47,938 bases of DNA from Gammaproteobacteria bacterium (GCA_030834065.1 JAURFX010000002.1:1-47938); one strand, 5' to 3'. Shown: positions 1 to 47,938, numbered from the stretch's first letter. The notes: generated by a model from the sequence alone, not told the origin. Numbers and translations: made by a program.

Positions 1-774
1 ATCTTCTTTATTAAATTCTGTAAATTTATTCCATGGACAGAAAATTTGACAGTCATCACATCCAAATATTCGATTACCAAGCTTTGACCTATATTGTTTT
101 GGAATTTCACCTTTGTTTTCAATCGTTAAATAGGAAATGCATTTCCTTGCATCTAAAGAGTAGGGGCCATCAAAGGCATTAGTGGGACAAATTTCGATAC
201 ACTTCATGCATGACCCACAATGATTTGTTGCTTTATTGTCTTGCTCAATTTCTAAGTTTGAGATAATTTCACCAATCAAAAAGAATGACCCTGCGTGCTT
301 ATTAATGACATTTGTATTTTTCCCTATCCATCCTAATCCAGCTTTTTCAGCAAAAGTTTTTTCAAGAATTGGGGTAGAGTCAACAGCAGTTTTAAATTCA
401 GAATTTTTAGATAATGAGAGTATGTAGTTTGAGAGTTTTTTTAATTTGCTCTTAAATACTCTATGGTAATCTCTGCCTAAAGCGTATCTTGCAATATACG
501 CCATTTCATCATTATTTAAATTCTTTAAAGGATCATCATTAAAATTAAAATAATTAAGGCGAAGCGAGATAATAGTTTTTGCCCAAGGTACAATTTTTTT
601 TGGATCTAAAAGTATTTCATAATTGTTTTTCATGTATTGCATGGACCCATGAAATCCTTTATCGAGCCACTCTGTGACATATTTCCTTTCAACATCTATT
701 TTTACGGTTGTAAATCCAATACCATTAAAACCTAAAGAAATTGCATGAGTTCTAATTTTTTCTTTCAATTGCAT
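1..774 (-). CDS. queG: epoxyqueuosine reductase QueG, C-terminal end cut by window edge
   Basis: Absent from the ORF track because it runs off the window. Reverse-strand reading from the ATG (complement of 772-774) gives MQLKEKIRTHAISLGFNGIGFTT... The same frame contains CGSCMKCIEICPT (codon starting at 219) and FGCDDCQIFCPWNKF (around 66), which are QueG-type 4Fe-4S motifs. It is divergent to nnr, as yjeS/yjeF are in E. coli. Confidence 0.85.
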   Translation of the reverse strand, partial: MQLKEKIRTHAISLGFNGIGFTTVKIDVERKYVTEWLDKGFHGSMQYMKNNYEILLDPKKIVPWAKTIISLRLNYFNFNDDPLKNLNNDEMAYIARYALGRDYHRVFKSKLKKLSNYILSLSKNSEFKTAVDSTPILEKTFAEKAGLGWIGKNTNVINKHAGSFFLIGEIISNLEIEQDNKATNHCGSCMKCIEICPTNAFDGPYSLDARKCISYLTIENKGEIPKQYRSKLGNRIFGCDDCQIFCPWNKFTEFNKED

Positions 775-801
775 AAAATAACGATACTGTAAAAAAAGAA
801 A

Positions 802-2274
802 ATGGAAAGATTTTTATACGATTCAAAAATATCAAATGAGATAGATCATTTATTGATTAAAAAACATGAGCTTACAAGCTTTCAGCTCATGACACTTGCC
901 TCTCGGGATATTTTTAACAAAATTATTCATCAATTTAATGATAAAAATAATTTATTTATTATTTTGTGTGGCCCAGGAAATAATGGCGGTGATGGTTTTT
1001 GCTTGGCAAAGTTTCTTTCAGATAATAATTACAAAGTTAAAGTTATCAAAACTCACCCAAAAGAGAGCTTTCATGGCGATGCATTAAAGGCGCTTCAGGG
1101 TCTTGATGCTATTGATGAAATATTTGTTAATGAGATACCAAATAGCGTAACTGTTATAGTTGATGCGCTTTTTGGAACTGGCTTAAATAGACAATTAGAT
1201 CAATGCAGTCAGTCGCTAATAGATGCCGCGAATGAGAGTAACGCCTTCAGGATTGCAATAGATGTACCATCTGGTTTATGCGGTACTTCAGGAAGAATCT
1301 TTGGGAGGCCATTCAAGGCCGATCAGACAATGACTTTAATTTGTAACAAGGTGGGCCTCTTTATTGGTTTTGCAAGAGAATTTACCGGTAAAATTGATCT
1401 GATCCCGATATTTAATGATACGACTGCACTCATTGCTGAAAAAAAAATCAAACCGAAAGCATTAAAAATTAACCAATCTGCTCTAGATTTTATTCCTCCA
1501 TCAAAAGAAACTGACCATAAGCATAAGAGGGGCAAGGTTTTAATTATTGGAGGATTTACTGGAATGAAAGGTGCTGCTTTTTTAGCAGCAAAAGCAGCCT
1601 ATAGATCAGGTTGCGGATTGGTATATATTGCATCAGACAATCATCACTTTTCACCTGGCGAAACCTTTTTAGACGAATCATTAACTTTTTCATATTCAAA
1701 CGATTTATTAATAGAAAAGATTAATAAAGGTGAATTTGATGCAATTTTGATAGGCCCTGGACTTTATGAGGATGCGGTGAGCGAAGTAGCTTTTAGATTA
1801 TTGATTGAGTCAAAGGTAAAAAAAGTTATTGATGCCGGCGCACTATCTCTTTTAGCAAAATGGGATCTTGGTCATTTAGACAATGCAGTTTTAACGCCAC
1901 ATCATGGCGAGGCATCAAGATTGATTAATTTAAGTAGTGAAGTAATTAAAAATAATACCATGGAGAGCCTAATCGCTATCCAGGAAAAATATAATTCTGT
2001 AACGGTACTTAAGGGCGCTGGGACATTAATTGCAACAGATGATATTTATATTTGTGTCGATGGTCACAAGGGGATGGCTACTGCTGGAACGGGTGATGTG
2101 CTTGCCGGAATTACGGTATCACTATTGGCTCAAGGAGCAAGTTGTAAACAGGCTGCAATTGCTGGTACCTATATTCATTCCAAAGCTGCAGACTATTATG
2201 CTCAAGATAATGGCAAACTTGGTATGATTGCATCAGATATTATCGAATACATTCCAAAAGTGATAAATGTATAA
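802..2274 (+). CDS. nnr: bifunctional NAD(P)H-hydrate repair enzyme (epimerase / ADP-dependent dehydratase)
   Basis: 490-aa ORF. N-terminal YjeF_N-like block ILCGPGNNGGDG. C-terminal carbohydrate-kinase-like block HKRGKVLIIGG ... GTGDVLAG. Lies upstream of tsaE as in E. coli. Confidence 0.9.
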   Translation: MERFLYDSKISNEIDHLLIKKHELTSFQLMTLASRDIFNKIIHQFNDKNNLFIILCGPGNNGGDGFCLAKFLSDNNYKVKVIKTHPKESFHGDALKALQGLDAIDEIFVNEIPNSVTVIVDALFGTGLNRQLDQCSQSLIDAANESNAFRIAIDVPSGLCGTSGRIFGRPFKADQTMTLICNKVGLFIGFAREFTGKIDLIPIFNDTTALIAEKKIKPKALKINQSALDFIPPSKETDHKHKRGKVLIIGGFTGMKGAAFLAAKAAYRSGCGLVYIASDNHHFSPGETFLDESLTFSYSNDLLIEKINKGEFDAILIGPGLYEDAVSEVAFRLLIESKVKKVIDAGALSLLAKWDLGHLDNAVLTPHHGEASRLINLSSEVIKNNTMESLIAIQEKYNSVTVLKGAGTLIATDDIYICVDGHKGMATAGTGDVLAGITVSLLAQGASCKQAAIAGTYIHSKAADYYAQDNGKLGMIASDIIEYIPKVINV

Positions 2275-2761
2275 ATATAATTTAAGAGCATTAAGTATCG
2301 AAGACATGCGAAGAGTTGCTAGTTTTTTTTCAAAATGGGAGAAGTTAGACAACATTATTTTGATTGGCTTAGTTGGTGATTTAGGTTCTGGCAAAACGCA
2401 TTGGGTAAGAGAGTTCTTTAGAAATTTTGATCCAGATATTTCAGTTCCCTCTCCGACATACACACTCATTGAGCCCTATGAGAGTCTGATCAGCGATCGC
2501 TCTGTGTATCATGCTGACATTTATCGGTTAGGCTCATCAATCAAGCCTTCAAGAGATACTTTAAATTTATGCCTAGAGCTTGGGATTTATGATCTTATTC
2601 AGGATCAAAAAAATTTAATCCTTGTCGAATGGATCGATTTAGAATCGAATCTTTTAGAAAATACAGATTTACTTCTAACCTTTCGGCTTGGAAACGAAGA
2701 GGATTTAAGAGATTTAGAGATCAAGTCAAAATTTGAAATCATTGGTATAGATTATGCGTAG
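2267..2761 (+). CDS. tsaE: tRNA t6A37 biosynthesis ATPase TsaE
   Basis: 164 aa with P-loop GDLGSGKTHW and SPTYTLIEPY motif. Overlaps nnr by 8 nt. Conserved yjeF-yjeE order. Confidence 0.85.
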   Translation: MYKYNLRALSIEDMRRVASFFSKWEKLDNIILIGLVGDLGSGKTHWVREFFRNFDPDISVPSPTYTLIEPYESLISDRSVYHADIYRLGSSIKPSRDTLNLCLELGIYDLIQDQKNLILVEWIDLESNLLENTDLLLTFRLGNEEDLRDLEIKSKFEIIGIDYA

Positions 2762-4067
2762 CTATATAATTAATTTTATGAAATACAGATCAAGCTTTTT
2801 CATTATCTTATGGGTATCTATTTTATCCCAGAATATATTGACTGCTGGGGAGCTTATTGGGGTAAGGCATTCAGTTGAAGATAATCAAATAAGACTTGTT
2901 TTTGATTTTAATGAATCAACTGAATACAACGTTTTTTCATTAGAGAGTCCTAATAGAATTGTCATTGATTTTTTTGATACACAGTTAGCCGGTGAGATAA
3001 ATAATTTACAAAATAATCCACTCATTGGTGATATTAGATATTCATCAAGAAACCAAAGAGATTTTAGAGTTGTCCTTAATACCAGGGGTCTTGTCGAGTG
3101 GTCTTCATTTGAATTAAACGAGACATCGATACAGCCAAATCGAGTGGTATTGGATATCTTTAGTTCGCCAACAACTATAAACGATGCAAGAAATATCATA
3201 GTTGCAATTGATCCTGGTCATGGAGGAAATGATCCCGGCGCAACAGGACCCACTGGAGTACGTGAAAAAAATGTAACTTTAGCTGTAGCAAGGATTCTAA
3301 AAGAAGAGCTTGAACTATATGATGGCATTACTGCTGTATTAACAAGAACTTCGGATCGATATGTTGATTTGTGGGATAGAAATATAATAGCTAGGGAGGC
3401 AGATGCAGATATATTTGTTTCGTTACATGCCGATGCGTTTAGGGATCCAAGAGTGAGCGGTGCTACTATTTACTCTTTATCTGCTAGAGGGGCAGGGAGC
3501 GAAGCAGATAGATTGCTTGTTAATAGGGAAAACCAATCTACGATTCTTGGTGATACAGACCTTAGAGAATTTCCTTTTCCTGACTTAACTGATGAGCTCA
3601 TCAGTTTTTACCAAGAGATCTCAATCGCTTCTGCAAAAGTATTAGGCGAACACGTAATTGATCAGCTTGCAACTTATACCCGTGTTAGAAAAAGTGATGT
3701 CCAGAATGCTGCATTTATAGTACTTCGATCACCGGACGTGACAAGTATATTAATTGAGATGGGATATATTACTAATCCAAGAGAGGAGAGCATGCTCTCT
3801 AATCCACAAGGTCAGCGTGATATTGCAAGAGGTATAAGAAATGGTATTTTGAGCTATTTGATTGAGAATGCTCCTCCAGATTCATTAATTGCTTGGAACC
3901 CTCCGAAGCTTCCAAGCGAACCGAGAAGACATACCATATCCTGGGGTGAGACATTGTCTGGAATTGCATTAAGGTATCAAGTAAGTATCAATAGATTAAG
4001 ACAAGCCAATAACTTATCCAATGACAACATATATGAGGGTCAAATAATAACAATACCTCCAGGATAA
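2754..4067 (+). CDS. amiB: N-acetylmuramoyl-L-alanine amidase with AMIN-like N-domain and C-terminal LysM
   Basis: 437 aa. Signal/TM region, then an AMIN-like segment (IRLVFDF...NRIVIDF), an Amidase_3 core (VAIDPGHGGNDPGA, VSLHADA) and a LysM tail (HTISWGETLSGIALRYQVSINRLRQANNL). Its position after tsaE matches E. coli amiB. Confidence 0.88.
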   Translation: MRSYIINFMKYRSSFFIILWVSILSQNILTAGELIGVRHSVEDNQIRLVFDFNESTEYNVFSLESPNRIVIDFFDTQLAGEINNLQNNPLIGDIRYSSRNQRDFRVVLNTRGLVEWSSFELNETSIQPNRVVLDIFSSPTTINDARNIIVAIDPGHGGNDPGATGPTGVREKNVTLAVARILKEELELYDGITAVLTRTSDRYVDLWDRNIIAREADADIFVSLHADAFRDPRVSGATIYSLSARGAGSEADRLLVNRENQSTILGDTDLREFPFPDLTDELISFYQEISIASAKVLGEHVIDQLATYTRVRKSDVQNAAFIVLRSPDVTSILIEMGYITNPREESMLSNPQGQRDIARGIRNGILSYLIENAPPDSLIAWNPPKLPSEPRRHTISWGETLSGIALRYQVSINRLRQANNLSNDNIYEGQIITIPPG

Positions 4068-4070
4068 TTT

Positions 4071-5003
4071 ATGCAAAATATACTTTGCCTTACTGGTGTT
4101 ACAGGCACTGGAAAGACCGACATTGCATTGGAGCTCTCTGAGAAATTTCCAATTGAGATAATTAGTATGGACTCAGCAATGGTATTTAGAGACCTTAATA
4201 TTGGTACTGATACACCTGAATATTCTATATTAGAAAAAGTCCCGCATCACTTGATCAGTATCATTAGTCCAAAAGAATATTTCTCTGCTGGACATTTTAT
4301 TCTTGAGTGCAAGAGAAAGATCCAAGAAATACAAAGAAGAAAGAAAATACCGCTCATTGTTGGTGGAACATTAATGTATCTAAATGCTCTGATTCTTGGA
4401 TTAGCAAATTTGCCCGAAAGAAATCAAAAAGTAAGAAATTTAATTCATCAACTTGCGGAAAAATACTCCTGGCGCTACATGTATGAGTTCTTATGTTTCA
4501 TTGATCCATTGCATGCTTCGAAAATTTCTATTAATGATCATCAGCGTATTGAACGTTCATTAGAGGTTTTCCTTATCAGTGAAAAAAACTTAAGTTCTTT
4601 TCACCAGGAACAAGCGTTAGTAGAGCATAGGGGTAATTTTGAAGTTATTGCAATTGAAAGAGTTGATAAAGAGCAGCATCGGAAAAAAATTTCGATGCGG
4701 GTGCATGCTATGGTCAAAAAAGGAATTGTCGATGAGCTTGAGTATGCAATCAATAAATATGATCTTACCCAAAATGATGCGTCTATGAAACTTATAGGAT
4801 ACAAACAATTTTTTCAATATTTAAATGATGAAATTAGTATGAATGATGCAATTGAAAGGACCATCAACGGTACCAATCAGTTCGCAAAAAGGCAAATGAC
4901 TTGGTTGCGAAAAATGGAGTTTATTAAAACTAGAATATCTAGTAATCAGCTTGCGATTCAGTATCTTAATGAAAAACTTTTGAAGTGCTCTGTAATTAAT
5001 TAA
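4071..5003 (+). CDS. miaA: tRNA dimethylallyltransferase
   Basis: 310 aa with P-loop GVTGTGKT, SMDSAMVFRDLNIGT and GGTLMY blocks. Sits directly upstream of hfq. Confidence 0.92.
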   Translation: MQNILCLTGVTGTGKTDIALELSEKFPIEIISMDSAMVFRDLNIGTDTPEYSILEKVPHHLISIISPKEYFSAGHFILECKRKIQEIQRRKKIPLIVGGTLMYLNALILGLANLPERNQKVRNLIHQLAEKYSWRYMYEFLCFIDPLHASKISINDHQRIERSLEVFLISEKNLSSFHQEQALVEHRGNFEVIAIERVDKEQHRKKISMRVHAMVKKGIVDELEYAINKYDLTQNDASMKLIGYKQFFQYLNDEISMNDAIERTINGTNQFAKRQMTWLRKMEFIKTRISSNQLAIQYLNEKLLKCSVIN

Positions 5004-5026
5004 GTGGTGTGTTAAGATTCTTTTAA

Positions 5027-5260
5027 ATGACTAAATCAAATTCCTTCCAAGATAATTTTCTTAATATAGCTAGAAAGGAAAAAATACCTGTCTCAGTCTA
5101 TCTTATTAATGGCATTAAGCTCCAAGGTACTGTAGAAACTTTTGATTCCTATGCTTTAATATTAAAAAATAATACTTCTCAAATGATTTATAAGCATGCA
5201 ATTTCAACCATTGTACCTGCCCGCGAGATCATATTAAGTACCAATGAGATAAATGATTAG
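5027..5260 (+). CDS. hfq: RNA chaperone Hfq
   Basis: 77 aa. Sm motifs [13 protein letters not shown] and [10 protein letters not shown]. Confidence 0.96.
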
Positions 5261-5269
5261 CCATAAATC

Positions 5270-6391
5270 TTGATAAATCATAATAAAAAATACAATGTCG
5301 TATTGGTTTATGCCCCAACTACCAAGTCCGATAAATCTGCTGAGGGAGAGTTTTTATCATTGGCGGAAGCAAGTGGTATTTCACATTCGATTCTATTTAA
5401 AACTACTGTAAGAAAAATAAATCCTAGGTTTTATATTGGTGCAGGAAAAATTGAAGAGCTAAAAGTTTTAGTAAGTGACCAAAAACCAGATGCAATAATA
5501 TTTGCAAACCATTTAGCGCCTACTCAAGAGAGGAATATCCAAAATGAAGTGAATTGTCCGGTCATTGATAGGACTCGATTAATATTAGATATATTTGCTC
5601 AGCGTGCCCAAACCTACGAGGGTAAGATTCAAGTAGAGCTTGCGCAACTTAAGCATTTGAGCACCCGTCTGGTGCGAGGATGGACCCACTTAGAAAGACA
5701 AAAAGGGGGTATAGGTTTGAGAGGTCCTGGGGAAACTCAGCTAGAAACAGATAGGCGTTTAATCGGTAAAAGAATAAAAAAATTAAATGAGAAGTTAAGC
5801 AAAATTGTTATTAGAAGAGATCGAGAGCTTTTAAGGCGAGGCAAGAATCTTTTAGACACTGTATCCATTGTTGGATATACCAACGCTGGTAAAACTACAC
5901 TCTTTAATAGGCTTTGCAATGAAAATGCATTTGCAGAAGATCTTCTCTTCGCAACGCTTGATTCAAAAGTCAGAAGTTTGAACTTAGCAAAAGATGAAAA
6001 GATTCTGATCTCAGATACTGTCGGTTTTGTAAGTGATTTGCCGATCGACCTAATTGCTTCATTCAAGACAACTCTGAATGAGGCGATTCATGCCTCTGTG
6101 CTTTTGCATGTAATAGACCTATCCGACAAATTTTGGGAAGAAAAAATGAAATATGTGAATAAAGTACTCAAAGATATTGGTGCCCATCAAATTCCGCAGA
6201 TTTGTATTTTTAATAAAATAGATATTTGTGATGATGAGGTGCTGCTTGATGCGGCAGATTTTGGCTTTAAAGATAAAGTCTTTATTTCAGCGGAAATTGG
6301 AACCGGATTACAAAATTTAATTGGATTAATTAGAAAAAAAATCAACGATGAAAAAATAATATCTAATGAGCTTGAAAAACACCTTGCTTAA
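5270..6391 (+). CDS. hflX: GTPase HflX
   Basis: 373 aa with a TTG start. G1 GYTNAGKTTLFN, G3 DTVGF, G4 NKID. The HflX N-domain block LAQLKHLSTRL...GPGETQLE is present. Confidence 0.9.
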   Translation: MINHNKKYNVVLVYAPTTKSDKSAEGEFLSLAEASGISHSILFKTTVRKINPRFYIGAGKIEELKVLVSDQKPDAIIFANHLAPTQERNIQNEVNCPVIDRTRLILDIFAQRAQTYEGKIQVELAQLKHLSTRLVRGWTHLERQKGGIGLRGPGETQLETDRRLIGKRIKKLNEKLSKIVIRRDRELLRRGKNLLDTVSIVGYTNAGKTTLFNRLCNENAFAEDLLFATLDSKVRSLNLAKDEKILISDTVGFVSDLPIDLIASFKTTLNEAIHASVLLHVIDLSDKFWEEKMKYVNKVLKDIGAHQIPQICIFNKIDICDDEVLLDAADFGFKDKVFISAEIGTGLQNLIGLIRKKINDEKIISNELEKHLA

Positions 6392-6446
6392 CCCAAATAT
6401 TAACGATATCGATTTTTTTAAATTCTAACCATGATAAAATTCTAAT

Positions 6447-7565
6447 ATGAGCTGGGACAATAACAATGATCCGTGGAAGGGTGGTTCCCAACCCCCTGAT
6501 TTAGACGAGGCCATGAAAGAGCTGAAAAAGAAGTTATCCTCATTTGTCGGGGGCAAAGGAGGTGGATTAGGACAATCTAACTTTAAAGGTTTCTACAATA
6601 AAATATTTTCTCTTGTCACAGTAATTGTGATTGCAGCGTGGTTGTTTACAGGCTTTTATACGGTTAATGACGCAGAAAGGGGAATTGTTCTTAGATTTGG
6701 TCAGTTCCATGCGCTGACACAACCAGGATTAAGATGGAAAATTCCTTATCCTGTTGATCGAGTAGAGCTAATCAATACCAATGTTACAGAGAGGTATATT
6801 TATCAAGGGACGATGCTTACGCGTGATGAAAACATTGTCAGGATTGATCTTGCTGTTCAATTCAGACGAACAGATCCAGAAGCTTTTTTATTTAACTTAA
6901 GATCTCCAGAGGATACACTTGAGGACGTAACCGGGAGTGCTATAAGAGAAGTTATTGGTAAAAATAATCTGGAGTATATCCTTACTGAGGGTAGAGCAGA
7001 TATTGCCACACAAGCTAAGGATATAATCCAAGAAACTTTAAATGAATATGGCACCGGTATTTTTGTTTTTGAGGTCAATTTGCAAGAAGCTAATTTCCCA
7101 GCAGATGTGGAAGGCGCGGTTCAGGATGCAATTAGGGCAAGAGAGGATAGAGAGAGAATGGCTTTTGAGGCGCAAGCCTATTCAAATAATATACTACCTA
7201 ATGCAAGAGGAACGGCTGCAAGAATGCTTCAAGATGCTGAGGGGTATCGCGAGCAAGTTATTAATAATGCTGAGGGTGAGGCAAGCCGGTTTCTTCAAGT
7301 ACTTGAGTCCTATCAACTGGCTCCAGAAGTTACTAGGAGAAGAATGTATATCGAGACAATTCAAGCAGTCCTGTCAGGCTCTACCAAGATTTTTATTGAT
7401 TCAGAGAGTAGCGGTAACTTACTTTATTTACCGATTGATAGGTTGTTACGTGGAAATATGGCTTTAACCGATCAATCGATGACAAGCTCGAATGAAGAAT
7501 CTTTATTACAACCTCAACAAGCAAGCGAACAAATGCAAGACTTAAGATCAAGACCCCTGAGATAG
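6447..7565 (+). CDS. hflK: FtsH modulator HflK (SPFH/band-7)
   Basis: 372 aa with an N-terminal TM, an SPFH domain and a coiled C-terminal part. Follows hflX. Confidence 0.9.
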   Translation: MSWDNNNDPWKGGSQPPDLDEAMKELKKKLSSFVGGKGGGLGQSNFKGFYNKIFSLVTVIVIAAWLFTGFYTVNDAERGIVLRFGQFHALTQPGLRWKIPYPVDRVELINTNVTERYIYQGTMLTRDENIVRIDLAVQFRRTDPEAFLFNLRSPEDTLEDVTGSAIREVIGKNNLEYILTEGRADIATQAKDIIQETLNEYGTGIFVFEVNLQEANFPADVEGAVQDAIRAREDRERMAFEAQAYSNNILPNARGTAARMLQDAEGYREQVINNAEGEASRFLQVLESYQLAPEVTRRRMYIETIQAVLSGSTKIFIDSESSGNLLYLPIDRLLRGNMALTDQSMTSSNEESLLQPQQASEQMQDLRSRPLR

Positions 7566-7566
7566 A

Positions 7567-8433
7567 ATGAATATCATTAATAAAATTGGTACTTTTTTAC
7601 TGGTCATCATCATCATATTGTCTAATATATTTTTTATCGTTGACGAAAGAGAGTTTGCCCTTAAGTTTCAGTTCGGCGAAATCATCAGATCCGACTACGA
7701 GCCTGGACTCCACATGAAGCTCCCTTTCATAAATAACATAGTTAAATTTGAAGACAGAATTATGAATTATGAAGAGGGCGGGGGATTGTTCTTAACTGGA
7801 GAACTGAAGAATTTAATAGTTGATTATTTTATTACTTGGAAAATTACAGATCCTGGTGAATTCTATCGTTCTGTGAGGGGGGACGAAACCTTTGCCGAAC
7901 AAAGACTATCAGCAATCATCGTTGAGGGAATTAAAGCAGAATTTGGTACAAGAACTGTACAGGAAGTTGTCTCAGCCGAAAGAAGTGAGCTCATGCAAGA
8001 CATGATTATGCAAGTGAGAATTGCCGCTGCTGATTTAGGCATTGAGGTTGTGGATGTGCGTGTAAAAAGAATCGAACTTGCAGAGGAAGTACGTGAATCA
8101 GTTTATGCGCGTATGAGACAAGAGAGAAATCGAGTTGCAAGCCAACTTAGAGCCGAGGGTATGGAGGAAAGCGAAAGAATTCGAGCTGATGCCGATAGAC
8201 AAAGAACAGTAATTATTGCAGAGGCAAATAGAGATGCCCAAACTATCAGAGGCGAAGGAGATGGAAGGGCGGTGCAAATTTATGCAGATGCATATTCTCA
8301 GGACCAAGAATTTTACGCTTTTTATCGCTCTATGGAGGCTTACCGTGATGCATTAGGAAGGCAAAATGATATTCTTGTCATCTCTCCTGAAAGCGATTTC
8401 TTTGACTTTTTTACAGATTATTTAAGTCAATAA
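7567..8433 (+). CDS. hflC: FtsH modulator HflC (SPFH/band-7)
   Basis: 288 aa with an N-terminal TM and an SPFH domain. Separated from hflK by a 1-nt gap. Confidence 0.9.
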   Translation: MNIINKIGTFLLVIIIILSNIFFIVDEREFALKFQFGEIIRSDYEPGLHMKLPFINNIVKFEDRIMNYEEGGGLFLTGELKNLIVDYFITWKITDPGEFYRSVRGDETFAEQRLSAIIVEGIKAEFGTRTVQEVVSAERSELMQDMIMQVRIAAADLGIEVVDVRVKRIELAEEVRESVYARMRQERNRVASQLRAEGMEESERIRADADRQRTVIIAEANRDAQTIRGEGDGRAVQIYADAYSQDQEFYAFYRSMEAYRDALGRQNDILVISPESDFFDFFTDYLSQ

Positions 8434-8457
8434 CTATAAATTTTTTGGAGTGTTTTT

Positions 8458-8649
8458 TTGGCTTGGTCAGATCTATTTACTGGGTTATCACTCTTGTTAA
8501 TTTTTGAAGGACTTATGCCCTTTATTTTTCCAACCCGCTGGAAAAATCTTATTGCACAAGTGAATGGTATGTCTGATACCCAGATTAGGGTAATCGCCCT
8601 CATCTCAATTATTCTTGGATTATCAATTCTAACTTGGATTAGGCATTGA
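8458..8649 (+). CDS. yjeT: small two-TM membrane protein, YjeT/DUF2065-like
   Basis: 63 aa with a TTG start. LLLIFEGLMPFIFP..W resembles E. coli YjeT as I recall it. Occupies the same slot between hflC and purA. Confidence 0.6.
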   Translation: MAWSDLFTGLSLLLIFEGLMPFIFPTRWKNLIAQVNGMSDTQIRVIALISIILGLSILTWIRH

Positions 8650-9926
8650 ATATCAATAGTAAAGCAGTTTTTGGATTGCAGTGGGGCGATGAGGGCAAGG
8701 GCGCTATCGTTGACTACCTCGCTGAAAATGCTGATCTTGTAGTAAGGTTTCAGGGGGGTCATAACGCTGGACATACGCTAATAATTAATGGTGAAAAAAC
8801 AGTATTACATCTCATTCCATCTGGTATTCTTCGTGACAAAACTAAATGTCTGATTAGTAGTGGTGTCGTTGTTTCTCTGCCCGAACTTTTTAAGGAGCTT
8901 AATCAAGTCTTAGAAAAAAAACCAAACGCAGAAAACAGATTATTTATTTCAAAGAATTGCCCCATTATTTTATCAACTCATAGGGCTTTAGATTTAGCCC
9001 GAGAGAGACGCAAAGGCTCTAAAGCCATTGGTACGACTGGAAGAGGAATTGGTCCTTGTTATGAGGATAAAATTGCCAGAAGAGCAATAAAAATTTCAGA
9101 TATTTTTGATGAAAAAATTTTGATGGAAAAACTTCAAGAGGTCATGGAGTTTCATAATTTCCAGTTAACCGATTTTTACCGAGAAGATGCCCGCTCCATT
9201 GAAGAAGAGCTTGAGGAGATCTTCGGTTATAGGGAGAGACTTGCAAACTTATCGATAGATACGCAATCATTCTTGATGGAATGTGTAAAAAATGACGATT
9301 CAATATTATTTGAAGGCGCTCAAGGAACCATGTTAGATATTGATTTAGGCACATATCCCTTCGTAACTTCCTCAAACACGACGATTGCAGGCTTATTGAC
9401 AAGCACAGGATTAAACTCAAGCTATATCAAAGATGTTATTGGTGTTGTAAAAGCATATACAACAAGAGTAGGTAGCGGCCCATTCCCGACAGAGCTTTTT
9501 GATGAGGTTGGAAAAGTGCTAGCTACAAAAGGTGCTGAAGTAGGGGCTACAACCGGAAGACCAAGAAGATGCGGTTGGCTGGATCTAGTCAGCCTTAAGG
9601 CAGCAATTGTTGCAAGCGGAATTACTGAGATTTGTTTAACAAAAATAGATGTACTTGATAATATCGGCTCCATTAAGTTATGCGTAAGTTATGAATTAGA
9701 TGGAAAACCAATAACATTCCCTCCAAGCCATGCTTCTGAGCTATTAGCGTGTAAGCCCATTTATGAAACACTTGAAGGATGGAATGAGAGTACTTATGGT
9801 CAAACTAATTATAATAAATTGCCTGATAACGCCAGAGCCTACATTAATTACATTGAAAAATTCCTTGGAATTCCCATAAAGATGATTTCTACGGGTCCAG
9901 AGAGAGACGCGATTATCAGTATTTAG
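8646..9926 (+). CDS. purA: adenylosuccinate synthetase
   Basis: 426 aa with QWGDEGKGAIVD, GGHNAGHT and TTGRGIGPCYEDK. TTG start overlaps the yjeT stop by 4 nt. Confidence 0.95.
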   Translation: MNINSKAVFGLQWGDEGKGAIVDYLAENADLVVRFQGGHNAGHTLIINGEKTVLHLIPSGILRDKTKCLISSGVVVSLPELFKELNQVLEKKPNAENRLFISKNCPIILSTHRALDLARERRKGSKAIGTTGRGIGPCYEDKIARRAIKISDIFDEKILMEKLQEVMEFHNFQLTDFYREDARSIEEELEEIFGYRERLANLSIDTQSFLMECVKNDDSILFEGAQGTMLDIDLGTYPFVTSSNTTIAGLLTSTGLNSSYIKDVIGVVKAYTTRVGSGPFPTELFDEVGKVLATKGAEVGATTGRPRRCGWLDLVSLKAAIVASGITEICLTKIDVLDNIGSIKLCVSYELDGKPITFPPSHASELLACKPIYETLEGWNESTYGQTNYNKLPDNARAYINYIEKFLGIPIKMISTGPERDAIISI

Positions 9927-9929
9927 AAT

Positions 9930-10097
9930 TTACCAGTTATTTGGCGTTGATCGATCACGACCAAAATCTTGAAATCTATCTACATCATCCCTAAAAGTGT
10001 CATTTCGATCTCTCATCATTTGATCTTCACTCAGTTCAGACCCGCCAGTACATGCACTAAGTAAAAGAATATAAATTGCTAAATAAATAAATTTCAT
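9930..10097 (-). CDS. possible 55-aa lipoprotein of unknown function
   Basis: Below the ORF-track size cutoff. Hand translation gives MKFIYLAIYILLLSACTGGSELSEDQMMRDRNDTFRDDVDRFQDFGRDRSTPNNW. It has a signal peptide and lipobox LSAC. No clear SD. Confidence 0.4.
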   Translation of the reverse strand: MKFIYLAIYILLLSACTGGSELSEDQMMRDRNDTFRDDVDRFQDFGRDRSTPNNW

Positions 10098-10146
10098 AAT
10101 TATACAAATGCAGCAAAATTTGAAATAGTTTCATAAAAAAGTGAAA

Positions 10147-10194
10147 TTTAAATGAGAATTACTTGCATTTATAATAAGAATGATTATCATTTAC
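10147..10194 (+). promoter_or_regulatory. candidate sigma70 promoter with overlapping Fur-box-like operator
   Basis: TTTAAA (10147-10152), 17-nt spacer, TATAAT (10170-10175). Immediately downstream is AATGATTATCATT (10179-10191). Its reverse complement AATGATAATCATT equals the central 13 nt of the classical Fur box GATAATGATAATCATTATC. By hand count the full 19-mer 10176-10194 matches at 15/19. Confidence 0.5.
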
Positions 10195-10220
10195 TTATTA
10201 AGAATAAATCTAAAAAAACT

Positions 10221-10754
10221 TTGAAAGTGTTTCAGATAAAGAAAATTTTAATCATATTTGGTTTTTTCCTATTCTCTGGGAATCTTATTTCTCAGGGAAG
10301 ATATATGGAAGTGCAAGAATTTTTGGACTTGGCATTTATTCAACAGCCACAGTTTTCGTCATTATGGGTGGATCAGGAGACCAGAGATACACTTAAGGAT
10401 ATTACTGGTAAAGACTTTAATCAATTACGAGTAAGATATTGGGAATCAGAAGATAAAACTGCTTGGGTTTTACAAGAAGTAGGAAAAGAGGAATTAATTA
10501 CTGTTGGTATCGTGGTTTATAACGGATCAATTCAGGAGGTCCGCGTTTTAGAATTTAAAGAACCTCGGGGCTGGGAAATTAGATACCCATTTTTTACTGA
10601 CCAATATCGTGGCATTAATGCTGATAAATTAATATCAAATGCAGCGAATCCGATTCATGGCATTACTGGCGCCACTTTATCTGTTGAAGCTGTAAATAGG
10701 ATGGCAAAAACTGCACTTATCCTTGATAGGAAGGTTACACTTCCTAATTCATGA
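10221..10754 (+). CDS. exported FMN-binding-domain protein (NqrC/RnfG-type flavinylation motif)
   Basis: The track ORF starts at 10152, but that ATG lies in the predicted promoter. An in-frame TTG at 10221 gives (M)KVFQIKKILIIFGFFLFSGNLISQ, a signal peptide. The C-terminal FMN_bind-like block is ITVGIVVYNGSIQEVRVLEFKE...IHGITGATLSVEAVNRMAK, with the [S/T]GA[S/T] flavinylation motif TGAT. Confidence 0.78.
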   Translation: MKVFQIKKILIIFGFFLFSGNLISQGRYMEVQEFLDLAFIQQPQFSSLWVDQETRDTLKDITGKDFNQLRVRYWESEDKTAWVLQEVGKEELITVGIVVYNGSIQEVRVLEFKEPRGWEIRYPFFTDQYRGINADKLISNAANPIHGITGATLSVEAVNRMAKTALILDRKVTLPNS

Positions 10755-11488
10755 CCCAAAAATTTATTTTTAAAATAAAAAAAATGGCCTACATTTTTCA
10801 TAGATGGATTGGTTTAATCAGTCTAATATTCATATTAAATTTTGCAATAACTGGCATCTTACTTAACCACGCGACTGGTTTGCGGCTCTATGAAAAGAAC
10901 TATAGCGGTCCGCTTGTGAAACTTTTATATCCAAATGGAACCTCTGCCTTTAGGTCATTCGAGTTTGGAGAAAGTTACCTAGACGTTTTGTCCGATAAAG
11001 TATTTTTAAATAATAATGATCTTAATTTAAATTTAACCGCACCTGTAGGGTTTATAAATTTATTTGAACAAGAATTATATATTTTTGCATCTGATGAGAT
11101 TATTTTTATTTTAGATTATGAATTTAATTTAATAGAAAGACTGCCGGTAAGTTTTTTTGGAATTGATAGGATCGATGCTCTGGGGGTCTTAGATGATGCA
11201 TTAATAGTCTCTAATCAAGTAGCTTACGATCTTAATGGTCAAGTATTGATGGATGTGGATTTAGATGAAATCCGCTTTGCCATTGACTCAACTGAAGTCA
11301 GGCAAGATTTATATAGCGCTCAAACGGGTGCTAGCATTAGTCGTTTTAACTTTATTAGCGACCTTCATTCTGGAAGAATATTAGCTAAATTTGGTGTCCT
11401 AATTCAGGACTTATTTGCAGTTTTTCTTATCATTTTGTCAGTCCTTGGGGGTTATCTTTTTTTCTCAAGGTATTCAAGAAAACCTTGA
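10751..11488 (+). CDS. PepSY-associated TM-helix family membrane protein (2 TM, large periplasmic loop)
   Basis: 245 aa. N-terminal FHRWIGLISLIFILNFAITGILLNH and C-terminal LHSGRILAKFGVLIQDLFAVFLIILSVLGGYLFF are the family hallmarks. ATGA overlap with the upstream FMN-binding gene. Confidence 0.75.
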   Translation: MTQKFIFKIKKMAYIFHRWIGLISLIFILNFAITGILLNHATGLRLYEKNYSGPLVKLLYPNGTSAFRSFEFGESYLDVLSDKVFLNNNDLNLNLTAPVGFINLFEQELYIFASDEIIFILDYEFNLIERLPVSFFGIDRIDALGVLDDALIVSNQVAYDLNGQVLMDVDLDEIRFAIDSTEVRQDLYSAQTGASISRFNFISDLHSGRILAKFGVLIQDLFAVFLIILSVLGGYLFFSRYSRKP

Positions 11489-11594
11489 TGAAATCAAGAC
11501 TAATCGTTAAGATCAAGTATAATTTTTATATAAGTTGAAACTTCATTGTCTTTATAGGCATCTCTTATATATAACAACTCTAGGGGGGTAATTT

Positions 11595-11996
11595 ATGAAG
11601 CGAGTGGCTTTCGTATTAGCTGTTTTTGCGTTTTTCACCTTAAATGCTCATCATGGTGCCGGTGTATATGATACAACTGCTGTGATCGATGTAACGGGAA
11701 CAGTTACAGAATTTCAATTTAGAAATCCTCATGTTTTAATTTTTATTGATGCCGAGAACGAGGCAGGGCAATCGGTTAATTGGTCTGGGGAATTAACCAG
11801 TAGAAATAGACTTGCAAGACAAATACAGGAGAATAGACCTCAGTGGACTAATGATATTTTAGAGCCAGGAGATACGATTACCTTAACAGGCAATCCTGCT
11901 GGAAATGGATCACCTTTTTTAAGGCTAATTAGGGTAGAGACTTCCGATGGGACAGTTCTGATTGGTCCTGATCAATCTCCTGCCGAGGAATATTAA
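11595..11996 (+). CDS. exported DUF6152-like small protein
   Basis: 133 aa. Signal peptide ends at ...FFTLNA|HHGAG. The block VTGTVTEFQFRNPHVLIFID ... GDTITLTGNP matches my recollection of the DUF6152 pattern (AHHS...tGtV.ef.w.NPH). Strong SD GGGGGG lies upstream. Confidence 0.7.
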   Translation: MKRVAFVLAVFAFFTLNAHHGAGVYDTTAVIDVTGTVTEFQFRNPHVLIFIDAENEAGQSVNWSGELTSRNRLARQIQENRPQWTNDILEPGDTITLTGNPAGNGSPFLRLIRVETSDGTVLIGPDQSPAEEY

Positions 11997-11997
11997 A

Positions 11998-12765
11998 ATG
12001 AGAAAGTATTTTTTCTTTATTCTAAGCTTTCTTTTAATTGGTTGCGGCCAAAATACCTCTCAAAATATTAATGATGCAGTTGAAACAGTTTCTGTTGATC
12101 CTGCGTTGGAGCACGGAGCTGATTTTTCAGGAGTATGGACACGCGATAACGGTGCTGGTGCTCAAGCTCATAACTCCTCATGGAGCAGGGAAATTCCAGA
12201 TATGACTCCATGGGCACGTGAGCAGTTTGACGTCCATCTTCCTACTTTTGGTGCGCGTGCCGTTGCTGTGGCTGATACTAATGATCCAGTGTATGAGTGC
12301 TATCCACCTGGGACCCCTAGAATTTATCTTCATCCATTTCCCATGGAGATTCTTCAAATGCCTGGAAGAATACTTATGATTTATGAATACGATGGAATTA
12401 CGAGAAATATCTATACTGATGGTAGGGAGCATCGAGATAATATCGGTGTTACCTGGATGGGAGATTCCATAGGATACTGGGATCAGGATGTTCTTGTTGT
12501 AGAAACTAAAAATATGAGAGATGACACGTGGATTGATCGAGAGGGGGTACCCCATAGTGAGGAGATGACAGTTATTGAGCGATTTCAATTAAGAGATGAA
12601 AATTCTTTATGGATAGACATTGAAATTACTGATCCTGTTGCATTAAATACTCCTTGGGTAACCTCACAAGCCTATCAAAAGACAGATTGGACGATTGAGG
12701 AGTTCAAGTGTATGGATAACGTAAATTTTGCCGCATGGGAAGATCAAATCCTAGAGTATAACTAA
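11998..12765 (+). CDS. lipoprotein of unknown function
   Basis: The track ORF begins at 11962, but ATG 11998 has SD GAGGAA and gives MRKYFFFILSFLLIGCGQN (lipobox LIGC). Conserved-looking blocks are CYPPGTPR, EILQMPGRILMIYEYDGITRNIYTDGREH, WMGDSIGYWDQDVLVVET and DTWIDREGVPHS. I recognise no family name. Confidence 0.75.
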   Translation: MRKYFFFILSFLLIGCGQNTSQNINDAVETVSVDPALEHGADFSGVWTRDNGAGAQAHNSSWSREIPDMTPWAREQFDVHLPTFGARAVAVADTNDPVYECYPPGTPRIYLHPFPMEILQMPGRILMIYEYDGITRNIYTDGREHRDNIGVTWMGDSIGYWDQDVLVVETKNMRDDTWIDREGVPHSEEMTVIERFQLRDENSLWIDIEITDPVALNTPWVTSQAYQKTDWTIEEFKCMDNVNFAAWEDQILEYN

Positions 12766-12782
12766 AGAATCAAGGAGAAATT

Positions 12783-13967
12783 ATGATATTTAAATTAAGA
12801 TATTTTTTGATTATTGCTTTTTTCTATTTATTCGGGTGTGGCAATAATGTCTCGGATGATATGAACAATGATGAGTTAAGTACTTCTCCTGCAATGCCAG
12901 GGAGCAATATCCCTATTTTTGATGTTTCAAATATAGCTCGTAAAAGTTTTTACTTTGCAGGTGGTGACTATATAGGCGATCCTCCGGTGATGGGTGGTCA
13001 GATGTATGTTGAAATATGGGAACCGGTCAACCCAACTCAACAATATCCTATAGTTTTATTTCATGGTAATGGACAAACTGGTGTTGACTGGAAACAAACG
13101 CCAGATGGAAGGCCTGGCTGGGCATATTATCTTGTAGAGCAGGGATACACAATTTATATGGTTGATTATCCAGCTAGAGGAAGATCTGCATACATACCTG
13201 GTGGTATTCACGGTGATCTTGGAATTAGAACCGTTGAGCAACTTGAGACCATTTGGACAAATGTAGGGGAAAAAGGTAATTTTCCTCTAGATCAGAATCA
13301 CACTCAATGGCCGGGTACAGGTAAAAGAGGTGACCCTATTTTTGATAACTTTATTAAAACTCAAGTTCAGTTTGCAGGCGAAAGTACAACCTTAGCAAGA
13401 TATGCAGCTATGGAGCTCCTAGATACGATTGGACAGCCTGTGATACTGCTTACTCACTCGCAGGGTGGTGGAGTTGGTTGGGGTGTCGCGGATGGAAGAC
13501 CTGACCTAGTTAGAGGGATTGTAACTGTTGAGCCAGGTGGTCCTCAAATTGGTAATGTAAATACCGCTGAAGTCATCTATTCAGGTAGGCCTGCAAATGC
13601 TTGGGGTCCAGTCGATTATCCATTAACTTATGACCCCCCTGTTACAGATCCATCAGAGATTATTACCTATCTCGAGGCAGAAGCGGACCAGCCTGGCGAG
13701 GTTCCATGCTATTTACAAGAAGAGCCTGCGAGACAGTTAGTTAATATGGCAGACATGAGGGTTTTAGCAATTTCAGCAGACGGTACTTATCACAGGGTAT
13801 TCGATGCGTGCATACCGAAGTGGTTAAATCAAGCCGGTGTGGAGACTGATTTTATTAGGCTTGAAGATGTCGGCATCAGTGGGAATGGTCACATGATGAT
13901 GCTTGAGCTTAATAGTGACGATATTATTGAATTCATTCATGAGTGGATTCAAGAAAACTTAGCCTAA
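12783..13967 (+). CDS. exported alpha/beta-hydrolase, paralog 1 (lipoprotein)
   Basis: 394 aa with lipobox LFGC. Nucleophile elbow LLTHSQGG and C-terminal GNGHMMMLE (probable catalytic His). Roughly 50 percent identical by eye to the 15247-16386 product. Confidence 0.85.
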   Translation: MIFKLRYFLIIAFFYLFGCGNNVSDDMNNDELSTSPAMPGSNIPIFDVSNIARKSFYFAGGDYIGDPPVMGGQMYVEIWEPVNPTQQYPIVLFHGNGQTGVDWKQTPDGRPGWAYYLVEQGYTIYMVDYPARGRSAYIPGGIHGDLGIRTVEQLETIWTNVGEKGNFPLDQNHTQWPGTGKRGDPIFDNFIKTQVQFAGESTTLARYAAMELLDTIGQPVILLTHSQGGGVGWGVADGRPDLVRGIVTVEPGGPQIGNVNTAEVIYSGRPANAWGPVDYPLTYDPPVTDPSEIITYLEAEADQPGEVPCYLQEEPARQLVNMADMRVLAISADGTYHRVFDACIPKWLNQAGVETDFIRLEDVGISGNGHMMMLELNSDDIIEFIHEWIQENLA

Positions 13968-13975
13968 GAGGTTTT

Positions 13976-15244
13976 ATGAGAAATTTAAAGCTATTTAAAA
14001 TTATAATTTTTTCGTTTTTTACGATAATTATTTCTGCTGCATCCTTTGCACAACGCAGGGATTTAAATGATGGTTTTGCAGCGGTCCCAGGCGAAAGGGG
14101 TGGCCAGGAAATGTTTGGTCCCTATGATATTGTTGCTGGCTGGCCTCAGGATATTGCTGATCTCCCTGGTCATGATGCGTGGACATACGGTGCCGGCCAA
14201 AGCGTCTTTGCTGAAAGCCCTGATCGAGTATTTATGCTCTTTAGAGGGGAGCTCCCCAATATCGCCAGACCTGGCACGTTTGTTGTATACGATGGAAATG
14301 GACCAGGCGTTTCATACCCAGTAGCACAAGTGCCCTGGAGAAATGCTTCGGTGGGGCCTAGGTCAAGTTTACCCGGATCTTTAGATGGCGGGGATCAAGA
14401 CAGAGGAACTTATGGTCTTGATCATCGATGGGAACATACTTTAATCGTCGCTAACAGAGATGGTGAGATCATTGAAGAGTGGACTCAATGGGATCACTTA
14501 TTCAGAAGACCGCATTTTGTGACTATTGATCCATTTGATCCAGAGAAGAAAGTATGGATCGTTGATGATTATAGGCATGCAATTTTTGTGTTTTCTAATG
14601 ATGGGAGTGAGCTCTTAAATACTATAGGCGTCCCTAATGAGCGTGGCAATGATGAGTCACATTTTTATAGACCTACTTTTCTAACGTTTACAGAGGATCA
14701 TGTTTTTGTCGCTGATGGTTACATAAATACTCGTGTCGTTAAGCTTGATAAGGACGGAAATTTTGTCATGACATGGGGTCAACCTGGGGAGAGAGGGGGT
14801 AATGAAACCCGACCTGGGTATTTTAATAATGTGCATGGAATTGCAGCAAATCTTGATGAAGGATTAATTTATGTCAACGATAGGGGCAATCGTCGAGTCC
14901 AGATTTTTGATTTCGATGGTAACTATCAAGATGAATGGAGTTTTGGGCCCGCCCCAACTGACATCCACCTTATCTACATGGGTGATGATGGTACGCTTTG
15001 GGCTGCAGATAGGGCCACATCTAAAATTTTAGGCTATAACCCAGATGGCGAATTAATATACTCATGGGGTATTTTTGGTGATTTTCCAGGTGCCTTTTTT
15101 GGTGTCCATGCTATGAGTGTAGACCAAGAGGGAAATTTTTATGTCGCAGAAGTAGGTGGAGGTAGAGTGCAGAAATTTACCCCACGAAATGGCGCTAGAC
15201 AAGAAACATTATTGGCAAGGCCAGTATATTCTGCATGGGAGTAA
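13976..15244 (+). CDS. exported NHL-repeat beta-propeller, peptidyl-alpha-hydroxyglycine amidating lyase (PAL)-like, paralog 1
   Basis: ATG 13976 has SD AAGAGG (track start is 13943). Signal peptide MRNLKLFKIIIFSFFTIIISAASFAQ. NHL-type blades include VADGYINTRVVKLDKDGNFVMTWG and VNDRGNRRVQIFDFDGNY. Invariant His in RRPHF, NVHGIA and GVHAMS. Confidence 0.8.
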   Translation: MRNLKLFKIIIFSFFTIIISAASFAQRRDLNDGFAAVPGERGGQEMFGPYDIVAGWPQDIADLPGHDAWTYGAGQSVFAESPDRVFMLFRGELPNIARPGTFVVYDGNGPGVSYPVAQVPWRNASVGPRSSLPGSLDGGDQDRGTYGLDHRWEHTLIVANRDGEIIEEWTQWDHLFRRPHFVTIDPFDPEKKVWIVDDYRHAIFVFSNDGSELLNTIGVPNERGNDESHFYRPTFLTFTEDHVFVADGYINTRVVKLDKDGNFVMTWGQPGERGGNETRPGYFNNVHGIAANLDEGLIYVNDRGNRRVQIFDFDGNYQDEWSFGPAPTDIHLIYMGDDGTLWAADRATSKILGYNPDGELIYSWGIFGDFPGAFFGVHAMSVDQEGNFYVAEVGGGRVQKFTPRNGARQETLLARPVYSAWE

Positions 15245-15246
15245 TT

Positions 15247-16386
15247 ATGAGAAAAATAATATCAGTATTTCTATTCTTTTTTCCTATGACCTATTTTGCA
15301 CAGGTGACAGATCGGATTGATATGATGGACATGAGCAATGTCGCTTATCAGGGATTTTTCTATGCAGGTGGCGAATATGTGAGAGAGGGCGACCAAGTCA
15401 CCATGGGTGGCGCGATGTATGTAGAGGTCATGGTACCGAAAGAAATTAGACATCCATATCCTGTGGTATTTTTCCATGGTGCGGGTCAAACGGCAGTCGA
15501 TTGGCTACAAACGCCTGATGGTAGGCCTGGTTGGGCTTATAATTTTCTCGATGCTGGATATGTTGTCTACATGGAGGACTATCCTGGAAGAGGTCGGTCT
15601 CAGTATGTTCCTGATTATGATGGACAATTAAATATTCGTAATGCGCCACAATTGGAGGAGATTTTTACTGCCTCAGCAGCCGTTTCTGAAGAAAAACAAA
15701 TTTTTCCTCAAGCTCCTTTGCATACCCAGTGGCCTGGTACAGGAAGAATGGGCGACCCAGTCTTTGATTTCTTTAATAAAACTCAGGTACAGTTTATGGC
15801 AGGGCAGGACGGTCCAGCCGTAGCGGCAAATATTGCTCTTCTCGATATGATTGGTACGCCCGTTATATTGCTGACGCATTCTCAAGGCGGTGCGTTCGGA
15901 TGGCCTGTCGCACAAGCAAGACCTGATCTCGTTCATGCAATCGTTACTGTGGAACCTGCTGCACCTCCGATTCGAGGAGTTGATACTACCAACGTACAGG
16001 TGTTAGATCGAGGCGGTTTAAGCTATGGTATCAGTAGTTACCCAATTGAGTATGAACCGCCAATTTCTGGGCCTTCCGATCTCAATGTGGTTTTAGAGGA
16101 TCAGGCACAAGGCGAAAATCTTGTCCCTTGTTATCGTCAAGTTGAGCCTGCCAGACAGCTCGCTAACCTAACCCATATTCCAGTTCTTTTTTTAAATGGT
16201 GAGGGAAGTTATCATCGAATCTTTGATCATTGTTTGGCCGATTGGCTTAACCAGGCCGGTGTTCAAACTGAATATATTAGGATGGAAGAAGTAGGCTTGC
16301 GCGGTAATGGTCACATGATGATGCTAGAAGAAAATAGCAGAGAAATTGCTGATTATATAATTGGCTGGCTAAATGATTTAGGATAA
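15247..16386 (+). CDS. exported alpha/beta-hydrolase, paralog 2
   Basis: ATG 15247 (track start is 15235). Signal peptide MRKIISVFLFFFPMTYFAQ. Shares QTPDGRPGWAY, VILLTHSQGG and GNGHMMMLE with paralog 1. Confidence 0.85.
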   Translation: MRKIISVFLFFFPMTYFAQVTDRIDMMDMSNVAYQGFFYAGGEYVREGDQVTMGGAMYVEVMVPKEIRHPYPVVFFHGAGQTAVDWLQTPDGRPGWAYNFLDAGYVVYMEDYPGRGRSQYVPDYDGQLNIRNAPQLEEIFTASAAVSEEKQIFPQAPLHTQWPGTGRMGDPVFDFFNKTQVQFMAGQDGPAVAANIALLDMIGTPVILLTHSQGGAFGWPVAQARPDLVHAIVTVEPAAPPIRGVDTTNVQVLDRGGLSYGISSYPIEYEPPISGPSDLNVVLEDQAQGENLVPCYRQVEPARQLANLTHIPVLFLNGEGSYHRIFDHCLADWLNQAGVQTEYIRMEEVGLRGNGHMMMLEENSREIADYIIGWLNDLG

Positions 16387-16416
16387 AGTTAATATTCATA
16401 ATAGGGGGAAATTGTT

Positions 16417-17748
16417 ATGAAACAAATAGGAATTGGACTTGCGGTAGGTGTGGTTGCTGCCTATTTATATTTTAGTTTTAATGCAACACAACAAATTATT
16501 GAGGTTGAAGTTATCCAAGAGCAGTCCTATGCTGCAATTCCAGGCACGATTGGCGGGCAGGAGTATTGGGGTGCATATGATGTGGATCCAAGTTGGCCAA
16601 TAGACATAGCTGAGCAAATTGAAGGTCATGAAGGCTGGACTTGGGGTGCCGGACAGTCAGTTTTTGCTGAGAGCCCAGACCGAGTTTTTGTATTAGTTAG
16701 GGGTGAAATCCCAAGCTTTGAAAGGCCAAGAAATGTCGACCTAAGAGAGTCAACGGGAATACCAGCAAATTTTCCAGTGAGTAACTTCGTGCCTTGGAGA
16801 AATACCACGAATACCTCTTTGCCTGTTGGGGTTCATGATACTGATGATAATTGCCCTGAAACAAGCGAACGAGGGGTTTGCGGTGTAGATGTTCGTTGGG
16901 AGCACGCGATACTTGTTTTTAACCGCGAGGGTGAGTTGATTGAATCTTGGACCCAATGGGATTATCTTCTAAGGAGACCACACGCGATTTACATCAATCC
17001 ATATGATCCAGAGAAACATGTTTGGATAGTTGATGACTATAGACATGCCATCTTTAAGTTTACCAATGATGGCTCAGAGCTAGTGCAAACTATTGGGGAG
17101 CCCAATGTGTGGGTCCAGTCAGTTGATCCTGAAGATGATCTCGAGCATTTTTATAGACCCACTTTTATGGCATTTAGACCTGACGGTGGTTTTTATGTTA
17201 GTGATGGCTATTTAAATACTCGTGTTGTCAGATTTAATTCGGATGGAACCCCTCATAGTGCTTGGGGGCAGCCCGGTATCAATGGAGTCCGAGAGGGCCG
17301 CCCTGAAGATAGACCCGGTTATATGTTCAATGTACATGGTTTAGCCGTTGATCATGTCACTGGTCATATCTTTGTAAATGATAGAAACAATAATCGCGTG
17401 CAAGTTTTTGACGAAGATGGAAATTATGTTCGTGAATGGTCAGTAGGTGATCTTGGAAGATCAAATATTCACTTATTTTGGATGGGTGAAGACAGGGCTT
17501 TATGGGCATTTGATCAAAATACTCAGAAAATGCTGAAATACAGTAATGATGGTGAGTTTCTCTATCAATTCGGTGGAATGGGTGGAAGAGGTTTTGGCTT
17601 CTTTGGTGTGCATGGCATTAATGTTGACCAAGAAGGTAACTTATACGTAGCTGAAGTAGGTAATGGTGGTGCCCAAAAATTCATACCACGTGAAGGCGCA
17701 AACCCAGACCTAATGTTAGCCAGACCAGTATTTAGCGCTTGGGAGTAA
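16417..17748 (+). CDS. membrane-anchored or exported PAL-like NHL beta-propeller, paralog 2
   Basis: 443 aa with an N-terminal hydrophobic anchor. Shares WGAGQSVFAESPDRVF, RRPHA, VWIVDDYRHAIFKF, VSDGYLNTRVVRFNSDG, NVHGLA, VNDRNNNRVQVFDEDGNY, GVHGIN and a C-terminal PVFSAWE. Confidence 0.8.
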   Translation: MKQIGIGLAVGVVAAYLYFSFNATQQIIEVEVIQEQSYAAIPGTIGGQEYWGAYDVDPSWPIDIAEQIEGHEGWTWGAGQSVFAESPDRVFVLVRGEIPSFERPRNVDLRESTGIPANFPVSNFVPWRNTTNTSLPVGVHDTDDNCPETSERGVCGVDVRWEHAILVFNREGELIESWTQWDYLLRRPHAIYINPYDPEKHVWIVDDYRHAIFKFTNDGSELVQTIGEPNVWVQSVDPEDDLEHFYRPTFMAFRPDGGFYVSDGYLNTRVVRFNSDGTPHSAWGQPGINGVREGRPEDRPGYMFNVHGLAVDHVTGHIFVNDRNNNRVQVFDEDGNYVREWSVGDLGRSNIHLFWMGEDRALWAFDQNTQKMLKYSNDGEFLYQFGGMGGRGFGFFGVHGINVDQEGNLYVAEVGNGGAQKFIPREGANPDLMLARPVFSAWE

Positions 17749-17751
17749 TTT

Positions 17752-19086
17752 ATGGGTAAGCAAATTTGGATAGCAATTATCTTAGTAGCTGCAGCTGCAG
17801 TATTTTTTGTCTCAAATAACGAGAATACGATTGCGCAAACTGAAACGGAAAACGCCGCATTTAGTATTTCAGCTATTCCTGGGCAAATCGGAGGACAAGA
17901 TATCTTAGGAGGGTATGAAGTTGATGCTGACTGGCCTAGAGAGATCAATAATAAACCTGGTGACGAGGATTGGACATGGGGCGCTGGACAAAGCATCTAT
18001 GCCGAATCCGAGGATAGAGTTTATGCATTGATGCGAGGTCAGTTGCCAAATATTGAAAGACCCAGAACTCAATATCTGAGAGATATTGCTCCAAGCTTAT
18101 CATTTCCAATCGGACGACTTCCATGGAGAGATGCAACAGCAGCCAGCCTTCCGGCCAACGGTGGGACTGGAGCTCTAGCTGAAGAAGGAATTTCAGCTTG
18201 GTTAGCAAGAGGCCTTGAGATTGGTGTCGACGCACGATGGGATTACTGTGTTGTAGTCTTTGATGCGGATGGCAACATGATCGAGGAATGGACCGATGAG
18301 CAAGGAAATTGCACCATGCCAAATGGCGAGCAACTTCAAAGACCACACTTTGTCGGTATGGATCCTTATGATGCCGATAAGCATGTTTGGATTCTCGATG
18401 ATCATAAGCATACTATCTATAAGCTAACAAATGATGGCTCAGAAATAGTCATGCAGCTCGGGACCTATGGTGAACTAGGCACAGATGAAAATCACTTTAA
18501 CCGACCCTCAATGATGGATTGGATGCCTGAAGAAGAGGGCGGTGCAAGTATTTTTGTTGCAGATGGATACAATGGTACACGAGTTGTGAAATTTGACTCA
18601 GAGGGTAATTTTATTACTCAGTGGGGAGAGCCTGGTGCGCGAGGCGGTGAGACACGTCCCGGATATTGGCATAATGTTCATGGTATAGCAATTGATCCAG
18701 TCGGCAGAAGAGTCTTTGTCAATGATAGGACCAATAATCGCGTTCAAGTTTTTGATGAAGATGGCAATTACCTTTACGAATGGAGTTTCGGACCGGAGCC
18801 AGCTGATATACATGACTTTATGATAACTGCTGATGGCCATTTATGGGCAGCAGATCGTGGTACTAATAAAATGCTTAAATATGATCTTGAGGGAAGATTC
18901 CTATACTCATGGGGTACTTGGGGAGACTTCCCAGGTGGGTTCTGGGGTGTTCATGGTATCAGTTCAGATCCTCAGGGAAATTTTTATGTAGCAGAAGTTG
19001 ATAATGGAGGCTTCCAAAAGTACACCCCTAGAGCAGGTGTAAATCCAGAAACTTTAGTAGGCGCTCCTGTGAGATCAGCCTGGTAA
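17752..19086 (+). CDS. membrane-anchored or exported PAL-like NHL beta-propeller, paralog 3
   Basis: 444 aa with the same block set: WGAGQSIYAESEDRVY, QRPHF, VADGYNGTRVVKFDSEGNFITQWG, NVHGIA, VNDRTNNRVQVFDEDGNY, GVHGIS. C-terminus is PVRSAW. Confidence 0.8.
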   Translation: MGKQIWIAIILVAAAAVFFVSNNENTIAQTETENAAFSISAIPGQIGGQDILGGYEVDADWPREINNKPGDEDWTWGAGQSIYAESEDRVYALMRGQLPNIERPRTQYLRDIAPSLSFPIGRLPWRDATAASLPANGGTGALAEEGISAWLARGLEIGVDARWDYCVVVFDADGNMIEEWTDEQGNCTMPNGEQLQRPHFVGMDPYDADKHVWILDDHKHTIYKLTNDGSEIVMQLGTYGELGTDENHFNRPSMMDWMPEEEGGASIFVADGYNGTRVVKFDSEGNFITQWGEPGARGGETRPGYWHNVHGIAIDPVGRRVFVNDRTNNRVQVFDEDGNYLYEWSFGPEPADIHDFMITADGHLWAADRGTNKMLKYDLEGRFLYSWGTWGDFPGGFWGVHGISSDPQGNFYVAEVDNGGFQKYTPRAGVNPETLVGAPVRSAW

Positions 19087-19106
19087 TTTAAATTGCTCAA
19101 ATAAAT

Positions 19107-19135
19107 AAAAAAGCCGCTTTTTTTGCGGCTTTTTT
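19107..19135 (+). terminator. Rho-independent terminator closing the hydrolase/propeller operon
   Basis: AAAAAAGCCGC (19107-19117), 7-nt T loop, GCGGCTTTTTT (19125-19135). GC stem followed by a T-tract. The A-tract/T-tract symmetry would allow bidirectional function. Confidence 0.85.
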
Positions 19136-19163
19136 AATTTATAACACTGATAAAATATTGAGT

Positions 19164-19424
19164 ATGAAATATCTTCGCATTCTAAGTGCCGTAATTGGAT
19201 CCAGCATCATTACCATTGCGCTCATATTATTTATGAATGATCTTATTGGAGGAAATTTTATAAGATCTCCAATTCGATATTTACCTGTATTTGATGTCAT
19301 CATGCTGGGCAATCAAGATCAGGAAAGGTTACAAAGACCTCCATCTGCTGAATCAAGACCAACCAACCCACAGCTTGATTATGACCCCCTGTTTGATACC
19401 GCAGAAGATGCTCAGGTAGAATGA
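19164..19424 (+). CDS. small single-TM protein of unknown function
   Basis: Track ORF runs from TTG 19158; the ATG is at 19164. TM segment ILSAVIGSSIITIALILFM, then a Pro/acidic tail. The stop overlaps the next gene start (ATGA at 19421-19424). Confidence 0.45.
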   Translation: MKYLRILSAVIGSSIITIALILFMNDLIGGNFIRSPIRYLPVFDVIMLGNQDQERLQRPPSAESRPTNPQLDYDPLFDTAEDAQVE

Positions 19425-21781
19425 AGCCCACCTATAGTATCAAGAAGGACTTTTCGCTTGATACGATGGATATTGTCATAGCTGTATTACTAGGCGTGTG
19501 TCAGGCAGTAGTAGAAATATTCGGCTTATTAGGATTTTTAGAGAGAACTGTATGGGCAACTGGCCCTGTTGGTTTTGCAATATATGCTTTTTATAACGGT
19601 ACTACATGGATATTAATTTTTCTTGGTGCCTATTTAAGAAAACGGGCAATGGTACCTGTTTTGGCTGTTGCAGTCACTGCTTTGGTTAGATGGTTTTCTG
19701 GGGATCCTGATGGACCGATATTATTATTTTATGCTTTATTTCCAGTTTCATTTGGCGCATTAATTTTTCCATTGCTTAGATGGAGGGGTGGCTCTTTATT
19801 GTTTGTACTCTCTGTCGCTGTAACTTCAGTTGCTAATCAAGTGGCTTTATTTGTTGGTCAGGGAGGATTTCAATTAGCTGATGGAACATTTTGGGCATTG
19901 GTATCAATGGGCATAGCTTCAGTTGGAGGCACTTTGTGGGGTTTTACGACTTGGTACCTAGGAAGAGGACTTGAAGTCGCAGGTGTGAATTCACTTGATC
20001 AGCCACCATCACTAAATGTTGAAACGAGCAAAAGCAGTGAAATTAAAATTAAAGAGAAAAAAGAAGATCAGGTGATTGAGTTTAATGATTACTCTTTCTG
20101 GTTTGATAGAAAAAATAAAAAACAATCAGATGCTCAATTAAACTCGGTTAGTCTGACTATTAAGAAAAAATCAATTGTATTGTTGGTAGGTGAGAGCGGT
20201 GCTGGAAAAAGCACCTTGGCCTTAAATATTCTTGGTATCTACCCTGATTATTATGGTGGAGCCTACGAAGGGATGATTTGGATAGAAAATGATCTTGATC
20301 AACTGCAATCGAGAGACTCAATTCCAAAAGATAAAAGATTTCGAAATGTAAATATTGTCTTTCAGAATCCTGAAGATCAAACCGTATGCCTAACTGTAGA
20401 GGAAGAAGTTAGCTTTGCTTTAGAGAATTATGGCTTAGAGAAAAGCGAGATTATTATCAGGGTAAAGGATGCCCTACTATGGGTTGGCCTTTTAGGGAAA
20501 GAGGAGGTTAGCGTTAATGAGCTCTCGACTGGAGAAAAGCAAAGGTTAGTTTTGGCATCTATGGTTGCATTAAGGCCAAAGGTTCTCATTCTCGATGAAC
20601 CCACCTCTAATCTTGATCCACAAGGCAAAGATGAAATCATCAAGTTGGTGAATAGACTTCGCGATGAGCTGGATATGACCATTGTATTAATCGAGCATGA
20701 AGTCGATAAAGTCTTTCCAATCGTCGATGAAATTTTTCATATTGAACATAACAAAGTTTTAGGACCGTTTACACCAGAATCATTTCTAAGCGAGATTGGT
20801 CTTAGAGCTAGAGATGAATTAGGTTTATGGATTCCGCAGGCTAGCGAAATTTCACTCGACCTTAAAAAGAGAGGTATGGATATAGGAGATTCAATAGATG
20901 TTACTTATGAATCTTTGTTCCAAAAACTACAAGCTCAATTAAGCCAAAAGTTATCTAGGCATATAGATCAATTAGAAACTAACCAATTATCTGAAGTATT
21001 AAAATTAAGCAATGTCAACACGGGTGATTTATTCAACTCTATTAATTTGTCATTCAAATCAGGAGAGATGGTTGCCATTGCTGGAGCAAATGGTTCAGGT
21101 AAATCAATTTTAGGATCAATAATTGCTGGTATCTATCATAATTACTCAGGCGAGGTGTTCATACACGATGAAAATATTAGAAATCTGAACCTTGAGGAAA
21201 TCACAAATACAATCAGTTATATATTTCAAATACCTGAAAAGCAGTTTGTTAGGAATACAGTTTTTAATGAAATTCAGCATGGTATTCGTGACAAAAACAT
21301 AGATGAAAGTGCAATAAATAAAAAAGTAAAAGAGGTGCTTGAACTCGTAAATCTTTGGAGTAGAAGAGATGCGAGTCCTTATATTCTATCGCATGGTCAA
21401 AAAAGAAGACTATCGGTTGCATCCATGATTATCTCAAAACCAAAAGTTCTTATACTAGATGAACCAACATTTGGACAAGATTTTAGACAGGCAAAAAATT
21501 TGATGTTATTGCTGAAAGATCTTGCAGCCTCAGGAACGCTTATTATTTTTATGACAAATGATATGAAAATAGTCAGTGAATATGCAAATAGAGTGATTGT
21601 CCTCAAAGAAAAAGTCATTTTTGATGGAAATCCAAAGGTGTTTTTCAATGAGGAAAAATTATTAGAGGAGGCTCATCTAGAATCACCATGTATTGCTAGG
21701 CTAAATAACTATTTTAATTTGTCTGACTACTCAAATTATGATGTAGTCCTAGAAAGTATCATCAAGGAGATAAATGGATAA
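19421..21781 (+). CDS. ECF transporter fusion: YkoE-like S component + tandem EcfA/EcfA' ATPases (YkoD-like)
   Basis: 786 aa. The N-terminal ~190 aa has about 6 TM segments, and YLRKRAMVPVLAVAVTALVRWFSGDPDGP resembles B. subtilis YkoE as I recall it. ABC module 1: GESGAGKST, LSTGEKQR, LILDEPTSNLD. ABC module 2: GANGSGKS, LSHGQKRR, LILDEPTFGQD. Confidence 0.85.
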   Translation: MKPTYSIKKDFSLDTMDIVIAVLLGVCQAVVEIFGLLGFLERTVWATGPVGFAIYAFYNGTTWILIFLGAYLRKRAMVPVLAVAVTALVRWFSGDPDGPILLFYALFPVSFGALIFPLLRWRGGSLLFVLSVAVTSVANQVALFVGQGGFQLADGTFWALVSMGIASVGGTLWGFTTWYLGRGLEVAGVNSLDQPPSLNVETSKSSEIKIKEKKEDQVIEFNDYSFWFDRKNKKQSDAQLNSVSLTIKKKSIVLLVGESGAGKSTLALNILGIYPDYYGGAYEGMIWIENDLDQLQSRDSIPKDKRFRNVNIVFQNPEDQTVCLTVEEEVSFALENYGLEKSEIIIRVKDALLWVGLLGKEEVSVNELSTGEKQRLVLASMVALRPKVLILDEPTSNLDPQGKDEIIKLVNRLRDELDMTIVLIEHEVDKVFPIVDEIFHIEHNKVLGPFTPESFLSEIGLRARDELGLWIPQASEISLDLKKRGMDIGDSIDVTYESLFQKLQAQLSQKLSRHIDQLETNQLSEVLKLSNVNTGDLFNSINLSFKSGEMVAIAGANGSGKSILGSIIAGIYHNYSGEVFIHDENIRNLNLEEITNTISYIFQIPEKQFVRNTVFNEIQHGIRDKNIDESAINKKVKEVLELVNLWSRRDASPYILSHGQKRRLSVASMIISKPKVLILDEPTFGQDFRQAKNLMLLLKDLAASGTLIIFMTNDMKIVSEYANRVIVLKEKVIFDGNPKVFFNEEKLLEEAHLESPCIARLNNYFNLSDYSNYDVVLESIIKEING

Positions 21782-22589
21782 TTTTAAAATTACCTATCAG
21801 CAAGGCGATTCATTTATCCATCGGTTAAGTCCTTATACTAAGTTGATGATTATTTTAAGTATTTCTTTTGTTGCGATATTTAATACAAGCCTCAGTGTTG
21901 CTGTTAGTTTATTCCTTTTTGCATTTTGCTCAGCAATATTTTTAACTAATATCCCTTACAAGCTGTACTGGAATTTTGGAAAAATTATTCTACCCTTTGT
22001 TTTTATTATCTCTTCCGTGTTTCCCTTTTTTTATGGTGGTCAAGTTACTGCTGGCTCTGACTTAATTGCAATCAGTACACCGTTTAAGGATTTAACATGG
22101 TCAGCATTAGGTTTTGGTGCTTTATTAGGACTAAGATTTCTTACTTTAGCGATGGCAGGGCTTACTTTTGCATTTACCACTCATCCAAGCGATCTTGTTC
22201 AAAATTTCACTGAACGTGGTTGGAATTATAGATATGTGCATGCTCCAGTTCTAGGTTTAATACTGTTTCCAAGATTTATTAAGCTTGCATTAGAGATTTT
22301 ATTAACTCAGAAGGTTCGAAATCTTGGTTTTGAGCTTAAAGGTTTTAGAAAAAAGATACATCGATTCAGGCACCTGGTATTTGCAATGCTGGTTTTAGGT
22401 CTAAGGAATGGGCAGGTTCAAGCCATGGCGTTAGATGTCAGAGGTTATGCCTCAAACAAGAAGCGTACATTTGTAAGAAAAAGTCCAGGAAATAGATTTA
22501 CAGAAACTATTTCATTAATCATTTTACTCTTATCGATAATTTATTTAATTAGTCAATTTAATCCCCAATTCATGCAATGGAATATTTAA
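21774..22589 (+). CDS. ECF transporter T component (CbiQ/EcfT family, YkoC-like)
   Basis: 271-aa polytopic membrane protein with an ALDVRGY (Ala-Arg-Gly type) coupling motif. Overlaps the ATPase fusion by 8 nt. Confidence 0.82.
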   Translation: MDNFKITYQQGDSFIHRLSPYTKLMIILSISFVAIFNTSLSVAVSLFLFAFCSAIFLTNIPYKLYWNFGKIILPFVFIISSVFPFFYGGQVTAGSDLIAISTPFKDLTWSALGFGALLGLRFLTLAMAGLTFAFTTHPSDLVQNFTERGWNYRYVHAPVLGLILFPRFIKLALEILLTQKVRNLGFELKGFRKKIHRFRHLVFAMLVLGLRNGQVQAMALDVRGYASNKKRTFVRKSPGNRFTETISLIILLLSIIYLISQFNPQFMQWNI

Positions 22590-22593
22590 TCCA

Positions 22594-23346
22594 ATGAAAA
22601 AGAATATTATTTTTGGTCTACATAGTTGCCTATCAGTTATTGAAAATAGACCTGAAGATATAATTAATATTTATCTTGGTAATTATGTCGAGAAAGATAA
22701 AATCAAGAAAATTACAAAAGAACTGACATTACTAGGAATTAACTATAAAGAGGTAAGTAAAAAAATGCTTGATGATTTATCCAGTGATGGCAACCATCAA
22801 GGTATCGTTATTGAGAATAAATCAAAGAAATTAAAGTTACTTGAGGATTATTATTCAAATTTTAAATCCCCAAAACAGTCATTTTTAATGTTAATACTAG
22901 ATCAAATTTCTGATCCTCATAACTTAGGAGCATGCTTAAGGTCTGCGCTTGCATTTGGAGTGGATTGCGTTTTGATCACACAAAACAAATCTGCAGGAAT
23001 TTCAGATACCGTATCTAAAGTTTCTTGCGGTGCTGATCAAATACTAGATATTTATACCTGTGTAAATCTTGCAAGCGCTATCGAAAAACTAAAGTCATAC
23101 GGAATTTGGTTTTATGGTGCAGACCAAGAGGCAAGTGATTCAATATTTGATATAAAACCAGACCATCCAATGGCAGTAGTCATGGGTTCTGAGGGAAAAG
23201 GAATAAGAAGGCTCACAAGAGATAAAATGGACTTTATGGTTAAAATTCCTATGTCAAAAAAAATTGAAAGTCTTAATGTATCCGTAGCATCTGGCGTAGT
23301 CCTTAGTCATATTATGGCTAACAGGGGCAATAAAGACTTGAGCTAA
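22594..23346 (+). CDS. rlmB: SpoU/TrmH-family 23S rRNA 2'-O-methyltransferase
   Basis: 250 aa. SpoU motifs LDQISDPHNLGACLRSA, VMGSEGKGIRR and LNVSVASGV. Lies upstream of rpsF as rlmB does in E. coli. Confidence 0.8.
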   Translation: MKKNIIFGLHSCLSVIENRPEDIINIYLGNYVEKDKIKKITKELTLLGINYKEVSKKMLDDLSSDGNHQGIVIENKSKKLKLLEDYYSNFKSPKQSFLMLILDQISDPHNLGACLRSALAFGVDCVLITQNKSAGISDTVSKVSCGADQILDIYTCVNLASAIEKLKSYGIWFYGADQEASDSIFDIKPDHPMAVVMGSEGKGIRRLTRDKMDFMVKIPMSKKIESLNVSVASGVVLSHIMANRGNKDLS

Positions 23347-23424
23347 TTATTTGATTGATATATGATTCCTGCTTACTCTTTGTTTCATCATTAAGTAAGG
23401 GAAACGAAAACCATAGGGAGATAT

Positions 23425-23934
23425 ATGAGACATTACGAAATTGTATTTATTGTACATCCAGATCAAAGCGAGCAAGTTCCCGCTATGGTTGAGAAGTATA
23501 AAAAAACTATCACTGAATCTGGTGGCTTCATTCATAGGGAAGAGGACTGGGGAAGAAGGATGCTTGCACATCCTATCGAGAAGATTCATAAGGCACACTA
23601 TATTCTATTAAATGTAGAATGCTCTAAAGCACCCCTTGATGAGATCTTATCATCATTTAAATTCAATGATGCTGTACTCAGGTATTTGATCATTAAAAGA
23701 GATCATGCAATTACGCATCAATCGTTCCTTGGGAAAGAAAGAGAAGATGAATTAAGAAGAGAAAAAGAGGATGTATTGCCCTCTCAGATTAAAAAGATAG
23801 ATAATTCTAAAGATTCTATAGTCAAGAATAATATTGAATCTAATCAAGAGCCCGGGAAAGAAAAGCCTGCTGATTCTAATGATGAAATTGATCAAATAAC
23901 AGATGTTCTTTCAACACCAGAGAGTGAGGAATAA
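23425..23934 (+). CDS. rpsF: 30S ribosomal protein S6 with long charged C-terminal extension
   Basis: [18 protein letters not shown]... is the canonical S6 N-terminus. 169 aa, ending in ...ESEE. Confidence 0.95.
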
Positions 23935-23937
23935 GTA

Positions 23938-24120
23938 ATGAGCAAAGATACAACTATAGATTATAAAAATTTAGATTTTCTTAAAAAACATACAACTGAG
24001 AATGGAAAGATAATTCCATGTAGAGTGAGTGGAACTACTAATTTTGAGCAAAGAAGAATTTCTACTGAGATCAAACGAGCAAGATTTTTATCCCTTTTAC
24101 CCTATACTGATAGGCATTAA
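23938..24120 (+). CDS. rpsR: 30S ribosomal protein S18 (short form)
   Basis: 60 aa with [27 protein letters not shown]...[15 protein letters not shown]. Starts 3 nt after rpsF. Confidence 0.92.
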
Positions 24121-24129
24121 TCAAAAGCA

Positions 24130-25005
24130 GTGATTAATTTCTTAAAGTGGGCTTCTGGCAGTCCGTTGCGTATTATTATTATTTTGCAATTGTCCTACAT
24201 TCTATTTCCATTATTGCAATCCTCGTTTTTTGCTTTAATTTCATTAAAAAATCATACAAAACATTTACTCAATTACGCCGGCATAACCATAATACTATCA
24301 ATATTTATTGCAAGCGCTATGGGTATAAATGTCATATTTACCTTTGTATATGTTTTGTTTTCATTATGCCTTGGGTTTTTATACGGAATATTTCTAAGAA
24401 AGAATATTTCATTTATATATATATTTCAAATACTTACAATATTATCTTATATTATTATATTAATAATTAGTTTAATCTTTGATACGCCTCATAATTTTAT
24501 TGATCAAGTCCTAACACAATTACATCCAGCCCTTGAGGCAAGCAATGTTGATATATCGATAATGAGAGAAGTTATGTATGAGTATTTTTATTTAAGTATT
24601 GTATGGCTGGTATACATATATGCTTTTATAACTTTGCTTTTAAGTTATGCCTGGTGTTCTCATTTTCATGCTTTGAGGCCTCTTTATGATGAATTTATAA
24701 ATTTAAGGTTAGGACAATTTCTGGGCACGGCCTCAATAATAATCTATTCTCTTTCATTCTTTTTTGAGCTTAGTATCGTCAATCAACTTACAATGCTTTG
24801 CTTAACAGCTTTATTTTTTTCTGGATTATCCTTCTTGCACTTTTTATTTGTAAGGTTTTCAATTCCCAAGCAGGCGTTATTTTTAATTTACTTAATGTTT
24901 TTTATACCATTAACATCTAATTTTCTCTCACTTATATTAGTGATTATTGGTATCATGGATATATTTCTTAATCTCAGAAAATTTAATTTTATAGGATCAA
25001 AATGA
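24130..25005 (+). CDS. polytopic inner-membrane protein of unknown function (conserved slot between rpsR and rplI)
   Basis: 291 aa with a GTG start and about 8 hydrophobic segments. Very AT-rich and Ile/Phe/Leu-rich. A hypothetical membrane protein occupies the same position in Pseudomonas, as I recall. Overlaps rplI by 4 nt. Confidence 0.6.
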   Translation: MINFLKWASGSPLRIIIILQLSYILFPLLQSSFFALISLKNHTKHLLNYAGITIILSIFIASAMGINVIFTFVYVLFSLCLGFLYGIFLRKNISFIYIFQILTILSYIIILIISLIFDTPHNFIDQVLTQLHPALEASNVDISIMREVMYEYFYLSIVWLVYIYAFITLLLSYAWCSHFHALRPLYDEFINLRLGQFLGTASIIIYSLSFFFELSIVNQLTMLCLTALFFSGLSFLHFLFVRFSIPKQALFLIYLMFFIPLTSNFLSLILVIIGIMDIFLNLRKFNFIGSK

Positions 25006-25460
25006 ACGTTATTTTATTAGAAAAAGTAGATAATCTTGGAGAGATTGGTCAGATAGTAAAAGTCGCATCAGGCTATGGCAGAAATTTTCTCATTCCCCAA
25101 GGTAAAGCAAAAGTAGCCAATGAGGAAAACTTAAAACTATATGAAGCAAAGCGTGCGGAATTTGAGGCAAAAGCACTCGAGGATATTAACCAAGCTAAAA
25201 AAAGAGCTTTAGCTTTAGAGGGTAAAACAATATCTGTGACTAGCGCAGCTGGTCCTGAAGGAAAACTTTTCGGCTCAATTGGTCCAATAGATATCTCAGA
25301 TGCATGTACAGCTTCAGGTGTAGAGGTAAATCGATCCGAAGTTAGACTTCCTGATGGGCCCTTTAAGGCAATTGGTGAGTATGAGGTAAAAATCCATTTG
25401 CATGCAGAAGTTGATGCTACTATTCTGCTCTCGATCATTCCTGAAGCAGTCTCTGAGTAA
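25002..25460 (+). CDS. rplI: 50S ribosomal protein L9
   Basis: MNVILLEKVDNLGEIGQIVKVASGYGRNFLIPQGKA is the canonical L9 N-terminus. Confidence 0.95.
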   Translation: MNVILLEKVDNLGEIGQIVKVASGYGRNFLIPQGKAKVANEENLKLYEAKRAEFEAKALEDINQAKKRALALEGKTISVTSAAGPEGKLFGSIGPIDISDACTASGVEVNRSEVRLPDGPFKAIGEYEVKIHLHAEVDATILLSIIPEAVSE

Positions 25461-25462
25461 AA

Positions 25463-26866
25463 ATGAGCTTGCAGCCAGATAAGCTTGGAGCAAGAAGATC
25501 AAAAGATGATTTAAATCTGGAGCTACCGCCAAGTTCAATTCAAGCAGAGTTATCGGTTTTGGGGGGGCTACTAATTGATCCATCATCTTGGGATAAAATT
25601 GCTGATGAAGTAAATAGCCAGGACTTTTTTAAAAGAGAGAATAAGATTATTTTTTCTTGTATTGAAAAAATACAGGGCGAAGGGGGAACGGTTGATGCAA
25701 TTACTGTTTCAGAGCTTCTTGCCTCAAGAGATGAATTGTCAAGCATCGGCGGTATTGATTATATTACTGAGATAATTAATTCAACACCGAGCTCAGCGAA
25801 TATAAAAGCTTATGCAGAAATTATTAGAAATAAAGCTGTTCTAAGAAAGTTACTAAGTATCAGCGCAGAGATTGCAACAAGCGTTAGAAATCCAGATGGG
25901 GCTTCCACGGAAGAGCTTTTGGACGAGGCAGAAAAGAAGGTATATGAAATTTATGATAATTCGAGGGGTATTAAGCTCGGATTTAAGCAAGTAAAAGACC
26001 TTATACCCAATGTTATTGATCGTCTGGATATGTTAGCTAAGTCTGGAAAAGATATTACTGGTGTACCGACCGGATTCAATAAATTGGACGAATATACTTC
26101 TGGCCTTCAAAGAGGCGATTTAATTGTGATAGCAGGAAGACCATCCATGGGAAAAACAAGTCTTGCGGTGAATATTGCTGAAAATGCCTCTATTGGACAC
26201 AAGATACCAGTTGGAATCTTTAGTATGGAGATGTCATCAGAGCAACTATCTATGAGGATGCTCTCTTCAATCGGACGTATCAATCAGTCTAAACTTAGAA
26301 ATGGAAAACTTAGCGGTGAGGATTGGTCACGCGTGAATTCTGCGGGTACGATGCTTTCAGACGCTCCTATATGGGTCGATGATGTTGGATCACTTACTCC
26401 TATTGAACTTCGTGCTAGAGCTCGACGATTGAAGCGTGAGCATAACTTGGGATTAATTATCGTAGATTATTTACAGTTAATGAGTGTCTCAGGAACGAAA
26501 GAAAATAGGGCAACTGAGATATCCGAAATCTCAAGATCTTTAAAATCTTTGGCTAAAGAATTAGATATCCCAATCATTGCACTCTCGCAACTAAATCGAG
26601 GCATTGAGAGTAGACAAGATAAAAGACCCGTAATGAGTGATTTGAGGGAATCTGGAGCAATTGAACAAGACTCGGATCTGATATTATTTATTTATCGTGA
26701 AGAGGTATATGATCCAGAGACGCCTAAGAGAGGAATAGCCGATATCATTATTGGCAAGCAAAGAAGCGGACCTACTGGAGATTTTCTTCTTACCTTTTTG
26801 GGTGAATATACTAAATTTGAAAATTATATTCCTGATAATTACGGTGAGGGCGTACCTATTCTTTAG
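25463..26866 (+). CDS. dnaB: replicative DNA helicase DnaB
   Basis: 467 aa with PPSSIQAELSVLGGLL, Walker A GRPSMGKTS, IIVDYLQLM and LSQLNRGIESR. Confidence 0.95.
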   Translation: MSLQPDKLGARRSKDDLNLELPPSSIQAELSVLGGLLIDPSSWDKIADEVNSQDFFKRENKIIFSCIEKIQGEGGTVDAITVSELLASRDELSSIGGIDYITEIINSTPSSANIKAYAEIIRNKAVLRKLLSISAEIATSVRNPDGASTEELLDEAEKKVYEIYDNSRGIKLGFKQVKDLIPNVIDRLDMLAKSGKDITGVPTGFNKLDEYTSGLQRGDLIVIAGRPSMGKTSLAVNIAENASIGHKIPVGIFSMEMSSEQLSMRMLSSIGRINQSKLRNGKLSGEDWSRVNSAGTMLSDAPIWVDDVGSLTPIELRARARRLKREHNLGLIIVDYLQLMSVSGTKENRATEISEISRSLKSLAKELDIPIIALSQLNRGIESRQDKRPVMSDLRESGAIEQDSDLILFIYREEVYDPETPKRGIADIIIGKQRSGPTGDFLLTFLGEYTKFENYIPDNYGEGVPIL

Positions 26867-28128
26867 GTACTTTGAAGTTGCTCGATACTAACCGTCTTGA
26901 TCATATGGTCATTGCTATCCAAGATTTCAATTATATAGTTCTCAATAGCAAAATTATGACCTTTTTCTGGCATCTCGCCTAATAGTTCTAGGACTAAGCC
27001 ATTTATAGTGGTTTGTCCCTTATTAGGCATGGTCCATGCGAGCAGGCGATTAACCTTTCTTATGCTCATTCCTGCATCAACGCGATATTTGTTGTCAGAT
27101 AGCTTATGCAATTCAAGATCTGAGGACTTATCAATTTTATTGATATCACCAATAATCTCTCTTATAACATCTTCTATGGTAACAATGCCTTGAATGTCTC
27201 CGTACTCATCAACTACAAAAGCAAACCTGTGGTTATGCTCCTTAAAGTTAATAAGCTGTTTACTTAATGGGGTACCTTCTGGAATGTAAAAAGGCGCTTG
27301 AATCTTTCTTAGGAGCTGTGACTCATTAAACTCAGGATTCATAATATCTGAGAGGACATCTCGAACTCTGACCACACCGATGATTTGATCGATATCATCT
27401 CGATATAATGGCAATCTTGAGTATTTAGTTGATTTAAGTATTTTGATAGAGTCATTCCAAGGCTCATTGAGGTCCAATCCAATTATTTCCTGTCTTGGAA
27501 CCATAACATCATCTACATTGATATTTTCTAAATCAAGAATAGTAAGAAGCATTTGCTGATGATCATCAGGTACATACTCAGCTGATTCGGTCACTGCTGC
27601 CTTTAACTCAGAAGAATTCAAGGCTTGTCCCTTAAGATCATTCGAGTCAAAACCAAATAGTTTAAGGACAAGGTTTACAATAAAGCTAACGAAAAACACT
27701 AAAGGACTAAAGATTTTTAATAATGGGTAATAAATCAATGAGGCTGGTAGCGCAATCTTTGAGGGATATTTTACGGCAAAAGTTTTTGGTGTAATTTCAG
27801 CAAAAATAAGTAGCACTAAGGTAAGTATAAGTGATCCAATCACTAACGCTCCCTCTCCACCAATTCTAAGGGAAATCAACGTAACAATAGATGCGCTGGA
27901 TACATTAACAGCATTATTAATTAATAAAATAAGACCAATGAGCCGATCAGGCTTCTCTAGAAGTTTTTCTGTAAGTATTGCAGCTTTATTTCCTTTAAGC
28001 GCCTTATGCTTTAATCGATAACGATTGACAGCTAAAAGTGCAGCTTCAGAACAAGAGGTTAGTGCAGAAAGAATTAATAAAAAAAACAGTAAGCCTATAA
28101 GTAGACTTATACTCTGGTCATCGCCCAA
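26863..28128 (-). CDS. CNNM/DUF21 + CBS-pair + CorC_HlyC domain membrane protein (CorB/TlyC-like, putative divalent-cation efflux)
   Basis: 421 aa. N-terminal 4-TM DUF21 region, a CBS pair (VMVPRQEIIGLD ... FAFVVDEYGDIQGIVTIEDV) and a C-terminal transporter-associated domain. Convergent 4-nt overlap with dnaB. Confidence 0.85.
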   Translation of the reverse strand: MGDDQSISLLIGLLFFLLILSALTSCSEAALLAVNRYRLKHKALKGNKAAILTEKLLEKPDRLIGLILLINNAVNVSSASIVTLISLRIGGEGALVIGSLILTLVLLIFAEITPKTFAVKYPSKIALPASLIYYPLLKIFSPLVFFVSFIVNLVLKLFGFDSNDLKGQALNSSELKAAVTESAEYVPDDHQQMLLTILDLENINVDDVMVPRQEIIGLDLNEPWNDSIKILKSTKYSRLPLYRDDIDQIIGVVRVRDVLSDIMNPEFNESQLLRKIQAPFYIPEGTPLSKQLINFKEHNHRFAFVVDEYGDIQGIVTIEDVIREIIGDINKIDKSSDLELHKLSDNKYRVDAGMSIRKVNRLLAWTMPNKGQTTINGLVLELLGEMPEKGHNFAIENYIIEILDSNDHMIKTVSIEQLQST

Positions 28129-28274
28129 TTATGTGAGCTCCTAATCAGTTAATCAGGTTACAGTTTTAAGTTATCTGACTTTAATGTCAAGAAAATACTA
28201 TTATTAATGCGGAAATTATTTATTTTTCAAAGAATAAACAATACAATAACCACCTTACCAAATATGGAATTAAA

Positions 28275-28529
28275 ATGGTTGTTTTAAGATTAGCAAGGCA
28301 TGGGGCCAATAAAAGACCTTACTATCACATTATAGTTGCTGATAGTCGCTCTAAAAGAGATGGTAAAAATCTCGAGCGAATAGGATTTTTTAATCCTTTG
28401 GCAAATGACAAAGAGCAGAAGCTAAATATTAATTTAGCACGTGCTAATCATTGGATCGAGCAGGGTGCACAAGTGTCCCACCGCGTTAAAAGTTTAATTA
28501 AGGACTTTCAGACCAGTCAAGTTAGCTAA
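28275..28529 (+). CDS. rpsP: 30S ribosomal protein S16
   Basis: [30 protein letters not shown]. Confidence 0.95.
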
Positions 28530-29042
28530 TTGTCTAATTGGCCAGATCAAAAATTTATCCCCATTGCTAAAATATGCTCTCCCTATGGTTTTAAGGGTTG
28601 GTGCCATATAAGTACTTTTGCAAGCGATCTATCGATTTTGATATCAGGCGAAGAGCTTTATATTGAAGACGGAAAAGAGCTTTCTTTGATCAAGATTGAA
28701 TTGATTTCTAAGATTAGTAATAAGCATATTGTAAAAATCATCGGGTTTGACAGTAAAGAAATGATTAAAATATTAAATCAAAAGCTAATTTATATTCACC
28801 GCGATTCACTTCCTGATTTAAATGAAAATGAATATTATTGGCAAGATATTATTGGATGTAATGTATATGATCAAAATAAGACTCATCTCGGTCAGGTAAC
28901 TCAAATGATTGAAACGGGTGGCAAAGATGTCATGGTAATAAAAGGTGCAAAAAAAGAGGTCCTAATACCCTTTGCTATAAATGTTTATGTCAGCAATGTA
29001 GATATAGAAAATAAAAAAATATTTGTTGAATGGGATGAATGA
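28530..29042 (+). CDS. rimM: 16S rRNA processing protein RimM
   Basis: 170 aa with a TTG start. Contains GKICSPYGFKGW-type and PRC-barrel blocks. Conserved rpsP-rimM-trmD-rplS order. Confidence 0.88.
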   Translation: MSNWPDQKFIPIAKICSPYGFKGWCHISTFASDLSILISGEELYIEDGKELSLIKIELISKISNKHIVKIIGFDSKEMIKILNQKLIYIHRDSLPDLNENEYYWQDIIGCNVYDQNKTHLGQVTQMIETGGKDVMVIKGAKKEVLIPFAINVYVSNVDIENKKIFVEWDE

Positions 29043-29739
29043 TTGCAAATTAAACTTTTCGGTGATTGCGCCAATTCCTGAGATTCTTGATACCCCACTC
29101 AAGTATGGAGTGTTAGGTAGGGCTGTTAAGATGGGTCTTATAGGTATTAATACTTTTTCAATTCGTGAATACGCTTCATCTCCCAATAATAAAATTGATG
29201 ATCATATCTATGGAGGCGGAGCAGGGATGGCGCTCATGTATGAGCCTATAAAAAAAGCTCTCCTAGATGCAATCAGAGCTATGGAAAGCCCTGTCATCTA
29301 TGTTTTATCTGCTGGTGGTCGAAAATTTAATCATGAGGTTGCTCATGAAATGATCAATAACAGGAATAACATCTTAATATGTGTTCGATATGAAGGAATT
29401 GATGAAAGGGTATATGAAATCTGTTCTATGGAAGAGTTATCGGTAGGAGATTTTATTCTCTCTGGTGGTGAACTTGCAGCTCTCTCGGTGATTGATGCTA
29501 CGTCAAGATTAGTCCCAGGAGTGCTTGGAAATGAAGTCTCTCTCGATGAGGAATCATTTAAGGATGGGCTCTTAGATTATCCAGTTTATACTCGTCCTGA
29601 AGAAATTGATGGAATGAAAGTTCCAGAGGTCCTGCTAAGCGGTGACCATAAAAAAATTAAAATTTGGAGAGATGACATGAGGCTCCAGAGAACCCGAAAA
29701 TATCGACCTGATTTGTTACATTTGATAAAAAAAACATAA
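29035..29739 (+). CDS. trmD: tRNA (guanine37-N1)-methyltransferase
   Basis: Track ORF runs from TTG 29023; ATG 29035 is more likely. Contains GVLGRAVK, YGGGAGMALM, CVRYEGIDERV, GDFILSGGELAA and LLSGDHKKI. Confidence 0.92.
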   Translation: MNDCKLNFSVIAPIPEILDTPLKYGVLGRAVKMGLIGINTFSIREYASSPNNKIDDHIYGGGAGMALMYEPIKKALLDAIRAMESPVIYVLSAGGRKFNHEVAHEMINNRNNILICVRYEGIDERVYEICSMEELSVGDFILSGGELAALSVIDATSRLVPGVLGNEVSLDEESFKDGLLDYPVYTRPEEIDGMKVPEVLLSGDHKKIKIWRDDMRLQRTRKYRPDLLHLIKKT

Positions 29740-29838
29740 GGCTGAGTAGCTTTATAACACCAATCCTAAGAAGATTTATGTATGTTTTTCATGCCAGTTG
29801 TTATAAAATGCATTTTTTAAAATTATCCCTTTAATAAG

Positions 29839-30186
29839 ATGTCTAAAATTATAGAAGATTTAAATAAAGAGCAGCTTAAAACCGATCTGCCAGACTTTAG
29901 ACCTGGAGATACAGTTGTTGTTCAAGTGAAAGTAAGCGAAGGCAATCGAGAGCGCCTTCAAGCTTATGAAGGTGTAGTGATTGCAAAGAAAAATCGTGGT
30001 ATTAATTCCTCTTTTACCGTGAGAAAAATTTCTCATGGTGAAGGTGTAGAGAGGGTTTTCCAGACCCATAGTCCCCTCATTGATAGCGTTAAGATCCAAC
30101 GTAGGGGTGATGTGAGAAGAGCAAAACTTTATTACCTAAGAGAAAGAAGCGGTAAATCTGCAAGAATTAAAGAAAAGCTTAACTAA
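29839..30186 (+). CDS. rplS: 50S ribosomal protein L19
   Basis: 115 aa with [35 protein letters not shown]. Confidence 0.95.
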
Positions 30187-30232
30187 AAGACTTTTTTTAA
30201 CCCTGGATTCTTTAGTAAACTCATAATTAATT

Positions 30233-31099
30233 ATGACTAGAATCATTTATTTCTCATTCATAGCTTTCCTTTTGAGTGGATGCATCACCGTAGATCTTCC
30301 AATACCTGTCGATGGGGAAATTCCTACCTTGGTAGGTAATTCCATCACGGCACAAAAAGACCCTTCAATCGTATTCTCAGCTTTACCCACATACATTATT
30401 GTTAATGATGCTTTGATTGCCAATAATCCTGAGAATATAGATTATTTATTCAGTGGATCCTCACTCTATTCGCTTTATTCAACCTTTTATGCTGATTTAG
30501 GGGATCAAGAGCGAGCGCTTGAGCTAGCAGAGCGCTCTTATTTGTATGCTTCAAGCGCATTATGCTTAGTTGATGCCATTTTGTGCACATCAATTAATGA
30601 GAGAGATTTTATATCCTTTTCTGGGTCATTAGGTTCTGCTCATGTTGATAGTCTTGATTCGATATGGCTGTTTACTCTCTCTTGGTCAAATCTTATTCGA
30701 ACTCAAGGAGCTACCTGGGAAAGCATTGCTTTTTTGCCATGGTTACAAATGCTTTTAGAGACCGTAATAGCAATTGATCCATACTATCAAAATGGATCCC
30801 CCTATGAAATTTTAGCAATAACTCAATCTCTTATTCCGCCCTCATTAGGCGGAAAGCTTGATCAAGCTAACGAAAATTTTAACTTTGCCTTTGAGCATTC
30901 TAATGGAGAAAACCTAGGGGCAAGAGTGAGTTATGCGGAATATTATGCAAGAGCTATTTTTGATCAAGAGCTTCATGATCAAGTTTTAACTGAGGTCATC
31001 GAAAGTAATATTGAAAGCAAAGCTTTTAACCTATTTAATACAAAAGCGAAAGAGCGAGCTTTGTATTTACTTGAGGGCAGTGATGAATATTTTAATTAA
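30233..31099 (+). CDS. TatT-family TPR-like lipoprotein (T component of TPAT-type TRAP transporters)
   Basis: 288 aa with lipobox LSGC. All-helical composition. Lies immediately upstream of, and overlaps, the DctP/Q/M genes. The family assignment is from memory of the Treponema TatT architecture. Confidence 0.65.
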   Translation: MTRIIYFSFIAFLLSGCITVDLPIPVDGEIPTLVGNSITAQKDPSIVFSALPTYIIVNDALIANNPENIDYLFSGSSLYSLYSTFYADLGDQERALELAERSYLYASSALCLVDAILCTSINERDFISFSGSLGSAHVDSLDSIWLFTLSWSNLIRTQGATWESIAFLPWLQMLLETVIAIDPYYQNGSPYEILAITQSLIPPSLGGKLDQANENFNFAFEHSNGENLGARVSYAEYYARAIFDQELHDQVLTEVIESNIESKAFNLFNTKAKERALYLLEGSDEYFN

Positions 31100-32084
31100 A
31101 AATCTTTTATTGGTTTTTTCTATATTCTTTTTCAATCCAATATGGGGACAAAATACTGAATTTAAAATAGCAACACTTGCTCCTGAAGGTTCTGCATGGA
31201 TGCAACGATTTAGTACCGCAGCAGATGATATTTATGAGCAAACCGATGGAAGGGTTTCTATTAGATACTATGCCGGCGGGGTCATGGGAGATGAGAATCA
31301 AGTATTGCAAAAAATGAGATTTGGTCAGTTAAATGGAGGAATGTTTACTGCATCAGGATTAATACAAAGATATGCGGGGTTAAATAACTATACTATTCCC
31401 TTTCTATTTAGAGATACGGAAGAGGTCAATAACGTTCGAGAGCGATATGATCAGATTTTAATTGATCAGTTAGGTGATGCTGGTTTAAAAAGCTTTGGGC
31501 TTATAACAGGAGGGTATGCATATGTTTTTTCTAAAGAGCCAATAAGGAATTTACAGCAGCTTTCCTCATTAAGGGTTTGGTCTCCAGAAGGTGACCCTAT
31601 CAGCTTTTCTGCTCTAGAAGCTTTAGATTTATCCCCAATAGAAATGCCTATCAGCGATGTATTATTGGGGTTGCAGACCGGTCTTGTTGATATTGTAAGT
31701 GCAACAACTTCTGCAGCGCTAATTCTCCAATGGCACACCATTGTGAGGTATATGGTAGATTTACCTATTTTGTATACCATTGGAACGCTGGTAATCGATA
31801 ACCGAGCATTCAATAGATTAAGTCCCCAAGATCAATTGATTGTAGCAACCCATTTAAATAATGCATCCTTAGATTTAGATGCTCTTGCAGAAAGTGATCA
31901 TCAGCAAGCGTTAAACGTTTTAAGTCAATTCGGTTTACAAATTACCTCCATTGATCAAAATTCTTTAGATCAATGGTATGCCAGGGTAGATGAGGGGATA
32001 GATCAGATAAGATTAAATCGAAATATTGATACAGAATCCCTAGAAAGTATTTACTCAATCTTAAATGAGTATAGAGCTCAATAA
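31083..32084 (+). CDS. TRAP transporter periplasmic solute-binding protein (DctP family)
   Basis: ATG 31083 gives signal peptide MNILIKNLLLVFSIFFFNPIWGQ (track start is 31011). FKIATLAPEGSAWM ... YAGGVMGDE are typical DctP-family blocks. Confidence 0.85.
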   Translation: MNILIKNLLLVFSIFFFNPIWGQNTEFKIATLAPEGSAWMQRFSTAADDIYEQTDGRVSIRYYAGGVMGDENQVLQKMRFGQLNGGMFTASGLIQRYAGLNNYTIPFLFRDTEEVNNVRERYDQILIDQLGDAGLKSFGLITGGYAYVFSKEPIRNLQQLSSLRVWSPEGDPISFSALEALDLSPIEMPISDVLLGLQTGLVDIVSATTSAALILQWHTIVRYMVDLPILYTIGTLVIDNRAFNRLSPQDQLIVATHLNNASLDLDALAESDHQQALNVLSQFGLQITSIDQNSLDQWYARVDEGIDQIRLNRNIDTESLESIYSILNEYRAQ

Positions 32085-32086
32085 AC

Positions 32087-32578
32087 GTGAAATTGTTCAT
32101 TGATCGGTGCGCAGCCTTAGGGGATAAGCTAAGGAAAGCAGAATCATTATTTTGTACCTTTCTTATTGGTGTAATCGTAATTATCATTACACTCCAAGTG
32201 CTCTCTAGAAATTTTTTTTCTTATTCAATCCAAGGTCTCGATGCGATAGTAAGAATGATGACATTTTATATTGCGATGTTTGGTGCCATCCTTGCCACAC
32301 ATTTCCAGCGACACATTAGCATTGATACATTTAGTCGTTTTGCTTCAGCCAAGTATAGGTATTTTCTTGAATGCATCATAGATATTTGGTGTCTAATTAT
32401 TGCTTTTAGTCTCTTTTATTTTTCTTTAGAGTTAGTTCAAAGTAGTTTTGAGTTTGGTGATATTTATACTGGCGAGATTAGCCTTTGGATTTTACAGTTG
32501 ATTATTCCTTATATGTTTTTCAATCATTTTATGATTCATCTAACGAATCTAATAAATACACTTGCTAGAAAAAAATGA
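32087..32578 (+). CDS. TRAP transporter small permease (DctQ family)
   Basis: 163 aa with a GTG start and 4 TM segments. Sits between the DctP and DctM genes. Confidence 0.8.
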   Translation: MKLFIDRCAALGDKLRKAESLFCTFLIGVIVIIITLQVLSRNFFSYSIQGLDAIVRMMTFYIAMFGAILATHFQRHISIDTFSRFASAKYRYFLECIIDIWCLIIAFSLFYFSLELVQSSFEFGDIYTGEISLWILQLIIPYMFFNHFMIHLTNLINTLARKK

Positions 32579-33819
32579 TCTTTTTATTATTTTTATTGCT
32601 CTTCATTATAGGCGTACCAATATACTCCTTGATAGCAGGCATGGCTCTCACATCTTATTCTGAAGCTGAAATTCCTCTTGTAGTTATAATTCTTGAATTT
32701 TTTAATATGTCCAATATTCCAATGTTATTAGCACTTCCACTATTTACACTGACGGGATACCTTTTAGCAAAATCAGAGGCACCTAAGAGACTCATTTATT
32801 TCTCAAGTACCTTTTTTAAACTAATTCCAAATAATCTAATTTTCTTATCACTATTTTTAGCTATCTTTTTTGGGGCTATTACAGGCTCTTCTGGAATTAC
32901 TATTATTGCATTTGGTTCTTTGCTTTATTCATTGCTTAATGATCGGTTTAGCAATAATTATTTGTATGGATTCATAACAACTTCTGGTGGCTTAGGATTA
33001 TTATTTGCCCCTTCTCTTCCGATGATCTTGTATGCCATCATCGCTGAAATTCCCGTCTATGACTTTTTTAGATTTGCAATTATGCCTGGAACGGTATTAA
33101 TTTTTATTTTCTACTTACACTCAATATTTTTATCAAAAGGCTCTACCCAAAAAAGAAATTTAAATATAAAGGCTCCAAAAAATAATAAAAAAATAGCTAT
33201 GTGGCTTGAGGTATTTTTGCCTATTGCTGTCGTTATGACTATTTATAATGGGTTGCTTGCTATTACAGAGATTGCGGCGTTTTCTGTTCTCTATATTTTT
33301 ATTGTTGAGTTTTTCATATCAAAAGATCTTAAGAAAGAAGATATAATTATTGCAGTTCAAGAGTCTATGACTCTTGTCGGCGCGATATTTATTATCCTAG
33401 GTCTTTCTCTAGCTTCGACAAATATAATTATTGATCAGCAAATTCCTCAATTAATATTTGAGTATATGTCCCAAATTGTCGGATCAAAATTTTCTTTTTT
33501 TGTATTTCTAATTATTTTTCTTTTACTGATTGGCGCCATCTTAGACATATATTCGGCCATAATTATTGTGCTACCAATTCTACTTCCTCTAGCCACTTTA
33601 TACGAAGTGAACAGCATACATTTAGGTATATTATTTATCTTGTTAATGGAGATTGGTTTTATAACCCCTCCTATTGGGCTCAATTTATTTATTGCCTCCA
33701 ATAAATTTCAAAAAAGCATTACACAGATCTATATTTCAACAATACCATTTTTTGTAATACTGCTTCTTTTTGTACTTCTTGTAGCTTATTTTCCTGCGCT
33801 TTTCCTATTGCCTCATTAA
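32575..33819 (+). CDS. TRAP transporter large permease (DctM family)
   Basis: 414-aa polytopic membrane protein with a ...EIGFITPPIGLNLF... block. Overlaps dctQ by 4 nt. Confidence 0.85.
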   Translation: MIFLLFLLLFIIGVPIYSLIAGMALTSYSEAEIPLVVIILEFFNMSNIPMLLALPLFTLTGYLLAKSEAPKRLIYFSSTFFKLIPNNLIFLSLFLAIFFGAITGSSGITIIAFGSLLYSLLNDRFSNNYLYGFITTSGGLGLLFAPSLPMILYAIIAEIPVYDFFRFAIMPGTVLIFIFYLHSIFLSKGSTQKRNLNIKAPKNNKKIAMWLEVFLPIAVVMTIYNGLLAITEIAAFSVLYIFIVEFFISKDLKKEDIIIAVQESMTLVGAIFIILGLSLASTNIIIDQQIPQLIFEYMSQIVGSKFSFFVFLIIFLLLIGAILDIYSAIIIVLPILLPLATLYEVNSIHLGILFILLMEIGFITPPIGLNLFIASNKFQKSITQIYISTIPFFVILLLFVLLVAYFPALFLLPH

Positions 33820-34295
33820 AAAATGATTGACTCATGCGCATGAATCAATGCGTCAAAGGTAAATTTATTATTCGCAGTTTCTTTTAGGTTAATGGCAATC
33901 ATTCCTGATGTATTAATGACAACATTCTGATCTAAATAGAAAGAGCTAATTTTAGAGAGCGAGGGGTTATGCCCAATGATCATTAAAGTTTCAAATATTT
34001 GTAGCTTATTTTCAATTAACTCTAATATTTCATCAGATAAATTTTGGTAGAGCTTTGCATCAAGCTCTTTTGGAAGGACTAGATTTAGATTAGCTTCGAC
34101 GGAATTGCATGTTTCTTGCGTTCTTATAGAATGACTCACTATTACATGATCAATATAAATATTTAATAGTTTGATTGAATTAGCTAGGAGAGCGCATTGT
34201 TCAAAGCCTTTTGGTGAGAGACTCCGATTGATATCCTTTTCAAGGGCGCGGGCAGATAAAGAATCAGCATGCCTCACAAGAAGGAGTTTTTTCAC
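33816..34295 (-). CDS. sixA: SixA-like histidine phosphatase superfamily protein
   Basis: 159 aa with a GTG start. LLLVRHADS (RHG-type motif), VSHSIRTQET and IIGHNPSLS. The start overlaps the sufT stop by 1 nt. Confidence 0.7.
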   Translation of the reverse strand: MKKLLLVRHADSLSARALEKDINRSLSPKGFEQCALLANSIKLLNIYIDHVIVSHSIRTQETCNSVEANLNLVLPKELDAKLYQNLSDEILELIENKLQIFETLMIIGHNPSLSKISSFYLDQNVVINTSGMIAINLKETANNKFTFDALIHAHESIIF

Positions 34296-34849
34296 TAAAG
34301 CATTCCCGTTTGCAGCTTTGCCTCATCAGACATCATAGACTGGTTCCATGGCGGGTCAAAAACTAACTCAACATTGCAAGTAGATATACATGAGAGGCCT
34401 TCAATCTTCTCTTTAATATCTTGCATGAGAATAGGGCCCATTCCACATCCAGGAGCAGTTAATGTCATATCAATAATTACTTGATAGTTTTCATCAGTGT
34501 CCTTTTCATGCAAGACCTCGCATTTATAAATAAGTCCTAAATCAACAATATTGACAGGAATTTCTGGGTCGTAACATGTTTTGAGTTGTTGCCAAATAAT
34601 TTCACTCACATGATCATAATCCTTAGGATTTTGAATTATTGGTATTATGATTGCCTCTTTACCAATCGCATCAGCGTCTTTACCTGATAGTCTAAAAAGA
34701 TTCCCTTCTATGTAGATAGTAAAAGACCCTCCAAGTTCTTGTGTAATATAACCAAAAGCACCTTCTGGAAGTTCTACTTCATCACCATTTGGTATCAATG
34801 TGACAGAGCAATTTCTATTAAAAGTTACAGGTTCATTTGTGTGATACAT
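34295..34849 (-). CDS. sufT: Fe-S assembly protein SufT (N-domain + DUF59/MIP18)
   Basis: 184 aa with ITQELGGSFTIYIEG ... DPEIPVNIVDLGLIY ... LTAPGCGMGP. Confidence 0.8.
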   Translation of the reverse strand: MYHTNEPVTFNRNCSVTLIPNGDEVELPEGAFGYITQELGGSFTIYIEGNLFRLSGKDADAIGKEAIIIPIIQNPKDYDHVSEIIWQQLKTCYDPEIPVNIVDLGLIYKCEVLHEKDTDENYQVIIDMTLTAPGCGMGPILMQDIKEKIEGLSCISTCNVELVFDPPWNQSMMSDEAKLQTGML

Positions 34850-35295
34850 TATTCTGTTGATGCCGTTAGCTGGTTAGTTGATAGTGCTTGTTTAAGAGCG
34901 TGCCATGAGAGACTTGCGCACTTCACACGACTTGGGTAGGCTTTGACACCAGATAAAGCCATAATTTTTCCAAGACGCTCTACATCAATTTCATCTTTTC
35001 CTATGAGCATACTATGTACCATGGCATACAGCTCTAGGCATTGATTAACATCCAAACCCTTCGCATTTTCAGTCATCATCGATGCGCTTGCGACAGAAAT
35101 CGCACAACCTGTTCCAATAAAAGAAATATCTTTAATCAGGTCATTTTCTAGCAATAAAAATAATTTTAATTTATCCCCACAAAGTGGATTGACCCCCTCT
35201 ATTGATTTAGTAGCGTTTTGAAGCTCACCAAAATTACGAGGATTTTTATTATGGTCCAAAATAAGATCTCTGTATAGTTCAATTAAGTTGCTCAT
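34849..35295 (-). CDS. sufU: SufU-type (IscU-like, Zn-dependent) sulfur acceptor
   Basis: 148 aa with LYRDLILDHNKNPRNFG, NPLCGDKLKLF, GTGCAISVASASMMTE and YPSRVKCASLSWHAL. Close to B. subtilis SufU as I recall it. Confidence 0.88.
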   Translation of the reverse strand: MSNLIELYRDLILDHNKNPRNFGELQNATKSIEGVNPLCGDKLKLFLLLENDLIKDISFIGTGCAISVASASMMTENAKGLDVNQCLELYAMVHSMLIGKDEIDVERLGKIMALSGVKAYPSRVKCASLSWHALKQALSTNQLTASTE

Positions 35296-36500
35296 TGAAA
35301 TATTCTCTTTGTATCCTCAATAGCATTGCAAAGCTGATCAATATCTTCTTTATCATTATAGAGTGATAGAGATGCCCTTGCTGTTGCCGGAAGCTTAAGA
35401 TGTTCCATTAAGGGCATTGCGCAATGATGGCCAGCTCGAATAGCAACACCATGCTCATCCAGTATTGTAGCGATATCATGGGGGTGCGCAGCGTCGAGGA
35501 CAAAGGAAGCAATTGCAGATCTTTTGCTAGGATTGCCAATAATCCTAAGCCCATGAATTGTTGATAGAGATTCAATTAAATATTTAGTTAAACTATTTTC
35601 ATAATTTAATTTTTCATCCCAACTAAATTGGCTAAGGTAATCAATGGCATATCCAAGCCCAATGACACCAGAAATATTAGGGGTCCCTGCCTCAAATTTG
35701 TAAGGGGGAGAATTAAAAGTAGTTTTTTCAAAAGATACTGTTTTAATCATGTCACCCCCTGTCATAAAAGGTGGCATTGCAGTTAGATGTGCGTATTTTC
35801 CATATAAAATGCCTGTTCCAGTTGGACCATGAATTTTATGAGCAGAGAAGGTAAGAAAATCACATCCAAGCTGAGTAACATCAATTGGCAAATGAGCAAT
35901 AGACTGTGCAGCATCTATGATTGTGATTGCTCCATACTTTTTTGCGTTTTTAATCATTGTTTCAATTGGATTAATTGAGCCGAGAACATTAGAGATATGG
36001 GAAATAGAAACAATTTTTGTTCTAGGTGAAAGCAATGAATTAAAAGCATCTAATTCTATATCACCATTTTGATCTATCGGACAAACAACAAGTTTTGCTC
36101 CCGTAATTTGGCACGCTTGTTGCCAGGGCACTATATTTGCATGATGTTCTGCAGTAGATATTACTATCTCATCATTTTTATGGATATATAACTTTGCGAG
36201 TGATGTTGCTAAAAGGTTAATACTTTCAGTTGTACCTTTGGTATATATAATTTCATCGACTTGTTCTGCATGAATATAATTTTTTATTTTCTCTCTTACT
36301 TTTTCATACTCATAAGTAGCCTCTTGAGACAAACGATGAATACCACGATGTACATTAGCATGCAAATTCATTTCATAATGACTTAGGGCATCGATTACAG
36401 CTTTAGGTTTTTGAGTAGATGCCGCATTATCAAGATATGAAAGTCTTTTTCCATTAACTTTTTTTGACAGAATTGGAAAATCCTTTTTTATTGACTTCAT
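35292..36500 (-). CDS. sufS: cysteine desulfurase SufS
   Basis: 402 aa with YLDNAASTQKP, FSAHKIHGPTG (PLP Lys) and RAGHHCAMPL (active-site Cys loop). Confidence 0.92.
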   Translation of the reverse strand: MKSIKKDFPILSKKVNGKRLSYLDNAASTQKPKAVIDALSHYEMNLHANVHRGIHRLSQEATYEYEKVREKIKNYIHAEQVDEIIYTKGTTESINLLATSLAKLYIHKNDEIVISTAEHHANIVPWQQACQITGAKLVVCPIDQNGDIELDAFNSLLSPRTKIVSISHISNVLGSINPIETMIKNAKKYGAITIIDAAQSIAHLPIDVTQLGCDFLTFSAHKIHGPTGTGILYGKYAHLTAMPPFMTGGDMIKTVSFEKTTFNSPPYKFEAGTPNISGVIGLGYAIDYLSQFSWDEKLNYENSLTKYLIESLSTIHGLRIIGNPSKRSAIASFVLDAAHPHDIATILDEHGVAIRAGHHCAMPLMEHLKLPATARASLSLYNDKEDIDQLCNAIEDTKRIFQ

Positions 36501-36509
36501 AGTATTCTC

Positions 36510-37526
36510 TTAATTTAGCAATGATCTAATTAATTGGTTTTTTTCATGGGGCAATATATCGTTAAGCAATCCTTCAATAATCATATTTATAGCAAGTTTT
36601 TTTTCAATACCTCTTGCCATAAGATAGGCGAGCTGGTTTTCATTAATCATGCCAACACTTGATCCATGAGAACACCTTATGCTATCGGTATATATTTCAA
36701 GAATAGGAAAAGACTTAATATTTGCATCATCTGAGAGTAATAGGTTTTTGCTTAACTGATCAGCCTCAATATTATATATATTTTTTTCAGCAAATATTGT
36801 TCCATGAAACTTTCCCGAAGACTCTCCATTTGCAATAAGATTATGTCTTTGTTTGCTAATCGTTGAGGAAGCATGATGAGCAATTTTAAGTATATGTGAA
36901 AAGTTTGCTTTTTCATCAAGTTGAATAGCTTCAGCAAAGTTACATTTTGCGTTTTCTCCATTCAGTTTGATTGTAGAATCAATCTTGACATGGCTTAGCG
37001 GCCTTTGAATGGAACTATATTCATATGAAGCATTGTCAGCTATATTACAACTTAGATCTTTTTCAATATTAGTATTTTTATTAAATTTAGATATATAAAT
37101 GTGATGTACTTTCGAGTTCAATGATAAAAGAAATTCAATATTTTTATTTATACTCACCTCAATATCATTATTTTTATCAAGATCAATCTCTTGAAAAAAT
37201 AAGCTTGTATCTGAAACGCATTCTATGATTATTTTTGGCAATAAATAACTATCATGATGGATAATTGAAAAGAAGTTTAAATTAATAGTTTCACTATTTT
37301 TATGCGTTGTTAAACGTAAAATATCATTATTGCTGTCATAGTTAATATCAAGCTTACTGATAAGGCGATCATCAATAATTAATTTTTCTTTATCACATAT
37401 AATATGACGTCCAGACATTATAGGTATTCGCATAGAGTTTAGCTTTTCCTCTATCTCCACTTCTTGAATCAGTTCTCTTGATTTGATCGTGCTATTTATT
37501 AGAGTAGCGCTCATAACTAAACCCAA
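36510..37526 (-). CDS. sufD: Fe-S assembly protein SufD (short, divergent)
   Basis: 338 aa. The C-terminal beta-helix block PILEIYTDSIRCSHGSSVGMINENQLAYLMARGI is SufB/D-like. The N-terminal half is very Asn/Ile/Lys-rich. Located between sufC and sufS. Confidence 0.78.
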   Translation of the reverse strand: MGLVMSATLINSTIKSRELIQEVEIEEKLNSMRIPIMSGRHIICDKEKLIIDDRLISKLDINYDSNNDILRLTTHKNSETINLNFFSIIHHDSYLLPKIIIECVSDTSLFFQEIDLDKNNDIEVSINKNIEFLLSLNSKVHHIYISKFNKNTNIEKDLSCNIADNASYEYSSIQRPLSHVKIDSTIKLNGENAKCNFAEAIQLDEKANFSHILKIAHHASSTISKQRHNLIANGESSGKFHGTIFAEKNIYNIEADQLSKNLLLSDDANIKSFPILEIYTDSIRCSHGSSVGMINENQLAYLMARGIEKKLAINMIIEGLLNDILPHEKNQLIRSLLN

Positions 37527-38263
37527 TCAAAGCCTTTTTTATCTAGCTCATCAGCAAGCGTCGCATTACCGGTTTTAACTATAGTGCCATTAGCGATTAC
37601 ATGAACTAAATCAGGTTTTATTAATTCTAATAATCTTTTGTAGTGAGTAATGATTAAAAATGATCTTTCTGAGTCTCTTAATTCATTGACCCCATTAGAA
37701 ACAATTTTTAAGGCATCTACATCTAATCCAGAGTCCGTCTCATCCAGAATGCAAAGTTTTGGCTCTAGAAGTAACATCTGTAATACTTCATTTTTTTTCT
37801 TCTCACCGCCTGAGAAGCCCTCATTTACTGAACGATGAATAAATTCATCAGAGATATTCATTTTATTCATCAAGGTTTTAATCAACTTTAAGAAATCAAA
37901 TGAATCAATTTCATCTTTGCCCTCAGACTTTAATTTTGCATTCAACGCCGAGCGTAATAGGTAAGTATTATTAACACCTGGTATCTCAATAGGGTATTGA
38001 AATGCAAGAAAGATTCCCAGGAGGGCTCGTTCATTAATCTCTAAATCATTAATTAGAGAGCCATTAAATTTAATCTTTCCAGAATTAATAGAATAATTAC
38101 TATTTCCTATGATTGCCTGAGCTAATGAGCTTTTTCCAGCACCATTTTTCCCCATGACTGCATGTACTTCTCCTGGATTAATCTTAAGCGAAAAGTCATT
38201 TAAGATAATTTTATTTTCTACCGATACATTTAATTTTTCTATTTCTAACATACTCTTAACCAA
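37517..38263 (-). CDS. sufC: Fe-S assembly ATPase SufC
   Basis: 248 aa with [20 protein letters not shown] and [14 protein letters not shown]. Confidence 0.95.
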
Positions 38264-39695
38264 TAGCTCCCTCGAGGGTGACGTTTAATAGGTTCTGTGC
38301 TTCAACCGCAAATTCCATGGGAAGTTCTTTAAATACTTCCTTGCAAAATCCATTGACTATAAGATTTACCGAGTCCTCTTCACTCAAACCTCTTTGTTGA
38401 CAATACATCAATTGATCATCACTGATCTTAGAGGTAGTTGCTTCGTGTTCAATGACAGATTTATTACATAAATTATCGATTTCGGGAAAAGTATGAGCAG
38501 ATGCATTACTTCCTAAAATTAGTGAGTCACATTGCGTATAGTTTCTTGCATTTTCAGCATTCTTAAAGAATTTAACTCTGCCCCGATACGCATTAGATGC
38601 ATTACCTGCAGAAATACCCTTGGAGATTATTGTACTTTTTGTATTTTTACCAATATGAATCATTTTTGTTCCGGTATCTGCTTGTTGGAAATTATTTGCA
38701 ACGGCAACCGAGTAAAACTTTCCTATTGAGTTTTCACCTCTTAGGATACAACTTGGATACTTCCATGTTATGGCAGAGCCTGTCTCAACTTGCGTCCATG
38801 AAATTTTTGAATTTGCACCACGACAGTCACCCCGTTTAGTAACAAAGTTATAAATACCTCCAACTCCATTTTCATCGCCCGGATACCAATTTTGAACAGT
38901 TGAGTATTTAATTTCAGCATCTTTCAAAGCTACCAGTTCAACCACTGCAGCATGTAATTGATTTTCATCTCTCATAGGAGCTGTGCAACCCTCAAGATAG
39001 CTTACGTAGCTCCCTTCATCTGCGATAATTAGTGTTCTCTCGAACTGACCGGTGTTTGATGCGTTAATCCGAAAGTAGGTAGAAAGCTCCATGGGGCATT
39101 TTGTATTTTTTGGAATATAAACAAAAGACCCATCGCTAAATACCGCAGAATTAAGTGCAGCAAAGAAATTATCTCTTTGTGGAACTACCGTACCTAAATA
39201 CCTTTCAATCAGTTCAGGATATTTTTGAACTGCTTCAGAAAAAGAGCAAAAAATTACTCCTACCTTCTCAAGGGTATCTTTAAAAGTTGTTGCGACTGAA
39301 ACACTATCAAATACAGCATCCACAGCCACGCCAGCTAATTTTGCTCTTTCATGAAGAGGAATTCCTAGCTTTTCATAAGTTTCTAATAGCTTTGGGTCTA
39401 CCTCATCAAGAGACTTTGGTGCATCCTTATTATTTTTTGGAGCTGAGTAGTAGGAGAGAGACTGGTAATCAATCGGATTATATTTTAATTGTCCCCAGTG
39501 CGGTTCTTGCATGGTTTTCCATTGGCTGAATGCTCTTAATCGCCATTCAGTTAAGAAAGATGGTTCATTTTTGATTTGAGATATTTTTTTTATAACATCC
39601 TCATCAAGGCCTGGCTCAAATGTATCTTGTTCGATATCCGTAACAAATCCATGCTCATATTTTTCCCTAATAAATTGATCGGCATTATTTTTCAT
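38256..39695 (-). CDS. sufB: Fe-S assembly scaffold SufB
   Basis: 479 aa, highly conserved throughout (e.g. [50 protein letters not shown]). Confidence 0.95.
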
Positions 39696-39712
39696 CTGAT
39701 TAATCCAAGTAT

Positions 39713-40132
39713 TTAATTTGTGAATTTAATAGGCTTTTCTTGTAAGTCTCTAAGGGTAATATCGTTTAGCGCATGGGATATGATATTGTTTATTCTCTGC
39801 CATCCATAACTCATACCGCATTGATTTTGAACATTGCATGAAGATTTCTGACTTATGCATTCTGTTATAGCTATTGGGCCCTCAAGTGCTGTGAGAATTT
39901 CAGCTGCAGTAATTTCCTCGGGCCTCTTGTTTAATGCATAACCTCCTTTTGATCCTCGAACCGAATAAACCAAGTTTCCATGGTGCATCAATTTAAGTAT
40001 TTTGCTTACATTGGGTAAGGACAAATTAGTCTCATTTGAAATGTAAGAAGCACTTTTAAATCCTGTACTTTTATGCGGAAGATTAGAGAGAACTAAGGCT
40101 CCATGATCTACGAGCTTGCTAATTTTTAACAT
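39713..40132 (-). CDS. Rrf2-family Fe-S regulator heading the suf operon
   Basis: 139 aa. wHTH region [15 protein letters not shown]...[11 protein letters not shown]. Cys cluster [14 protein letters not shown] (CX6CX5C). Lies directly upstream of sufB. Confidence 0.85.
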
Positions 40133-40133
40133 A

Positions 40134-40152
40134 TAGTACTATTTTAGTACTA
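40134..40152. promoter_or_regulatory. candidate Rrf2 operator: TAGTACTA-TTT-TAGTACTA
   Basis: Two copies of the self-complementary octamer TAGTACTA, at 40134-40141 and 40145-40152. They are 11 bp apart start to start and lie 2 nt upstream of the Rrf2 start codon. Confidence 0.4.
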
Positions 40153-40282
40153 ATAATTATGATCTACAATTTTATTTACTTACATCGATAACGTTGTCTG
40201 CAAAATTTATTTAAATAAATGCACGTTTCCATTAGAATGATTGCTACATAAAAACATCAATAACAAAACACTATAAAGAAAT

Positions 40283-41299
40283 ATGAATATAGATAAATTA
40301 GAACGTACTGCAGAAGCCATGGTAGCTAAGGGTCGCGGTATTCTTGCTGCAGATGAGAGCAATGCAACAATTAAGAAGCGCTTTGATACTGTTAATGTAA
40401 TAAATACTGAGGAAAATAGAAGAGAGTATCGTGATTTACTATTTAATACTCCTAATATGGAAAGCTATATTAGTGCGGTCATATTTTTTGATGAGACAAT
40501 TCATCAGTCCACAGAAAAAGGAATAAAGTTTACCGAGTTACTGGTATCAAAAAATGTCATTCCTGGCATTAAAGTAGATAAAGGCACTAAGCCCTTGATT
40601 AACTTTGATAATGAGACCATTACAGAAGGTCTAGATGGGCTTGATGAGAGGATGGTAGAATATGGCAAAATAGGAGCACGATTTGCCAAATGGAGAGCTG
40701 TAATTAATATCGACGATGTTTTGCCATCTAAGTTTGCAGTTGAGGCCAATGCCCATGCATTAGCGAGATATGCCGCTATTTGCCAAAAAAATAATATCGT
40801 ACCTATTGTTGAGCCTGAAGTGCTTATGGATGGAGCTCATACCATTGAACGTTGTGAAGAGGTGACAAACGTGGTTCTAGAAGAGACCTTTAAGGCTCTT
40901 CAGTCGCATAAGATTCATCTTCCCGGTATTGTGCTTAAGCCCAATATGATCATTCCTGGAAAATTATGTAAGACCCAAGCTACACCTGAAGAGGTTGCTA
41001 CAGCAACCGTAAGATGCTTATTAAGAAATGTTCCTACAAGCGTTCCTGGTATTGCTTTTCTCTCTGGCGGCCAGAGTCCAGAGGAAGCTACGGCTAACTT
41101 GGATGCAATGAACAAGATTGGTGATCATCCTTGGGTATTAACTTTTTCTTACGGTAGGGCCTTACAGGCAACTGCCATATCTTCTTGGCAAGGAAAAGAT
41201 GAAAATAGAACCGCAGGACAAGATGCCTTTTTATTAAGGGCAAAATGTAATAGTGCTGCTAGCCTTGGTGATTATGACTTTTCGATGGAGTCTGCTTAA
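40283..41299 (+). CDS. class I (Schiff-base, eukaryote-type) fructose-bisphosphate aldolase
   Basis: 338 aa with GRGILAADESNATIKKRF, VIPGIKVDKG, LKPNM (Schiff-base Lys region) and FLSGGQS. Confidence 0.9.
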   Translation: MNIDKLERTAEAMVAKGRGILAADESNATIKKRFDTVNVINTEENRREYRDLLFNTPNMESYISAVIFFDETIHQSTEKGIKFTELLVSKNVIPGIKVDKGTKPLINFDNETITEGLDGLDERMVEYGKIGARFAKWRAVINIDDVLPSKFAVEANAHALARYAAICQKNNIVPIVEPEVLMDGAHTIERCEEVTNVVLEETFKALQSHKIHLPGIVLKPNMIIPGKLCKTQATPEEVATATVRCLLRNVPTSVPGIAFLSGGQSPEEATANLDAMNKIGDHPWVLTFSYGRALQATAISSWQGKDENRTAGQDAFLLRAKCNSAASLGDYDFSMESA

Positions 41300-41301
41300 A
41301 A

Positions 41302-42729
41302 TTAACTTTGACCTAAGGCTTCAATGACCTGATCAAGCCTGGCTTGATACTTATCTCTGTCAGAAATATCAAGATCTTCTTCTTCTAATACTGATTCAAG
41401 CTGTATTTTTGCATTCAGTAATTGCCCGGTAGAAATCGCATATTCTGCTAGATAATATCTAGAGAGTGAGGATGATCCCATTTGGTATGCATAATTAGCA
41501 AGCGTTCTAATGTTATTTGGGGTAGGCATTTCTATATTAAATAAATCCAGCAGTATGTCGTGTGCTAATTCTGGCTTTGATTTTTTAATATAAAGCTCTG
41601 CTAACTGAAGCGTTAGTGTTTTATTTCTTGGCGATAAGGATAGATTATTTGCCAACAAAGCAATAGCCTCATCCGTTTGACCATTCTCACTCATAACTCT
41701 TGCTTGAAGATCAGTAATAGCGATCAAATTTGAGCTCATACTAACAAGATCAGAAAGATATAAATTAGCTAAGTCAGGCTCATTTAATGCAAGCAAAGAT
41801 AAAATAATTCCGTATAGATCTTTTTGGTTATTTCCGCTCATTCTCAAGTTACTCTCAAAGTAACTCCTGGCCTCATCAGGCAATTCAAAGCTCTCAAATT
41901 CTAATATTGCTCGAACAATAAGATAGTTTTCTGTTGATTCAGCATAATCACCTCGCATCTCATTGGCTCTAGATCTTGTCTCTGCAATACGATTTACATT
42001 GACTGGATGCGTTTGCAGAAATTCTGGGATGATACTTCTATTCGCAGAGCTAATTCTTGAGAGTTTTTCAAACATGGTTGGCATACCAAGTGGATTGAAT
42101 CCAGACTTATATAAAATTTGCACGCCAACACGATCAGCATCGGTTTCCATGGCTCTTGTAAAATTAATCTGGCCTTGTTGCATAGCAGCTGTTCCAGCCA
42201 TCATTGCACCTGCCGCAGCGTCACTCGAGTTACTAGCACTTGCTAATATCGCTCCTGCCAACATTGTCGCTAATGCAAAGATAGTGTTTTCTTGTTGAGC
42301 TAGGTAAGTTCTCGATATATGCCTTTGAGTTACATGAGCGATTTCATGGGCTACAACACCTGCTAATTCATTTTCCTCTTCTGTCAGCCGTATCAAGGCT
42401 GAGTGAATGCCAATATAGCCACCTGGTAAAGCAAATGCATTTACTTCATCGTTATCAATTACAAAAAATCTAAAATTAAACTCACCGTCTTGTGCATAAA
42501 CACCCATATTTTTACCAAGAGAATTAATGTATTCATCCACAATAGGGTTCTCATTAATTGAACCGCTGTTTAATATTTGCGCGAATACACTTCTTCCCAA
42601 TCTTTCTTCTTGGGATACAGTCATAATTGCATCAGCAGGTGATCCAAAGTCAGGCAGACTGTTTATTTGAGCCGATAGGCTATGGACAAAGACTAAAAAA
42701 AAATAAATGAAAGAATAAGATTGCTTCAT
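41302..42729 (-). CDS. bepA: periplasmic M48 metalloprotease with TPR domain (BepA/YfgC-like)
   Basis: 475 aa with a signal peptide, the HEIAHVTQRH zinc motif and a C-terminal TPR-like half. Confidence 0.82.
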   Translation of the reverse strand: MKQSYSFIYFFLVFVHSLSAQINSLPDFGSPADAIMTVSQEERLGRSVFAQILNSGSINENPIVDEYINSLGKNMGVYAQDGEFNFRFFVIDNDEVNAFALPGGYIGIHSALIRLTEEENELAGVVAHEIAHVTQRHISRTYLAQQENTIFALATMLAGAILASASNSSDAAAGAMMAGTAAMQQGQINFTRAMETDADRVGVQILYKSGFNPLGMPTMFEKLSRISSANRSIIPEFLQTHPVNVNRIAETRSRANEMRGDYAESTENYLIVRAILEFESFELPDEARSYFESNLRMSGNNQKDLYGIILSLLALNEPDLANLYLSDLVSMSSNLIAITDLQARVMSENGQTDEAIALLANNLSLSPRNKTLTLQLAELYIKKSKPELAHDILLDLFNIEMPTPNNIRTLANYAYQMGSSSLSRYYLAEYAISTGQLLNAKIQLESVLEEEDLDISDRDKYQARLDQVIEALGQS

Positions 42730-43187
42730 TATGATATTGAGGCTAGAACTTCATTTACATGATGGGCGACTTTAACTTTTCTCCATACTTTGATTAATTG
42801 TTTGTTTGAGTCAAAAATAAATGTGCTACGCTCAATACCCATAACTTTTTTTCCATACATATTTTTCTCTTTAATGACATCAAATTTTCTACAAAGCTTT
42901 TCATTAGAGTCACTGATCAAGGGAAAATTTAAATCATGTTTATCAATGAATTTTTTATGTGAGCCGATGGGATCCCTTGAAATACCAAAGAGCTTTGCAC
43001 CGATCTTGTCAAATTTAGTTTTCGCATCTCTAAAATTTTGATTTTCAATCGTGCAACCAGGCGTATCATCTTTAGGATAAAAAAATAAAATAATAAACTT
43101 TGCCTCTAATTCATCAAGTCGAACTTCAGATTCTGTACCATCTGTAATAGCAACTTTTAGTCTTGGTAATTTATTTCCAATATCCAT
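42729..43187 (-). CDS. bcp: thiol peroxidase Bcp (peroxiredoxin Q)
   Basis: 152 aa with FFYPKDDTPGCTIE. Confidence 0.9.
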   Translation of the reverse strand: MDIGNKLPRLKVAITDGTESEVRLDELEAKFIILFFYPKDDTPGCTIENQNFRDAKTKFDKIGAKLFGISRDPIGSHKKFIDKHDLNFPLISDSNEKLCRKFDVIKEKNMYGKKVMGIERSTFIFDSNKQLIKVWRKVKVAHHVNEVLASIS

Positions 43188-43277
43188 TATTAATTAGTAT
43201 AAAAATAAAAAAATGTTATTGATCTATTTAATAGTTTATTTTATTCATTATACTTCTCAATAACATTTAATGTTTAT

Positions 43278-44159
43278 ATGATGATAGCCCAAGGTAGCAG
43301 CGTTGCACTCGTAACCCCAATGAAAGAAACTGGGGAAATCGATTTTCTTGCATTTGAAAGATTAATTCAATTTCATATCGATGAGGGCACAGAGAATATT
43401 ATTGTTGCTGGTACCACTGGTGAGGCTTCAACGCTTACATCCAAGGAGCATATTGAGGTTATTGAATATGCATGTAACTACAGCGATCAAATTTCGATAA
43501 TTGCAGGTACAGGATCAAATTCAACAAGGCAAACCATTGATCTTTCAAAATCAGTTGAAAATCTGCCAATCAAAGCTTTTTTAACGGTTGTGCCTTATTA
43601 CAACAAGCCAACACAAAGAGGGCTTATAGAGCATTTCACCATAATCGCAGATTCCTTAAAAAAACCTATTATTCTTTATAACGTTCCTGGTCGAACAGTC
43701 ATTAATATGACTAATCAAACCATTATAGAGCTTGCAAAGCATTCAAACATTATCGGAATTAAAGAGGCATCTGGAGATGTTAATCGAGTAGAGGAAATTA
43801 ATTTAAATACCCCTGATGACTTTGTTCTGCTTAGCGGTGATGATGAGTCATGCATGAATTTTATGCTAGCTGGAGGGCACGGCTGTATATCAGTGACTGC
43901 CAACGTGGCACCCAGACAAATGCGTACTTTATGTGACCTGTCAGTATTAAAGGATGATGCGAAAGCGAGAGATCTCGATAATTTATTGCAACCCTTACAT
44001 AAAGCAATGTTTACTGAATCTAACCCTATACCTGTTAAGGCAGCATTGAGTATAATGGGATTGATAGAAAATAATATTAGACTGCCACTAACACCTCATG
44101 ATGCAAAGCTCTCTGAGGAACTTAGATTGGTCCTCAAAAATTTAAAAATAATTCAATGA
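43278..44159 (+). CDS. dapA: 4-hydroxy-tetrahydrodipicolinate synthase
   Basis: 293 aa with VALVTPM, VAGTTGEASTLT, PYYNKPTQ and GIKEASGD. Confidence 0.93.
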   Translation: MMIAQGSSVALVTPMKETGEIDFLAFERLIQFHIDEGTENIIVAGTTGEASTLTSKEHIEVIEYACNYSDQISIIAGTGSNSTRQTIDLSKSVENLPIKAFLTVVPYYNKPTQRGLIEHFTIIADSLKKPIILYNVPGRTVINMTNQTIIELAKHSNIIGIKEASGDVNRVEEINLNTPDDFVLLSGDDESCMNFMLAGGHGCISVTANVAPRQMRTLCDLSVLKDDAKARDLDNLLQPLHKAMFTESNPIPVKAALSIMGLIENNIRLPLTPHDAKLSEELRLVLKNLKIIQ

Positions 44160-44413
44160 AATCAAATATATATATAATAATTTTAACACTATTTATGAGT
44201 TCATGTTCTTTCATGCCTTGGTCTTCTGATGAAGGTGATACCAGTTGCATTGATAACAGTGTTTACATGATTGAAGGAGATTCAGAACAGCTTCAGGTCC
44301 CGGAGGGACTTGAGAATTATGATTATAGCGGTGCCTTGCATATTCCAACTCAAGAAATGATAAATAATCAAGATCCGCTTACCTGCCTAGAGATCCCGCC
44401 ATCCTACGAATAA
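44156..44413 (+). CDS. 85-aa lipoprotein, possible minimal BamC (N-terminal BamD-binding segment only)
   Basis: Lipobox FMSSC. ATGA overlap with dapA, which is the bamC position in E. coli. LQVPEGL...GALHIP...LEIPP resembles E. coli BamC LHAPAGM...GDYAIP...LDIRPP, recalled from memory. Confidence 0.5.
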   Translation: MKSNIYIIILTLFMSSCSFMPWSSDEGDTSCIDNSVYMIEGDSEQLQVPEGLENYDYSGALHIPTQEMINNQDPLTCLEIPPSYE

Positions 44414-44483
44414 CGATCTAATTCTCTGGGATAATTTAGAATTTTTGAGTAAACTTTACTGAGTAATTACTTTAAGGGGACTT

Positions 44484-46061
44484 ATGCTTCGATCTACGTG
44501 CATTGCTTTATTTTTAATGATTTTTGGTTGTTCTAATAATATTGAACCCACAAGTACACCAAAAGTTTTAACAGAAGTACAAATTTTAAAAGCTTCTAAT
44601 CCAAACTATGGGGATCAATTTGGAGTAGGCGGTACATTACTTGGCGATGCTGTGGTAATGAGTGCCGATGGGTCAACTTTAGCAGTAGGCGCAACATTTG
44701 AAGCGAGTAATAGTATTTCCAATCAGGAAGATAATTCATTTTATGGCGCTGGGGCCGTTTATGTGTTTACCAATCAAGGTGGCAATTGGATACAGGAGGC
44801 TTATCTTAAGCCTAGCAATCCTGGCATCACTGATAACTTTGGTTATGCCGTTGAGATAAGCGATGATGGAGATACCCTGGTTGTCTCTTCTGTCTTTGAA
44901 GCGAGTAGCCAAACTGGAGTTAATCCGGATATTGAGGATGAAATTTTACCTCAGGCTGGAGCTGTTTATGTGTTTACTCGAGACGCTGGTAATTGGAGTG
45001 AAGAAGCTTACATCAAAGCACCCAATACCGGACATATGCCTGATGACCCTATGGCTTTGAGCGATGGAGACCAGTTTGGATTTGCCGTGAGCATAAATGG
45101 AGCTGGCAATAAGCTTGCGATTGCTTCAATCACAGAAGATAGTGGAGCAACTGGAGTGAATGGTGACATGACAGATAACTCTGCTGTATCTGCAGGCGCA
45201 GTTTATATTTATGAAAAATCAGAGAGTGGCTGGGAGTTTAGTGATTACCTCAAAGCAAGTAATGCTGGCGGGGGTGATCTCTTTGGCTATTCATTATCTT
45301 TCTCGCAGGATGGAAACACTTTAGCGATCGGCGGTTACGATGAAGATGGATCTTTAAATGGAAATAATGACGTTCAAGATGATGATGTTGCTGGGATGGG
45401 TGCCGTATATGTGTTTGAGGATCAAGCTGATGGCTGGATCCAGACCGCTTACCTTAAGGGGAGTTATCAAGAAAGAAATGATTCTATTGGTGTCGTTGTA
45501 GATATCAGCGCTGATGGGAGGACGTTAGTATCTGCTGCCCTTGATGAAGATAGCATGATGACTGGCGTCAATCCAGTTCCAGAGCCTGACTGGGAATCAG
45601 ATCTGTCAACAGGTGGTGTTTATGTTTTCGTAAAAGGCGATAGCGGGCAATGGTCACAGGAAGCCTACATTAAAGCATCAAATACAGGCATTCAGGATTG
45701 GTTTGGCTCGAGACTGGAATTATCACCTAATGGTGATGAGTTAATTATTGGCTCTCAGCTTGAGGATAGTGATTCTCATGGTATTGAAGGGGATCAGTCC
45801 AATGACAATGCGCAAGAGGCTGGTGCTGCCTACTTATTTACTCGTGAGAACGGCGAGTGGACACAACAATATTATTTTAAGGGGAGCAATACAGAGGCAT
45901 ATGACGAGTTTGCCAGCACTTTATCTACAAACTTTGATGGTTCAATTATAGCAATTGGCGCAAGAGGTGAAGATAGCAGTCTGGCTGAGGATGGCTCAAT
46001 CCAACCTGGTGACAACTCTCTGCTTGAATCAGGAGCGGTTTATATTTTTACTTATAACTGA
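44484..46061 (+). CDS. lipoprotein built of seven FG-GAP/integrin-alpha-like propeller repeats
   Basis: 525 aa with lipobox IFGC. A ~65-aa unit repeats 7 times: (L/I)K(A/P)SN....D.FG..(V/L).(I/L)S.DG.TL(A/V)(V/I)G....(D/S)......N.......(A/S)GAVY(V/I)F......W.Q.AY. Blade starts are at LKASNPNYGDQFG, LKPSNPGITDNFG, IKAPNTGH, LKASNAGGGDLFG, LKGSYQERNDSIG, IKASNTGIQDWFG and FKGSNTEAYDEFA. Confidence 0.75.
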   Translation: MLRSTCIALFLMIFGCSNNIEPTSTPKVLTEVQILKASNPNYGDQFGVGGTLLGDAVVMSADGSTLAVGATFEASNSISNQEDNSFYGAGAVYVFTNQGGNWIQEAYLKPSNPGITDNFGYAVEISDDGDTLVVSSVFEASSQTGVNPDIEDEILPQAGAVYVFTRDAGNWSEEAYIKAPNTGHMPDDPMALSDGDQFGFAVSINGAGNKLAIASITEDSGATGVNGDMTDNSAVSAGAVYIYEKSESGWEFSDYLKASNAGGGDLFGYSLSFSQDGNTLAIGGYDEDGSLNGNNDVQDDDVAGMGAVYVFEDQADGWIQTAYLKGSYQERNDSIGVVVDISADGRTLVSAALDEDSMMTGVNPVPEPDWESDLSTGGVYVFVKGDSGQWSQEAYIKASNTGIQDWFGSRLELSPNGDELIIGSQLEDSDSHGIEGDQSNDNAQEAGAAYLFTRENGEWTQQYYFKGSNTEAYDEFASTLSTNFDGSIIAIGARGEDSSLAEDGSIQPGDNSLLESGAVYIFTYN

Positions 46062-46070
46062 TTTCTCACA

Positions 46071-47938
46071 ATGTTATATGATTTATTAGGTAAAGACTTT
46101 ACACCGCCAGACGTGCGGGCAAAGGTAACAGGGGATGCAAAATATGCAGAGGATTATCGTGTTGATGGCATGGTTTTTGCTAGGCTTTTAACAAGCCCTT
46201 TGCCGCATGCAAAAATTACCAATATTGATGTATCTCGTGCACTCGCTCTAGAAGGTGTCATTGATGTATTGTTACCAAATGAGGTACCTAAATTTCCTGC
46301 CCCTGAGCTACAAATACTTACCGATGAGCCTCTGTTTATTGGTGACCCAATACTAGCAGTTGCCGCAGTGAGCGAACAGATTGCTCAGGATGCAATTGAG
46401 CTCATAACCTATGATATTGAAGAGCTTCCATTTACGGTTGATCCGCTTGAGAGTTTGTATCCGGGTGGTGCAAGTGCAAGACTAGATGGCAATGTTTATA
46501 GCTATTTGTCTGACAATCTAACAAATCATCATTGGACGGCGCGCGATTTCGTGCAAGCCGGAGAAAATAACTTACCTCAAGGAGATCCTTTAGATCAGTG
46601 GGTCTATGGAGACATTGATCAAGGATTTGCAGATTCTGCAATTGTTTTGGACGAAACTTTTGTTACAGCGGGCCAATCACATCATAGTATGGAACCAAGA
46701 ACTGCGATGGCATATTGGCAATCTGGAAAATGCTTTCTGTATGGATCTACCCAGAGTCAAACAGCCGTCATGGAAGACCTTCCTAAATATCTTGATACAG
46801 AACTTGAGAATATTGTTTATATATCTGAATTTTGCGGTGGAGGTTTTGGCTCAAAAGCTAGAGCATATCCAATCATGGCTGTGCCAGCGCATTTCTCGAG
46901 AAAGATTCAGCGACCAGTCATGCTTCGAATCTCTCGATCTGAGGAATATTTTCTTGGTTCTGCAAGGCCTGGGTTCCAAGGAAGAGTAAAAATTGGCTTT
47001 AGGCAAGACGGTAGAGTTGCTGCAGTTGATTTATATATTGTCCATGAAAACGGTCCATATTCAGGATTTGATGATTTTGATGCCGCCGCTTCAGCAGTCA
47101 CGCTTTTGTATCAACCTCTTGCCATGAGGATGAGAGCTGTTTCTGTGCAAACTAACACACCTCCAAGGGGAGCGATGCGAGGACCTGGAGAAAATCAAAT
47201 TGCAGTTGCTGTTGAACCTTTGCTTGATAAAGCTGCAAGCATGCTCGGAATAGATTCGATTAACATTAGAAAAATTAACGCAGCGGATAATAGCGCAAAG
47301 TATTATGCAAACCAAGGTCCCGTGACTAGTGCTTTTCAGCGAGAGGCTATTGATCGATGTATGGAAATATCAAATTGGAATGAAATGAGATCTAGGAATG
47401 GTCAGAGGAATGGATCTAAAGTAATTGGAGTTGGTATTGGTCAGGCTTTTCACCCTGCTGGTAGAAATGGTTATGACGGACTTATAAGGATTACACCTGA
47501 TGGAAAACTTCATATTCATAGTGGCGCAGGAAATTTAGGTACTTATTCACATACTGGGACCGCTAGAGTTGCTGCAGAGGTACTGAAGATGAATTGGGAG
47601 AATTGCGTCATTCAAAGAGGGGATAGTAGAAAGCAGCTCCCTTGGAGCCCAACACAAAGCGGAAGTAATACTTCCTTTACTATGACACGACAAAATTATG
47701 TTGCGGCGATTGACGCTTTGAACAAGCTGAAAGAGATTGCAGTAAGGGTATTGGGTGGTCAAGTTGAGGATTACGATATAGCCAATGAAAGAGTCTTTAA
47801 CATAAGTAATTCTGAACTCTCTCTAAGTTATGCTGAGTGCGCACAATATGCAGTCGAATTTGGAGAACATTTTGATGGCAGTGAAGTCCCAAATAATCTT
47901 CATGAAATTACTGTTTTATCTGTCAATCAACTTGTTGG
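46071..47938 (+). CDS. xanthine dehydrogenase/aldehyde oxidase-family molybdopterin-binding large subunit, 3' end cut by window edge
   Basis: Absent from the ORF track because it runs off the window. Hand translation from ATG 46071 is open to the end: MLYDLLGKDFTPPDVRAKVTGDAKYAEDYRVDGMVFARLLTSPLPHAKI...GQSHHSMEPRTAMAY...EFCGGGFGSK...PPRGAMRGPGENQ.... These are hallmark blocks of the family. Confidence 0.85.
   Translation, partial: MLYDLLGKDFTPPDVRAKVTGDAKYAEDYRVDGMVFARLLTSPLPHAKITNIDVSRALALEGVIDVLLPNEVPKFPAPELQILTDEPLFIGDPILAVAAVSEQIAQDAIELITYDIEELPFTVDPLESLYPGGASARLDGNVYSYLSDNLTNHHWTARDFVQAGENNLPQGDPLDQWVYGDIDQGFADSAIVLDETFVTAGQSHHSMEPRTAMAYWQSGKCFLYGSTQSQTAVMEDLPKYLDTELENIVYISEFCGGGFGSKARAYPIMAVPAHFSRKIQRPVMLRISRSEEYFLGSARPGFQGRVKIGFRQDGRVAAVDLYIVHENGPYSGFDDFDAAASAVTLLYQPLAMRMRAVSVQTNTPPRGAMRGPGENQIAVAVEPLLDKAASMLGIDSINIRKINAADNSAKYYANQGPVTSAFQREAIDRCMEISNWNEMRSRNGQRNGSKVIGVGIGQAFHPAGRNGYDGLIRITPDGKLHIHSGAGNLGTYSHTGTARVAAEVLKMNWENCVIQRGDSRKQLPWSPTQSGSNTSFTMTRQNYVAAIDALNKLKEIAVRVLGGQVEDYDIANERVFNISNSELSLSYAECAQYAVEFGEHFDGSEVPNNLHEITVLSVNQLV

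What the first reader, a model, noticed from the sequence alone, without database searches (positions are those of the whole stretch)
12783..19086. Alternating exported alpha/beta-hydrolase and PAL-like NHL-propeller paralogs (ABH-NHL-ABH-NHL-NHL) in one tight operon
Five same-strand genes are separated by only 2-30 nt. Each product carries a lipobox, signal peptide or N-terminal anchor.

The two hydrolases share QTPDGRPGWAY, VILLTHSQGG (nucleophile elbow) and GNGHMMMLE.

The three ~440-aa propellers share WGAGQS.(F/Y)AES.DRV, (R/Q)RPH, VWI.DD(Y/H)(R/K)H.I(F/Y), DGY.N(T/G)TRVV(K/R)(L/F), NVHG(I/L)A, VNDR.N.RVQ.FD.DGNY, GVH(G/A) and an extreme C-terminal PV.SAW(E).

The block VADGYINTRVVKLDKDGNFVMTWG is strikingly close to the segment around the catalytic Tyr of animal peptidyl-alpha-hydroxyglycine alpha-amidating lyase, which I recall as VSDGYCNSRIVQFSPSGKFVTQWG. 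Three invariant His (RPH, NVHG, GVHG) could correspond to its Zn ligands.

A repeated hydrolase + N-C lyase pairing in the periplasm suggests a two-step cleavage pathway for an amide- or ester-linked substrate, diversified by duplication. I know of no characterised bacterial system with this architecture.
Basis: partly seen in the sequence, partly recalled or inferred. Interest (0 to 1): 0.78.

Follow-up and report, generated by a model that had tools for sequence, protein, structure and literature searches.

The report
Esterase plus PAL-like lyase operon
A marine bacterium carries a conserved operon of exported enzymes that pairs two esterases with three bacterial look-alikes of the animal hormone-amidating lyase PAL, offering a concrete handle on what bacterial PAL homologues do in nature, which is still unknown.

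Summary
Five + strand genes at 12783-19086 encode two alpha/beta-hydrolases (51% identical) and three NHL propellers (50-53% identical), and all have export signals.

The hydrolases belong to the esterase-713/SulE group and keep its Ser-Glu-His triad.

The propellers are full-length homologues of the PAL catalytic core: hhalign probability 99.9%, and 3FVZ is the top Foldseek hit. All six PAL active-site residues align and are invariant: the three Zn-binding His, the catalytic Tyr, and both Arg.

The hydrolase-propeller adjacency was present in 31 of 31 close gammaproteobacterial loci. It recurs in soil metagenome contigs, where the two hydrolases are fused into one protein.

The unit is larger than the finding. 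Two uncharacterised families sit just upstream and co-occur with both enzyme families across phyla: DUF6152 (OB fold, invariant N-terminal His-His) and an unnamed lipoprotein family.

PAL-like annotation of such bacterial proteins already exists, and bacterial PAL activity has been shown. The operon, however, appears undescribed.

The most likely function is periplasmic catabolism: ester hydrolysis followed by N-C(OH) cleavage, yielding an amide and glyoxylate. Substrate and step order are inferred.

The parts
10152..10754 (+). FMN_bind-domain exported protein; possible first gene of the transcription unit
   Evidence: Pfam PF04205, E 2.7e-7. It overlaps the next gene by 4 nt. An FMN_bind and/or PepSY_TM homologue lies upstream of the cluster in L006, L008, L012 and L019 (both genes detected only in L012 and L019). 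Membership of the functional unit is not shown.
10751..11488 (+). PepSY_TM membrane protein; possible electron-transfer partner
   Evidence: Pfam PF03929/PF16357, E about 2e-8. Conserved upstream position. A 106-nt gap separates it from DUF6152.
11595..11996 (+). DUF6152 small periplasmic protein with an OB-like fold; the mature N-terminus is His-His
   Evidence: Pfam PF19649, E 9e-18. A18|H19-H20 and P45-H46 are invariant in 32 sequences. AF2 model pLDDT 82.5, with weak OB-fold matches. Co-occurs with NHL and ABH relatives across phyla.
11998..12765 (+). Lipoprotein (lipobox LIG|C) of a large unnamed family, here called 'unk267'
   Evidence: No Pfam, NCBIfam or PDB match. 8653 cluster representatives at E<=1e-3. 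Paired with DUF6152 in many loci and fused to it in P0156 and L003:12548-13534(-).
12783..13967 (+). ABH1: lipoprotein alpha/beta-hydrolase of the esterase-713/SulE group; triad S226-E250-H370
   Evidence: Pfam Abhydrolase_6/1. PDB hits: 1qlw 2e-21, 4q34 6e-21, SulE 2e-19. Triad residues align with SulE S209/E232/H333. S226 and E250 are invariant and H370 is conserved in at least 90% of the 14 family members.
13976..15244 (+). NHL1: exported PAL-like six-bladed propeller. In GTG-start numbering: R101, H191, Y260, H298, R314, H389
   Evidence: phmmer vs 3fvz 1.3e-18. hhalign vs rat PAL Prob 99.4 and vs a PAL family profile Prob 99.93, E 3.5e-36. Foldseek top hit 3fvz, E 2.5e-19, TMt 0.70.
15247..16386 (+). 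ABH2: exported paralogue of ABH1 (51% identity) with the same motifs
   Evidence: An ABH2-type gene follows the NHL1-type gene in every locus listed that contains one, and ABH and NHL genes are directly adjacent in all 31 close loci. Soil contigs carry ABH2-like and ABH1-like halves fused in one protein.
16417..17748 (+). NHL2: PAL-like propeller paralogue with an N-terminal anchor
   Evidence: Pfam NHL. All catalytic positions are invariant in A1, which includes this sequence. This orthogroup is found only in close relatives.
17752..19086 (+). NHL3: PAL-like propeller paralogue with an N-terminal anchor
   Evidence: Pfam NHL/DUF5128. Catalytic positions invariant. NHL3-type orthologues are conserved either downstream of ABH2 or upstream of DUF6152 in other genomes.
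19106..19136 (.). Palindromic 12-bp GC-rich hairpin flanked by A and T runs: probable bidirectional terminator ending the operon
   Evidence: It lies 20 nt after the NHL3 stop codon.

Best explanation
The five genes are the 3' part of a conserved operon of exported enzymes, running from 11595 (or 10152) to 19086 and ending at a hairpin at 19106-19136.

ABH1 and ABH2 are Ser-Glu-His carboxylesterases of the esterase-713/SulE/BDI_1566 group. They probably work as a pair.

NHL1-3 are Zn-dependent lyases of the PAL type. They keep the three Zn-binding His, the catalytic Tyr, the Arg that tunes it, and the Arg that clamps the substrate's alpha-carboxylate.

Most likely mechanism: in the periplasm the esterases hydrolyse an ester (or amide) on an imported or ambient organic-nitrogen compound, exposing a free carboxylate. 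The PAL-like lyases then cleave the N-C(OH) bond of the resulting N-acyl-alpha-hydroxyglycine-type carbinolamide, giving a primary amide plus glyoxylate. The paralogues would cover different acyl groups.

DUF6152 and the unnamed lipoprotein belong to the same functional network, in an unknown role.

Shown: family identities, conservation of the catalytic residues, export signals, and conserved gene linkage.
Inferred: the substrate class, the order of steps, the ABH heterodimer, and a catabolic rather than biosynthetic purpose.
For: PAL homology:
- phmmer vs 3fvz gives 1.3e-18.
- hhalign vs the verified rat PAL core gives Prob 99.4.
- The profile-profile comparison gives Prob 99.93, E 3.5e-36 over 311 columns, including blade 1.
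- Aligned pairs (NHL1=PAL): R101=R533, H191=H585, Y260=Y654, H298=H690, R314=R706, H389=H786. All are invariant in 26 family members, including NHL2 and NHL3.
- The AF2 model (pLDDT 80.6) has 3FVZ as its top PDB match.

Bacterial PAL activity is documented for other homologues.

ABH: the best PDB relatives are esterase 713, BDI_1566 and SulE. S226/E250/H370 align with the mutagenesis-verified SulE triad.

Linkage:
- ABH is directly adjacent on the same strand in 31 of 31 NHL-seeded loci at 60% identity or more.
- The order ABH1-NHL1-ABH2 is fixed, with distinct orthogroups.
- Of 79 ABH-seeded metagenome loci, 14 carry an NHL gene (11 adjacent) and 27 carry DUF6152 or unk267, despite short contigs.
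- Tandem ABH2-like + ABH1-like fusions, several followed directly by an NHL gene, occur in soil contigs.

All products carry export signals. A terminator follows NHL3.
Against: - No substrate is known, and nothing in the window or the related loci resembles the PHM hydroxylase that makes alpha-hydroxyglycine in animals.
- PAL's Ca-ligand Asp787 is Ala/Gly here, and Met784 is Gly.
- A conserved insertion of about 55 aa (NHL1 residues 105-160), absent from PAL, is modelled with pLDDT below 50. It could reshape the active site.
- In the more distant NHL relatives (50-60% identity, mostly Acidobacteriota) only 5 of 49 loci have an ABH within 10 kb, so the pairing is not universal to the family.
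- Known esterase-713/SulE substrates are xenobiotic methyl or ethyl esters and give no clue to the natural substrate.
Confidence: 0.6

Rival explanations
1. An oxidative pathway. DUF6152 (N-terminal His-His) together with the unnamed lipoprotein forms a new periplasmic metallo-oxidase. It receives electrons from FMN_bind-PepSY_TM and generates the carbinolamide, acting as a non-homologous analogue of PHM. The PAL-like lyases cleave the carbinolamide and the ABHs process the products.
For: - A|HH and NPH are invariant in DUF6152, so the mature protein starts with His, as in histidine-brace copper proteins (my own knowledge).
- DUF6152/unk267 are linked to NHL and ABH relatives across phyla, and fused to each other in some proteins.
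- An FMN_bind and/or PepSY_TM homologue lies upstream in L006, L008, L012 and L019, with both detected only in L012 and L019.
- The DUF6152 pair sits next to MtrCAB-like cytochromes in L169 and near a cytochrome c in L005.
Against: - The DUF6152 model is an OB-like barrel with only weak PDB matches (E about 3e-3). None is to a cupredoxin, LPMO or CopC fold.
- No metal binding has been shown.
- Proximity of H19/H20/H46 could not be checked.
- FMN_bind/PepSY_TM linkage is seen only in close relatives and may simply reflect synteny.
Confidence: 0.12
2. The NHL proteins are not N-C lyases. They are metal-dependent lactonases or esterases of the SGL/gluconolactonase/DFPase kind, as some automatic annotations ('sugar lactone lactonase YvrE') suggest. 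The whole operon would then hydrolyse esters or lactones.
For: - Sub-threshold to borderline Pfam SGL hits (26-31 bits against a cutoff of 26.3).
- JGI names such as YvrE on several homologues.
- DFPase, Drp35 and gluconolactonase appear among weaker PDB and Foldseek matches.
- The neighbouring genes are esterases.
Against: - PAL is the best structural match and the best single-domain sequence match.
- The complete PAL-specific set (three His, Tyr and two Arg) is invariant.
- As far as I know, SGL-type lactonases do not use a three-His Zn site with a Tyr base (own knowledge, not tested here).
Confidence: 0.12
3. A biosynthetic or maturation role: C-terminal amidation or trimming of an exported peptide, or periplasmic assembly of a pigment or natural product, as suggested by partial similarity to the scytonemin protein ScyF.
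For: - In animals PAL matures peptides.
- NCBIfam ScyF hits at E 1e-22 to 6e-25, though only 80-88 bits against a cutoff of 350.
Against: - No precursor peptide, PHM-like, NRPS/PKS or RiPP genes occur in the window or the related loci.
- The flanking genes are housekeeping genes.
- The cluster carries two or three lyase paralogues plus hydrolases, and the carriers are marine Gammaproteobacteria and soil Acidobacteriota MAGs; I read these lineages as organic-matter degraders from my own knowledge.
- The ScyF score is far below its cutoff.
Confidence: 0.08
4. The adjacency has no functional meaning: unrelated exported enzymes that happen to be syntenic in one lineage.
For: Many of the 31 loci come from related marine Gammaproteobacteria.
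Against: - The linkage recurs in a different form (a fused ABH followed by an NHL gene) in soil metagenome contigs.
- The same four families recombine in many arrangements.
- Intergenic gaps are only 2-30 nt.
Confidence: 0.03

Closest known systems
[quoted passage not shown]
   Same: - Six-bladed NHL propeller.
- About 27% identity over 311 aligned profile columns.
- The Zn ligands H585/H690/H786, Tyr654, Arg706 and Arg533 all align with invariant residues.
- Best structural match.
   Different: - Stand-alone exported bacterial proteins in two or three paralogues, not fused to or accompanied by PHM.
- About 100 extra N-terminal residues, including a conserved 55-aa insertion.
- The Ca-site Asp787 and Met784 are not conserved.
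- An invariant extreme C-terminal P..xAW(E) motif.
- Encoded next to esterases.
Bacterial PALs with demonstrated activity (Exiguobacterium sp. ExiPAL; US patent 9,096,843, as cited in PMC10900485 and PMC9155641)
   Same: Prokaryotic PAL homologues with the same three-His, Tyr and Arg set (ExiPAL H95/H210/H309, Y178, R225, per PMC10900485). Their natural function is stated to be unclear.
   Different: The ExiPAL residue numbering implies a compact protein the size of the rat PAL core, without the N-terminal insertion. No operon context with esterases or DUF6152 is described.
Esterase 713 (Alcaligenes, 1QLW), SulE (Hansschlegelia, 7Y0L and others) and BDI_1566 (4Q34) group of alpha/beta-hydrolases
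   Same: - Best PDB relatives of ABH1 (E 2e-21 to 2e-19).
- The same Ser-Glu-His triad positions.
- A non-canonical nucleophile motif (T-H-S-Q-G rather than G-X-S-X-G).
- A conserved C-terminal GN(G/S)H motif.
   Different: - The known members act on synthetic methyl or ethyl esters and their natural role is unknown.
- Here there are two diverged paralogues (51% identical), fused in tandem in soil relatives and genetically tied to PAL-like lyases.
ScyF (scytonemin cluster NHL protein, NCBIfam NF035926)
   Same: An exported NHL propeller with partial similarity (E about 1e-23).
   Different: Scores of 80-88 bits against a cutoff of 350, covering only about 130-180 residues. There is no scytonemin gene context.

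Membership tests
PAL-type lyase (EC 4.3.2.5 fold and active site; rat PALcc 3FVZ) | Six-bladed NHL beta-propeller homologous over its full length | tested here: met
   hhalign A1 vs the PAL family profile: Prob 99.93, E 3.5e-36, 311 columns, NHL1 52-412 vs PALcc 1-316. The AF2 model's top Foldseek hit is 3fvz, E 2.5e-19, TMt 0.70, 360 columns.
PAL-type lyase (EC 4.3.2.5 fold and active site; rat PALcc 3FVZ) | Three His Zn ligands (H585, H690, H786) | tested here: met
   They align with H191, H298 and H389 of NHL1. All three are invariant in 26 family sequences, including NHL2 and NHL3. Numbering was fixed by matching PALcc to 5wm0 residues 498-820. The ligand identities are from my knowledge of Chufan et al. 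2009 and are consistent with the ExiPAL description in PMC10900485.
PAL-type lyase (EC 4.3.2.5 fold and active site; rat PALcc 3FVZ) | Catalytic Tyr654 and its partner Arg706 | tested here: met
   Y260 (DGY) and R314 (NDR) align with them and are invariant.
PAL-type lyase (EC 4.3.2.5 fold and active site; rat PALcc 3FVZ) | Arg533, which binds the substrate's alpha-carboxylate | tested here: met
   Sequence-to-profile alignment of the N-terminus alone failed. The profile-profile alignment places invariant R101 (LFRGE) on invariant PAL R36, which is R533 (FHRGD). No 3D superposition was possible.
PAL-type lyase (EC 4.3.2.5 fold and active site; rat PALcc 3FVZ) | Structural Ca2+ site that includes the Asp787 side chain | tested here: not met
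   The position after H389 is Ala in NHL1 and Gly in NHL2 and NHL3. The other two ligands are backbone carbonyls and cannot be judged.
PAL-type lyase (EC 4.3.2.5 fold and active site; rat PALcc 3FVZ) | Lyase activity on peptidyl- or N-acyl-alpha-hydroxyglycine, giving an amide plus glyoxylate | not testable with these tools
   Needs an enzyme assay. Activity is documented only for other bacterial homologues.
Esterase-713 / SulE / BDI_1566 alpha/beta-hydrolase group | Alpha/beta-hydrolase fold, with these proteins as the closest solved relatives | tested here: met
   Pfam Abhydrolase_6/1 above cutoff. PDB phmmer: 1qlw 2.3e-21, 4q34 5.8e-21, SulE entries about 2e-19.
Esterase-713 / SulE / BDI_1566 alpha/beta-hydrolase group | Ser-Glu-His triad (SulE S209/E232/H333) with a non-G-X-S-X-G nucleophile motif | tested here: met
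   ABH1 S226, E250 and H370 align with SulE S209, E232 and H333 in the alignments. The roles of the SulE residues come from PMC10356948. S226 and E250 are invariant and H370 is conserved in at least 90% of A3. The motif is T-H-S-Q-G-G.
Esterase-713 / SulE / BDI_1566 alpha/beta-hydrolase group | Dimer in which a lid loop of one subunit covers the other subunit's active site | not testable with these tools
   Indirect evidence only: tandem ABH2-like + ABH1-like fusions of 730-810 aa, both halves with THSQGG, in soil contigs suggest that the two paralogues act together.
SGL / gluconolactonase-type propeller hydrolases (Pfam PF08450) | Match to the family model above the curated cutoff | tested here: inconclusive
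   NHL1 scores 31.0 bits, above the cutoff of 26.3, but with no single stretch passing. NHL2 (25.9) and NHL3 (23.5) fall below it. PAL matches are far stronger.
ScyF (NCBIfam NF035926) | Score at or above the equivalog cutoff of 350 bits | tested here: not met
   80-88 bits.

The most novel reading that the evidence does not exclude
The operon is a bacterial, periplasmic and largely non-homologous counterpart of the animal PHM-PAL pathway, used for catabolism.
- DUF6152 (an OB-fold protein whose mature N-terminus is an invariant His-His) and the unnamed lipoprotein form a new metallo-oxidase.
- It is supplied with electrons by FMN_bind-PepSY_TM and hydroxylates the carbon next to an amide nitrogen.
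- The PAL-like lyases cleave the resulting carbinolamide.
- The ABH1/ABH2 heterodimer finishes the job.

Together these would form a route for oxidative cleavage of amide-type organic nitrogen in sea water and soil.
Probability: 0.1. Interest if true: 0.85.

Novelty: new variant of a known kind. Interest (0 to 1): 0.55.

Why it matters
Bacterial PAL homologues are numerous: more than 3200 protein clusters were found here. They are used in biotechnology, yet their natural role is described in the literature as unclear.

This operon ties them genetically to a specific esterase family and to two uncharacterised exported families. The link appears in marine Gammaproteobacteria and, in rearranged or fused form, in soil metagenome contigs. 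That gives defined partner proteins and testable substrates.

If the system cleaves carbinolamide or N-acyl-hydroxyglycine-type compounds, releasing glyoxylate and amides, it would be a previously unrecognised route for using organic nitrogen.

Two of the partner families also deserve attention in their own right: the unnamed lipoprotein family (thousands of members, no Pfam model) and DUF6152 with its invariant N-terminal His-His.

Tried and rejected
1. PDB searches with only the N-terminal (residues 40-165) or C-terminal (327-433) part of NHL1 gave nothing, or only blade-to-blade cross-matches. They were useless for locating H786 and R533.
2. Local hhalign of the N-terminal profile against the single PAL sequence was insignificant. 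This was solved only by building a PAL family profile.
3. The idea that DUF6152 is a cupredoxin- or LPMO-like histidine-brace fold is not supported. The model is OB-like, with weak matches to LysRS and SSB OB domains.
4. Pfam, NCBIfam and PDB (single-sequence and profile) searches for the unnamed lipoprotein gave no hit.
5. Horizontal transfer as the cause of the GC bump (0.43-0.45 against 0.33-0.37) is rejected. The excess lies in codon positions 1-2, and GC3 is only 0.31-0.34 against 0.22-0.33 elsewhere.
6. The ECF-type transporter downstream (19158-22589) is not part of the unit. A strong hairpin separates it from NHL3, and it is adjacent only in close relatives.
7. No tRNA or Rfam element occurs in the window.
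8. Literature searches for the operon, for DUF6152 and for the roles of bacterial PAL found no description. The methylguanidine lyase MdgL is explicitly non-homologous to PAL.

Full report
OBSERVATION

One search confirms five + strand ORFs at 12783-19086 in the order ABH-NHL-ABH-NHL-NHL. With the likely ATG starts (NHL1 at 13976 behind an AGAGG site, ABH2 at 15247) the intergenic gaps are 8, 2, 30 and 3 nt.

ABH1/ABH2 are 51% identical and the NHL paralogues 50-53%.

By inspection, ABH1 has a lipobox (LFG|C), NHL1 and ABH2 have signal peptides, and NHL2 and NHL3 have N-terminal hydrophobic anchors. An independent MAG contig (L008, 98% identity) shows the same gene order.

WHAT THE PROPELLERS ARE

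Pfam gives NHL repeats for all three. The best single-domain PDB sequence match of NHL1 is the rat PAL catalytic core, 3fvz, at E 1.3e-18.

I verified the rat PALcc sequence against the PDB: it is identical to 3fvz_A residues 7-329 and to 5wm0 residues 498-820, which fixes the numbering. I then aligned a 26-member family profile (A1) to it.
- Against the single PAL sequence: Prob 99.4, E 2e-21.
- Against a 20-member animal PAL profile: Prob 99.93, E 3.5e-36 over 311 columns, covering NHL1 52-412 and PALcc 1-316.

In these alignments the pairs (NHL1=PAL) are R101=R533, H191=H585, Y260=Y654, H298=H690, R314=R706 and H389=H786. All six are invariant in A1, which includes NHL2 and NHL3. R533, H585, Y654, H690, R706 and H786 are also invariant in the PAL profile.

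An AlphaFold2 model of NHL1 (pLDDT 80.6, pTM 0.79) has 3FVZ as its top Foldseek hit in the PDB (E 2.5e-19, TMt 0.70, 360 columns). It ranks ahead of the RNA-binding NHL domains of Thin and TRIM71.

Differences from PAL:
- Asp787 (Ca ligand) is Ala or Gly, and Met784 is Gly.
- There is a conserved insertion of about 55 residues (105-160), modelled at low confidence.
- The extreme C-terminus carries an invariant P..xAW.

It is not new as an annotation. JGI names many homologues 'peptidylamidoglycolate lyase'. Bacterial PAL activity is documented for Exiguobacterium PAL and in a patent, with the natural function called unclear.

WHAT THE HYDROLASES ARE

Pfam gives Abhydrolase_6/1. The closest solved relatives are esterase 713 (1QLW), BDI_1566 (4Q34) and SulE (the SulE entries were identified through PMC10356948).

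In the alignments ABH1 S226, E250 and H370 fall on SulE S209, E232 and H333, the mutagenesis-verified triad. S226 and E250 are invariant and H370 is conserved in at least 90% of the 14 family members. As in that group, the nucleophile motif is non-canonical (T-H-S-Q-G-G).

IS THE PAIRING CONSERVED?

A genome scan seeded with the NHL profile returned 80 loci. I called ORFs in them and searched these with the window proteins.
- All 31 loci with 60% identity or more have an ABH directly adjacent on the same strand. These are marine Gammaproteobacteria, including Rariloculaceae, Arenicellaceae and Porticoccaceae, plus a few MAGs with other labels.
- The order is fixed: ABH1-type, NHL1-type, ABH2-type. 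NHL1-ABH2 is the minimal core. An NHL3-type gene lies either downstream of ABH2 or upstream of DUF6152. Each paralogue has its own orthologues. The duplications are therefore old and maintained.
- Among the 49 more distant loci (50-60% identity, mostly Acidobacteriota) only 5 have an ABH within 10 kb, but 29 have DUF6152 and/or the unnamed lipoprotein.

The reciprocal scan seeded with the ABH profile in metagenomes gave 79 loci, many on short contigs. Of these, 14 carry an NHL gene (11 adjacent) and 27 carry DUF6152 or the lipoprotein.

Many soil ABH relatives are tandem fusions of 730-810 aa. In most of them the N-terminal half is ABH2-like and the C-terminal half ABH1-like, and most keep THSQGG in both halves. 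Several are followed directly by an NHL gene (L097, L099, L112, L114, L117, L133). [quoted passage not shown] This is inference.

THE UNIT IS LARGER THAN THE FINDING

Immediately upstream on the same strand are DUF6152 (11595-11996; PF19649) and a lipoprotein with no Pfam, NCBIfam or PDB relatives (11998-12765).

The lipoprotein family is large: 8653 representatives at E<=1e-3. It is fused to DUF6152 in some proteins (P0156, L003).

DUF6152 has an invariant Ala|His-His at the signal-peptide cleavage site and an invariant Pro-His. Its model is OB-like. DUF6152-seeded contexts again show ABH and NHL neighbours. One locus places the pair next to MtrCAB-like cytochromes.

FMN_bind and PepSY_TM genes (10152-11488) precede the cluster here; an FMN_bind and/or PepSY_TM homologue also lies upstream in L006, L008, L012 and L019, with both genes detected only in L012 and L019. 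A strong palindromic hairpin at 19106-19136 ends the unit after NHL3. The ECF-type transporter beyond it is probably separate.

The flanking genes are housekeeping genes: nnr, tsaE, amiC, miaA, hflXKC and purA upstream, and rlmB-like, rpsF, rplI and dnaB downstream. The GC bump over the cluster sits in codon positions 1-2, not in GC3, so it reflects amino-acid composition rather than recent transfer.

MECHANISM

Shown: two families of exported enzymes with intact catalytic machinery, genetically linked across phyla.

Inferred: because the carboxylate-clamping Arg, the Zn site and the Tyr base are all retained, the lyases most likely act on N-substituted alpha-hydroxy-acid carbinolamides (N-acyl-alpha-hydroxyglycine type), releasing a primary amide and glyoxylate. 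Known members of the esterase group convert methyl or ethyl esters to free carboxylates. A sensible order is therefore de-esterification followed by N-C cleavage. The opposite order, in which the hydrolase attacks the product amide, is not excluded.

The multiple paralogues, the export signals, the absence of biosynthetic genes, and carrier lineages that I take from my own knowledge to be organic-matter degraders all argue for catabolism. No hydroxylase that could generate the carbinolamide is evident. That is the main gap. It is also the basis of the more novel reading, in which DUF6152 and the lipoprotein supply that step.

RIVALS

I considered a lactonase-type function, a peptide or pigment maturation role, and meaningless synteny. 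All are less well supported; see the structured fields.

VERDICT

The PAL-like interpretation is supported at residue level. The adjacency is conserved, and the pathway is plausible but untested.

The proteins are new members of known families. The conserved esterase + PAL-like + DUF6152 + lipoprotein association appears undescribed.

Interest is moderate at 0.55: this is not a new kind of enzyme, but it is a well-defined, widely distributed and experimentally tractable lead on the unknown natural role of bacterial PAL homologues.

Noticed in passing
window 11595-11996: DUF6152: the signal-peptide cleavage site Ala|His-His and a later Asn-Pro-His are invariant or nearly so in 32 sequences, so the mature protein starts with His-His. 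The AF2 model is OB-like. This may be a metal site, but nothing was proven.
   Followed up: partly
window 11998-12765: A lipoprotein of a very large family (8653 50%-identity cluster representatives at E<=1e-3) with no Pfam, NCBIfam or PDB relative. It has two invariant Cys and conserved WMG.S.G.WEGDTLVV and PHS...ER motifs. It is sometimes fused to DUF6152 or duplicated in tandem.
   Followed up: partly
L079:5538-7907, L086:2172-4490, L099:2-2404, L114:3268-5700 and others: Soil metagenome and Acidobacteriota relatives encode tandem fused hydrolases. In most, the N-terminal half is ABH2-like and the C-terminal half ABH1-like, and most keep THSQGG in both halves. They are often followed by an NHL or DUF6152 gene.
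   Followed up: partly
window 10152-11488: An FMN_bind-domain protein and a PepSY_TM membrane protein overlap by 4 nt directly upstream of the cluster. FMN_bind and/or PepSY_TM homologues lie upstream in L006, L008, L012 and L019 (both genes only in L012 and L019). This could be an electron-delivery pair.
   Followed up: partly
window 19158-22589: An unusual ECF-type transporter. An 88-aa membrane protein overlaps by 4 nt a 786-aa protein that has an N-terminal membrane domain of about 200 aa fused to two ABC ATPase domains. A CbiQ/EcfT gene follows. Homologues of the 88-aa protein recur a few kb downstream of the cluster in about ten other loci.
   Followed up: no
window 44484-47938: An FG-GAP_2 repeat lipoprotein (525 aa) is followed immediately by an open frame of at least 620 aa that runs off the window end. 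By its N-terminal sequence it looks like a molybdopterin (xanthine dehydrogenase/aldehyde oxidase family) subunit; this was not checked with a tool. In L001 and L005, FG-GAP_2 proteins sit directly after a DUF6152 gene.
   Followed up: no
L169:2514-9118: A DUF6152 + unk267-like pair lies directly downstream of an MtrC/OmcA-like, MtrA-like and MtrB-like set (decahaem cytochromes plus porin). In L005 a cytochrome c gene sits next to the NHL gene.
   Followed up: no
window 12000-19100: GC is 0.41-0.45 over the cluster against 0.33-0.39 around it. The excess is in codon positions 1 and 2, while GC3 is only slightly raised, so it reflects protein composition rather than foreign DNA.
   Followed up: yes
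window 14255-14420 (NHL1 residues about 105-160) and the C-termini of NHL1-3: The NHL family has a conserved insertion of about 55 residues that is absent from PAL and modelled with pLDDT below 50. It also has an invariant extreme C-terminal P..xAW(E). The function of both is unknown.
   Followed up: no
L001:4328-5782, L012:4550-6097, L019:2575-4104: A conserved protein of about 500 aa (starting ...LLAHHPLDGRPSYTPMPH...), with no Pfam hit on record for the L001 copy (the only one looked up), sits just upstream of the NHL3-type gene in several relatives. It is not present in the window.
   Followed up: no
L010, L011, L014, L022: Near-identical ABH-NHL-ABH operons occur in MAGs labelled Rhodospirillaceae and Dehalococcoidia. 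This points to either binning errors or lateral transfer of the cluster.
   Followed up: no
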